Of a stretch of 39,001 nt of DNA, positions 1 through 39,001 are shown in pieces. A model generated the notes under the pieces. It did no database searches, was not told where the DNA came from, and was given only the letters and a program-made list of their open reading frames with translations. How positions within the stretch are numbered: the stretch's first letter is position 1; each line of letters begins with the position of its first letter. This DNA comes from a virus, in UHGV virus genome UHGV-0059893; one strand, given 5' to 3'. Position numbers and translations under genes: made by a program.

Positions 1-50
1 CGTTATCACTGGTGTGTCGGCTTATAATTTGAAAAAATAGGAGGAAACAA

Positions 51-1328
51 ATGAAGAAGAAAATTACTATTACTGCGATGAGCCTATTAACGGCTCTTTT
101 TTTATTGCCGATTAATGGGTTTGCTGCAAAAAATGATCAGGGTGTGGATTGGTCGATTTATCAAGGGGAGAACGGAAGATTTGGGTACGCTCATGATAAA
201 TTTGCTATTGCACAAATTGGTGGTTATAACGGAGCTGGTTTATATGACCAATGGACCTACTCCACGCAAGTTGCTTCTGCAATTGCGCAAGGCAAACGAG
301 CGCATACCTATATTTGGTGGGATGTGTGGGGTTCCCCAGCAATTGCTAAACAAACGATGGATTATTTCTTGCCAAAGATTCAAACGCCTAAAGGTTCAAT
401 TGTAGCGATTGATTTCGAGGGTGGGGCATCTTCTAATAAGCAAGCTAATACGGATGCCATTCTTTATGGTATGCGGCGAATTAAAGCAGCAGGCTATACT
501 CCAATGCTTTATTCAGGAAAGCCGTTTTTATTAGCTAATGCTTATTATCAGCAAGTAATCAAAGAGTTTCCAGATTCGCTATGGATCTCTGCTTATCCTG
601 ATTATAATGTAACGCCAACTCCTAACTGGAATATTTTTCCATCGCTGGACGGTATCGGTATCTATCAATTTACCTCAACTTATATTACTGGTGGATTAGA
701 TGGTAATATCGATTTAACTGGTATTACAGACAATGGTTATACAGGTTCAGACAAACCAGCAACAGACACTCCAGCAACGGATGCAGGGGAAGAAGCTAAT
801 GATACGCCAAAATCAGAAATTAAAGTGGGCGACACTGTGAAAGTGAATTTCTCAGCGAAAAACTGGGCAACTGGAGAAGCGATCCCACAATGGGTAAAAG
901 GAGAAAGCTACAAGGTTCAACAGGTAAATGGCAATAAAGTTTTACTTGCAAATATTTTATCTTGGATTGATAAATCAAATGTAGAAATCTTGCCAGATTC
1001 TACAACTGTTCCGGATAAACCATCAGCTGGTATCCAAACTCATGTCGTTCAATATGGAGAAACACTATCTTCAATTGCTACAAAATATGGAACAACGTAT
1101 CAAGCACTTGCTTCGTTAAATGGACTAAGCAATCCGAATATGATCTATGCTGGACAAGTTCTAAAAACGAACGGAACAGCAAATGTTACTAGAACATACA
1201 CTGTTCGATCAGGCGATAATTTATCATCAATCGCATCTAAGTTAGGCACAACGTATCAAGCGCTGGCACAGCGCAATGGATTATCAAATCCTAACTTGAT
1301 TTATCCAGGTCAAGTACTATCATATTAA
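51..1328 (+). CDS. Secreted GH25 muramidase (lysozyme) with two C-terminal LysM repeats. It is either a phage endolysin or an AtlB/AtlC-like autolysin.
   Basis: RBS GGAGGAAACAAATG. The N-terminus has a signal peptide (KKKITITAMSLLTALFLLPINGFA). A GVDWSIYQG motif typical of GH25 follows. Two LysM repeats are present: HVVQYGETLSSIATKYGTTYQALASLNGLSNPNMIYAGQVL and YTVRSGDNLSSIASKLGTTYQALAQRNGLSNPNLIYPGQVL. Confidence 0.85.
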   Translation: MKKKITITAMSLLTALFLLPINGFAAKNDQGVDWSIYQGENGRFGYAHDKFAIAQIGGYNGAGLYDQWTYSTQVASAIAQGKRAHTYIWWDVWGSPAIAKQTMDYFLPKIQTPKGSIVAIDFEGGASSNKQANTDAILYGMRRIKAAGYTPMLYSGKPFLLANAYYQQVIKEFPDSLWISAYPDYNVTPTPNWNIFPSLDGIGIYQFTSTYITGGLDGNIDLTGITDNGYTGSDKPATDTPATDAGEEANDTPKSEIKVGDTVKVNFSAKNWATGEAIPQWVKGESYKVQQVNGNKVLLANILSWIDKSNVEILPDSTTVPDKPSAGIQTHVVQYGETLSSIATKYGTTYQALASLNGLSNPNMIYAGQVLKTNGTANVTRTYTVRSGDNLSSIASKLGTTYQALAQRNGLSNPNLIYPGQVLSY

Positions 1329-1582
1329 AAAAAGCCCCTCGATGAGGGACGGTACTTGAAATCATATATAACATTTTTGTTACAAAATTAATGTTATGAA
1401 TGTCACAAAGTGTTGTTTTAATATCATAAACGTTTAACTTGAACTTATGTTCCCTGTATGCTAAAGTAATTTCATAATCCTCAAAGATTATATCTGCTAA
1501 GAAGCCCAGAGGCTATTGTCTTTAGGGCTTTCTTTTGGTTTAATTGTGTTAGCAGATATAAAACGAAAAGTGGGGATATATA

Positions 1583-1966
1583 TTGTTAAAATTTGATGAA
1601 TATCCTGATAGTTGCCCTCCTGGAAATGCTATCAAGTTTGAAGGAACATTTTATAGACTATGTAAAGGTAACCCTTTTTGCAAAGAAGATTTTCTAACAC
1701 ATTTTGAAGCGGGTTTTAATTTTCCGAGTAGTAAATTATGTGAAGCTATGGCTCTATCTTTTTATGATAGCTATGCTCATGCAGAGTCTCTTAAAAATCA
1801 ATATAGAAAAAAGTTTAAAGATCATTCAATTATACCCGTTAAAATAATTGAAAAGTATGGAGTTGGTATTTTAGAAGAAAAAAAAGGTCATTTGAATCTT
1901 TGGGAGAACAGGAATGTAGATATTTTTTCTGATTTGATAAAGGAAGGTGGAGATAAAGATGGATAA
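1583..1966 (+). CDS. Hypothetical 127-aa protein. It is the first gene of an AT-rich two-gene cassette and appears to use a TTG start.
   Basis: The ORF is open in the six-frame track. An RBS-like GTGGGGA lies 8-10 nt upstream of the TTG. The 3' end overlaps the next gene. By eye the region is much more AT-rich than the flanking genes. No recognisable motifs. Confidence 0.5.
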   Translation: MLKFDEYPDSCPPGNAIKFEGTFYRLCKGNPFCKEDFLTHFEAGFNFPSSKLCEAMALSFYDSYAHAESLKNQYRKKFKDHSIIPVKIIEKYGVGILEEKKGHLNLWENRNVDIFSDLIKEGGDKDG

Positions 1967-3122
1967 TCAATTTTTTTCTAGTTTGGAATATATTTTTATT
2001 TTTGATTATTATGATTCTCCTTTGTTTTTTATTTCTCAAAGTTCAGAAAATAATAGATACTATTTATTTTACTCAATAGATGATGATGCTTATTTTTTTA
2101 GCGAGTTATCTGCTTCTGACATTAATTATTTATTTATGAATCCGAATGGTTATGACATTCTTCATTACCTTAAAGATAAATCAAAACTGAAATTTGTTTT
2201 GATAAGTAAAAAATCTTTTAATACTAAATCTCTTTCTGAATACACGGGTATATTCGATGAAGATATTTATGAAGCTTTTCCACTTGAGAGGTTCCCTATA
2301 GAATACGAATACGTTCATAAAGTAAATTTTAATGAAATTCAAAAAAAATATAAAAGCTATTTTCCTAACTTATTTGACAATGATCAATTAACATTGAGAA
2401 TTAAGGATAAAAAGAATAGTCATTCATTAAACATTGATATAGTTTATAGTGCGTTAAATTTTATGAAAAATACTTGGCAAGATTTGAATAGTAGATATAC
2501 GGATTGGGGTCCTGAAAAAAAATTATTGATGACCGCACCCTCAAAAGGATCATTAAAACTTGAATTTGAATTAGCAAATGATGAACAAACAGCTTTGTTT
2601 TCTGATGAAGCATCTTTCTCAGAATTAATCGATTTTGTAGATAACTTAATGTATACACCGATGTATGATGATGAAGAATTAATAAATGAAAGAAAAATTA
2701 TTGAAGAGACCGTCAAACTATATGAAGTTATTGAAAAAAATGATTTATCAATTGATTTTATTTCTAATGATGTTAAGTTAAGTAATATAAGTAAATCTAG
2801 TAATATTAAAAAAAATCTCGATGTTTTAAAAGCTCGCGTAAATGATAAAATAATAGAAAATAGTACTTTAACCGAAGATATTGAAGTAAGTGGTGAAGTA
2901 TTAGCAGCAAATAAGAGTAAAAATTATTTTAAGATAAAATCATTGGCTTTAGGAGATATTGGTGGTGTTTTTGAAAAAGAATTATTTAAAAAAATAAAAA
3001 ATTCTGAAAAACAAATTACTGTATCTAAGAATATAACAGCTTGTATTACTAAGCAACAAATTACTAATATTGATACAAATGAAATAAAAACTAAGTACGT
3101 TATGACATCATTTGATCAATAA
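1959..3122 (+). CDS. Hypothetical 387-aa acidic protein, the second gene of the AT-rich cassette.
   Basis: RBS AGGAAGGTGG lies 8 nt before ATG 1959 (the track begins at GTG 1947). The ORF is long and uninterrupted, and very AT-rich with many N/K/D/E/I residues. A hairpin terminator follows it. No recognisable catalytic motif. Confidence 0.6.
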   Translation: MDNQFFSSLEYIFIFDYYDSPLFFISQSSENNRYYLFYSIDDDAYFFSELSASDINYLFMNPNGYDILHYLKDKSKLKFVLISKKSFNTKSLSEYTGIFDEDIYEAFPLERFPIEYEYVHKVNFNEIQKKYKSYFPNLFDNDQLTLRIKDKKNSHSLNIDIVYSALNFMKNTWQDLNSRYTDWGPEKKLLMTAPSKGSLKLEFELANDEQTALFSDEASFSELIDFVDNLMYTPMYDDEELINERKIIEETVKLYEVIEKNDLSIDFISNDVKLSNISKSSNIKKNLDVLKARVNDKIIENSTLTEDIEVSGEVLAANKSKNYFKIKSLALGDIGGVFEKELFKKIKNSEKQITVSKNITACITKQQITNIDTNEIKTKYVMTSFDQ

Positions 3123-3126
3123 ATGC

Positions 3127-3167
3127 AAGACTTCAACCAATCACCCTTGGTTGAGGTCTTTTTTCAT
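3127..3167 (+). terminator. Intrinsic terminator after the AT-rich cassette.
   Basis: GACTTCAACCAA and TTGGTTGAGGTC pair as a 12-bp stem with one G-U pair. The stem is followed by TTTTTTCATTTTTT. Confidence 0.6.
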
Positions 3168-3234
3168 TTTTTCTGAAAAATCTAAGCAAATAATAGACTA
3201 AAAAAGAACCATGTGAGATAATAAACATAGAAAA

Positions 3235-3294
3235 AAGCTTCAGATACTCCCTCACCCTAGAGTCTTTCCCCAAAAAGATAAGTATCTGAAGCTT
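3235..3294. repeat. 14-bp perfect inverted repeat (AAGCTTCAGATACT / AGTATCTGAAGCTT) with a 32-nt spacer. It is flanked by an A-run upstream and a T-run downstream, so it may be a bidirectional terminator or a small inverted-repeat element.
   Basis: Read directly from the sequence. AAAAAAGCTTCAGATACT is at 3231-3248 and AGTATCTGAAGCTTTTTT is at 3281-3298. Confidence 0.4.
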
Positions 3295-3475
3295 TTTTCT
3301 TTTTATGACTTGGAAATAATAGCATAAAATAATATATTTTACAAAGAATAAGTACAATCTAGTTTTTTGCTATTAAATGTGTAATAATTAATGTGCCATC
3401 ACAACAAAGAATGAAACCCATTATTATCTAGTCTATGTCCATTCTTTTTGTTTGCAGTAGTTGTGATAGCTTTCC

Positions 3476-3549
3476 GTACCTTTAGCTCAGTTGGTTAGAG
3501 CAGACGGCTCATAACCGTCCGGTCGTAGGCTCGAGCCCTACAGGGTACA
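3476..3549 (+). tRNA. tRNA with a CAT anticodon (Met or lysidine-Ile2). No CCA is encoded.
   Basis: Manual cloverleaf. The acceptor stem is GTACCTT/AGGGTAC. The D-arm is GCTC-AGTTGGTTA-GAGC. The anticodon arm is GACGG-CTCATAA-CCGTC (U33, CAT, A37). The variable loop is CGGTC. The T-arm is GTAGG-CTCGAGC-CCTAC, and its loop CTCGAGC is atypical compared with the TTCGAAT consensus. The discriminator is A. Confidence 0.75.
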
Positions 3550-3625
3550 TATATACCAAAAGCACTCATCAATTTAATTGGTTGAGTGCTTTTTTATTGT
3601 TATTAAAAATTAAAAAACTAAAATA

Positions 3626-3647
3626 CATACCCGAATTTCATACCCGA
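3626..3647 (+). repeat. Pair of direct CATACCCGA repeats spaced 13 bp apart. These are candidate integrase arm-type binding sites.
   Basis: CATACCCGAatttCATACCCGAaaaa is read directly. A related pair occurs at 3870-3888. Confidence 0.5.
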
Positions 3648-3730
3648 AAAATAAAAAATGCCACCACGTACACTCTTTTCGAAACTACCTAAGTAGCCAA
3701 GAATGTACTGGTGACGTGGGTTTGGCACCC

Positions 3731-3765
3731 AATGGGCCGTGAGGGGCTCGAACCCGCGACCCGCT
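3731..3765 (-). other. tRNA 3'-half fragment (T-arm plus acceptor 3' strand). It is a candidate att core or integration scar.
   Basis: The minus strand reads GGTCGCGGGTTCGAGCCCCTCACGGCCCA. It has a canonical GTTCGAGCC T-loop and ends in CCCA. The sequence 5' of it does not look like tRNA (no D-arm). Confidence 0.45.
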
Positions 3766-3869
3766 GATAAAGAGTTCGTTATTTAATGGTATTTTAAATG
3801 AAGATAAGCGAATTTACAGCATTTTTAAATGCTTATATACCGCAAATTATCCCAAGTTTTTGTATATCC

Positions 3870-3888
3870 TACCCGAGTTTATACCCGA
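3870..3888 (+). repeat. Second pair of direct TACCCGA repeats (TACCCGAgtttATACCCGA), lying immediately upstream of the integrase gene end.
   Basis: Direct repeat of the 3626-3647 motif. Spacing is 12 bp. Confidence 0.5.
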
Positions 3889-3906
3889 AAATATAATTTT
3901 TTAGTG

Positions 3907-5148
3907 TTATTTTATATCTTTTTTTAATAGTTTTTCAAACGCTGTAGTTGCTGTATCTTTTTCTTTGCGTAAGACATGGCCATAAACATTCATTGTAGTA
4001 TTAAAATCTCGGTGTCCTAATCGTTTTTGAAGCTCTTTTGGAGTCATATTAGGATCGCTAAGCAAATAGGTAGCTGATGTATGTCTAATGTCGTGAAAAC
4101 GAATGTGACGCAAATTGTGACGTTTGGTGAATCGTTTGAACTTCTTATACAGATAACTTCCACGTGGTAAAGTTCCATCTTGTTTTGTATCAAATATAAA
4201 ATAGTGTTTTAATTTCTTTATATCTAATTTCCAACGAATTTTTTTATTCTCTTTGATTAATTCATCTAACATATCAAATAGATAAGCAGGACCGGTTACT
4301 ATTTTTTCATCATCATCATTTTTCAAACCTGGAAGCAACCGAATATCTGATTTTCCATCTACTTCTGAAATCCGCTGATGAAATCTTATTTCTTGTTTGT
4401 CAAAGTCAATATCTTTTTCTTCTAAAGCTGCAATTTCTCCTTGTCTTGCTCCTGTAATAAATGCTAGAACAATTAAAGTTTTAATTTCTATGCTTTCCTC
4501 AAATGCTGCTTTTAGCATTGCATGAATTTCTTCTTCCGAATAAGGTTCTTCGATATTCTTTTTTACGCCTTTTTCTTTTGGTATTTTTACATTTTCCACA
4601 GGATTTTCTTTAATTGCTCCGTACTCATTTTTAGCCATCAAAAATAAGTTGTTAACGGCGTATAACATACGAAGCTTTGTATTTCTTGATAAAGGTTTAT
4701 CAGAGTTTCTTCCAGGATCTTTTGTATTGATTCTTTGAGCATTAACAACAATTTTCTTTATCATGTATGGTTTGATATCGATTAGAGGGATAAAATCAAA
4801 TTTATCAAGAAATCTATTCTCGATCATTCGCTTATAGTTATGATAAGACTTTGGCTCTAAATTTTTTTCGGCCTCTGAAAGCCATATTTTTCTATAAAAT
4901 TCACCAAAAGTTATATTGAATAAATCCAACGAATCATCGGTCATTCCTTCGAATTGCTCTAACCAGATGTTCAATTCTTTATATGCCAATCGTTTACTAT
5001 TCGCTTTTATAGTTTTGCTTTTTCTTTTTGCCGAGCCATCAGGTTTGTATCCTAATACAGCTCTTAGTCTATATGTTTCATTGTCCACTTGTTCTAAGTA
5101 TCCTGTTACTTCTGACATAATTGAATCAGCTCTCTTTCTCTGATACAA
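3907..5148 (-). CDS. int: Tyrosine site-specific recombinase (phage integrase).
   Basis: The C-terminal catalytic signature is present: RFHDIRHTSATYLL (the H-x-x-R box) and NVYGHV (catalytic Tyr). There is an N-terminal arm-binding-like domain. The gene sits adjacent to tRNA-like att elements. The true start may be the internal Met (MSEV...). Confidence 0.95.
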   Translation of the reverse strand: MYQRKRADSIMSEVTGYLEQVDNETYRLRAVLGYKPDGSAKRKSKTIKANSKRLAYKELNIWLEQFEGMTDDSLDLFNITFGEFYRKIWLSEAEKNLEPKSYHNYKRMIENRFLDKFDFIPLIDIKPYMIKKIVVNAQRINTKDPGRNSDKPLSRNTKLRMLYAVNNLFLMAKNEYGAIKENPVENVKIPKEKGVKKNIEEPYSEEEIHAMLKAAFEESIEIKTLIVLAFITGARQGEIAALEEKDIDFDKQEIRFHQRISEVDGKSDIRLLPGLKNDDDEKIVTGPAYLFDMLDELIKENKKIRWKLDIKKLKHYFIFDTKQDGTLPRGSYLYKKFKRFTKRHNLRHIRFHDIRHTSATYLLSDPNMTPKELQKRLGHRDFNTTMNVYGHVLRKEKDTATTAFEKLLKKDIK

Positions 5149-5225
5149 TAGGTACTATAAAGAAGCCTATTGTTAGGTTTGTTTTTTTAGAACGCGCTCG
5201 CTTTGGTCGGTGGGGCGTGTTTTTA

Positions 5226-5516
5226 TTATTTGATCAAAATAGTATAATTAAAGTTTAAGGACATGCCACTCAATGGATTTTTAACTTGCATCGAATTAAC
5301 TGCTATATCTATGATTTCATAATCCATTTCTTGTAATCCATGTAAAATAGTATTTAAAGTATCATTTAGTTTATCGTCCATAGAAGAAACTGCACTGCTG
5401 CTAATTTTTCTTTGGATATTGAATGACACAGATTGTACGTTACCTCTTTTAAAACTTGAAGCATAGTCTAGAACGTTTTCTATTAATGCTTGTTGAGTTT
5501 TAGATGCTTTTGCCAT
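5226..5516 (-). CDS. Hypothetical 96-aa protein in the lysogeny-module moron position.
   Basis: Good RBS (GGAGAATTATTATG on the minus strand). Open frame. No motif recognised. Confidence 0.6.
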   Translation of the reverse strand: MAKASKTQQALIENVLDYASSFKRGNVQSVSFNIQRKISSSAVSSMDDKLNDTLNTILHGLQEMDYEIIDIAVNSMQVKNPLSGMSLNFNYTILIK

Positions 5517-5539
5517 AATAATTCTCCAATATTTAATAT

Positions 5540-6028
5540 TTATTTTTTAGTAACTTCATAGTTAGCTACTTTATTTGTAATAATGGATCCATCTTCATTA
5601 TTATTATCGTATTGAACAAGATTTATAGTATGTTTTCCTGGAGTCAAATATTTTTTTGTTAAATCCAAAGTAGATTGTCCAGTTGACAGCTGTTCTTTAG
5701 AAGATAGTGTTCCATCTATATAAATATAGGATAATTTATTTCCATCTAACTCGCTAACATCCATGCCAATCTGCATTACTTGTGTATCTCCATCATCAAA
5801 AATAGTAAGAGTTTCTCCATTTTCTGTTGTACCTCCAGGACCAGATAAATACATTGTTCCAGTTCCTTGATCTTCGGAAGGTAAATCTTTTTTTGATTCA
5901 GCAGAACTAACAGTAGTAGATTCTGAAGTTTTTGAACTACTATTTGCACTTGAAGAATTATCCGAACTACCACACGCAGCTAATGACAAAGCAGCAAGAA
6001 TAACTAAAGGGATAAATTTCTTTTTCAT
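5540..6028 (-). CDS. Prophage lipoprotein. It is a possible superinfection-exclusion or surface moron.
   Basis: RBS GAGGAATGAG. Signal peptide with lipobox (LAALSLAAC-GSS). The mature part is Ser/Thr-rich. Confidence 0.75.
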   Translation of the reverse strand: MKKKFIPLVILAALSLAACGSSDNSSSANSSSKTSESTTVSSAESKKDLPSEDQGTGTMYLSGPGGTTENGETLTIFDDGDTQVMQIGMDVSELDGNKLSYIYIDGTLSSKEQLSTGQSTLDLTKKYLTPGKHTINLVQYDNNNEDGSIITNKVANYEVTKK

Positions 6029-6087
6029 TTTTACTCATTCCTCACTTCTTGTTATAATATATTTGTGATCTCAGAAATGAGGTATGA

Positions 6088-6112
6088 GTCCGTGTTGTCG
6101 CACGGGCTTTTT
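6088..6112 (+). terminator. Plus-strand intrinsic terminator hairpin (GTCCGTG-ttgtcg-CACGGGC followed by TTTTTT). It overlaps the stop of the minus-strand ImmA gene.
   Basis: The stem and the T-run were read directly. On the minus strand the same hairpin is preceded by an A-run and not followed by Us. Confidence 0.45.
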
Positions 6113-6546
6113 TATTGTGCATAAGAGTATTTTTTCTTGAAATAAGACTGGCAAACATTAAAACATTCTGTTCTTAACTTATTATTGATAGAGTAGAACT
6201 CCATGAAATTGTCTAATTTGAACTGAGATTCATCAGTCAGTTCGTTCTCAATAAAGATATTTAGTAAAATCATAATTGCAATTCTATCAGCTTCAGTTTC
6301 GAATTTTGAATGAAAAGTTGTAGAGTTATCGTACAATACTGAATATTCAAAATGTGAAGCAATGAAATGACCAAGCTCGTGGGCTAAATGAAAAGCTTCA
6401 GAACTATCTTCGTGTAGTTTTTCGTTTAAAAATACTATTCTTGGTTTTGGGTAATAAAAACCTGGTTCTTCCATTTCCATATAGATCAATTTTAAATTAT
6501 ACTCACTCAGCATTTCTTTCAACTTTAAATACATGCAAACCATCAC
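6112..6546 (-). CDS. ImmA/IrrE-family zinc metalloprotease. It is the anti-repressor protease partner of the XRE repressor.
   Basis: HEXXH motif (LAHELGHFIASH). The gene lies immediately downstream of, and is co-oriented with, the XRE repressor gene. This is the classical ImmR/ImmA arrangement. Confidence 0.85.
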   Translation of the reverse strand: MMVCMYLKLKEMLSEYNLKLIYMEMEEPGFYYPKPRIVFLNEKLHEDSSEAFHLAHELGHFIASHFEYSVLYDNSTTFHSKFETEADRIAIMILLNIFIENELTDESQFKLDNFMEFYSINNKLRTECFNVCQSYFKKKYSYAQ

Positions 6547-6551
6547 TCCAA

Positions 6552-6872
6552 CTATTCATTTTCTTCTAAAGCTTTAGCAATTGCAATCGCTTTACGCATT
6601 GTCTCCTTAGATATTTCTTTTCCGTCAAAAGAAAATACAGTATCATCTTCTGATAAATCCACAAATTTAGGCGTTTCTCTTTCTTCTCTACCTAGAAGGT
6701 AGTCTACAGAGACATCGAAATAGTCAGCTACCTTTTGCAAATCTCTTGCTTTGGGTTCTGTTGTTTTCCATCGATAGAAAAGATTTTCGCTAAATCCTAA
6801 TTCTAAAGCGACTTCTTTCATGCTTTTATCTCTTTGGCTAGCTAATGATTTTATCCTTTCAAACAGTGTCAT
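6552..6872 (-). CDS. XRE-family HTH repressor (CI/ImmR-like).
   Basis: HTH_XRE signature (LASQRDKSMKEVALELGFSENLFYRWKTT...ADYFDVSVDYLLG). I place the start at Met-44 of the track ORF (MTLFERIK), which has RBS GGAGAACATTATTATG. The upstream 43 codons of the track ORF are a hydrophobic junk extension. Confidence 0.85.
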   Translation of the reverse strand: MTLFERIKSLASQRDKSMKEVALELGFSENLFYRWKTTEPKARDLQKVADYFDVSVDYLLGREERETPKFVDLSEDDTVFSFDGKEISKETMRKAIAIAKALEENE

Positions 6873-7165
6873 AATAATGTTCTCCAATCCTAAACAAATA
6901 AAAGTACACAAAATGTAAATTATACTGTTGACATAAGTATAAGTTTGTATTATTATTTGTTTGTAAGTTAATTTGATAGAAAAAAAGCAAACTAAAAACA
7001 CACCTTATAGCATTAAGTTTGGCGACCGATTGCATAATAAAGGGTTTGTTGTAGGCTTATTTAACTATGTTTATATAGTATACGATTGTATACTATTAGT
7101 CAATGGTTTTATACGTTTTTTCTATCATTTTGACTTACAAATCTATATGTAAGGGGAGTGAATAG
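6873..7165. promoter_or_regulatory. Divergent lysis-lysogeny switch region. It has TTGACA-like and TATAAT-like hexamers on both strands. A perfect palindrome AGTATAC-gatt-GTATACT at 7077..7094 is the candidate operator.
   Basis: The region is intergenic between the divergent repressor and Cro-like genes. The palindrome was read directly. TTGACA is at 6928 and TTGACT at 7130. Confidence 0.6.
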
Positions 7166-7357
7166 ATGTCAAATCTAGATAACGGCCGTGCTGCAATCAA
7201 GAAGTTTATGCGAGAAAACGGAGTAACTATGGAAGATTTAGCTACTGCATATGGATATACGCGTGTTCGAATGCAGCAAATTATTGATGGCCATTGGAGT
7301 GGGCCGAAAGCTAATAAGACTATCTTAGAAATCATTCGCGATTATCGAATTCGGTAG
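7166..7357 (+). CDS. Cro-like small HTH regulator.
   Basis: RBS AAGGGGAG. It is 63 aa and divergent from the repressor. HTH-like segment: VTMEDLATAYGYTRVRMQQI. Confidence 0.75.
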   Translation: MSNLDNGRAAIKKFMRENGVTMEDLATAYGYTRVRMQQIIDGHWSGPKANKTILEIIRDYRIR

Positions 7358-7370
7358 GAGGGAACAACCA

Positions 7371-7622
7371 ATGGAGCAACTAGCTTTAGTTAACCTCTCA
7401 GACCTCAAAGCTTCTTTGGCAGAATCTGGGATTGCAAATGAAGTGTGGGATACAAAGCAAGCTGCGGAATATTTAAAAACTACAACACGCACGCTGACTA
7501 AAGATGCCGAATCTGGAAAGATTCCAGCAGCGAAAGTTGGCAGAGAGTGGAGGTTTAGTAGTATCGCTTTGTATCAGTATCTAAAAGGAGGAAAAACATG
7601 GGTAAATTCAACAGAGCATTAG
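7371..7622 (+). CDS. Excisionase-family HTH DNA-binding protein (HTH_17-like).
   Basis: RBS GGAGGGAACAACCAATG. The motif TKQAAEYLKTTTRTLTKDAESGKIPAAKVGREWRF is typical of the excisionase/MerR-like HTH. Confidence 0.7.
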   Translation: MEQLALVNLSDLKASLAESGIANEVWDTKQAAEYLKTTTRTLTKDAESGKIPAAKVGREWRFSSIALYQYLKGGKTWVNSTEH

Positions 7623-7833
7623 TATTTAGCGCACCCCTAATCGTCTATGCTTTAGGTCTTTGGGGAAGCAGGCAAGCGTTGATAGGAACGATCGTTTACA
7701 TGGTTTGGATTTTTATGGGGCTTGATGAAGCTGAGTACAGAGCGAAAAAAAGACACGAACGCCGGCAAGCATGATCGTGTCAAGGAAATAAACTATCTTT
7801 CTATATTTTACCACAGAAAGGAATGAACCGTAA

Positions 7834-8151
7834 ATGCTAATTGCAACGGATACACTAGACCGCATCTTTTTAAAAGACGAATACAAACTGCGCAATATAG
7901 ATGCGTCAGGAATTTTAGTATTTGATCTTTATGACAATGGAAAAATTGGTATCTATCAAGCAAGTGATATCGAAGAAACAAACCTTGCTTTCGAACAAAT
8001 TGATGATTCTGTGGAATTGGATTTAGATGAGGCAATCCTAGCTTTTGAACAAATTGCAAAATTATTAAAGGAGGCACAAAAGAATGGCAACTCTTTACCA
8101 ACTCAGCGAGTCATATATCAAAGTCCTGGAACTGGCAGAACAATTGGATGA
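7834..8151 (+). CDS. Hypothetical acidic 105-aa protein with an internal LAFEQI duplication.
   Basis: RBS AAAGGAATGA. The 3' end overlaps the Gp157 gene by 68 nt, so the C-terminus is uncertain. Confidence 0.5.
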   Translation: MLIATDTLDRIFLKDEYKLRNIDASGILVFDLYDNGKIGIYQASDIEETNLAFEQIDDSVELDLDEAILAFEQIAKLLKEAQKNGNSLPTQRVIYQSPGTGRTIG

Positions 8152-8563
8152 AGAAATTCTTCGCGATACTCTCGATTCGATTAATGAAGCGATCGAGTAT
8201 AAGGCAGAAAACTTAGCGAAAATAGTTAAAGAAGTAGAAGGGAAAGCTGAGTTAATCGATAGTGAAATTAAACGTCTGCAGGAACGTAAGACATCACTTT
8301 TGAACAATGCTAAGAGTATCAAACACTATTTACAAGAGGAAATGGAAAAGACTGGTAAAACGAAGATTAAAGGTGAATTATTCAACATTGGAATCCAAAA
8401 TAATCCAGTATCAGTCAAAATTAACAATGAGAACTTAATTCCAAAAGGATTTTTTACCCCTGTGCCTCCCAAATTGGATAAAAAGCAATTGAAAGAGGAA
8501 CTGAAGCACGGAGATATTCCTGGTGCTGAACTCGTCCAAACAAAAGGTTTGAGGATAAGATGA
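8084..8563 (+). CDS. Siphovirus Gp157-family protein (coiled-coil partner of the Sak4 recombinase).
   Basis: RBS AAGGAGG. The N-terminal MATLYQLSESYIKVLELAEQ... coiled coil is typical of the Gp157 family. The gene sits immediately upstream of an AAA_24 (Sak4-like) ATPase. Confidence 0.75.
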   Translation: MATLYQLSESYIKVLELAEQLDEEILRDTLDSINEAIEYKAENLAKIVKEVEGKAELIDSEIKRLQERKTSLLNNAKSIKHYLQEEMEKTGKTKIKGELFNIGIQNNPVSVKINNENLIPKGFFTPVPPKLDKKQLKEELKHGDIPGAELVQTKGLRIR

Positions 8564-9093
8564 TGCAAAAAGAAATATGGCGTCCAATTAAAGGTTATGA
8601 AGGATTATATGAAATAAGTAACCTAGGCAAGATAAAGAGTAATTTTCGACAAGGATCCACAACTGATTTTCTTAAAATATCAAATAACGGTAATGGATAT
8701 ATGATGGTACGTCTTTGCAAAAACGGAAAAGCAAAGAAATACTATCTTCACAGATTATTGGCTCAAACTTTTATTGATAATCCTGAAGATAAACCTCAAG
8801 TAAATCACATCAATGAAAATCGGAGTGATAACCGTCTTGAGAATCTTGAATGGGTGACTCAAAAAGAAAATAATAATCATGGAAATCACAATCTCAACGC
8901 AGCTATCTCAAAAAGGAGTGGCAAAGCTAAAAAAATTGTTCAATTAGACTTAGATGGAAATGAGCTAGGACGTTTCGATTTTTTAATAGAAGCTGCTAAA
9001 ACAGTTAACGGAAATTCTATAAATATTAGTAGGGCTGCAAGAAATATCAGAAATAGAGAGACGGCATACGGATACAAGTGGAGGTATGAGTAA
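8560..9093 (+). CDS. Free-standing HNH homing endonuclease (NUMOD4 + HNH_3 type).
   Basis: NUMOD4-like N-terminus (EIWRPIKGYEGLYEISNLGKIKS). HNH core (YLHRLLAQTFIDNPEDKPQVNHINENRSDNRLENLEWVTQKEN). It is inserted between the Gp157 and Sak4 genes. Confidence 0.8.
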   Translation: MMQKEIWRPIKGYEGLYEISNLGKIKSNFRQGSTTDFLKISNNGNGYMMVRLCKNGKAKKYYLHRLLAQTFIDNPEDKPQVNHINENRSDNRLENLEWVTQKENNNHGNHNLNAAISKRSGKAKKIVQLDLDGNELGRFDFLIEAAKTVNGNSINISRAARNIRNRETAYGYKWRYE

Positions 9094-9833
9094 TGGTAAA
9101 AAAAATAAAAGCCGAAGATCTATCAGTCGAAAAAGGAACTTACATGATTTACGCAAATCCTGGTATGGGAAAAACTTATTCTTTAGGATTTCTTCCAGGT
9201 AAATCATTGATATTAGATGTTGACGGATCATCATCGACATTGGCAAAGCATCCTAACAAAGAAAATATTGAAGTGTGGGAATTAGATTCTTCTGATATTT
9301 GGCAAGAATGGCTTGATACTATTTCAGACTTAGTCGCAAATAAATCTTCCTACGAAAAGCAATTCGACAATATTTGTGTAGATAACATTTCTGAATTGTT
9401 CAAAGCGCAATTGGAAGATTTAGGCAAGAAAGGAAAAAATAGTGGTGTTCCTTCTCAAGCCGACTATCAAAGAACAGATTTTATGAATTTGCGAGGTCTT
9501 AGAGCATTGAATAATTTAGATTGCCGAATAGTCCTGACTGCATGGGAAACAACAGACACATATACAGAACCTAATGGACAATTTTTTACAAGATCAATGC
9601 CAGATATAAGATCAAAAATTTTAAATAATTTTTTAGGCTTATGTGATGTAGTTGGCAGACTTGTAATAAAAAAAGATGACGATGGTAATGAAACAAGAGG
9701 ATTAATACTAAAGCCTACTAGTAACGTTTATGCAAAAAACAGATTAGATGAACGTAGTGGGTGTTTGGTGGAACAATTGGTTGTTAGAGCGGGCGGTGAA
9801 CCGAATGTATCAACTCCGACCGTATCAGATTAA
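9093..9833 (+). CDS. Sak4-like AAA_24 ATPase (RecA-fold single-strand annealing/recombination protein).
   Basis: Walker A motif IYANPGMGKTYS near the N-terminus. Size is ~245 aa. Paired with Gp157 upstream. Confidence 0.8.
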   Translation: MVKKIKAEDLSVEKGTYMIYANPGMGKTYSLGFLPGKSLILDVDGSSSTLAKHPNKENIEVWELDSSDIWQEWLDTISDLVANKSSYEKQFDNICVDNISELFKAQLEDLGKKGKNSGVPSQADYQRTDFMNLRGLRALNNLDCRIVLTAWETTDTYTEPNGQFFTRSMPDIRSKILNNFLGLCDVVGRLVIKKDDDGNETRGLILKPTSNVYAKNRLDERSGCLVEQLVVRAGGEPNVSTPTVSD

Positions 9834-11328
9834 GCTAGTTCAAGAAGCCAGAAAACATCTATCTCAAGGAAAAAAGGGAGTATTGATCCAATCGCCACCA
9901 GGAAGTGGCAAATCAGTTGTAATTGCAGAAATTGTTCGGTTAGCAACAAGAAAAGGCGGCACAGTACTATTTCTTGCCCACAGGAGAGAGTTACTAGATA
10001 ACATTCGAGAAACTCTTAAACAAAATGAAGTAGATTTATCAAAAGTCATAATATTGTCAGCTGTAATGGCTAAGAACAGGTTAAATAAGTTGCCAAAGCT
10101 GTCTCTGATAATTACGGATGAAGGGCATCATGGTAAAGCGAAAACTTATATGGATATTTATAACCATTTTAAAGAAATTCCTAGATTAGGTTTTACTGCT
10201 ACGCCATACAGACTCAACGGAGAAGGATTTACAGATATATACGAAGAAATGGTAGAAGGACCATCCATACAGTGGTTGATTGATCATCACAATCTAGCGC
10301 CTTATCGTTGGTACTCTATTCCTTTGATTGATCGTTCTAAAGTAGATTTTAAAAATATGTCACGTGAAGCTGAAAGCTCTGCGCGATTATTCGAGTCAGA
10401 TGCCACAATTCAAGGTGACATTGTTGAAAATTATAAAAAATATGCGGATGGTCAACAAGCAATTGTTTATGCTCCAACGATTCAGGTAAGCAAGATGATT
10501 GTTAAATGGTTTAACGACAATGGAATATATGCAGTTCATGCAGATGGGAAAACACCTACCAAAGAACGTGATGATATTATGGCAAATTTTAAATCGAAAA
10601 AAATCACTATATTATCAAATGTCGATTTAATCAGCGAAGGATTTAATGTACCAGATGTTGGAGTGATTATTCTTTGCAGGCCTACGCAATCAATCGTCTT
10701 ACATTTACAACAGTCTATGCGAGGCATGAGATATCGAGAAAATAAGACTTCGATTGTGTTAGATCATGTTGGGAACGGAGCTAACTTAGGTTTACCTAAT
10801 GATGAATTTGAATGGTCGTTAAGCGCGAGGAAAAAGAAGAGTAATGGAAGTAGCAGCGAAGCGCCTAGAATGACTTGCTCAACATGTGGACAGCAATTTC
10901 TTTTGAAGAGTTTATTAAGGATAGAAAATAAACCCCATTGCCCGTTCTGCTTACAAGAAATAGTAATTAAAGAAAAAGAAAATTCCGTTACTTTTGATGA
11001 AGCGGTTCAAATGGTGGAATTGAATGCAGAAAATGCCAAGCTAGCGCGACTTTCAAGAAAGAAATTTTCAAAAAAACAATCTTTAGAATTAAATTATGCG
11101 ATTGCAAAAGCAAAGGTAAGTTTTGAAGGTAAAGGGAATCCGCTTTTTAAAATGTTTGGCTCACTCACTGCTTATCAAGGACAACATTACTCCATCGATC
11201 AATTAGAAGAATTATCGTTGATCAAAGATGTATCAATGGAATCAATTTTAAGAGCTTATAAATGGGCTTTGGAAAAACTCAATTCAAAACAAGAAGAACC
11301 CGAATGGGTAAAAAATACATTTTATTAA
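9805..11328 (+). CDS. Superfamily-2 DEAD/DEAH-box helicase with a C-terminal zinc ribbon.
   Basis: Motif I IQSPPGSGKS. Motif II DEGHH. HELICc-like region (ILSNVDLISEGFNVPD...QQSMRGMR). CxxC...CPFC zinc ribbon. I place the start at MYQLRPYQIK, which overlaps the preceding gene by 29 nt (the track begins at 9748). Confidence 0.85.
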   Translation: MYQLRPYQIKLVQEARKHLSQGKKGVLIQSPPGSGKSVVIAEIVRLATRKGGTVLFLAHRRELLDNIRETLKQNEVDLSKVIILSAVMAKNRLNKLPKLSLIITDEGHHGKAKTYMDIYNHFKEIPRLGFTATPYRLNGEGFTDIYEEMVEGPSIQWLIDHHNLAPYRWYSIPLIDRSKVDFKNMSREAESSARLFESDATIQGDIVENYKKYADGQQAIVYAPTIQVSKMIVKWFNDNGIYAVHADGKTPTKERDDIMANFKSKKITILSNVDLISEGFNVPDVGVIILCRPTQSIVLHLQQSMRGMRYRENKTSIVLDHVGNGANLGLPNDEFEWSLSARKKKSNGSSSEAPRMTCSTCGQQFLLKSLLRIENKPHCPFCLQEIVIKEKENSVTFDEAVQMVELNAENAKLARLSRKKFSKKQSLELNYAIAKAKVSFEGKGNPLFKMFGSLTAYQGQHYSIDQLEELSLIKDVSMESILRAYKWALEKLNSKQEEPEWVKNTFY

Positions 11329-11345
11329 GGAAGAGGTAATTAATT

Positions 11346-11852
11346 ATGACAGCATTTAAAGTAGATTACAATGAAGCACAAGATTTTGGAGCAGTACCAG
11401 ACGGAGATTATGAGGTAGTTATTTTCAACGTTACGGAAGGTGCCTCAAAAGGCGGCACAGAGTTTATTAATTTTGATATGGTCATCAGAAATGATATTAA
11501 ACAACCACGACAAAACAGTCATCTTTTCCATAGAGTTTGGAAAAGTAAAGAAACTGGCAAATATAATCGTGGGATGATCATGTCACTAGCAAAATCATTT
11601 GGCCTTCCTGATGGAAAGGAATATCAATCATTCGAAAATTTCCTTGAAGATTTTGCTATGAGACCAGCGAAAGTAAAAGTAAAGAACGAACAATCGGAGT
11701 ACAACGGGAAAACGTATGACAATACAAATATTAAAAAATTCGAAACTACTAAATTTCCAGAACTCCAACATCAATGGAAGAAAAGCAACGCTGAAAAATC
11801 TGTAAATTCCTCACCAGCATTTGATATTTCAGATGATGAACTTCCATTCTAA
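11346..11852 (+). CDS. DUF669-like phage protein, a putative ssDNA-binding component of the replication module.
   Basis: RBS GGAAGAGG. Its position between the helicase and primase genes, and the MTAFKVDY... N-terminus, resemble DUF669 genes of Firmicute phages. This is a memory-based call. Confidence 0.55.
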   Translation: MTAFKVDYNEAQDFGAVPDGDYEVVIFNVTEGASKGGTEFINFDMVIRNDIKQPRQNSHLFHRVWKSKETGKYNRGMIMSLAKSFGLPDGKEYQSFENFLEDFAMRPAKVKVKNEQSEYNGKTYDNTNIKKFETTKFPELQHQWKKSNAEKSVNSSPAFDISDDELPF

Positions 11853-14188
11853 TGAATAATTACGAGCGTATTCCCTTAGAGTTGCGTGAGTTAAATCAGT
11901 GGGGGATTTATAAACGCTCATGGAACGAACAACGAGGGAAATGGAGTAAGAAACCTTATGATCCGTTTACTGGAGAATTAGGCAGCAGTACAAATGAGAG
12001 CAAGTGGTCTGATTTCAAGACCGCTCTCTCAGCTGTTTCAACTTTTAATGCAGATGGCCTAGCTTTTTATTTTAAACCACCTTATATAGGTATTGATTTA
12101 GATGATATAGGTGATGATTTAGAAAGGTATCTTCAAGGCGATGTAGAAAATAACTTAGTTTACGTTTTTATGAATTCTACAAAAACATATTCAGAAATAT
12201 CAATGAGTGGCAAGGGAATCCATATTATAGGTAAAGCAGCAATCCCTGGAGAAAGACGTAGAAAAGGGAATGTCGAAATGTATACCGAAGGTAGGTTCTT
12301 TGCTATTACAGGTAACTTTTTTGGTAATAATGAAGAAATTAATGAGATACCTGAAATCCAAATGAATTTCTTATACAAGCGATATTTAGAAAATGAAACA
12401 GTAATAAAACAAGATTTTTCTAAAAGTAATTGGTCAGACGGAAATGACTTATCTGTCAACGAGATCATACAAACAGCGGTGAATTCTTCCACAGGTAATC
12501 GTTTTAGATTATTCATGGATGGAGGATGGGAAAAAATATATGATAGCCAATCTGAAGCAGATTTAGCATTTGCAAATGATTTAGCTTTTTGGACTGCTGG
12601 AGATTTTCAAAAGATGGATGAAATATTCCGAATGTCTTCGCTGTTTCGAGACAAATATGATCAGAAACGCGGAAAGACAACTTATGGAATAGGGCTTTTA
12701 AATAAAGCCATATCTGAGAATACAAATCATTATACTGGCAAAAAAACAGCTGATGATTATTTTCTTTCCATCCCAGGTATCACTGTGGACGAAACTAAAC
12801 CGACTAAGTTTTATAGCTATGATGATACAGGGAATGCAGAAAGATATCTTGATTTGTTTGGATCATTTACAAAATACAGTTACGTAAATAAATGCTGGTA
12901 TTTTTATAACGGTAAAAACTGGGAACAAGACAATATCGGTGCCGTTCGAAAATGGGTAGATCAGACTATCGAGATATTCAAAAACGAACCTGTTTCGATA
13001 CCTAAAGATGCGACTGAAGATGAAGAAAAAGCCTATATTGAAGCAAAAGAGAAACATTTAAGAAGGTCTAGAAATAATGCTGGAAAAGAAGCTATGACAC
13101 GTGAGTTGAAACACCAAGTAGCGATACTTCCTGAAGAATTTGATAGTGATGATATGCTGTTCAACGCTCAAAACGGTTATTTAGATCTTTCTAATGGCAT
13201 TTTATACGAACACGATATTTCTAAAATGTTCACTCGAATTTCTAACGCTGAGTATACGGATAAAAGTGATTGTCCACGTTGGAAATTGTTTTTAGAACAG
13301 ATATTTGACAATAACACTGAATTGATTCGCTATATTCAAAAAGCCGTTGGGTATTCTATGAGCGCATCAATAAGAGAACAAGTCATGTTCATCCTTTTCG
13401 GTAATGGAAGAAATGGTAAGTCTGTTTTCTTAGACATCATTTCTGAAATAATGGGAAGTTATGCCATGGGAATGCAGGCATCGAGTTTGATGGTTAAACA
13501 AGGTGGTAGCAGCGGTCATAACGAAGATATTGCACGATTAAATGGCGCACGTCTAGTAACGTCCTCGGAGCCAAATGAAGGCGTAAGAATGGATGAAGGT
13601 TTAATCAAACAACTAACTGGTGGAGATAAAGTGTCAGCATCCTATAAGGGAGGCCACATGTTTGACTATAAACCTAAATATAAGATTTGGCTTGCAACTA
13701 ATCATAAGCCAATCATCAGAGGGAATGATGATGGTATCTGGCGAAGATTGCCATTAATTCCTTTCACTGTACAAATTCCATTGGATAAAGTGGATAAAAA
13801 CTTAAAAGAAAAACTAATGCGTGAATTGCCAGGAATATTCAATTGGGCAGTAGAAGGATGTTTGATGTGGCAAAGAGAAGGGTTGAATCCACCAGCTGAT
13901 ATTCAGAAAGCTACAATGGAATATCGAAAAGAAATGGATATTATAGGTGCTTTTATAGATGAATGTTGCGAAACAGGACCTGGTTATTCAATCGGGGCAA
14001 CGGATCTATTTAAAGCATACGATAAATGGGCAAGAGATATGAATGAACATCCATTCAGTCAGACCCAGTTTGGTAAGAAAGCTGCAGACAGGTTTGAGAA
14101 GAAAAAAACAAATGGGAAAATTAGTTATATAGGGATTGATTTAAAAAAAGAGTTTAGAGAATTTAACGTATTAGTTCCTGATTTGTGA
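11852..14188 (+). CDS. Bifunctional primase-polymerase / D5_N / P4-type (SF3) helicase.
   Basis: N-terminal Prim-Pol-like region. Walker A FGNGRNGKS. Walker B/sensor region (VTSSEPNE...WLATNHKP) typical of the phage/plasmid primase P4 C-terminal domain. It overlaps the previous stop (TAATG). Confidence 0.9.
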   Translation: MNNYERIPLELRELNQWGIYKRSWNEQRGKWSKKPYDPFTGELGSSTNESKWSDFKTALSAVSTFNADGLAFYFKPPYIGIDLDDIGDDLERYLQGDVENNLVYVFMNSTKTYSEISMSGKGIHIIGKAAIPGERRRKGNVEMYTEGRFFAITGNFFGNNEEINEIPEIQMNFLYKRYLENETVIKQDFSKSNWSDGNDLSVNEIIQTAVNSSTGNRFRLFMDGGWEKIYDSQSEADLAFANDLAFWTAGDFQKMDEIFRMSSLFRDKYDQKRGKTTYGIGLLNKAISENTNHYTGKKTADDYFLSIPGITVDETKPTKFYSYDDTGNAERYLDLFGSFTKYSYVNKCWYFYNGKNWEQDNIGAVRKWVDQTIEIFKNEPVSIPKDATEDEEKAYIEAKEKHLRRSRNNAGKEAMTRELKHQVAILPEEFDSDDMLFNAQNGYLDLSNGILYEHDISKMFTRISNAEYTDKSDCPRWKLFLEQIFDNNTELIRYIQKAVGYSMSASIREQVMFILFGNGRNGKSVFLDIISEIMGSYAMGMQASSLMVKQGGSSGHNEDIARLNGARLVTSSEPNEGVRMDEGLIKQLTGGDKVSASYKGGHMFDYKPKYKIWLATNHKPIIRGNDDGIWRRLPLIPFTVQIPLDKVDKNLKEKLMRELPGIFNWAVEGCLMWQREGLNPPADIQKATMEYRKEMDIIGAFIDECCETGPGYSIGATDLFKAYDKWARDMNEHPFSQTQFGKKAADRFEKKKTNGKISYIGIDLKKEFREFNVLVPDL

Positions 14189-14490
14189 AACAAAAAAAGT
14201 TTCACAAATATAAAAAAGGGATGGTCTAGGGAGGGTTCAGGGATAGTTTTTGATAAACCCTCCCTGAACTTAAACCTTAGAGCTACAAGTGTTATATAGC
14301 TATTAGGGATAGTAGGGATAGTTTTTATATATAGTAAATAAAATAATAAAAATAAGGGTATATATAAAAATACAGAAGCGACCTAGAAATAACCCTAAAC
14401 CCTCCCTAAAATCAAACAATCCCTAGAGTATCAAGGGATACACAGTTTCTAAACCCTCCCTATTTATTCTAAACCCTCCCTGGATTTAAG
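14182..14490. repeat. Iteron-rich intergenic region. It has four direct copies of AAACCCTCCCT plus one inverted copy, three copies of GGGATAG(TTTTT), and a 10-bp hairpin TTTGTGAAAC-A7-GTTTCACAAA. It is a candidate replication origin and/or operator array.
   Basis: Direct AAACCCTCCCT copies at 14255, 14397, 14451 and 14471. Inverted copy AGGGAGGGTT at 14228. GGGATAG at 14240, 14306 and 14315. Hairpin at 14182-14208. All read directly. Confidence 0.6.
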
Positions 14491-14503
14491 GAGACTTCAA
14501 TTT

Positions 14504-14764
14504 ATGGAAAAAGAAAAGAAATGTCTGAAAAGAGAAAACATTTTAAAAAATAATAGAGCCGAAGAGTTAAGAAAAATGTACGGATATTCCCTGAGAGAGC
14601 TTAAAGAAAAAATATATGAAAACAAAGGACCTGAAATATCTATTTCTGCTCTTCTTAATTTTGAAAAAAGAAAAAATGTTTTATGGAAACCTGTAAGAGA
14701 AAAAATGGCAAAAATATATAATGTCACTTTAAGTTATCTTGACGGCGACGGCGAACGCTTATGA
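14504..14764 (+). CDS. Small HTH (XRE-like) regulator.
   Basis: RBS AAGGAGA. HTH-like segment SLRELKEKIYENKGPEISISALLNFEKRKN...YNVTLSYLDG. Confidence 0.6.
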   Translation: MEKEKKCLKRENILKNNRAEELRKMYGYSLRELKEKIYENKGPEISISALLNFEKRKNVLWKPVREKMAKIYNVTLSYLDGDGERL

Positions 14765-15078
14765 CAGCAGAAATTGAAATACAAAATGCCATTCGAAGAG
14801 AATTACCAAAATATGGTCATTTTGTTTATAGAGGCAATGTGGGCAAAGTGAAGACGATTGATGGCAGATGGTTCGATACTGGATTGCCCAAAGGATGGCC
14901 AGATTTATTTGGATGGACTAAAGAGGGAAAATTTTTCGCCATTGAAGTGAAGAACGAAAAAGGAAAGTTGAGACCAGACCAAGTGAAGTTTGGTGAATTT
15001 TTGCAAAAGCAACCTGTACTATATGGTGTTGCACGATCAGTGGAAGAAGCATTGAAAATTGTGGAGGAATCATCATGA
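14761..15078 (+). CDS. VRR-NUC domain nuclease (PD-(D/E)xK fold).
   Basis: Motifs GWPDLFGW and FFAIEVKNEKGKLRPDQ are characteristic of VRR-NUC. Confidence 0.8.
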   Translation: MTAEIEIQNAIRRELPKYGHFVYRGNVGKVKTIDGRWFDTGLPKGWPDLFGWTKEGKFFAIEVKNEKGKLRPDQVKFGEFLQKQPVLYGVARSVEEALKIVEESS

Positions 15079-15236
15079 CAACAGAAGAAGTGATTCAAAT
15101 GCGAATTCGAAGCATTCAACGTGAGGTTGATGATCTGGAGAGGACAAAGGCAGTGATGGTCAATGAAACGGCTAGAAAGGCAATCGATTTGCACATAGAG
15201 AATTTAAGAAGGGAAATTCGTAGATTGGAGGAATGA
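15075..15236 (+). CDS. Small hypothetical coiled-coil protein (53 aa). It is not in the supplied ORF track.
   Basis: An ATGA overlap with the VRR-NUC stop continues the chain of translationally coupled ORFs. Predicted sequence: MTTEEVIQMRIRSIQREVDDLERTKAVMVNETARKAIDLHIENLRREIRRLEE. Confidence 0.4.
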   Translation: MTTEEVIQMRIRSIQREVDDLERTKAVMVNETARKAIDLHIENLRREIRRLEE

Positions 15237-15541
15237 ATGTGGATAAGAAAGCAGCAATGAAACGAATCATCGAACTGACACATTCTGAGAATTGGCAGGA
15301 AGACAAAGAAATAGTTGCAGAAGTCCAAAAGCTCGGTAAATCAATGTGGGCTGAAAAAACCAATCGGAAAACGCCGAGAAAAATTGCAATCTGGCATGGT
15401 GATCGAATTCTAGTAACAGGTACTGCTGAACAGTTATCTGAAATTACTGGATTAAGCAAAAACATTATCTGGGATAGAGCTAGGAGCTTATGGATTGATT
15501 CAAAAGGACGACAATTTAGGTATATGGAGGAGAAAAAATGA
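15233..15541 (+). CDS. Hypothetical protein.
   Basis: RBS GGAGGAATGAATG. Overlap-coupled to its neighbours. Confidence 0.55.
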   Translation: MNVDKKAAMKRIIELTHSENWQEDKEIVAEVQKLGKSMWAEKTNRKTPRKIAIWHGDRILVTGTAEQLSEITGLSKNIIWDRARSLWIDSKGRQFRYMEEKK

Positions 15542-16275
15542 ATTTAAATTTCAGAAGTGTAATCGAAAGAAATTTCGAATTAGTTTATAAGATACCTAAG
15601 GAAGTTGGAGAGCGATATGAGGAATTAACCTCATTTGACAAGGGGAGAGATTTCAACAAAGAAATCAGAGAGTACGTTATAAGTTTTGTAGAACAATTCA
15701 GCGAGTTTCTAACTCCAGAAAATGAACGGCAATTTAATGAACGGCTCGTGAACTATAACAAACTAGTTGTCGAGTTAAAAACCAATATTCTACAAGCGAC
15801 AACCATTCCATCAGTGATGATTTGCGGACCAGCAAATTATCCTACTAGAAGAAAACAAAAAGAAGAAGAACGGATCTATCAATTAGAAAGTGAATTATAT
15901 TCAAACAATGGCAAGCATGCTCGTTTCATTGAGAATACGAGAAAGATGTTTGATCCAGTTATGATTGATCAAAAGATTGAAATTGATAAAAAACGCAAGG
16001 AAAGAGCAGAAGAGAAAGGTTGGAAGGACTTTTACAAAGAATTGAATCATGAAGAACTAGCAGGCTACGGGTTTGATGTAGAAAATAATCGCCTTTATTT
16101 AGTTACTCATGGTAAGCCATCGGATGATGTACGTGCCTTATTAAAAAAAGCTGCATTGAGATGGTCTCCTAGAAATAAACGTTGGCAAAGAATTTTAACT
16201 GTGAATGCTATAAATTCAGTAAATCGTAACGTTATGAATCAATTAGAACTACCTGAAATGGAGGACAGCAAATGA
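15538..16275 (+). CDS. Hypothetical 245-aa protein.
   Basis: RBS GGAGGAGAAAAAATG. ATGA overlap with the upstream gene. Confidence 0.6.
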   Translation: MNLNFRSVIERNFELVYKIPKEVGERYEELTSFDKGRDFNKEIREYVISFVEQFSEFLTPENERQFNERLVNYNKLVVELKTNILQATTIPSVMICGPANYPTRRKQKEEERIYQLESELYSNNGKHARFIENTRKMFDPVMIDQKIEIDKKRKERAEEKGWKDFYKELNHEELAGYGFDVENNRLYLVTHGKPSDDVRALLKKAALRWSPRNKRWQRILTVNAINSVNRNVMNQLELPEMEDSK

Positions 16276-16622
16276 ACTATACACAACAAGAACTGACTGA
16301 TTTATGTCCAAAAGATGTGGCTGAGTTCATCAATAATGAAGTCTTGCCTGAATATGCAGATGGTTTAAATACAGCAGAAAACGTTACAGATTTTATGATT
16401 AATGATGCTATTGATCGTTTGAGATTTTTAGAAATAGATTGTATTGCTTATTATCGTCTACACGCAGAAGTTGCTTTGATTGATCCGTATATTGCTTTAA
16501 GCCAAAATCGAAAAATACTCGTAGCCTATATTCAGACTGTTTTTGATAGTTGGTCTGAGGAAATAAGGACTAGTTTAAAAAAATCAGAAATGGCTTCTAT
16601 TTTGAAGGAGGACAGCAAATGA
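16272..16622 (+). CDS. Hypothetical protein.
   Basis: RBS GGAGGACAGCAAATG. ATGA overlap. Confidence 0.55.
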   Translation: MNYTQQELTDLCPKDVAEFINNEVLPEYADGLNTAENVTDFMINDAIDRLRFLEIDCIAYYRLHAEVALIDPYIALSQNRKILVAYIQTVFDSWSEEIRTSLKKSEMASILKEDSK

Positions 16623-16825
16623 TACCGAAGTTTAGAACTTTTGTCATCAAAGCTGACGGTGATGATCACGGCTGGCTGGATTCATTCAACGGCTGGAATG
16701 ATAGCAACTACTCTTTAAATCAAAAGATTGATGAAAAAGAGGTTGAGTTATTAGAAAGAAAAATTGATAAATTCAACCATGAAGTGGCATGTGGACCGGC
16801 AATTAGATTGGAGGAACAGCGATGA
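16619..16825 (+). CDS. Hypothetical small protein.
   Basis: RBS GAAGGAGGACAGCAAATG (the same RBS context as the previous gene). ATGA overlap. Confidence 0.5.
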   Translation: MIPKFRTFVIKADGDDHGWLDSFNGWNDSNYSLNQKIDEKEVELLERKIDKFNHEVACGPAIRLEEQR

Positions 16826-17283
16826 ATAAACAAATAGACGAACCGCAAAAGCCAGTGGTGCCGAAGTTTGTGGCGGAGTGGTTTGAGGGTAATAAACATG
16901 CATTAGATTTAGCGATTTTTATAGCAATCAGAGGATTAGATGAGGAAGAATGGCCACACAAGACAGATTTTGAGAATTGGTTAGATGTTTCTAAAAATAA
17001 ACCAATTGAAACCCTCATTCGCATGAAAGACGGCTACGAGGTTGAGAAAGAGCCGTTGTATTATGTGAGACTACCATATGAAGTTTGGGATGAAGAGGCA
17101 GCGGAGCTTAAAACAGAGTATTTGTATCTACATTATGAGATCACAAGTGATGAAACTAGAATATTTCCTACAAAAGAACCTAGAAAAGGTTTTGTCGCAA
17201 AATTAGATGAACTTACGATTAAATCAGCAGATGAAAACTACTGGCCATTTGCTGTGCCAGTGGAAGAGGTGGCAGAAAGATGA
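16822..17283 (+). CDS. Hypothetical protein, possibly DUF1642-like.
   Basis: RBS GGAGGAACAGCGATG. The N-terminal MNKQI...VPKFVAEWFE resembles DUF1642 of streptococcal and enterococcal phages. This is a memory-based call. Confidence 0.5.
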   Translation: MNKQIDEPQKPVVPKFVAEWFEGNKHALDLAIFIAIRGLDEEEWPHKTDFENWLDVSKNKPIETLIRMKDGYEVEKEPLYYVRLPYEVWDEEAAELKTEYLYLHYEITSDETRIFPTKEPRKGFVAKLDELTIKSADENYWPFAVPVEEVAER

Positions 17284-17453
17284 GCAGACATCTAATGCTC
17301 CATATACCAGACGGAACAAAGGCAATTGCAATTAGTATTGTTGCTGAACGAAAAGATGGTAATTTGGCGTTGACCACAAAAGGTATTGATACCAAACAGA
17401 TTTTAGAAGGCAGAGATGTCGAGATAGAGATCGATGAGGAGGAAGTGGGATGA
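17280..17453 (+). CDS. Small hypothetical protein (57 aa). It is not in the supplied ORF track.
   Basis: ATGA overlaps at both ends. Predicted sequence: MSRHLMLHIPDGTKAIAISIVAERKDGNLALTTKGIDTKQILEGRDVEIEIDEEEVG. Confidence 0.4.
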   Translation: MSRHLMLHIPDGTKAIAISIVAERKDGNLALTTKGIDTKQILEGRDVEIEIDEEEVG

Positions 17454-17647
17454 AAGCATACACAATCAAGTTTTATGGAAATAAAACCTATGTATACATC
17501 CTAAGCGGTCTCAGACTTGATTTTAGAGGCTATTCAAAAGAAGACCTTTTAGAATCCTTATATGGTTACGGATATTTAAATGAAGATGAACTAATAAGCT
17601 TAGAGAAATTTACAAATGCTTGGACGATTGAGGAGGAAGCGGAATGA
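17450..17647 (+). CDS. Hypothetical small protein.
   Basis: RBS GAGGAGGAAGTGGGATG. ATGA overlap. Confidence 0.5.
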   Translation: MKAYTIKFYGNKTYVYILSGLRLDFRGYSKEDLLESLYGYGYLNEDELISLEKFTNAWTIEEEAE

Positions 17648-17850
17648 AGATTTATGTAGTAAAGTTTGGAAATCAATTTTACAGAAGTGATGAACGTTCT
17701 ATAGGCAATAATGTGTTATTCCTTGTAGATTTTCTTCAAAACGCGAGATGGTTTGATAACCTCGAAGAAGCTAACCAAGTTTCACGACGACTTGGTGGAT
17801 TAACGCAAGTATATGAACTGGTCACTGTCGATCATGAGGAGGTAGAGTAA
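17644..17850 (+). CDS. Hypothetical small protein.
   Basis: RBS GAGGAGGAAGCGGAATG. ATGA overlap. Confidence 0.5.
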   Translation: MKIYVVKFGNQFYRSDERSIGNNVLFLVDFLQNARWFDNLEEANQVSRRLGGLTQVYELVTVDHEEVE

Positions 17851-18146
17851 TGAAACTAAAAGACGGATTTTACGCTAGCAGTCACGGTATCGGCGGTTTA
17901 ATGCTAGATATGCCGACAAAGAATCCTAAAACACGTAAGAAACCAAAATTCAAAGTCGGTGACATGGTTCGCTGCGAAGCAGAAGGGTTCATCTATCCGT
18001 TTCGTGGATATGTAGAGCATCTCTATAATCACTCAGCGATCATTCGTATTGAAAACACGATGGAATGTGATAAGTGGTTAGCGAAAAGCAAAGAGAATTT
18101 AGCTGTAGCGAGATTGGTGGATATGGAACTAATCAATGACAAATAA
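17850..18146 (+). CDS. Hypothetical protein.
   Basis: RBS GAGGAGGTAGAGTAATG. TAATG overlap. Confidence 0.55.
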   Translation: MKLKDGFYASSHGIGGLMLDMPTKNPKTRKKPKFKVGDMVRCEAEGFIYPFRGYVEHLYNHSAIIRIENTMECDKWLAKSKENLAVARLVDMELINDK

Positions 18147-18218
18147 AAAAGCCGGATCGCTCCGACTGATTCAATAAATCCAACACATTTATTATATCAC
18201 ATAAAGGAGCGGTTTGAC

Positions 18219-18635
18219 TTGATGCAATTGTTACGAGAGGTAGATTTCAAACAGACAAGATGTAATGCGAGAGATGTGCTGAAGAACTTTCGGCGTTTGG
18301 AGCGGATGGCAGGTCGCTCTTTGATAGATATTAAGTCGCCGATTATTACGGATATGCCGAAGGCGCCGAAGCACGGCAATAAGGCAGAAGACGCAATCAT
18401 TCAGATGATGGATATAGAAGCTGAAAGAGATGCGATTCTAGTGGCTTTGATGGCTCTTAGTCTGATTAGTCGTCAGATACTCTACTACAGCTTCTGTGTG
18501 CCAGATAGCTTCTCAAACTACAGGATTAGCCGTGAAGTGGGTTATTCAGAAAGAAGCATACAAAGGATGAAGTCGGAAGCTCTGATAGAGTTTGCAGAAG
18601 CGTATAGACATGGGAAAATAATTGCTTACAAATAA
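18219..18635 (+). CDS. ArpU-family phage late transcriptional regulator.
   Basis: RBS AAAGGAG. ATG is at 18222 (the track starts at TTG 18219). Size is ~138 aa. It is positioned immediately upstream of the packaging module. Its sequence resembles ArpU-family activators (sigma region-4-like C-terminus ERSIQRMKSEALIEFAEAY). Confidence 0.75.
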   Translation: MMQLLREVDFKQTRCNARDVLKNFRRLERMAGRSLIDIKSPIITDMPKAPKHGNKAEDAIIQMMDIEAERDAILVALMALSLISRQILYYSFCVPDSFSNYRISREVGYSERSIQRMKSEALIEFAEAYRHGKIIAYK

Positions 18636-18919
18636 TTTGGCGGTTTTTTGGCGGAATGATGGCGTTTTTTAGCCATTTACCAGTGTTATTATGATAGTGT
18701 CGAAAGATTAGGGAACAGGACTTCGACAAAATAAAATGTAAGTGAGGAAATCTCCCTCATCGTTTAATTAAGCTTCGATAGACAGCAGCAAATAAGCTAA
18801 AGGATGTGGGGTTCAGCTCCTACAGTTAGTTCATGTGTTGCTGTCTATTAATTGCAACTCTTTCGGTTTTATTGAGTATTTACTCAACTTAAAAAAACTG
18901 TTGTTTGTAGATGTAAGCT

Positions 18920-18953
18920 GTGCCTATTTATACATAGTAAAAAATGATATAAT
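18920..18953 (+). promoter_or_regulatory. Promoter with a perfect extended -10 (TGATATAAT at 18945-18953). It drives the AT-rich moron gene.
   Basis: TGnTATAAT was read directly. The -35 region is weak (TATTTA with 17-bp spacing). RBS AAAGGGGTGA and ATG 18982 lie downstream. Confidence 0.6.
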
Positions 18954-18981
18954 AAAAATATTACGAAAGGGGTGAGAGTGC

Positions 18982-19356
18982 ATGGAAGACAAAATGTATT
19001 TAAGACAAAATGTTTTCACAAAAAAAGATATTGAAAATCAAATTAATGGATTTATACAGAAATTAGAAAATGCAAATTCTTATTTGATAAATAAGGAACT
19101 AAATAAAGCTTATGACCAGTGGAAAGAAGTATATGATGAGTTGAAATTGATTCGAAATGAAACAAAATTAGTACGAACGGAGAAAAAGAATGAAAATAGT
19201 TTCTTTTTTGATGGATATGCTATATTGATGTTGGAAACTGTAGCAAAACAAAATATAAAAGCTCCCAAAAAAGAACTATCTGACAATATTGATAACGCAT
19301 TAGCCGAGTTAAGGTATTACGTTATGCAAATAAAAGATGTTAGGATCACTCGTTGA
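18982..19356 (+). CDS. Hypothetical 124-aa helical protein (moron). It is AT-rich, autonomously transcribed, and of unknown function.
   Basis: It has its own extended -10 promoter and its own intrinsic terminator that overlaps the stop codon. Its composition differs from its neighbours. Confidence 0.6.
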   Translation: MEDKMYLRQNVFTKKDIENQINGFIQKLENANSYLINKELNKAYDQWKEVYDELKLIRNETKLVRTEKKNENSFFFDGYAILMLETVAKQNIKAPKKELSDNIDNALAELRYYVMQIKDVRITR

Positions 19357-19372
19357 GTGGTCTTTTTATTTT
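19344..19372 (+). terminator. Intrinsic terminator: GATCACTC-gtt-GAGTGGTC followed by TTTTTATTTT.
   Basis: 8-bp stem with one G-U pair, a 3-nt loop and a U-run, read directly. Confidence 0.7.
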
Positions 19373-19392
19373 ACATAAAGGAGGTAACAACA

Positions 19393-19560
19393 ATGTATAG
19401 ACCACAATACTTAGAACAGAAGTATGAAGTAATCACTGTGCAAAATGGTAACGGTGAGATAGTACGAAAGTATAGAAGACCAATAAAGAGCGATACATAT
19501 AAACGAAAGGAAAACAACGAAGTTATTCCATTGTATGGCAAAAGAATAGCTAAACATTAA
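19393..19560 (+). CDS. Small basic hypothetical protein (55 aa).
   Basis: Strong RBS AAAGGAGGTAACAACAATG. I place the start at Met-13 of the track ORF. Confidence 0.5.
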   Translation: MYRPQYLEQKYEVITVQNGNGEIVRKYRRPIKSDTYKRKENNEVIPLYGKRIAKH

Positions 19561-19585
19561 ATAAGATTGCAAAAGGAGACGGAAC

Positions 19586-19930
19586 ATGACCGAGGAATTC
19601 TATAGATGGCTATTACAGTTGATAAGAGAAGATCGTTTGGTTAAGTTCTATCAGTCTCCTAAATGGCGCAGGCTTAGAGAGAAAGCGATGAAACGAGATC
19701 ACTATGAATGCCAAGAGTGTAGAAGACTAGGTAAGTATCATAAAGTAGAGAACGTTCATCATATAAAGGAAGTCAAGGATAGACCTGACTTAGCTTTAGA
19801 TTTAGATAATCTTATTTGTTTATGTGTTGAACATCATAATGAAGTTCATGGCAGATATCTTACAGCATTGGATAAACAAGAGAAGAAGATAGAAAGCTTT
19901 GCTAACTTCGATGCAAGTGAAAGGTGGTAA
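19586..19930 (+). CDS. HNH endonuclease, terminase-associated and HK97 gp74-like.
   Basis: RBS AAAAGGAGACGGAACATG. HNH motif HYECQECRR...HHIKEV...NLICLCVEHHNEVH. Located directly upstream of the terminase small-subunit gene. Confidence 0.85.
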   Translation: MTEEFYRWLLQLIREDRLVKFYQSPKWRRLREKAMKRDHYECQECRRLGKYHKVENVHHIKEVKDRPDLALDLDNLICLCVEHHNEVHGRYLTALDKQEKKIESFANFDASERW

Positions 19931-19934
19931 GTGC

Positions 19935-20216
19935 ATGGTCATCAATGACAATGGCAGAGAGTATGACACAGAGAAGATTGAAGAGTATTCATCTTATACT
20001 CAGGGATTAATTAAACGTTTGATATACGTTCGCTATGTAGGCATCAGAGATCTGTTATCAGATAACTGCTGTAGCAAATACAAAGTGAATCAAGTAAGAG
20101 AAGCGTTGAATAAAGATAATAACGTTGAAAGAATAAAAAATGTTTTTGGATATAGCATTGAAGAGATTAATTACTACATTGACTTCGCTGAAGCTTTCAT
20201 TCCGATGGTGAGATAA
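19935..20216 (+). CDS. Hypothetical protein.
   Basis: RBS AAGGTGGTAAGTGCATG. I place the start at the internal Met of the track ORF. Confidence 0.5.
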   Translation: MVINDNGREYDTEKIEEYSSYTQGLIKRLIYVRYVGIRDLLSDNCCSKYKVNQVREALNKDNNVERIKNVFGYSIEEINYYIDFAEAFIPMVR

Positions 20217-20300
20217 CCCCCCCCCTTAAAATAAATCGCAAATTTTTTGGGGGTGATGAAACGGAGGGGGCTGTCAGGAAAAGAGATTTTTTCGAACTTT
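20217..20300. other. Candidate cos / terminase-recognition region. It has a C9 tract (20217-20225) and two G5 tracts (20249-20253 and 20266-20270) with imperfect dyad symmetry in AT-rich DNA.
   Basis: Homopolymer tracts read directly. Location between the HNH gene and terS, as in HK97-like cos phages. Confidence 0.35.
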
Positions 20301-20320
20301 ATCATGAAAGGAGGGCTAAG

Positions 20321-20635
20321 ATGTTTAAAAACGAATTGTCTCAAAATCGCTACAGAGAAAAATTACGCCGCTCTTTAATAAGCCAATTGGAAAGTCAGAA
20401 AACAAATATTGAGCCATTCTTAGATAATGTTGATCGTTATATCAGTTTATGGGAAACGGCGATATCACTGGAAGAAGATATATCCGAGAACGGTATTAGA
20501 TTGGAGAATGGTAAAAAGAATGAATCAGTAGCGTTGCTTGTTTCTGTCAACAAACAAATGGGATTGATGTTGGATAAACTTGCCATTACTCCTGAATTGG
20601 TAGGTGAAGCAAATGAATCAATTCCTGAGTTATAA
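20321..20635 (+). CDS. terS: Terminase small subunit (P27 family-like).
   Basis: RBS AAAGGAGGG. 104 aa. Located immediately upstream of, and overlapping, the large terminase gene. Confidence 0.75.
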   Translation: MFKNELSQNRYREKLRRSLISQLESQKTNIEPFLDNVDRYISLWETAISLEEDISENGIRLENGKKNESVALLVSVNKQMGLMLDKLAITPELVGEANESIPEL

Positions 20636-22307
20636 GCATATTGAAAATTGGTTCAAAGCTATAGAAGAAGGCACTATCAAGGTATGCAAAGAACAATTAT
20701 TGCTAAAAAAGTATCTAGAAGAAAGAGTCTTTACTAGAGAAGATATTTACTTCGATATGCAAATGGTAGAGGATTCAATCAATATACCAGCACAATACTT
20801 TCCATTTGAATTAATTCCGTGGGAAAAATTTCTACAATGTTTTATTTATGGATTCCGATGGAAAAAAGATAAAACGCTAGTGTTCAATAGATATCTTTCA
20901 TTAATGGGACGTGGTAATGGTAAAACTGGCTTTGCTTCTTGGAACAATTTTTTCTTGCTGACTGCAAAACACGGTATTAAAAATTATGATATTGATATTT
21001 ATGCCAATAACGAAAGCCAAGCAAAGACTAGTTTTGATGATGTATTTAAAGTAATTAAAGATCATCCTGATTTAGATAAAAAAGTATTTAAAGCTACGAA
21101 GGAAGTTATTCAAAATATCGCTACAAATAGCAAACTTCGTTATAACACGGCAAACGCTAGAACAAAAGACGGGAAGCGACCAGGTGCAAACCGCTTTGAT
21201 GAAATTCACGAAAATGAAGATTATTCAATGATAAATGTGGCTACTTCTGGTGGTGGTAAAATTCGAGATTATAGAGAATTTTATGATACAACTAATGGTC
21301 ATGTTCGTGGTGGTCCGCTTGATGACATTATAGAAGAATCAAAAATGATTCTTTCTGGAGAACTTGGAATTGACAAGGATGGAGCAGAATTTTCTAGTTT
21401 GTTTCCATTTATTTGTCGCTTGGATAACGATAATGAAGTTGATGATCCTGACATGTGGGAAAAAGCTTGTCCAACTATTAATTACAATGCAGATCTAAAA
21501 CGGAAAATGTTTCAAGAATACTCTCAAATGCAACGTAATGCTGGTTTAAGACTTACGTTCATGACAAAACGAATGAACAGACCGATGGAAGACACACGCT
21601 TTGCTGTAGCTTCATATGATGATGTTCTGCATACGAAAGAAAAAGAATTTCCTGAAAAAATGGATGAAGTGATAGGAACAGTCGATTTTGCTGATAGACG
21701 AGATTTTGCCAGCGTTGGGTTGCTAGGAAAATATGATAAAGATGTGTATTTTACACAACATACTTTTATCCACGAATCAGCCCTTCGATTACAAAACATC
21801 AAACGAGAGGTTGTAGATATTTCTATAGATCAAGGTAAATCACAGATCGTTCATGGGAAAAATATAGAAGCAGATTATATCGTAGGTTGGTTTCTTGAAA
21901 TGAGTAACAAATATTACATTAAAAAAATTGCTATGGATATGTACCGTGCAAAAATATTGAAGCCCGCTTTAGAAGAAGCGGGTTTTACTGTGGAAATTGT
22001 TCGAAGCGGATCTGTTACACATGGTATGTTAAAAGATCTGGTTGATGACCTTTTTATTAATCAACGTTTATATTTTGGTGACGATGCGATTATGCGTTGG
22101 TATTGCATGAATGTATATGAAGAGCATATTTCTAATGGAAATATACGCTATGAAAAAATAGAACCTGAAACTAGAAAAACGGATGGCTTTTTTTCATTCC
22201 TTCATGGTTTGAATTTTTTAGATGATATTTATGATTCTGCTCCTGTAACAGTCACAAATAGTTTAGCAGAAAATACAGGAACTGGATTTACTCCTCTAGT
22301 ATTCTAA
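20604..22307 (+). CDS. terL: Terminase large subunit.
   Basis: 567 aa. Walker A-like LMGRGNGKTGFAS. C-terminal nuclease-like region. Conserved position. Confidence 0.9.
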   Translation: MKQMNQFLSYKHIENWFKAIEEGTIKVCKEQLLLKKYLEERVFTREDIYFDMQMVEDSINIPAQYFPFELIPWEKFLQCFIYGFRWKKDKTLVFNRYLSLMGRGNGKTGFASWNNFFLLTAKHGIKNYDIDIYANNESQAKTSFDDVFKVIKDHPDLDKKVFKATKEVIQNIATNSKLRYNTANARTKDGKRPGANRFDEIHENEDYSMINVATSGGGKIRDYREFYDTTNGHVRGGPLDDIIEESKMILSGELGIDKDGAEFSSLFPFICRLDNDNEVDDPDMWEKACPTINYNADLKRKMFQEYSQMQRNAGLRLTFMTKRMNRPMEDTRFAVASYDDVLHTKEKEFPEKMDEVIGTVDFADRRDFASVGLLGKYDKDVYFTQHTFIHESALRLQNIKREVVDISIDQGKSQIVHGKNIEADYIVGWFLEMSNKYYIKKIAMDMYRAKILKPALEEAGFTVEIVRSGSVTHGMLKDLVDDLFINQRLYFGDDAIMRWYCMNVYEEHISNGNIRYEKIEPETRKTDGFFSFLHGLNFLDDIYDSAPVTVTNSLAENTGTGFTPLVF

Positions 22308-22326
22308 CTTGAAAGGAGGTGAGAAA

Positions 22327-23505
22327 GTGGGGATTTTTCAAAAGGCGGTAGGATACTTCACAAAAAAAGCAACAGTTCCTTTAGAAGAATATTTTTGTAA
22401 ATTGCAAGTTGATTTTGTGTATCGAAAATTTGCAATTGAAACTTGTATTGATTTGATTGCAAATGCGATGAGCAAAGCGGAATTCAAGTCATATGAAGAT
22501 GGAAAAAATAAAAAGAATGATCTTTACTATAGGCTGAATGTAGCTCCTAATAAGAAAAATAATGCAACAGAATTTAGAAAAAAACTGATTAGGAGATTAA
22601 TATTCTACAATGAAGTATTGATCGTTTCTCCATCTGATAATTCTAGCGAAATATTTATTGCGGATAGTTGGGATGTCACAGAATATGCATTGAAAGATGA
22701 TGTGTTTTCTCAAGTGCAAATTAACAATATAGTCCTTGATAGAGAATTTCTAGAAAGTGATGTTATCTATATAAAATACGCAGATCAACAAATTAGGCAA
22801 CTAGTCGATGCGTATTATCAAGCGTATGGGAAACTCATTTCTAGTGCCATGAATGTTTACAAGCGTTCTAACGCTCGTAGATACGTACTGAAAGGGAATT
22901 TATTCCGATCGCAAGACAATACAACACAAGATCAAATCAATAAAATGATGACATCACAATTTAAGGCTTTTATGGAAGCTGATAATGCAGGTGCGGTATT
23001 TCAATTACAAAATGAGTACACATTAGAAGATTTCAGCGGAAACTTTCAAAGCAATTCAAGAGATATAAAAAACTTAATAGACGACATCTTTGAGATGACA
23101 GCAGCAGCGTTTCACGTTCCGAAAAACCTACTAAAGGGAGACATGAGTGGGTTATCGGATCAAGTGGACGCTTTTTTAATGTTCGAAATCATTCCAATTG
23201 CTGAACTTATTCAGGATGCGTTTAACGCTAGTCTTTATGAAGCAGAAGAATACTTGTCAGGGAATTTTGTACGTGTGGATACAACTATGATCAAGATTAC
23301 TAGCTTCAAAGATTTGGTTGACGCTATTGATGTAGGCATTAGAAATGGGGTATTCACAATCAACGAAGGAAGAGAACGCGTTGGAAATGATCGCTCTGAT
23401 AAAGCGATGGCAGATGAAATATTTATAACTAAAAACAATCAACAAGTATCGAAAGGAGGTGAGGCGAATGACGACAATGAAAACATTTCTAGCAGTAAAG
23501 AATGA
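22327..23505 (+). CDS. Portal protein (HK97 family-like).
   Basis: RBS GGAGGTGAGAAAGTG gives a GTG start at 22327 (the track starts at TTG 22309). ~390 aa. Located between terL and the prohead protease gene. Confidence 0.8.
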   Translation: MGIFQKAVGYFTKKATVPLEEYFCKLQVDFVYRKFAIETCIDLIANAMSKAEFKSYEDGKNKKNDLYYRLNVAPNKKNNATEFRKKLIRRLIFYNEVLIVSPSDNSSEIFIADSWDVTEYALKDDVFSQVQINNIVLDREFLESDVIYIKYADQQIRQLVDAYYQAYGKLISSAMNVYKRSNARRYVLKGNLFRSQDNTTQDQINKMMTSQFKAFMEADNAGAVFQLQNEYTLEDFSGNFQSNSRDIKNLIDDIFEMTAAAFHVPKNLLKGDMSGLSDQVDAFLMFEIIPIAELIQDAFNASLYEAEEYLSGNFVRVDTTMIKITSFKDLVDAIDVGIRNGVFTINEGRERVGNDRSDKAMADEIFITKNNQQVSKGGEANDDNENISSSKE

Positions 23506-24154
23506 AGGCACAGTACCGCAAATTTTTATTCAGGGATTTATTGGTTCTAGTTGGTTCTTTGAAGGGAATACTGACAAGGGAATCAAAAATATTTTGGATA
23601 GTCTAGGTGATCAAGAAGAAATTGAAGTAGTGATTAATTCAAACGGTGGAGACGTATTTCAAGGGATTGCTATTGGGAACTTACTTAAGTCAAATAAAGC
23701 AAAAGTTAACGTTGTGATTAACGGCTTAGCCGCTAGTGCTGCTTCAATTATCGCAATGGCTGGCGATACTATAAAAATCTACAACAATGCACAATTGATG
23801 ATTCACCGCGCTTCCACATATGGAGAAGGAAATGTCGATGACTTCCGCACGATTGCTGATCAATTGGAATCAATTGATAAATCGGTAAAGGCTTCATATA
23901 AAACACGATTCAACGGTACAGATGAAGCATTGCAAGAACTTCTTGAAAAAGAATCGTTTATGGATGCAGAAACAGCTTTGAGTTATGGATTGGTCGATGA
24001 AATTATCGATGCAGAAAATAGCGCAGGTACTGAAGCTAATAAAGAACAAAGCGTTGAAGAAATTTTGAATGACGTTGAAGAAAAAAGAGCAGAAAAAATC
24101 GCTGCATTTACAGCAGCATTAAATAAAACATTTGGACAAGGAGATGCAAAATAA
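23468..24154 (+). CDS. ClpP-like (S14) prohead maturation protease.
   Basis: RBS GGAGGTGAGGCGAATG. Motifs VINSNGGDVFQGIAIGN, NGLAASAASIIAMAGD and MIHRAS are typical of the Clp protease fold (catalytic Ser/His). Confidence 0.85.
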   Translation: MTTMKTFLAVKNEGTVPQIFIQGFIGSSWFFEGNTDKGIKNILDSLGDQEEIEVVINSNGGDVFQGIAIGNLLKSNKAKVNVVINGLAASAASIIAMAGDTIKIYNNAQLMIHRASTYGEGNVDDFRTIADQLESIDKSVKASYKTRFNGTDEALQELLEKESFMDAETALSYGLVDEIIDAENSAGTEANKEQSVEEILNDVEEKRAEKIAAFTAALNKTFGQGDAK

Positions 24155-25314
24155 TGACAGTTAAAAATTTAAAAGGTGTAACAGCTGCAAGCGACCAATT
24201 GATGAAAGCTTTTAAAGATGGTAACGAAGAATCTTTTAGCGCAGCTATGGTAAGTTTATCTAAGGAAATTCAGGATAAAATTTTAGAAGAAGCAACAGCA
24301 AAAAATCAAGATCAATTAGTATTAATGAACCGCGGTCAGCGTGTATTAACTACACAAGAAACAAAATTCTATAACGAAGTAGTGAAAAACGAAGGTTTTG
24401 CAGGGGTCGAAGAATTAGTGCCAGCTACTGTATTTGAACGCGTATTTGAAGACCTAGAACAATCTCATCCGCTATTGCAAAAAATTACTTTTGTTAACAC
24501 AACTGGTGTAACAGAATGGATTGTGTCACGTGGTGTCAATCCAGCATGGTGGGGTAAACTTTGCGAAGCTGTTAAAAAAGTTTTAGATAATGGCTTTGAC
24601 GTAATTAACATGAAGCAGTTCAAGCTATCAGGTTATATTCCTGTATGTAAGGCAATGCTTGACTTAGGTCCAGTATGGTTAGATCGTTATGTCCGTACTG
24701 TTTTAGTAGAATCATTGAGAATTGCATTAGAACAAGCAATTGTTGATGGTACTGGTAAAGATATGCCAGTCGGAATGATGCGTGACATGAGCAAACAAAC
24801 TAGCGGAGAATATGCTGAAAAAACAGCAGAACCTATTACAGCTTTAGATGCTGCAACTATGGGCGGTTTGATGGCACGACTATCAAAATTCAATATCGAA
24901 GGTGTAGATGATCCGATTTATCGTAATGTGAATCCTTCTGATGTGGTCCTAATTGTGAATCCAACTGATTACTGGTCTAAAGTATTCCCAGCTAAGACTG
25001 TACTAACTGCTAATGGAGAATATGTACAAGTATTGCCAGTACCAGTTTCAGACTTGCAGTCAACAGCTGTGCCAGAAGGAAAAGCAGTTATTGGGGTAGC
25101 TTCAGATTACTTTATGGGTGTAGGATCTACACTAAAAATTGAAGCTTCAGATGAATACCATTTTGTTGAAGACGAACGCATTTATCTAGCTAAACAATAT
25201 GCAAACGGTCAACCTAAACGTAACGATAGTTTCATTGTATTAGATATTAGCGCTTTGGGAACTACTACTACAACTACAAAACCAACAACCACAACAACTA
25301 CAACACAAGCGTAG
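24154..25314 (+). CDS. Major capsid protein (HK97 fold, with an N-terminal scaffolding/delta-like coiled coil). It carries an unusual C-terminal tail TTTTTTKPTTTTTTTQA.
   Basis: ATGA overlap with the protease gene. 386 aa. Position and size. Poly-Thr C-terminus read directly (25258-25311). Confidence 0.85.
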   Translation: MTVKNLKGVTAASDQLMKAFKDGNEESFSAAMVSLSKEIQDKILEEATAKNQDQLVLMNRGQRVLTTQETKFYNEVVKNEGFAGVEELVPATVFERVFEDLEQSHPLLQKITFVNTTGVTEWIVSRGVNPAWWGKLCEAVKKVLDNGFDVINMKQFKLSGYIPVCKAMLDLGPVWLDRYVRTVLVESLRIALEQAIVDGTGKDMPVGMMRDMSKQTSGEYAEKTAEPITALDAATMGGLMARLSKFNIEGVDDPIYRNVNPSDVVLIVNPTDYWSKVFPAKTVLTANGEYVQVLPVPVSDLQSTAVPEGKAVIGVASDYFMGVGSTLKIEASDEYHFVEDERIYLAKQYANGQPKRNDSFIVLDISALGTTTTTTKPTTTTTTTQA

Positions 25315-25323
25315 GTGATCAGA

Positions 25324-26199
25324 ATGAAGTATATTCTTTGTCAGCCGGCAATCAATCGGTTTAAATGGGAGCTTGAAGTTTGTTTAACTAATCTGAAGAA
25401 ACTAGGAATCAAAGATATCGTATTGCTTTTCAGCAGACACGATGATCAGATTCCTAGTTTTTTTGAGAAGGAATATGGCGTTGAAGTTCATGTGTACGAT
25501 GATCTGCGGGACGACAAAGAGTATATTCCTTCGATTAAACCATATTTATGGTGGAAATATTTAGAAGAAGATCATTCGCGTGAGGATGACCGATATTTCT
25601 ATATCGATTCGGATGTCATTTTCAATAAGAAAATTAATTTGCGTAGATTGCCTTCTAAAGAGGATGTTTGGTATTGTAGCGACTGCTGTAGTTATCTAAG
25701 TCTTGATTATATTAGAGGCTGTGAAAACGGAGAAAATATTCTAAAAGATATGGCAAACATTGTAAATGTAACAGTAGAATCTTTGGAAACTATAAACACT
25801 AATTCAGGAGGCGCACAGTGGGTTATTAACCGTCCTAAAGCGAATTATTGGAAAAAGGTTTATCTAGATTCTAATCGGCTATATCGCTACCTTAGAGGGC
25901 AAAAAACAAATATACAAATCTGGACAGCCGAGATGTGGGCACAGCTTTGGAACATGATGTATTTCAATATTGGTCCTAAAGTTCACGAGGAATTAGACTT
26001 TTGTTTTGCTACTGATCCAATAGAAAAAGTTAAAGAAGTAAAAATCTTGCACAATGCTGGAGTAACAACAGCTGACGAAGATTTATTTTTCAAAGGGAGA
26101 TATGTGACCTCCACGCCTTTTGATGAAGATTTATCATTTGTAAACAAGAAAAAATGCTCTTACGCATATGCTAAAGCAATTAAGGCGGTGGTTAGATGA
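25324..26199 (+). CDS. Hypothetical 291-aa protein with a GT-A-like DxD motif (FYIDSDVIF). It is a candidate glycosyltransferase inserted between the capsid and connector genes.
   Basis: RBS AGGTGA lies 5 nt before ATG 25324 (the track starts at GTG 25315). DSD is at 25606-25614, ~95 residues from the N-terminus and preceded by hydrophobic residues. Such an extra gene in this position is atypical for HK97-like head modules. Confidence 0.6.
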   Translation: MKYILCQPAINRFKWELEVCLTNLKKLGIKDIVLLFSRHDDQIPSFFEKEYGVEVHVYDDLRDDKEYIPSIKPYLWWKYLEEDHSREDDRYFYIDSDVIFNKKINLRRLPSKEDVWYCSDCCSYLSLDYIRGCENGENILKDMANIVNVTVESLETINTNSGGAQWVINRPKANYWKKVYLDSNRLYRYLRGQKTNIQIWTAEMWAQLWNMMYFNIGPKVHEELDFCFATDPIEKVKEVKILHNAGVTTADEDLFFKGRYVTSTPFDEDLSFVNKKKCSYAYAKAIKAVVR

Positions 26200-26507
26200 C
26201 GCCTGAACAAGTGACTGAAGAATTGCTAATGGCTGTGAAGGATAATATTTACGTTACCTGGAACGAAGAAGACGAGTCAATTAAAAAGATGATAGCTAAA
26301 AATGCTGTTTATCTTCAAAGTAAAGTGAGTACAACTCTTTCTTTTTCTCCCGAAAGCTTAGAATACGGATTGCTAATCGAAAGATGTAGATACGACTGGA
26401 ACCGTGCTTTAGATGAGTTTGAGCAGAACTTCGCTAGTGAGTTATTAGGTTTCATTCAACATTATGCGCTACAAGAATATATTGCAGGTGATGGGAATGG
26501 CGAATAA
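26196..26507 (+). CDS. Head-tail connector / DNA-packaging (gp6-like) protein.
   Basis: ATGA overlap. ~100 aa. Conserved position after the capsid gene. Confidence 0.6.
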   Translation: MTPEQVTEELLMAVKDNIYVTWNEEDESIKKMIAKNAVYLQSKVSTTLSFSPESLEYGLLIERCRYDWNRALDEFEQNFASELLGFIQHYALQEYIAGDGNGE

Positions 26508-26850
26508 TCGTAGACTCGAAGAAACGTTCAACGATGGTTGGTTAAAGATTTTGACGCAAACTACCAAAAGAAATGAATTAGGAAAAAAGATTGGTGTAGA
26601 AGATACAGAAATCACTTCTTTAAAATTTAGAAATCTTTCCATGAGAGATAGCGATATAACAGCTATGGATGCGATGGGATCGAAATTAACTAAGAAAGTA
26701 AAGACTCCATTTCATCCAATCGCCAAGAAATTTAATAAAGATCAATATTTTATCGTAATCGATAGTATGCGTTACAACGTTATCTATGCCGATTACGATA
26801 ATTTTTATATCTATTTTTATCTTGAAAGTGTGGGTGAATATGGTGATTGA
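26497..26850 (+). CDS. Head closure / head-tail joining protein.
   Basis: RBS AGGTGA is 8 nt before ATG 26497 (internal Met of the track ORF). ~117 aa. Conserved position. Confidence 0.55.
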   Translation: MANNRRLEETFNDGWLKILTQTTKRNELGKKIGVEDTEITSLKFRNLSMRDSDITAMDAMGSKLTKKVKTPFHPIAKKFNKDQYFIVIDSMRYNVIYADYDNFYIYFYLESVGEYGD

Positions 26851-27241
26851 TAATTCTAAAGAAAAAGAACGTTTAAATACGCAAATTTCTGCTATCAAAA
26901 CTTCCTTAGAAGAACATTTTAAGCTCAAACTCTTTCAAGACTCTGTTGGCGAGGATGAGCTACCTGATGATTTTAATTATTTCATTCTCGAAACAGGAGA
27001 AATAGAAATGATCACTGAACCAAAATATAGCGTGGGTCAAAATCTATATCTAACTTTCTATTCAGAAAATAGAGAAGATTTAACAGGAGATTCACTAGAT
27101 ATTATTTCATTGATTCAAAATCGTTCGATTCGTTTTCAGAGAATGGATCCCAATCATTTAAAACTAGAGAATCAAGATCGCTATATTGATCAACTGGTGT
27201 TTACATTTAGACGATTATTGAAGAGTGATTGTCATGGCTAA
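26840..27241 (+). CDS. Tail-completion / neck protein (HK97 gp10-like position).
   Basis: I place the start at the internal ATG 26840, which overlaps the previous gene by 11 nt. The upstream part of the track ORF is a hydrophobic junk extension. Confidence 0.5.
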   Translation: MVIDNSKEKERLNTQISAIKTSLEEHFKLKLFQDSVGEDELPDDFNYFILETGEIEMITEPKYSVGQNLYLTFYSENREDLTGDSLDIISLIQNRSIRFQRMDPNHLKLENQDRYIDQLVFTFRRLLKSDCHG

Positions 27242-27638
27242 AAATAGTTGGGAGTTAAAAATAAATGGGCATGATGAACTTCTTGTGCGGATGGAACGCT
27301 ATTCAAGTGAGAGCGAACGACTGATTAACGAAGCATTGAAATCAAAGGGTTCAGATATGGCAGTGGATAGGATTACGGAAAAAATTCCTGTTTCTGAAGC
27401 AGATTTAAGAAGAGGACACCAACACGCAAAAAATAGTCGTCCACTTAAGACTCAATATATTAATTTAGGTTTCATCATTAGACCTACAAAAAAATTTGAG
27501 TATTTAAAATATCCTGATTTGGGGATAGGTACTTCTAAAAGAAATCAGCCAGACGAATTCATGAGAAGAGGATTAGGTCTTGCACTTGATCCAATTACAG
27601 AACTTCTGATTCGTCAATTCGATAAATTAAATAAATAG
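27234..27638 (+). CDS. Tail terminator / tail-component protein.
   Basis: I place the start at MAKNSWELK (ATG 27234), overlapping the previous stop. ~134 aa. Conserved position before the major tail protein gene. Confidence 0.5.
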   Translation: MAKNSWELKINGHDELLVRMERYSSESERLINEALKSKGSDMAVDRITEKIPVSEADLRRGHQHAKNSRPLKTQYINLGFIIRPTKKFEYLKYPDLGIGTSKRNQPDEFMRRGLGLALDPITELLIRQFDKLNK

Positions 27639-27649
27639 GGGGAACAACA

Positions 27650-28255
27650 ATGGCTAAAACAACAACTGTAGTAACAACGTTCGATAACGTGAGTATCAAA
27701 CGAATTGCTTTTAATTTTAAGAACGCAGAAAATGCAATCGCAACAGATTGTAACGGACAATTAGATGGCGAAACAGAAATGCAAACGGTGGTTAAAAAAT
27801 GTGGAGCGACAGAAGTAAAATCAAAATCTAAACCAATCAATATGACGGTAACAATTACTGCACATGTACCAATGGAAGTTTATCGACGTTTCAATGGATT
27901 GAGACAAGATGAGCGTATTAAACCAGGTATTTACTCTTACGGTCCTGATTCCGTAGGCGAAGATTTCTCACTTGCTGCAGAGATCGTGGATGACTTCGAA
28001 GAAAATAGCAAGTTAGTTGGTATGTTAGCATGCACTTCAAATACAGGATTAACATTCTCTATTGAAAATGGTGCGGATGAAGTAGCTGCGTTAGAACTAG
28101 AAACAAAAGTTATGCAAGATGAATTTGGTAAATTCTATCATGAAGCAATTGTTGCAGAACTTGAAGAAGACTTAACAGATCAATGGATGACGAATCTATC
28201 TGCTGATGTGATTAAAAAGAGTTCAACAACCACTACTACAACGACACAAGCTTAA
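27650..28255 (+). CDS. Major tail (tube) protein with a C-terminal tail SSTTTTTTTQA.
   Basis: Strong RBS GGGGGAACAACAATG. 201 aa. Position before the chaperone and tape measure genes. Its C-terminal ten residues are identical to the C-terminus of the capsid protein. Confidence 0.75.
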   Translation: MAKTTTVVTTFDNVSIKRIAFNFKNAENAIATDCNGQLDGETEMQTVVKKCGATEVKSKSKPINMTVTITAHVPMEVYRRFNGLRQDERIKPGIYSYGPDSVGEDFSLAAEIVDDFEENSKLVGMLACTSNTGLTFSIENGADEVAALELETKVMQDEFGKFYHEAIVAELEEDLTDQWMTNLSADVIKKSSTTTTTTTQA

Positions 28256-28276
28256 ATATAAAACGGAGGTAGCGAA

Positions 28277-28639
28277 ATGAACGAAGATTACTCAAAAATT
28301 GAACTAAACGATGGAACAATTTTGAATTTAGAACCTAAACTGAATATCAAGAAATTATTGATGATCAATAGAGATTTTAACACAGACGAGTTTGCAAAAA
28401 TGTCGATGGGAAAAGGCTCTATGGATATTACAGTTATTCAAGGTGCAAAAGCCGTATATGTAGCTTATCGTCAAGCGAACATGGTCGATTACATTTCATT
28501 CGATGAATTTATCGATAAATGGGATTTTGATATGGAGGTTGCAGTAGCTGTATACAGTACTATGATGTTCAAACAAGCACGAGATGCCTATCAAAAAGAA
28601 TTCGAAAAAGCAAATAAGGAAAAAAAGCTTCAAAAGTAA
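28277..28639 (+). CDS. Tail assembly chaperone (gpG-like), short form.
   Basis: RBS ACGGAGGTAGCGAAATG. 120 aa, acidic. Located immediately upstream of the tape measure gene. Confidence 0.7.
   Translation: MNEDYSKIELNDGTILNLEPKLNIKKLLMINRDFNTDEFAKMSMGKGSMDITVIQGAKAVYVAYRQANMVDYISFDEFIDKWDFDMEVAVAVYSTMMFKQARDAYQKEFEKANKEKKLQK
28621..28627 (+). other. Programmed -1 ribosomal frameshift slippery heptamer A_AAA_AAG, in register with the chaperone reading frame.
   Basis: Zero-frame codons are gaa|AAA|AAG|ctt. The -1 frame is open from here through 28824 (AAA AAA GCT TCA AAA GTA AAA ATG CCA...). Confidence 0.65.
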
Positions 28640-28641
28640 AA

Positions 28642-28824
28642 ATGCCAAAGCTCTTAGTTGAAACGTGGGTCGATGTCTATTCGATGTTGACCGACGTTTT
28701 TTCTATGCCTTCAGATTTGGTTTTAAGCGATATCTGTTTAGATGATATTTTGCAAATGGCTTACAACAAGAGCGCTTATGAAGGATGGAAGAACTATGCA
28801 ATAAACCAATCTCAGAAAAACTAA
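28642..28824 (+). CDS. gpT-like C-terminal extension of the tail assembly chaperone. It is expressed by -1 frameshifting as a ~182-aa G-T fusion.
   Basis: ORF in the -1 frame overlapping the end of the G-like gene. The classic G/GT arrangement upstream of the tape measure gene. Confidence 0.55.
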   Translation: MPKLLVETWVDVYSMLTDVFSMPSDLVLSDICLDDILQMAYNKSAYEGWKNYAINQSQKN

Positions 28825-28840
28825 AGAAAGGAGGTAAAAA

Positions 28841-31800
28841 ATGGCTAAAAAGAGAACAGAAGCAGAAGTAACATTCATAGCTAACGATGACGGATTGAAA
28901 TCTACGTTAAAAGAAATCAGTGCTGAATTAACTAAAAATAGAGCAGAATTAAAACTAGAACAAGCTCAATTACAACAGACTGGTTCTGAATCAGACAAGT
29001 TAGGAAGTAAATTATCTTCTTTAGAAAAGCAGTATGAATTACAAAGTCAAAAAGTTGAAGTAACTAGCCAACGTTTAGCCAATGCCAAAAAATATTATGG
29101 AGAAAATTCCACCGAAGTTCAGAAACTTGAGAGAGAACTGATTAACCAACAAACAGCGCAACAACGTTTGTCAAACGAAATTGATAAAACGAGTAATGCA
29201 CTAGCTCAAGCAAAAGGCGAAATACAGACGTACGAGTCTACAATGCAACAGTTGGATAGTGAACAAAAAAATGTTCAAGCTAGTGCTTCTCTGATTGAAT
29301 CCGAATACAAAAAATGGCAAGCAACTGCTGGTCAATCAGCTTCTGAATCCGAGAAATTAGCGAAAGCCCAAGAATATGTTTCTCAACAATCTGAAAATGC
29401 AGAGAAAACGATAGATATCCTGAGACGACAGTTAGAAGCTACACAGTCTGAGTTTGGCGCTACATCCACAGAAGCAATGCAGATGGAGGCGAAGCTTAAT
29501 GATGCTGAACGTGAATTTGAAGAGTTAGGACAAGCTGCTAAAAATGTAGATACAACTAACTTGGACGATATCGGAAGCAAAATAGATATGAATAATCTAA
29601 TGGAAGCTTCTGACGTTTTAAGCGACATTGGCGATAAGCTTACAGAATTAGGGAAACAAGCAGTGGACTCTGCTAATAGTGTAGGTAGTTCCCAGAGTAA
29701 AATACAAGCTAATTTTGGTTTGACTAAACAAGAGGCTGAAGAATTAACGAATGTAGCCAGAGACATTTATTATAAAGGTTTTGGAGAATCGTTAGATCAG
29801 TCCACAGATGCATTGATTTTGGTAAAGCGTAATTTAGGCGATTTAAATAATCAAGATTTACAAAATATCACGGAACAAGCTATGGTCCTAGAAAACACCA
29901 TGGGCGCTGATATGGATGAAACGTTACGTGGTGTAAATGGCTTAATGGTCAATTTCGGCTTGAGCGCTCAAGATGCAATGGATTTAATGGTTTCGGGTAC
30001 TCAAAACGGTTTAGATAAAACGCACGAATTAGGCGACAATATGGCAGAATATAGCCAATTATGGAGTCAAATGGGATATTCAGCTGATGAAACGTTCGGA
30101 ATGCTTCAAAATGGTTTAGATGCGGGTGCTTATAACCTTGATAAAGTCAATGACTTAGTTAAGGAAATGGGAATATCGTTAACAGATGGTCGATTTGAGC
30201 AAAACATGGATATGTTTAGTGAAAGTACTAGAAAAGCTTTTGAAGAGTGGAAAAATGGCGGAGGAACACAAAAAGACGTTATTAATTCCATGATTCAAGA
30301 TTTTAGCAATATGGATGGTCAATACGACCAATTAAATAAAGCTTCTACAATTTGGTCTGCACTTGGCGAAGATAACGCGATGAAAGTTGTCCAATCTTTG
30401 ACTGATGTTAACCATACATTTGATGATGTTAGTGGATCTGCACAAAAAATGAATGAAGATTCTACTACTCCGTTACAAGAATTAAACGGAAAAATAGCTG
30501 AATTAAAGGATTCATTAGCTCCTATAGGCAACACAATCATAGATGCACTCGAACCAGTAATTGATTTTCTAGGAAAGATGGCTGATGCGTTTAATAATCT
30601 TCCACAACCAGTACAGGATTATGCCGTAGCGATTGGCGGATTGACTGCTGCATTTACTTTATTAATGCCAATAATAGTTGGCTTCATGGCTCTAGGTGGT
30701 CCTACTACATTAATAATAGGAGCAGTTATTACTGTTATTGCTGGAGTTATAGCAATTATAAAAAACTGGGGCGCAATTACTGACTGGTTTAAGGGAATAT
30801 GGAGTAAATTCACTGATTGGTTGGGTGGTACTTGGGAAAGTATAAAAGAAGGTGCCTCATCAGTTTGGGATGGAGTTAAAGAAACCTGGTCTGGATTTGT
30901 AGATTGGGTTCAAGATATTTGGCAAGGAGTTTCTGATTGGTTTGGAGAGCTATGGAGCGGATTAGTTGAAGGAGCTTCCAACATCTGGCAAGGAGTCCAA
31001 GAGACTTGGAGCGAGTTTGTTAGCGATGTAAAAGACTTATGGAAAGGATTAACTGAATGGTTTAATAACTTATGGGAGTCTTTAACCAAAGGTGCATCAA
31101 ATATATGGCAAGGGGTAAAAGAAACTTGGCAGAACTTTGTTGATTGGGCAGCAGATATTTGGGATGGCGTAAAGAAAGTTTGGTCAATCATATGGGCTGA
31201 TATTGTGGGTATTGTGCAAATCCCATGGACATTCATCACATCAATTATTCAAGCGGCTATTAATGTTATTGTAGGCATTTTTGATGTAGCTAAACAGCTA
31301 TTTTATGTAGCGTGGCAAGCTATTTGGATACCTATTTCTGAGTTCTTAAGTAATACATGGAATAGTATGACAAATTTCCTAATGAATACATGGAATAATA
31401 TCATTACTACATTGCATAATGTATTTGATCCTATTGTGACATGGTTTTCCAGTGTATGGGAAAACATACAAAATACATTAACAATGGTGTGGAATAATAT
31501 TCTAACTGTATTAACAAACACTTGGAATACTATTTCTCAAACGGCAATTGCAATTTGGCAACCTATTCAATATTTTATTATTAATTTGTCCCATGCTATT
31601 TTGGATGGGATTGTAAATATTTGGAATAGTATTGTATCTTGGTTGACTGGTACATGGAATACAATAGCAAGTACAGCTAGTACCGTATGGAATAGTATCA
31701 AACTTATAGTTTATAATCTAGTCCAATCAACAAAAGACGGTATAATCAGCGTGTGGACTGCTGTCACAAGCTGGTTAACTGATAAATGGAATTCAATCAG

Positions 31801-32545
31801 CTCTACAGCATCAAATATCTGGAATAGTGTGACTAGTAGTATAAGCAATGCTATAAATGCAGCCAAAAGCGTGATTCAAAGTGTTTGGAATAGTATATCT
31901 TCGTGGATCAGCGGAATTTGGAACGGTATCAAAAACACTGCTTTGAATCTTTGGAATGGAATTACAAGCACTATTAGCTCTAAAGTAAACGATGGAAAAA
32001 ATGCAATTTCAAGCGGTTGGTCCAATCTAACAGGTATTGTTTCCGACATATTCAATAATGTTAAAAGTACAATTGCTAACATTTGGGAAGGTATCAAAAA
32101 GACTGTTAGCGCTCCAATTGATTGGATCAGAGATAAAATCAGTAGTATCTTTGATAATTTGAATATTTCTATACCACATATTCCGTTACCACATTTTAAA
32201 TTGAGCGGAGAATTCAATCCATTGAAGGGGAAAATCCCAACGTTGGGTGTTGATTGGTATGCGAAAGGTAGTGTGTTTAATTCTCCGAATATTATCGGTG
32301 TCGGCGAAGCAGGACCTGAAGCAGTTTTACCTTTGAAAAGATCTGTGCTGCAAGAAATTGGTGATCGTATCTTGAGTAGCACCTCAGTTTCATCTAGGGC
32401 ACAAACGATTCAACCTGTGAACAATTACGAATTCAATTTCACAATTGATGGTAACGCAGATGAGGTTACTATGAAGCAAACAACTCAACAAATCATTGAT
32501 AGCATTACAAAAGTTCAAAATGATAATGCTTCGGCATGGCGTTAA
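28841..32545 (+). CDS. Tail tape measure protein (1234 aa).
   Basis: RBS AAGGAGGTAAAAAATG. N-terminal coiled coil. Central hydrophobic segments (AVAIGGLTAAFTLLMPIIVGFMALGG..IIGAVITVIAGVIAII). A long array of 11-residue Trp-periodic repeats. Position before the Dit and Tal genes. Confidence 0.9.
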   Translation: MAKKRTEAEVTFIANDDGLKSTLKEISAELTKNRAELKLEQAQLQQTGSESDKLGSKLSSLEKQYELQSQKVEVTSQRLANAKKYYGENSTEVQKLERELINQQTAQQRLSNEIDKTSNALAQAKGEIQTYESTMQQLDSEQKNVQASASLIESEYKKWQATAGQSASESEKLAKAQEYVSQQSENAEKTIDILRRQLEATQSEFGATSTEAMQMEAKLNDAEREFEELGQAAKNVDTTNLDDIGSKIDMNNLMEASDVLSDIGDKLTELGKQAVDSANSVGSSQSKIQANFGLTKQEAEELTNVARDIYYKGFGESLDQSTDALILVKRNLGDLNNQDLQNITEQAMVLENTMGADMDETLRGVNGLMVNFGLSAQDAMDLMVSGTQNGLDKTHELGDNMAEYSQLWSQMGYSADETFGMLQNGLDAGAYNLDKVNDLVKEMGISLTDGRFEQNMDMFSESTRKAFEEWKNGGGTQKDVINSMIQDFSNMDGQYDQLNKASTIWSALGEDNAMKVVQSLTDVNHTFDDVSGSAQKMNEDSTTPLQELNGKIAELKDSLAPIGNTIIDALEPVIDFLGKMADAFNNLPQPVQDYAVAIGGLTAAFTLLMPIIVGFMALGGPTTLIIGAVITVIAGVIAIIKNWGAITDWFKGIWSKFTDWLGGTWESIKEGASSVWDGVKETWSGFVDWVQDIWQGVSDWFGELWSGLVEGASNIWQGVQETWSEFVSDVKDLWKGLTEWFNNLWESLTKGASNIWQGVKETWQNFVDWAADIWDGVKKVWSIIWADIVGIVQIPWTFITSIIQAAINVIVGIFDVAKQLFYVAWQAIWIPISEFLSNTWNSMTNFLMNTWNNIITTLHNVFDPIVTWFSSVWENIQNTLTMVWNNILTVLTNTWNTISQTAIAIWQPIQYFIINLSHAILDGIVNIWNSIVSWLTGTWNTIASTASTVWNSIKLIVYNLVQSTKDGIISVWTAVTSWLTDKWNSISSTASNIWNSVTSSISNAINAAKSVIQSVWNSISSWISGIWNGIKNTALNLWNGITSTISSKVNDGKNAISSGWSNLTGIVSDIFNNVKSTIANIWEGIKKTVSAPIDWIRDKISSIFDNLNISIPHIPLPHFKLSGEFNPLKGKIPTLGVDWYAKGSVFNSPNIIGVGEAGPEAVLPLKRSVLQEIGDRILSSTSVSSRAQTIQPVNNYEFNFTIDGNADEVTMKQTTQQIIDSITKVQNDNASAWR

Positions 32546-32595
32546 ACAGGAGAGTATTTCTCCTGTTTTTTTAGTATTAAAAAGGATGTGAAAAA

Positions 32596-33333
32596 ATGAC
32601 TGATTGTATACATTCTATAATCGATGGATTTCCTGATTATTTGCATAAATTGGCTTTAGCTGAAAGACCAACCATACCTTCTCCAAAAAGACAGAGAGTT
32701 GAAACTTCTGTTTTAGGAAGGTTAGGTGGCTTAGTACAAGATTACTCGTTTGAAGACATGTCGTTTACATTGCACTATAACTATTTAGAGGATGTGGAAG
32801 ACCATCAAGCGTTCAAGCAATCGTTTTATATCATGCGTCATTGGTTAAATTATGCAAAGAAATTAGAATTCTCTGATGATCCCAACGTCTATTATGTTAT
32901 CCAGACTATCGATATTGGGGATGCAGAAAACGATATTGTTGAATGGGGAGAGTTCGATGTAAATATTACTGCGAAACCATTCGCAAGAGTTCAAGAAGAT
33001 GTACCTATAACCGTAGATAAACCACAGTCATTTAACTTGCTGAATAATAGTTTAGAAGAAAGTTTTCCAAAGATTATCATCACTCCTTCAGCTACTTCAT
33101 GCCAGTTCATCTTAAATGATTATGTGTTTAGTTTTGAAGGCTTAGTAGTAGGAACTGACGTAGTCATTGATAGTGATTTGATGCTTTGCTACGAAGAGCA
33201 ATCGGACGGAGATATTTTAGATCGGTCCAACAAAATGAAGACCATGCAATATCCGACATTGCAAGTGGATATTAATTATTTTAATTGTACTGGTTTGAGC
33301 AAAATACAAATTTATCGTAATGGGTTAAGGTAG
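32596..33333 (+). CDS. Distal tail protein (Dit).
   Basis: RBS AAAAGGATGTGAAAAAATG. 245 aa. Conserved position after the tape measure gene. Confidence 0.7.
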   Translation: MTDCIHSIIDGFPDYLHKLALAERPTIPSPKRQRVETSVLGRLGGLVQDYSFEDMSFTLHYNYLEDVEDHQAFKQSFYIMRHWLNYAKKLEFSDDPNVYYVIQTIDIGDAENDIVEWGEFDVNITAKPFARVQEDVPITVDKPQSFNLLNNSLEESFPKIIITPSATSCQFILNDYVFSFEGLVVGTDVVIDSDLMLCYEEQSDGDILDRSNKMKTMQYPTLQVDINYFNCTGLSKIQIYRNGLR

Positions 33334-33342
33334 GTGAAATAG

Positions 33343-35634
33343 ATGATCGATAATTTAATAACTATTTACGATAAAAACGACGCGAATAATTTAGCTGAAC
33401 ATTTATATGATACGCAAGGTTTAGGCGCTTTGTCAGACTGGTTAACAGCTACTGTTAGCAATAAATTAAACGGAGCCGAGATATTTCAGGGTACTTATCC
33501 AATAAGCGGAACTAATGCAGATTTGATTGTAGAAGGACGTATTATTCAGTGTTATGTAGATGAAAATCGAGCAAAACAGCGTCTACGGATTTATTATGCA
33601 AAGACTTCTGTAATAGGCAATACGATAGAAGTAAAAGCTGAACCTATTTTCAATGATATAAGAAAATCGGTGTTGAATAAATATGACAGTGGAACAGAAA
33701 AGATCACTGCTAGTCAGGCATGGCAAAACGCAAAAACTTTAGCGAAACCAGTTATTCCTTCACAGTTTTCTTTCTCGTCATTAGTAGATACGCTTGCTAA
33801 TGTGAAGATAGAAAAGGCGAATTTTTTAGAATTCTTTGGTGGAAAAGAGGGATCTATTCTAGATCGATTTCATGGGGAATTTCTAAAAGATAATAACACA
33901 TTACGTCATGAAAAAAGGCTAGGCACGGATCATAAAATCAAAGCGATTTATACTAAAAACTTAACTGGTCTTGACTTAGAGATAGATGCTCAAAGCGTTT
34001 TAGTTGGAGTTTATCCATTCATTAGCAGTTCTTCAGAAGGAGAAGACGAGATCACTCTACCAGAAGAAGTTATTTTCACGGATTACGTGGATGATTATCC
34101 TGCTGGATATGTTTCTTTTGTTGATTTTAAAGACAAAGCGACTGATGTAGCCACATTAAGGGAAGCTGCTAAAGACTGGTTGAAAACAAACATAGATAAA
34201 CAAAAACCACAAGTGAGTGGTTCGATTGAATTAGTACCATTGAGACATCAAAGAGGTTATGAAAAATTTGTTGATCTGGAAAAAGTTTCGATGGGTGACG
34301 GAGTAGATGTGTATCATCCACAGTTAAAAGTGAATATGTCAGCAAGAATTGTGGAATATACGTTTAATGTTTTAACTAACTCATACGATAAATTAGTTGT
34401 AGGAAACGTCAAAACAAACTTCTTAGAAAATACAGAGAATAATGTAAGCAATTTGATTAATGATGCCATTGATCAATTGAAAAATGGTGGCGAAATCAGT
34501 GATTTAATCAATGATATTGTAGATCATCAAACTGATATGATTACTGGTCAAGATGGTGGGTATGTTTTATTAGATCCTAAAGAAGCGCCTAGTCGTATTT
34601 TGATTATGGACACGCCAGATAAGAATACCGCAAGGAATGTTTTACAAATCAACAATGCTGGTATTGGTTTTTCTAAAACTGGCATTAATGGAACATATGA
34701 AACCGCATGGACGTTAGATGGCGGATTCAATGCCTCGTTTATTACAGCTGGTGAGATAGTAGGGATTACTATTAGAGGTACTACATTAATTAGTGATGGT
34801 GCTGATTATAGAACAAGTATTGCTAATGGCAAAATGACTTGGCACTCAAAAAAAGTTAACAAAGATATTATGGAGCTAGAAGCACGTGATTATGTAAGTG
34901 CTGATGCCGGTATTGTATCATACACCATGAAAACTGGTGGTGGTTTCATGATTAGAAATCCACAGGGTAACTTGGTTTTTAGTACGTGGGATAATGGTAA
35001 TAACAGACCGTTTTTATCTTTTGGTGCGCCCAATTTCAGATATAGCAATGCTAGTTATATAACTGATGGCGATGGTAGTTCTTTAAGCATTAATGGTAGT
35101 GCGGGTAGTTCATGGGAGTTTAAAGTAGCTGGTAGGACTATGAAATTTACTAGTGACGGTATGCTAACTTTGCCAGGTTGTTTTTTTGGTTCATGGGAAG
35201 ATGGGAAAATTGCTAGGTTTGAACAATCAACGGTGCAAGTATATAAAGATTTTACTGTTAGAGGTACTAAAAACTCAACCGTACCGACAGAACATTATGG
35301 ACAACGACTATTGAACGCTTATGAAACTCCAGAATATTATTTCGCTGATTATGGGGAAGCCGTTACAGGTGATGATGGTAAAGTTCGTGTTGATATTGAC
35401 CCCATGTTTGCTGAGACAGTAAATCTAAGTCGGTATATGACACATGTGACACCTACAGAGCTAGTTTTGTGCGCAGTTACTCACGAAGATATTGACCATT
35501 TCATCATTGAAACTAGTAAGCCAAACGTATTAGTTAGATGGAATTTAGTGGCACACCGTCTAGGGTATGAAGATATTAGATTAAAAGAGGATACAGCATA
35601 TGATAGCACAGTGCTTGACCAAAAACGTTTTTAA
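33343..35634 (+). CDS. Tail-associated lysin / tip protein (Tal; prophage-tail endopeptidase N-domain type).
   Basis: RBS AAGGTAGGTGAAATAGATG. 763 aa. The N-terminal MIDNLITIYDKNDANNLAEHLYDTQGL... is typical of the Tal N-terminal domain in Firmicute siphophages. Confidence 0.7.
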   Translation: MIDNLITIYDKNDANNLAEHLYDTQGLGALSDWLTATVSNKLNGAEIFQGTYPISGTNADLIVEGRIIQCYVDENRAKQRLRIYYAKTSVIGNTIEVKAEPIFNDIRKSVLNKYDSGTEKITASQAWQNAKTLAKPVIPSQFSFSSLVDTLANVKIEKANFLEFFGGKEGSILDRFHGEFLKDNNTLRHEKRLGTDHKIKAIYTKNLTGLDLEIDAQSVLVGVYPFISSSSEGEDEITLPEEVIFTDYVDDYPAGYVSFVDFKDKATDVATLREAAKDWLKTNIDKQKPQVSGSIELVPLRHQRGYEKFVDLEKVSMGDGVDVYHPQLKVNMSARIVEYTFNVLTNSYDKLVVGNVKTNFLENTENNVSNLINDAIDQLKNGGEISDLINDIVDHQTDMITGQDGGYVLLDPKEAPSRILIMDTPDKNTARNVLQINNAGIGFSKTGINGTYETAWTLDGGFNASFITAGEIVGITIRGTTLISDGADYRTSIANGKMTWHSKKVNKDIMELEARDYVSADAGIVSYTMKTGGGFMIRNPQGNLVFSTWDNGNNRPFLSFGAPNFRYSNASYITDGDGSSLSINGSAGSSWEFKVAGRTMKFTSDGMLTLPGCFFGSWEDGKIARFEQSTVQVYKDFTVRGTKNSTVPTEHYGQRLLNAYETPEYYFADYGEAVTGDDGKVRVDIDPMFAETVNLSRYMTHVTPTELVLCAVTHEDIDHFIIETSKPNVLVRWNLVAHRLGYEDIRLKEDTAYDSTVLDQKRF

Positions 35635-35657
35635 AACGAAGATAAGGAGGTATATAA

Positions 35658-38522
35658 ATGGCTAGCAGTTTATATAATTTGGCTTTAGATTTCAGCAAAG
35701 AATTAAACTACACCAAAGCTATTATGGCTCGTCAAGGTGATAAAGGGATTACGGTGACTGTTAAACCGTTTCTAAATGGCTTGCAGATGGATACGAGTGG
35801 CGGAACATTTACTTTAAAAGGAACAACACCATCTAATCGTTACGTAGATAGTGTTGCAACTAGCGTAACTAGTGAAGAAGTCACGTTTTCTCTTGATGGC
35901 ACATTTATGAGTGAAGCAGGATATTATAAACACTGCTACGTAGAATATAGAAAAGACAATCAAATTTTAACAACGCAAGATATCATTTTTTTCTCACTAG
36001 GAGTGTCTGACATTTCGCAAGGCCAAGCCGATGAATACGTTTCGCAATTGGAAGAGTTGATTCGAAAGTATAACGAAACTTTTGATGCTTTTATGGCTGA
36101 AATTAAAGGTAGAGTGGATAGCTTAAATAAACAGATTACTGATTTAACCGGTCAAGCTAAAACGCTACAAGACAAGTTAGATGCTCTGAAAGAAGAAATT
36201 TCTAAATTAGGTAACTTGCAAGTGATGTACAGTAACAGCATCGACTTCGGGGACTATGATTATTCGGGGAACCCGAATATTGCGCCTAATGTAGGTTTTA
36301 ATGATTTCTACAACAATGGCTCTCAAACTGGTTACACTGCTAAAGATGAAGTAGACCACATTGCGGTTACAAGAACTGCAGATGCGCCTCCGGCTGGAAA
36401 ACTATTAAACCTCCGCACATTGTTACCAAACAAAACTTATACTCTCAGCGTTGATATATGGGCGGATATGGAAGTGCCATCTGGCGCGATATCTTGTAGT
36501 ATTCGGTTAAGAGAGGGAACAGAAGTAAGGTCTGTTTGGGCGCTTGTAAACAAACCTGTGGGTACCAATAGAACGACCTATAGCGTTACGTTTACTACAG
36601 CTGCTAATTTTGTGACTACAGAAGAGTCTAGAATATCTTTGTGGTTTAATGATTCAGCTGGTGCATGTACAGGTTATTTAGGCTATAACATCAAAATCGA
36701 AGAAGGTCCAACAGCCACCCCGTACCAGCCAAATCTACTCGATGCACCGTATTATTTGAGTAAGGTGGCTTTGGGTGAGAACATTGCTAATAAGTCTGTG
36801 AAATTTCCAATCACAAGTAGTAGCGAGGGAATCTATTCAAAAAATGCACTAGAGGATTTTGTTTTAGGTGAAACTTATACTGTGACGATAGGGGCGACTA
36901 AGCCTGCCTCACAAACTATTCGGGTTTATTTAGCTCAAAAACAATTTAGTGACTTTAAACCAGTTGAAGGATTGGTTGATACATGGGTCGCCACTGTGTC
37001 AATAACTCAGCTAGGGGAAAACGCAAAAGGGGTATATCTTTTTCAAACGCCAAATACTTCTTTAGGTTCATGTACCATAAAATGGTTAAAAATTGAAAAA
37101 GGCGACACCCGAACTCCTAATATTGAGCAATATAAATACCGAGGAATCGGTATGCGAGACTCAAACAATCCAAAAGATTACGTTTGGGATCTAGCACCAG
37201 AATATGTCGAAGACAATCTTGCTACAGATGTTAAAATTTCTGAAATCACAGGCAAAGCAAATAATTATACCGATGGGAAAGTAGCTATTGTTAACAAAAA
37301 CCTTTCAGATATATCAGCAGACTTAAATAAACAAATAGCTAATAATAAAAATAATATTGCTACTAATACAACGAATATTTCCACTAACACTACCACTATA
37401 GCTACACTACAAAACAAAAATTTATTCACGCAGAATAAAAGTACACATGGCTTAACTTGGATTGCACATAGAGGAAACAATTCAACCGCACCAGAAAATA
37501 GTATTGTAGCTTTCGAAAATGTTTATAGACACCAAGCGATAGAAACAGATATTCAGTTAACAAGCGATAATCGTTGGGTAGTTATGCATGACGAAACAGT
37601 AGACAGAACAACTAATGGTACAGGAAAAATATCAGATATGACCTATGATCAATTTAGAGCCTTAAGAATTGATACAGGTGCTAATATTGATAAGCTAACT
37701 GATGATGAAAAAATTCCACCTAATTTAGAAGAGTTTTTATTGATATGTAAAAAAAATAATAGAATACCAGTTGTTGAAATAAAAGCTACTGGTGGATATA
37801 CAAAAGAGCAACTTCAATTAATTAAAACTATTTCTGATGGAATTGGGATGACTGAAAAAACTATATTTATCAGTTTTAACTACGATATGTTAGTTTTAAT
37901 GCGAGAGATATTTCCTTTTAACGAATTACAGTGGGTATATCAAGGTACAATTAATACAGATGTTATTACAAAATTAAAAACGCTCGGTTTACCTTGCGGT
38001 TTAGATATAAATGAAAATAATGCGTCTCTAACTAAAGATAATGTAAACTTGCTACATGCTAATCGCTTGAAAATTGGCGCGTGGACTGTTGGATATAATT
38101 CTTTTGAAAAGATGAAAGACTTAGGAATAGATTATATCACTACGAATAGTCCATCTGGTTACTTAAAATATGCCGAATTAAGTTTGCTTAACGGTTTTAC
38201 ACCTACTAATGATAATGGCCAAGTCCCACAGTTTGCAGCAGAGTTAGAAGGAGGATATGTTTTTCTAAGCTTCAATGTAAAAGATGGAACAAATAATAAT
38301 CAATTAACAGAAATTGCTAAACTACCTGATTGGGCTATCCCTCATAAAAAACAATATAATCAGTGTATGATACGGACGTCTAGCGGTGTATCACTAGCTA
38401 CTTTTGATACGCAGGGATGGAAACATTCTACGGGTGTAACTGAAGGTACAATTACTATTGGTTTAGGCTGGTCTTCGAGAACTACCTGGGCCGCAGGTCA
38501 ATGTATTTATAAAATAGATTAA
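35658..38522 (+). CDS. Tail fibre / receptor-binding protein with an embedded glycerophosphodiester phosphodiesterase (GDPD) domain.
   Basis: RBS AAGGAGGTATATAAATG. GDPD signature HRGNNSTAPENSIVAFENVYRHQAIETDIQLTSDNRWVVMHDETVDRTTNG (~37440-38170). A coiled-coil region. A low-complexity N/T-rich linker (NKNNIATNTTNISTNTTTIATLQNKN). Confidence 0.8.
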   Translation: MASSLYNLALDFSKELNYTKAIMARQGDKGITVTVKPFLNGLQMDTSGGTFTLKGTTPSNRYVDSVATSVTSEEVTFSLDGTFMSEAGYYKHCYVEYRKDNQILTTQDIIFFSLGVSDISQGQADEYVSQLEELIRKYNETFDAFMAEIKGRVDSLNKQITDLTGQAKTLQDKLDALKEEISKLGNLQVMYSNSIDFGDYDYSGNPNIAPNVGFNDFYNNGSQTGYTAKDEVDHIAVTRTADAPPAGKLLNLRTLLPNKTYTLSVDIWADMEVPSGAISCSIRLREGTEVRSVWALVNKPVGTNRTTYSVTFTTAANFVTTEESRISLWFNDSAGACTGYLGYNIKIEEGPTATPYQPNLLDAPYYLSKVALGENIANKSVKFPITSSSEGIYSKNALEDFVLGETYTVTIGATKPASQTIRVYLAQKQFSDFKPVEGLVDTWVATVSITQLGENAKGVYLFQTPNTSLGSCTIKWLKIEKGDTRTPNIEQYKYRGIGMRDSNNPKDYVWDLAPEYVEDNLATDVKISEITGKANNYTDGKVAIVNKNLSDISADLNKQIANNKNNIATNTTNISTNTTTIATLQNKNLFTQNKSTHGLTWIAHRGNNSTAPENSIVAFENVYRHQAIETDIQLTSDNRWVVMHDETVDRTTNGTGKISDMTYDQFRALRIDTGANIDKLTDDEKIPPNLEEFLLICKKNNRIPVVEIKATGGYTKEQLQLIKTISDGIGMTEKTIFISFNYDMLVLMREIFPFNELQWVYQGTINTDVITKLKTLGLPCGLDINENNASLTKDNVNLLHANRLKIGAWTVGYNSFEKMKDLGIDYITTNSPSGYLKYAELSLLNGFTPTNDNGQVPQFAAELEGGYVFLSFNVKDGTNNNQLTEIAKLPDWAIPHKKQYNQCMIRTSSGVSLATFDTQGWKHSTGVTEGTITIGLGWSSRTTWAAGQCIYKID

Positions 38523-38540
38523 CTTTGCTACCAACACGCT

Positions 38541-38576
38541 CAATAGAGGGTGTTTTTTATTTTGCAATGAAAGGAG
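38541..38576 (+). terminator. Intrinsic terminator after the fibre gene (ACACGCTC-aata-GAGGGTGT followed by TTTTTTATTTT).
   Basis: 7/8-bp stem plus a U-run, read directly. Confidence 0.55.
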
Positions 38577-38585
38577 GCTAGTTGG

Positions 38586-38828
38586 TTGAAAGACGAAGCA
38601 ATACAAGATGTGGTAGAACGTTTAGTGCGTATTGAAACGAAACTGGATAATTACGAATCATTACGCGAAAAAGCGGAAAGTGCAAAAGATAGAGCGGATC
38701 AGGCATATTCTATTGCGCTTAATAATGCGGAAGATATCAAAGAAATGAAAGCCAATAATAAATGGTCGTGGGGTTACATGATTGGTTTAGGCATTACGAT
38801 CATTGGCTATTTCTTGACTAAATTGTAA
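38586..38828 (+). CDS. XhlA-like small membrane protein (lysis-associated). It has an N-terminal coiled coil and a C-terminal transmembrane segment.
   Basis: RBS AAGGAGG is 8 nt before TTG 38586. 80 aa. C-terminal TM segment WSWGYMIGLGITIIGYFLTKL. Located immediately upstream of the holin gene. Confidence 0.6.
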   Translation: MKDEAIQDVVERLVRIETKLDNYESLREKAESAKDRADQAYSIALNNAEDIKEMKANNKWSWGYMIGLGITIIGYFLTKL

Positions 38829-38844
38829 AGGAGGTGAGAAGAAA

Positions 38845-39001
38845 TGATTTTACCCGATAAGTATTATCAAGTCATTAAATGGACAGTTTTAACAGTATTG
38901 CCAGCTGCTTCTGTGTTAGTAGCAACGTTAGGGAAAGCCTATGGATGGAATGGAACAGATATGACAGTACTCACTATCAATGCAGTAGCAACATTTTTAG
39001 G
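38845..39001 (+). CDS. Putative holin, 5' partial (runs off the window).
   Basis: RBS AGGAGGTGAGAAGAAATG. Hydrophobic TM segments VIKWTVLTVLPAASVLVATL and TVLTINAVATFL. Position in the lysis cassette. Confidence 0.55.

Follow-up and report, generated by a model that had tools for sequence, protein, structure and literature searches.

Why do the two major structural proteins of a phage particle, otherwise unrelated, end in the same run of threonines, and what is the role of the gene encoded between them? The question is raised by the late structural operon in UHGV-0059893, the viral genome of an Enterococcus prophage, of which we analysed a stretch of 39,001 nucleotides (hereafter the window). 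We propose, with a probability of roughly 0.75, that a phage-encoded enzyme O-glycosylates the exposed C-terminal Thr tags of the major capsid and tail-tube proteins, a reading that is inferred and for which there is no biochemical evidence.

The major capsid protein gene (24154..25314, plus strand) encodes a 386-aa HK97-type protein with an N-terminal scaffold-like region (PF05065, E 2e-16; phrog_10, E 6e-64), and shares 97.5% DNA identity with the gene annotated as major capsid protein in Enterococcus phage 4995_1. Its product ends in ...ISALGTTTTTTKPTTTTTTTQA, followed by the stop codon at 25312-25314, and its C-terminal tag, GTTTTTTKPTTTTTTTQA (25258..25311, plus strand), carries Thr runs at 25261-25278 and 25285-25305. 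The tag begins past the end of the conserved fold (...SFIVLDISALG), the point at which relatives at 81-83% identity stop without any tag. The major tail (tube) protein gene (27650..28255, plus strand; 201 aa; phrog_117, E 3e-18) fits its identity by gene order, lying between the neck genes and a chaperone pair with the tape measure gene. The tube protein ends in ...VIKKSSTTTTTTTQA before its stop, its tag being SSTTTTTTTQA (28220..28252, plus strand) with the Thr run at 28226-28246; the tube proteins of tag-less relatives end in ...LSADVIKVTPSN, ...VITAVKP and similar. Both tags are direct readings of the sequence, and their function as O-glycosylation acceptors is predicted.

The initial annotation had claimed that the major capsid and major tail proteins are otherwise unrelated but share their ten terminal residues. 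The two identities, the common poly-Thr tag at both termini and the lack of relationship outside the tags (BLASTP E 0.31) were all confirmed, whereas only nine residues are identical (TTTTTTTQA), the tenth being P in the capsid and S in the tail. Its statement that the codons differ also held, with 5 of 27 tag bases differing between capsid and tail, all of them at third positions (locus row L083). The conclusion drawn there, a protein-level constraint without recent DNA duplication, holds for the window and for many other loci. Matching ends are often differently encoded, as in L128, where AGC CAT GCT in one tag stands against TCA CAC GCA in the other, the shared Ser codon being AGC and TCA, respectively; in the sibling prophages L041 and L049, both tag-coding stretches are DNA-identical, and tag-to-tag DNA exchange therefore also happens. 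The tags occur far above chance expectation, because a six-frame scan of the whole window found Thr runs of at least 4 only in these three places (two in the capsid, one in the tail), and because tails in related loci are confined to the plus strand (98/715 plus-strand ORFs tagged vs 0/416 minus-strand ORFs).

Between the capsid and tail genes lies a real and conserved ORF (25324..26199, plus strand; phrog_4417), with 906 homologues (the family counts 871 clusters at 50% identity), whose 291-aa product we predict to be a GT-A (GT8-like, retaining-type) glycosyltransferase. In the structural model, the protein forms a single Rossmann-like alpha/beta/alpha nucleotide-sugar-binding domain, and a DxD motif comes right after the strand at residues 90-93. 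The codons of this motif, D95-S96-D97 (25606..25614, plus strand), would specify Mn2+/nucleotide-sugar binding, and both aspartates are conserved without exception across 35 homologues, the most divergent at 51% identity. Alignment with hhalign placed YFYIDSDVIF against the glycogenin segment CVFMDADTLV (DAD motif), although the match is weak and non-significant (E 0.14). An invariant H-N-A-G segment (H243, A245 and G246 invariant among enzyme homologues) contributes H243 (26050..26052, plus strand), a candidate third metal ligand as in the HxxG of the HxxGxxKPW-like motif of GT8 enzymes; its equivalence to the GT8 metal-ligand histidine is possible, being inferred without a check in three dimensions.

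The fold class and the conserved motif are shown, while the assignment as an enzyme is based on the predicted fold only and sugar-transfer activity is inferred. The protein matched no Pfam family at E<=0.01, including PF01501, none of 35 family members matched glycosyltransferase models at E<=5, and the family profile found no PDB sequence even at E<=5-10. The enzyme is thus predicted to be GT8-like by fold, and is not a GT8/PF01501 member by sequence. Long members of the family carry a fused Glycos_transf_2 domain, and in one the fusion partner is a methyltransferase domain (a match just under the Pfam cut-off); in the absence of an enzyme assay, we infer from these fusions indirect support for nucleotide-sugar transfer. 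No other annotated sugar genes were found in the nearly identical phage 4995_1, leaving one candidate enzyme only.

The enzyme gene sits in the late structural operon of the prophage, and no plus-strand terminator was found between the terminase gene and the tail gene. Its stop codon is overlapped (ATGA) by the start of a head-tail connector-like gene (26196..26507, plus strand; phrog_749) that is untagged in the window; many Bacillaceae prophages have phrog_749 homologues with a poly-T tail (e.g., L099 3912-4226, ending in ...DETTTTTTTTEGV). The enzyme family also occurs in the strictly lytic phages VPE25 and 1706 and in Herelleviridae.

The initial annotation had proposed, as a check, asking whether a TTT..TQA terminus co-occurs in relatives with the 25324..26199 gene; this survey was run, and tags and gene do co-occur. 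Among 43 species-dereplicated loci encoding an enzyme homologue with enough flank, 41 had at least one poly-T-ended virion protein, 36 had at least two, and in 38 a tagged ORF ended no more than 120 nt upstream of the enzyme gene. The tagged proteins comprise capsid phrogs 10, 3270, 247, 909 and 422 and tail phrogs 117, 2645 and 238, as well as a small Ig/FN3-like protein and the phrog_749 connector. Because the tagged capsid and tail families are unrelated to each other, simple hitch-hiking is unlikely. Co-occurrence and adjacency are features of the data, as is the joint gain and loss of tags and enzyme, which is seen among the closest relatives (head and tail proteins 73–99% identical; syntenic modules with capsids 81-89% identical). 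Both tags were present in 7/7 modules with the enzyme (the window, L258-L260 and L267-L269) and missing in 4/4 modules without it (L255-L257 and L266; Fisher p=0.003, without phylogenetic correction). All co-occurrence statistics here ignore shared ancestry.

The residues past the Thr run are matched within a phage between capsid and tail and vary between phages: the last 2 residues of the two proteins agree in 22/29 loci, compared with 12% across loci (permutation p<=5e-5). The myovirus Bacchae has no tag on either its capsid protein or its buried tube; a T8 run lies inside its sheath protein, and the enzyme gene, located outside the structural module, comes immediately after two small ORFs with T-rich tails. 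We infer that the untagged buried tube fits a logic of exposure.

Several observations weaken the association. Two of the 43 loci lacked a clear tag, and tagging was restricted to the tail protein in VPE25, L094 and L103. Among near-identical E. faecium prophage contigs, ~28 of ~63 retain the enzyme with a degenerate tail-tube end (KKTSVVTTTATQSQ). In IMG/VR, 33 of 39 distinct ORFs (>=150 codons) with a C-terminal T7 tail had no family member in the fetched stretch, the sample being the first 120 stretches returned by the scan and not the full set. Poly-T tails are therefore possible with other enzymes or with none, and the IMG/VR sample shows that the tag is not exclusive to phages with this enzyme family.

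These exceptions lend weight to the strongest rival explanation, namely that the poly-T tails serve, without any modification, as hydrophilic "bristles" or linkers and that the enzyme has another target, such as host teichoic acid, cell-wall polymers or phage DNA, to glycosylate. In its favor are the many viral contigs with poly-T C-termini and no family member in the fetched stretch, and the enzyme-positive phages with weak tags or only one. Soluble GT-A enzymes of prophages that modify wall polymers exist (TarP-type), which provides a precedent. We nevertheless consider this rival unlikely, since tags and gene are lost jointly in near-identical modules, and the enzyme gene lies directly 3' of a tagged gene in 38/43 loci, even outside the structural module in Bacchae. 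Moreover, a role in lysogenic conversion fits poorly with the late-operon position and with occurrence in strictly lytic phages, and DNA glycosylation would require a hydroxymethyl-pyrimidine pathway, which is not annotated in the sibling phage 4995_1.

Could the tags instead be docking handles for non-covalent decoration, with the 291-aa protein acting as a virion-bound, lectin-like decoration or a tag chaperone? In relatives without the enzyme, the position just 3' of the capsid gene is indeed occupied by a small protein of Ig/FN3-like, decoration type. Against this, the invariant DxD and the very strong conservation, at 51-78% identity between genera, are what would be expected of an enzyme. 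In addition, the phage 1706 homologue, orf14, carries the annotation "unknown", and its neighbors orf10-13 are annotated as structural; by that annotation, the enzyme is not a virion component. We regard the docking role as very unlikely. The same holds for recognition or removal signals for a prohead or host protease, which would leave the tags missing from mature virions. A ClpP-family prohead protease gene (23459..24154) does lie directly upstream of the capsid gene, and the initial annotation had named a protease-recognition handle as an alternative. However, the same ClpP-type protease is retained in tag-less relatives, whose capsid proteins are 81-83% identical, prohead proteases do not act on the tail tube, and the co-varying GT-A gene would be left without a role.

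Under our preferred reading, virion glycosylation, the late structural operon would encode a three-part modification module, consisting of a soluble GT-A glycosyltransferase and two acceptor tags, the disordered poly-threonine tails in which the major capsid and tail-tube proteins end. Late in infection, the enzyme would bind a host nucleotide-sugar by way of a divalent metal, for which D95/D97 and probably H243 would serve as ligands, and would then O-glycosylate the tag Thr residues, recognizing, most probably, the Thr run together with either the free C-terminus or the one to three final residues. The donor sugar is likewise inferred; we hold it very unlikely that the Thr tags receive from the enzyme a group that is not a plain sugar (for instance, a sugar-1-phosphate or polyol-phosphate), or that the enzyme merely extends a first sugar added by a host enzyme. 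C-termini face outward on HK97-fold capsids and siphophage tubes, as illustrated by T7 and P22 display and by Ig-like C-terminal tube domains. Because of this orientation, the modified virion would carry a dense, mucin-like sugar brush, to which each of the ~415 capsid subunits may contribute ~13 Thr, with the tail adding its own. The probable gain, also inferred, is that such virions would be protected against antibodies and proteases and would adhere differently to cell-wall debris or within mucus.

A bolder reading, which taken jointly we would bet slightly against, holds that the poly-Thr run and a short C-terminal residue pair form a portable, self-contained "glyco-tag". One small GT-A enzyme, cytoplasmic and representing a new sequence family, would glycosylate at least 7 consecutive Thr, the tag would have moved among unrelated virion proteins, partly by gene conversion, and the resulting mucin-like coat would be widespread in gut, dairy and soil Firmicute phages (871 clusters), with other enzymes, as yet unidentified, acting on the numerous additional poly-T tails of virion proteins in viral metagenomes.

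To our knowledge, phage-particle glycosylation has not been demonstrated outside actinobacteriophages, and Freeman et al. 2023 reportedly saw little evidence of virion glycosylation in the broader phage population. No description of such a system in Firmicute phages was found in the full-text literature searched, consistent with the initial annotation, which knew of none for Firmicute siphophages. The joint gain and loss of enzyme and tails, which extends over hundreds of Firmicute phages, suggests that virion glycosylation is common beyond mycobacteriophages. If this is true, sugar-coated virions would be common in phages of Enterococcus, Lactococcus, Lactobacillus, Listeria, Staphylococcus and Bacillaceae, including VPE25, relevant to laboratory and therapy, and the dairy phage 1706. 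It would bear on how antibodies view phages, on phage behavior in gut mucus and milk, and on virion proteomics and the interpretation of cryo-EM maps; the family's "hypothetical" genes would need other annotation, and cytoplasmic O-glycosylation with one enzyme and a short tag could serve as a tool for bacterial glycoprotein production.

Among known systems, Ig-like/FN3 decoration domains (T4 Hoc; the "bacteriophage adherence to mucus" idea) are likewise accessory, dispensable features of the capsid and tail surface that likely alter interaction with mucus and surfaces. They are protein domains and not a post-translational modification, and the functional parallel is speculative. Separately, we observed that small FN3-like proteins with T-rich tails fill the same genomic slot in some relatives. 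Chlorovirus PBCV-1 (A064R), a eukaryotic giant virus, carries N-linked atypical glycans at internal sites of its capsid protein, made by several virus-encoded enzymes without a C-terminal tag. Serine-rich-repeat adhesins of Gram-positive cocci are modified by GtfA/B and then by GT8 enzymes such as GlyE; those substrates are huge secreted proteins with SxSx repeats in the hundreds, and a GT-B pair is required for priming, whereas the phage tags are short, C-terminal, pure Thr, located on virion proteins and paired with a single enzyme. GT8-type LgtC and glycogenin, and the related GT24 and GT77, share only 10-13% identity with the phage enzyme, which would make it a separate family by CAZy-style sequence criteria.

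The closest precedent is the glycosylation of mycobacteriophage virions (Che8, Corndog and Myrna), in which the modified sites are the C-termini of capsid and tail-tube subunits (Freeman et al. 2023, Cell Host Microbe 31:1216; restated in PMC12619734 and PMC11600133). The suggestion that the tags are O-glycosylation sites of this kind is supported as far as sequence evidence reaches, sugar attachment being without biochemical proof. As in mycobacteriophages, a glycosyltransferase is phage-encoded (here, a predicted GT-A gene in a prophage late operon). Candidate acceptor tracts lie exactly at both C-termini and co-vary with the enzyme, glycan attachment to them being inferred. As in Che8, terminal residues are common to both proteins (...TGS and ...DGS in Che8; ...TQA and ...TQA here). 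The enzymes differ: Che8 gp108-110 are a GT2+methyltransferase, a GT2-like protein and a GT25, and none showed similarity to the family profile (hmmsearch --max, filters off, E>0.3, negative bit scores), so that the relation is one of analogy, not homology. The mycobacteriophage multi-enzyme oligosaccharide cluster with an O-methyltransferase has no counterpart here, and only distant family members carry fused GT2 or methyltransferase domains. Hosts differ as well, Firmicutes here vs Actinobacteria there, and the acceptor is a long poly-Thr tract as opposed to the short Che8 termini without a Thr run. What appears new, by inference and without biochemical evidence, is an unrelated enzyme acting on a different acceptor from within the structural operon: in Che8, three enzymes and a methyltransferase are encoded at the extreme right of the genome, whereas this phage embeds one enzyme between its putative substrates.

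The window belongs to a temperate Enterococcus faecium siphophage, and Enterococcus phage 4995_1 (OP745419) matches it at 97.5% DNA identity over the 4.1-kb stretch that was searched, from the capsid gene to the tail gene. Two of its virion proteins, both encoded on the plus strand, carry a poly-threonine tag at the C-terminus: the HK97-type major capsid protein (24154..25314; PF05065, phrog_10), with the terminus ...ISALGTTTTTTKPTTTTTTTQA, and the major tail (tube) protein (27650..28255; phrog_117), with the terminus ...VIKKSSTTTTTTTQA. A six-frame scan of all 39 kb recovered runs of four or more Thr at exactly three spots, all within these two tags. The initial annotation had held that the two proteins, otherwise unrelated, end in the same ten residues encoded by differing codons. 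The shared terminus is confirmed and is not due to chance, although nine residues are identical rather than ten; the lack of relatedness elsewhere held (BLASTP E 0.31), as did the codon claim, with 5 of the 27 tag bases differing, every one at a third codon position. We noticed that Thr-run length varies among capsid proteins that are otherwise 99% identical (window 25258..25311 and its relatives P0122, L082, L088 and L045), the last run counting 7 or 10 Thr and the first 5, 6 or 7. This variation suggests that the ACN repeats could undergo in-frame expansion and contraction.

Between the two tagged genes lies a plus-strand gene (25324..26199) encoding a 291-aa protein assigned to phrog_4417 ('unknown function') and called 'hypothetical protein' in the public records examined. 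Its stop codon and the start of the gene that follows overlap (ATGA), and the region from the terminase gene to the tail gene contains no plus-strand terminator; the gene is therefore a late one, its product made along with the capsid and tail proteins. Among the public annotations of this family that were examined, the lone hint of glycans was 'hypothetical protein with lpxB motif' (CAJCJZ010000002.1, vB_EfaS_140, hit H29), while two public records name a family member 'prophage pi2 protein 34', which is uninformative. Identity ranges from 51 to 78% from Enterococcus to Listeria, Lacticaseibacillus, Staphylococcus and Bacillaceae, unusually high for a phage protein, and 38 positions are invariant, including D95-x-D97 and H243-N-A-G. 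At 50% identity the family falls into 871 clusters, of which 746 meet E ≤ 1e-10. Family assignment by sequence was abandoned because no approach gave a significant match: Pfam returned nothing at E ≤ 0.01 for the 291-aa protein, nor did any of 35 members yield a hit at E ≤ 5; the family profile retrieved nothing relevant among PDB sequences; and hhalign against glycogenin produced only a local match, not significant, that placed DSD on DAD. An AlphaFold2 model built with 35 homologues as input was confident (pLDDT 96.2, pTM 0.92), and Foldseek searches against both the PDB and viral models were concordant with a glycosyltransferase fold. The protein is thus likely a glycosyltransferase by fold and motif, in a sequence family of its own, a model-based prediction without activity data. 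Long family members (500-780 aa; P0289, P0295, P0304 and P0381) are fusions to Glycos_transf_2, radical SAM plus SPASM, or Methyltransf_24-like domains; some of the fused members carry a GT2 domain, one a methyltransferase domain (below Pfam's cut-off) and one a radical-SAM domain. Judged from sequence alone, these fusions suggest more elaborate modifications in other phages.

We consider it likely, with a probability of roughly 0.75, that this enzyme O-glycosylates the poly-Thr tags of the capsid and tube proteins, an inference for which sugar attachment, sugar identity and benefit have not been shown. In the proposed mechanism, the GT8-like enzyme would use a host nucleotide-sugar and a DxD-bound metal to O-glycosylate, in the cytoplasm, the disordered Thr tags at the C-termini of capsid and tube subunits, recognizing the Thr run plus the C-terminal residues, and the assembled virion would display a dense sugar brush. 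An alternative, in which the enzyme performs a non-sugar or extension-only transfer, is less well supported than O-glycosylation of the tags. DNA glycosylation was rejected on the grounds that a sibling phage has no annotated hydroxymethyl-pyrimidine pathway.

The nearest capsid homologues come in tagged and untagged forms that share a fold boundary, ...SFIVLDISxLG, and we compared the contigs of ten close homologues together with the window. The enzyme gene directly follows the capsid gene in seven syntenic modules (the window and contigs L258, L259, L260, L267, L268 and L269), and poly-Thr is present on both capsid and tube in 7/7. Where the gene is absent (tblastn negative; L255, L256, L257 and L266), an ORF of 66-126 aa occupies its slot and the tails are missing from both proteins in 4/4, leaving ends such as ...LGPVSK and ...VITAVKP. 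Identity to the window among these relatives is 81-89% for the capsid proteins and 73-99% for the tube proteins. The association between enzyme and tag is complete (Fisher p = 0.003, not corrected for shared ancestry). A further possibility, raised in the initial annotation, is that the tag acts as a protease signal. The tag-less relatives retain the same ClpP-type prohead protease, an observation that speaks against a protease handle; this explanation was rejected and has less support than glycosylation.

A small Ig/FN3-like protein (phrog_341/14018/37836, labelled 'major tail protein' in PHROGs) occupies the slot after the capsid gene in enzyme-less relatives. In Lentibacillus prophages and in the Lactobacillus myovirus Bacchae, the same small domain bears long T-rich tails and is encoded right beside the enzyme. 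These observations come from L255 7203-7403, L257 5791-6024, L266 6203-6583; L084 5630-5998, L086 5660-6001; and L264 11649-11996.

The co-occurrence of enzyme and tag was surveyed in one genome per species with a homologue (53 loci) and in IMG/VR loci, 43 species-level loci having enough flank. Counting as tagged any ORF of at least 80 aa with a run of four or more Thr in its final 16 residues, 41/43 loci had at least one tagged ORF, 36/43 at least two and 14/43 at least three; in 38/43, the enzyme gene was preceded by a tagged ORF that ended no more than 120 nt upstream. The tag was found on 98 of 715 plus-strand ORFs and on 0 of 416 minus-strand ORFs. These counts are not phylogenetically independent. 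Tagged proteins include capsid proteins of phrogs 10, 247, 422 and 909, a protease-capsid fusion (phrog_3270), tube proteins of phrogs 117, 238 and 2645, and the small Ig/FN3-like protein. The phrog_749 connector is tagged in many Bacillaceae prophages, whereas its homologue in the window (26196..26507) is not. Gene order also differs, the enzyme gene following the capsid gene in the window and the tube gene in many other loci. Linkage alone is a poor explanation for finding one short appendage on virion proteins that are exposed but unrelated, next to the same enzyme. The competing view, that the tails are unmodified bristles and the enzyme is unrelated to them, has weaker support than glycosylation. 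Homologues on a genome contig labelled Candidatus Saccharimonadales (L129; 42% identical, after a phrog_422 capsid gene whose product ends ...AASTTTTT) and on one labelled Woesearchaeota (L133; 32% identical) indicate that the family extends beyond Firmicutes.

Seventy-seven deposited phage genomes, lytic ones among them, carry the enzyme gene, including Enterococcus VPE25/VFW and phiFL1A-2A, Lactococcus 1706 and bIL285, Lactobacillus PLE3 and iLp84, Staphylococcus siphophages of ~90 kb, Clostridium phiCTP1, and Herelleviridae of Lactobacillus. For phage 1706, orf10 (a capsid/protease fusion) and orf13 ('major structural protein') end in nine and ten Thr followed by HHD (...TTTTTTTTTHHD), and the enzyme is encoded directly downstream by orf14, annotated 'unknown' whereas its neighbours bear structural labels. 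VPE25 carries the tag on its tube protein only, ending ...TTTDTTTTTTTTTTAGK. In HK97-fold capsid proteins and in siphophage tubes the C-termini are external, as established by C-terminal display on T7 and P22 and by C-terminal Ig-like tube domains. The enzyme gene of Bacchae lies in the replication region, directly after two small ORFs with long T-rich tails, one with an FN3-like N-terminus; the capsid and buried tube proteins of this myovirus are untagged, and its exposed sheath has an internal T8 run. This pattern is consistent with a logic of surface exposure.

The residues after the Thr run vary among phages but tend to agree between the capsid and tube proteins of one phage, whose pairs read QA/QA, SHA/SHA, SA/SA, GA/GA, KG/KG, SGAGA/SGAGA, EAQ/EAQ or AAV/AAV. 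The last two residues were equal in 22/29 dereplicated loci compared with 12% of cross-locus pairs, and the last three in 19/29 compared with 9% (permutation p ≤ 5e-5). Identity at third codon positions, compared between a phage's two tags, was only slightly raised (0.42, against 0.31 cross-locus and 0.34 expected). Some matching ends are written in different codon families, as in locus L128, whose two tags encode SHA as AGC CAT GCT and as TCA CAC GCA; the match is thus kept up largely at the protein level. Tag-to-tag DNA exchange occurs too, since the last 30 nt of the capsid and tube genes are identical or one base apart in the sibling E. faecium prophages L041, L049 and L057, which end TKKA or TKKV, and likewise in L098, suggesting gene conversion or recombination. 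The shared terminus implies, again from sequence alone, that the extreme C-terminus might take part in recognition. A role for the tags as docking handles, akin to the decoration attachment proposed initially, is less well supported than their glycosylation. Two alleles of the tail-tube C-terminus occur among ~63 near-identical E. faecium prophage contigs (IMG/VR, L002-L066), ~30 ending KKSSTTTTTTTQA and ~28 ending in the degenerate KKTSVVTTTATQSQ, and the tube protein of L023 is truncated (KKLQL). The enzyme and the capsid tag are retained throughout, including in the ~28 contigs with the degenerate tube end.

We also scanned IMG/VR for (ACN)7 followed by two codons and a stop, taking the first 120 stretches returned as the sample. 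Among the 39 distinct ORFs there that spanned at least 150 codons and had a C-terminal T7 tail, only 6 lay in a stretch with an enzyme family member. Most lacked one in the fetched stretch, so the tag reaches beyond this enzyme family; other enzymes, or none, could serve such tails. No recognizable glycosyltransferase was found among the ten ORFs of L135, one of the loci without a family member. C-terminal tails of seven or more Thr are common on large ORFs of such viral metagenome contigs (L135, L167, L181, L185, L194, L215, L136, L188, L210 and others), among them tube-like proteins ending ...SPFFT..TTTTTTT and ~384-aa proteins ending ...NNTCITTTTTTTAP.

What makes the putative virion-glycosylation module highly interesting is its wide distribution, its lack of annotation and the opportunity for direct tests in cultured phages. 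The full-text literature searched contained no report of virion glycosylation in Firmicute phages, and glyco-staining of ten phages, including a B. cereus phage, gave no signal (PMC12894461), the presence of the enzyme gene in those phages being unestablished. In mycobacteriophages, phage-encoded glycosyltransferases place glycans on the C-termini of capsid and tail-tube proteins (Freeman et al. 2023, restated in PMC12619734 and PMC11600133). The enzymes of mycobacteriophage Che8, gp108 (GT2 plus methyltransferase), gp109 (GT2-like) and gp110 (GT25), are encoded at the far right end of its genome; homology to them was rejected, as no similarity was found. Che8, which has been studied experimentally, resembles the window in that its capsid and tube proteins have matching ends (...TGS and ...DGS, respectively), but these termini lack a Thr run, whereas the acceptor in the window would be poly-Thr. 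The module in the window further differs in enzyme family and in having a single enzyme, whose gene lies between those of its putative substrates. Although activity has not been shown, we infer that this module likely acts like the mycobacteriophage system while representing an independent solution.

Follow-up and report, generated by a model that had tools for sequence, protein, structure and literature searches.

The locus lies in a 39,001-nt stretch of viral DNA (UHGV virus genome UHGV-0059893; hereafter, the window) that is about 97.5% identical to Enterococcus phage 4995_1 and corresponds to an Enterococcus faecium prophage. Between the major capsid gene and a connector-region gene lies an ORF encoding 291 aa, which is annotated as hypothetical in phage 4995_1. 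The capsid gene ends ...GTTTTTTKPTTTTTTTQA with the stop codon TAG at 25312-25314, and the ORF begins 9 nt later, at an ATG preceded by a Shine-Dalgarno sequence, and runs to TGA at 26197-26199, where its stop overlaps the start of the next gene (ATGA, 26196). A GTG at 25315 could also serve as a start, but the ATG matches the PGAP call in phage 4995_1 and the N-termini of 42 homologues. In syntenic phages without the gene (BMBtp13, PK5.2, AR1074-1, and PSA), the capsid gene is followed by small connector-region genes, indicating that this gene is an insertion relative to them. Both the capsid and the tail tube protein end in runs of threonine, and in all six frames of the window only these two ORFs of 100 aa or more contain a run of six or more Thr.

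Features of the capsid-to-tail-tube region, with positions in the window and supporting evidence
Position	Strand	Feature	Evidence
24154-25314	+	Major capsid protein (HK97 type, 386 aa), proposed substrate	phrog_10, E 5.6e-64; TIGR01554, E 7e-18; annotated as major capsid protein in phage 4995_1
25261-25311	+	Capsid C-terminal tag T6-K-P-T7-Q-A, proposed O-glycosylation acceptor	Read from the sequence; same tag in 53 of 62 close E. faecium prophages; no capsid tag in 80 capsid homologues that lack the glycosyltransferase gene
25313-25318	+	Shine-Dalgarno AGGTGA overlapping the capsid stop codon, 5 nt before the ATG	Read from the sequence
25324-26199	+	291-aa sequence-orphan protein with a predicted GT-A fold, putative glycosyltransferase	phrog_4417 (annotated "unknown function"), E 2.2e-155, residues 1-289 on profile positions 1-291 of 293
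25606-25614	+	D95-S96-D97 (DxD motif) within RYFYIDSDVIF, predicted ligand for Mn2+ and the nucleotide-sugar diphosphate	Invariant in 43 homologues; D95 99% and D97 100% conserved in 146 divergent representatives
25930-25932	+	E203 within W-T-A-E-M-W, candidate sugar-binding or catalytic acidic residue	D or E in 129 of 146 representatives (88%); neighbouring W200 and M204 100% conserved
26050-26052	+	H243 within H-N-A-G, predicted third metal ligand	100% conserved in 146 representatives
26092-26094	+	K257 within F-F-K-G, predicted phosphate-binding lysine	100% conserved in 146 representatives; role inferred
26196-26507	+	Connector-region protein (103 aa), untagged here	phrog_749, E 1.2e-27
27650-28255	+	Major tail (tube) protein, 201 aa, proposed substrate	phrog_117 major tail protein, E 2.6e-18
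28220-28252	+	Tail-tube C-terminal tag S-S-T7-Q-A	Read from the sequence

The initial annotation had proposed, from the DxD motif and the genomic context, that this gene encodes a virion glycosyltransferase acting on the poly-Thr tags. Its sequence-level statements were confirmed, although its residue numbering (D98/D100) fits the GTG start, and the aspartates are D95 and D97 with the ATG start. The motif by itself, however, was weak evidence: the protein has 3 D.D sites against 1.7 expected from shuffles, and a strict hhhDxDhh context arises in 1.4% of shuffles and in 2 of 52 window ORFs. The signal comes instead from the predicted fold, the conservation, and the co-occurrence of the gene with the tags, all of which support the proposed interpretation.

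We modelled the protein with AF2, which yielded a high-confidence model (pLDDT 96.3, pTM 0.92) of a single globular soluble domain without a membrane segment, and structure comparison recognised it as a Rossmann-like alpha/beta/alpha domain of the GT-A type. The top 50 Foldseek hits in the PDB were all glycosyltransferases, and in BFVD family members came first, followed by viral GT8-like enzymes. The closest structural neighbours were GT8 enzymes, with scores of 15.3 for Gat1, 15.2 for LgtC, 15.2 for glycogenin, 14.9 for GlyE, 14.8 for WbbM, 14.7 for LARGE1, and 14.2 for the GT8 from A. prevotii. By contrast, no sequence relationship to CAZy GT8 was detected: identity in the structural alignments was 7-13%, no Pfam family (including PF01501) was matched at E<=10, no PDB chain was matched with the single sequence or with a 43-sequence profile, and hhalign against glycogenin gave a probability of 0.4%, although it placed DSD on DAD. 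Searches of NCBIfam and PADLOC likewise returned nothing. The protein is GT8-like in structure only and is not a sequence member of any CAZy or Pfam family.

Across 146 representatives drawn from 50%-identity clusters, G163 (100%) and Q165 (97%) were also conserved, in addition to the residues listed in the table. The candidate role of E203 is inferred by analogy with the acidic residue in the GT8 D-Q-D region, and that of H243 from a spacing to the DxD that appears to resemble LgtC and glycogenin; the proximity of D95, D97, and H243 is assumed. About a third of distant relatives (58 of 150 at 450-800 aa) carry a C-terminal extension which, where tested, is a Pfam Glycos_transf_2 or Glyco_transf_7C domain scoring above or near the gathering cutoff, and single cases are fused to PqqD (a peptide-recognition element), radical-SAM/SPASM, or a methyltransferase.

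To investigate whether the gene is linked to the tags, we compared loci carrying it from different species with loci encoding capsids 45-56% identical to this one but lacking the gene. At least one same-strand ORF ending in T>=5 was present in 45 of 48 gene-positive loci, of which 35 had two or more, but in only 1 of 76 gene-negative loci (Fisher p 5e-29); this value is not corrected for phylogeny and overstates the case, because the loci are not phylogenetically independent. One gene-positive locus, L096, has only a weak Thr-rich ending. The ORF immediately upstream of the gene was tagged in 41 of 49 loci, and the gene follows whichever gene is tagged, namely the capsid here and the tail tube in 1706 and most Bacillaceae prophages. 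The tagged proteins fall into at least 26 BLAST-unlinked clusters, including several capsid and tail-tube families, suggesting that the tag has been acquired repeatedly and, among these loci, always alongside this enzyme. The tagged proteins of ~105 aa in three Bacillaceae prophage loci that carry the same gene (L099, L106, and L120) belong to phrog_749 (E 1e-30 to 2e-33), the family of the untagged connector-region protein here. The gene also occurs in strictly lytic phages with tagged proteins (VPE25, SA2, and L. plantarum myoviruses). Lineage confounding was rejected as the sole cause of the association, because the tagged proteins form unlinked clusters and the position of the gene follows the tagged gene.

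The capsid and tail-tube tags of this phage share the same T7-Q-A ending but differ at 5 synonymous positions plus the stop codon (TAA vs TAG), so this is not a recent DNA copy. More generally, the peptide after the Thr run was identical between capsid and tail tube in 25 of 43 loci (shuffle mean 4.1, maximum 12), yet 171 of 300 amino-acid-identical codons differed synonymously. We therefore rejected recent gene conversion as the cause of the matched endings, which instead indicate selection at the protein level, as expected for one enzyme reading both tags. In 25 of 60 close E. faecium prophages, however, the tail-tube tag is degenerate (TSVVTTTATQSQ) although the gene is intact, so tail glycosylation is at least dispensable. 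In addition, many metagenomic phage fragments carry poly-Thr tags without this family in the stretch retrieved; these stretches are arbitrary and often stop short of the neighbouring genes, such that absence there cannot be read as absence from the phage, but either other enzymes may serve such tags or the tags may have a glycan-independent role.

Collectively, these findings are best explained by a phage-encoded O-glycosylation system for the poly-Thr C-termini of the capsid and tail tube, a reading in which we have reasonably good confidence. In this model, the 291-aa protein is a soluble, metal-dependent GT-A glycosyltransferase made late in infection from the structural operon together with its substrates, which uses a host nucleotide-sugar, probably a UDP-hexose or UDP-HexNAc, to transfer sugar onto the hydroxyl groups of the threonine runs. 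No glycan has been observed, and the evidence concerning the acceptor is entirely correlative; the tags as acceptors, the donor sugar, the anomeric outcome, and the biological benefit are inferred. C-terminal extensions of siphophage tail-tube proteins protrude to the outside of the tube (PMC8718954), and C-terminal fusions to the HK97-fold T7 capsid protein are surface displayed, so the particle would carry a dense, mucin-like O-glycan brush. Because the fold is closest to retaining GT8/GT24/GT6 enzymes, the linkage is probably alpha, and because no second glycosyltransferase was detected in this phage among the ORFs of >=200 aa that were scanned, the glycan is probably a monosaccharide, or a short homo-oligomer, per threonine. 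Candidate benefits are virion solubility or stability, protease or antibody shielding, and weak adhesion to glycan-binding surfaces.

We also considered whether the enzyme may instead glycosylate a host envelope polymer (wall teichoic acid, lipoteichoic acid, or the enterococcal polysaccharide), thereby masking receptors to exclude superinfection or preventing progeny from sticking to debris, with the tags being unrelated. Prophage-encoded GT-A enzymes that modify teichoic acids or O-antigens are well known (TarP, Gtr systems), the tail tip protein of this phage has a glycerophosphodiester phosphodiesterase domain and so engages teichoic-acid-type polymers, and late expression would fit a debris-masking role. 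Nevertheless, we regard this as very unlikely, since the gene is embedded in the late head-tail operon and translationally coupled on both sides rather than located in the lysogeny or moron region, with the integrase 20 kb away, and since its occurrence in strictly lytic phages and the absence of a membrane segment also weigh against this reading. Nor does it explain the co-occurrence of tags and gene, or their adjacency, across unrelated structural proteins and hosts with different cell walls.

It remains possible, although unlikely, that the protein has the GT-A fold but performs different chemistry on the tags, such as sugar-1-phosphate transfer (Stealth/GlcNAc-1-phosphotransferase-like phosphoglycosylation) or nucleotidylylation, or glycosylates another virion or host protein, in which case the tags would act only as hydrophilic spacers. 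An inactive GT-A-fold relic serving as a structural, scaffolding, or decoration component of the head would suit a position where decoration or scaffolding-related genes sometimes sit, but appears improbable given that the catalytic-type residues DxD, H243, and K257 are 99-100% conserved, which is the signature of an active site, and that the gene moves with the tagged gene. Glycosylation of phage DNA, for example of hydroxymethylated bases to evade restriction as in T-even phages, is the least likely alternative: phage-encoded sugar transferases acting on DNA are classical, but the T4 alpha- and beta-glucosyltransferases have the GT-B fold, none of the window ORFs scanned resembles a base-hydroxymethylating or hypermodification enzyme, the gene sits in the morphogenesis operon rather than among replication genes, and the tag association would be left unexplained.

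The nearest precedent is the virion O-glycosylation of the mycobacteriophages Che8, Corndog, and Myrna (Freeman et al. 2023, Cell Host Microbe 31:1216; PMC12363180; PMC12691614), which glycosylate the major capsid and tail-tube proteins, probably at their C-termini, with their own glycosyltransferases. In Che8, the two substrates also share their last residues (capsid ...NKTGS, tail tube ...YSDGS), echoing the matched endings seen here. However, Che8 gp108 is GT2 plus methyltransferase, gp109 is GT2-like, and gp110 is GT25, all recognisable by Pfam, whereas the protein described here matches no Pfam model, and hhalign of its family profile against gp110 gave a probability of 0.03%. Che8 has three enzymes at the far right genome end, about 50 kb from the substrates, while here a single enzyme sits between the substrates in the late operon, the acceptors are proposed to be long homopolymeric Thr runs, which Che8 lacks, and the host phylum is Bacillota rather than Actinomycetota. 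Mucin-type and serine-rich-repeat-protein O-glycosylation (ppGalNAc-transferases; GtfA/B plus GlyE and others in streptococci) similarly uses a dense array of Ser/Thr hydroxyls in a low-complexity, presumably disordered segment as acceptor for a nucleotide-sugar-dependent transferase to produce a hydrated glycan brush, but on long internal repeats of secreted or cell-surface proteins rather than on 7-15-residue tags at the extreme C-terminus of cytoplasmically assembled virion proteins encoded next to the enzyme. Capsid glycosylation of chlorovirus PBCV-1 by virus-encoded enzymes (A64R) involves a eukaryotic giant virus with atypical N-linked glycans, many enzymes, and no terminal tag. Listeria phage PSA, whose capsid and tail tube are 50% and 41% identical to those of the window, is annotated as extending the C-termini of exactly these two proteins (Cps and Tsh) by ribosomal slippage, comparable to SPP1 gp17.1* and T7 10B; this shows that these C-termini are the lineage's sites for surface elaboration, although that decoration is a polypeptide made by recoding, not a post-translational glycan, and PSA lacks the enzyme.

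In the full texts searched, we found no report of virion glycosylation or poly-Thr tags in phages of Bacillota. The single experimental study of phage virion glycosylation, in mycobacteriophages, appears to have concluded that there was little sign of it in the wider phage population, and the invisibility of the present family to Pfam, NCBIfam, and PHROG annotation would explain such a blind spot. The family has 873 representatives of 50%-identity clusters and occurs in 77 sequenced phages of Enterococcus, Lactobacillus, Lactococcus, Staphylococcus, and Clostridium, including therapy candidates such as VPE25-like and Sextaecvirus phages and dairy phages such as 1706. We consider it somewhat more likely than not that poly-Thr C-terminal tags and this orphan enzyme form a portable two-part glyco-tagging module that phages of Bacillota have attached repeatedly to unrelated capsid, tail-tube, connector-region, and small accessory proteins and that a few phages of other phyla carry too, with the matched residues after the Thr run (QA/QA, SHA/SHA, HHD/HHD) acting as a recognition code read by the enzyme, and with similar tags in metagenomic phages without this family being served by other, still unidentified transferases. 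Such an enzyme-plus-tag pair would also offer a compact, genetically encoded means for glyco-engineering of phage particles or other proteins. Mucin-like O-glycan coats on virions would then be common in nature rather than a peculiarity of mycobacteriophages, and if these virions are glycan-coated, this bears on antibody recognition and clearance in phage therapy, on phage behaviour in mucus and in dairy fermentations, and on the interpretation of unexplained density or mass in cryo-EM and proteomics.

The window is essentially a complete temperate siphophage of Enterococcus faecium, and its 4.1-kb capsid-to-tail-tube stretch is 97.5% identical to Enterococcus phage 4995_1, whose record is 38,995 bp. 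The late operon encodes, in order, terminase, portal, a ClpP-type protease, an HK97-type major capsid protein, the gene in question, a phrog_749 connector-region protein, head-tail adaptor and neck proteins, the major tail protein, chaperones, tape measure, Dit, a tail protein with the Prophage_tail (endopeptidase tail) domain, and a tip protein with a GDPD domain (E 4e-31), the latter consistent with a teichoic-acid-degrading receptor-binding protein. A 391-aa ORF between the endolysin and the integrase had no Pfam or PHROG match and is a possible moron or lysogenic-conversion gene. The coordinates in the initial annotation, which placed the gene between capsid and connector genes and identified its ribosome-binding site and DxD motif, were exact, and the stop codon of the gene overlaps the next ATG. 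The capsid protein ends T6KPT7QA and the tail tube protein ends SST7QA, whereas no other ORF of 100 aa or more, in any frame of the window, contains a run of six threonines. Four annotated phages with capsids 48-51% identical, but without this gene, go from the capsid gene to the small connector genes, so the gene is an insertion relative to them.

Coordinates of features in the window and in other loci bearing on the analysis
Locus	Feature	Coordinates	Strand
Window	Endolysin (GH25 plus LysM)	51-1328	
Window	391-aa ORF, possible moron or lysogenic-conversion gene	1947-3122	
Window	Integrase	3907-5148	minus
Window	Terminase	20604-22307	
Window	Capsid-to-tail-tube stretch	24154-28255	
Window	HK97-type major capsid protein	24154-25314	
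Window	Residues after the capsid Thr run (QA)	25306-25311	
Window	Capsid stop codon	25312-25314	
Window	AGGTGA	25313-25318	
Window	Gene in question	25324-26199	
Window	ATG of the gene in question	25324	
Window	DSD (D95-S96-D97)	25606-25614	
Window	phrog_749 connector-region protein	26196-26507	
Window	Stop codon of the gene in question	26197-26199	
Window	Major tail (tube) protein	27650-28255	
Window	Residues after the tail-tube Thr run (QA)	28247-28252	
Window	954-aa distal tail protein with GDPD domain	35658-38522	
Listeria fleischmannii prophage (L103)	Region of the Thr-rich extension in the -1 frame	3029-3217	
Bacillaceae prophage (L099)	Poly-Thr-tagged phrog_749 homologue	7912-8226	
Bacillaceae prophage (L106)	Poly-Thr-tagged phrog_749 homologue	7861-8178	
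Bacillaceae prophage (L120)	Poly-Thr-tagged phrog_749 homologue	7872-8207	
Lactobacillus phage Bacchae (L339)	Enzyme gene and three flanking small Thr-tagged ORFs	19057-21161	

The DxD motif, on which, together with genomic context, the initial annotation had based its inference of a GT-A glycosyltransferase, is by itself not more than chance. The protein has three D.D sites where shuffling gives 1.7, and the stricter hydrophobic context appeared in 1.4% of shuffles and in 2 of 52 ORFs of the window. No sequence library assigned a function to the protein: Pfam found nothing even at E<=10, NCBIfam and PADLOC found nothing, and PDB sequences gave nothing with either the single protein or a 43-sequence profile, while PHROGs placed it full-length in phrog_4417 (E 2e-155), annotated as "unknown function". 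The family is large, with 906 clusters at 90% identity and 873 representatives of 50%-identity clusters. It occurs in 77 sequenced phages of Lactobacillus, Enterococcus, Staphylococcus, Lactococcus, Clostridium and others, all annotated as hypothetical. The family is not confined to Bacillota, as single phages of Bacteroidota and Actinomycetota hosts (Chryseobacterium and Arcanobacterium phages) carry it, and a 42%-identical copy sits after an ORF ending ...ASTTTTT in a contig of a Candidatus Saccharimonadales MAG.

An AlphaFold2 model built from 43 homologues was very confident (pLDDT 96.3, pTM 0.92). Foldseek against the PDB returned glycosyltransferases throughout the top 50, including WbbM, UGGT, blood-group GTA/GTB, alpha-1,3-GalT and glycogenin, with E 2e-8 to 3e-6. 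Next in the structural comparison came GT6 enzymes at 13.5 and 12.0, with a chondroitin synthase chain at 12.3 and B3GalT5 (GT31) at 11.5, the last two being, judging from their families, probably the first inverting-type hits. Viral structures gave family members first, followed by GT8-like enzymes of giant viruses and cyanophages. The predicted fold is therefore GT-A, closest to the retaining GT8/GT24/GT6 group. Conservation across 146 divergent representatives singled out residues that such an enzyme probably needs: D95 is 99% and D97 100% conserved, G163-A164-Q165 are 100%, 95% and 97%, W200 and M204 are 100%, position 203 is acidic in 88%, and H243 and K257 are 100%. The order and spacing of these residues (DxD, then N-S-G-G, then an acidic residue, then His, then Lys) may resemble the four GT8 motifs of LgtC and glycogenin, although this is only a lead, and a profile comparison with glycogenin aligned DSD with DAD but without significance.

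More than a third of the distant relatives (58 of 150 representatives) are 450-800 aa, with this domain at the N-terminus. The C-terminal halves that were tested are Pfam Glycos_transf_2 or Glyco_transf_7C domains, most of them above the curated cut-offs. Single representatives are fused to a PqqD peptide-recognition domain, to a radical-SAM/SPASM module, or to a Methyltransf_24 domain, hinting at RiPP-like peptide glycosylation in some relatives. The orphan domain therefore keeps company with glycan-building and peptide-modifying modules.

To investigate whether the enzyme is linked to the threonine tags, we retrieved 51 loci from different bacterial species that encode a relative. Of the 48 loci of at least 6 kb, 45 have at least one same-strand ORF ending in a run of five or more Thr within the last 12 residues, and 35 have two or more. 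The three exceptions comprise two softer cases and one weak one. S. aureus has mixed S/T tags; in Listeria fleischmannii the tail-tube Thr run is followed by 12 more residues, and the Thr-rich extension of the capsid lies in the -1 frame just after its stop codon; and Sporolactobacillus has only TTPATTAG. In the L. fleischmannii prophage, the capsid ORF stops at TCA AAG TAA and a 49-residue Thr-rich extension (…TTTTSTTTTTTSSPTTTTTTEAPTTSTTTEATTTTTTTTGIKTTKGKK) follows directly upstream of the enzyme gene. An A-AAG slip could append the tag to a fraction of capsid subunits, echoing the annotated slippage at both cps and tsh in Listeria phage PSA, although a sequencing error is not excluded. As a control, we retrieved 80 viral-contig loci whose capsid proteins are 45-56% identical to that of the window. 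None contains the enzyme family, none of the capsids ends in a Thr run of six, and only one ORF in 76 loci meets the criterion of five or more Thr (Fisher's exact p 5e-29, with the caveat that the loci are not independent).

Several facts argue against mere shared ancestry. Tagged proteins adjacent to the enzyme form at least 26 clusters with no BLAST link, including ordinary HK97-type capsids, protease-capsid fusions, a phrog_909 head protein, two or more tail-tube families, the phrog_749 connector-region protein and small phrog_14018 proteins. The phrog_749 protein just downstream of the enzyme is untagged in the window, whereas in Bacillaceae prophages its homologue carries its own poly-Thr tag with a different ending (EGV, GGG, VI), making a third tagged virion protein there. 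The enzyme gene is immediately downstream of a tagged gene in 41 of 49 loci, following the capsid gene in enterococcal and Lacticaseibacillus prophages and the tail-tube gene in Bacillaceae prophages and in Lactococcus phage 1706. The association also holds in isolated, lytic phages: the tail tube of VPE25 ends T10AGK, the tail tube of SA2 ends T8P, and in 1706 the capsid ends T9HHD and the tail tube T10HHD, with the enzyme gene (orf14) following the tail-tube gene. In Herelleviridae myoviruses the enzyme lies among replication-region genes, and in the L. plantarum myovirus Bacchae it is flanked by three small Thr-tagged ORFs, one of which is phrog_14018. The same small tagged family sits directly upstream of the enzyme in several halophile prophages, which suggests a two-gene cassette of a small glycosylated accessory protein plus the enzyme. 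The association holds, in addition, for very distant family members in large metagenomic phages. By contrast, a scan of viral contigs for T7-x-A-stop showed that many unrelated metagenomic phage fragments have two or three structural ORFs ending in poly-Thr with matched last residues (for example, ...T6A / ...T5A / ...T8A in two such fragments, L157 and L188) but no member of this enzyme family in the stretch examined. The tag phenomenon may thus be wider than this enzyme family, although the fragments are too short to say.

Within a phage, the residues after the Thr run tend to be the same on the capsid and the tail tube, as in QA/QA in the window, SHA/SHA, GA/GA, KG/KG, EAQ/EAQ and HHD/HHD. 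They are identical in 25 of 43 loci, against a shuffle mean of 4.1 and a maximum of 12. This is not DNA homogenisation, since at amino-acid-identical positions of the last eight codons 171 of 300 codons differ synonymously, and in the window the two tags differ at five synonymous sites plus the stop codon. This indicates protein-level co-selection rather than gene conversion. One agent therefore seems to read both C-termini, which is what an enzyme docking on the free end of the tag would produce, and the matched residues may be a recognition code for the enzyme. Among close E. faecium prophages, the capsid tag is nearly constant (T6KPT7QA in 53 of 62), whereas the tail-tube ending comes in two forms, SST7QA in 29 loci and a degenerate TSVVTTTATQSQ in 23 (plus TSVVATTATQSQ in 2), with the enzyme gene intact; rare variants change the endings of both proteins alike (KKA, KKV, RA). 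Even in relatives without the enzyme and without Thr runs, capsid and tail-tube proteins share their last 2-4 residues within a phage (PTP/PTP, TTTA/TTSA, TVTP/TVTP, ETP/ETP, QPTP/QVTP), for which possibilities include a host-encoded modifier or another common partner acting on both C-termini.

In the most likely model, the enzyme is translated from the late polycistronic message together with its substrates, binds a host nucleotide-sugar through the DxD/His/Mn2+ site, and transfers sugar to the threonine hydroxyls of the presumably disordered C-terminal tags before or during assembly, resulting in a particle whose head and tail would carry hundreds of short O-glycosylated tails. The tags should face outward, as tail-tube C-terminal extensions protrude from the tube (PMC8718954), C-terminal fusions to the HK97-fold capsid protein of T7 are displayed, and the homologous Listeria phage PSA is annotated as extending the C-termini of these same two proteins by frameshifting. 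No other glycosyltransferase was found among the ORFs of the window that were scanned, and we therefore expect a single sugar type per threonine, alpha-linked if the GT8-like fold predicts the mechanism.

The nearest system is mycobacteriophage virion glycosylation, in which Che8, Corndog and Myrna glycosylate capsid and tail-tube proteins with their own enzymes (Freeman et al. 2023, as summarised in PMC12363180 and PMC12691614). We compared the Che8 enzymes, which are GT2 plus methyltransferase (gp108), GT2-like (gp109) and GT25 (gp110). All are visible to Pfam and encoded at the far right end of the genome, and gp110, the one compared directly, is unrelated at profile level to the family described here. 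The Che8 substrates have no Thr runs, although its two glycosylated proteins also share their last two residues (...TGS and ...DGS). The logic of a phage enzyme and the C-termini of capsid and tail tube is therefore probably shared, but the parts differ: one orphan GT-A enzyme rather than three recognisable ones, homopolymeric Thr tags, enzyme and substrates adjacent in one operon, and a different host phylum. Full-text literature searches found no description of this family, of poly-Thr tags on phage structural proteins, or of glycosylated virions in phages of Bacillota, although the literature covered was incomplete and a prior description cannot be excluded. One study that stained ten phages of other hosts found no glycoproteins (PMC12894461).

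Collectively, these findings support and considerably strengthen the interpretation in the initial annotation, which had proposed a phage O-glycosylation system consisting of the enzyme plus tagged substrates. The predicted enzymatic fold is as good as established, whereas the claim that the poly-Thr tags are its acceptors is a strong comparative inference, such that the overall mechanism is likely but not certain. The system has practical reach because many therapy-relevant and dairy phages carry it. The family occurs in phages of halophiles, dairy bacteria and gut bacteria alike, and a general physical role, such as hydration, anti-aggregation, protease resistance or weak glycan-mediated adhesion, seems more likely than mammalian immune evasion alone.
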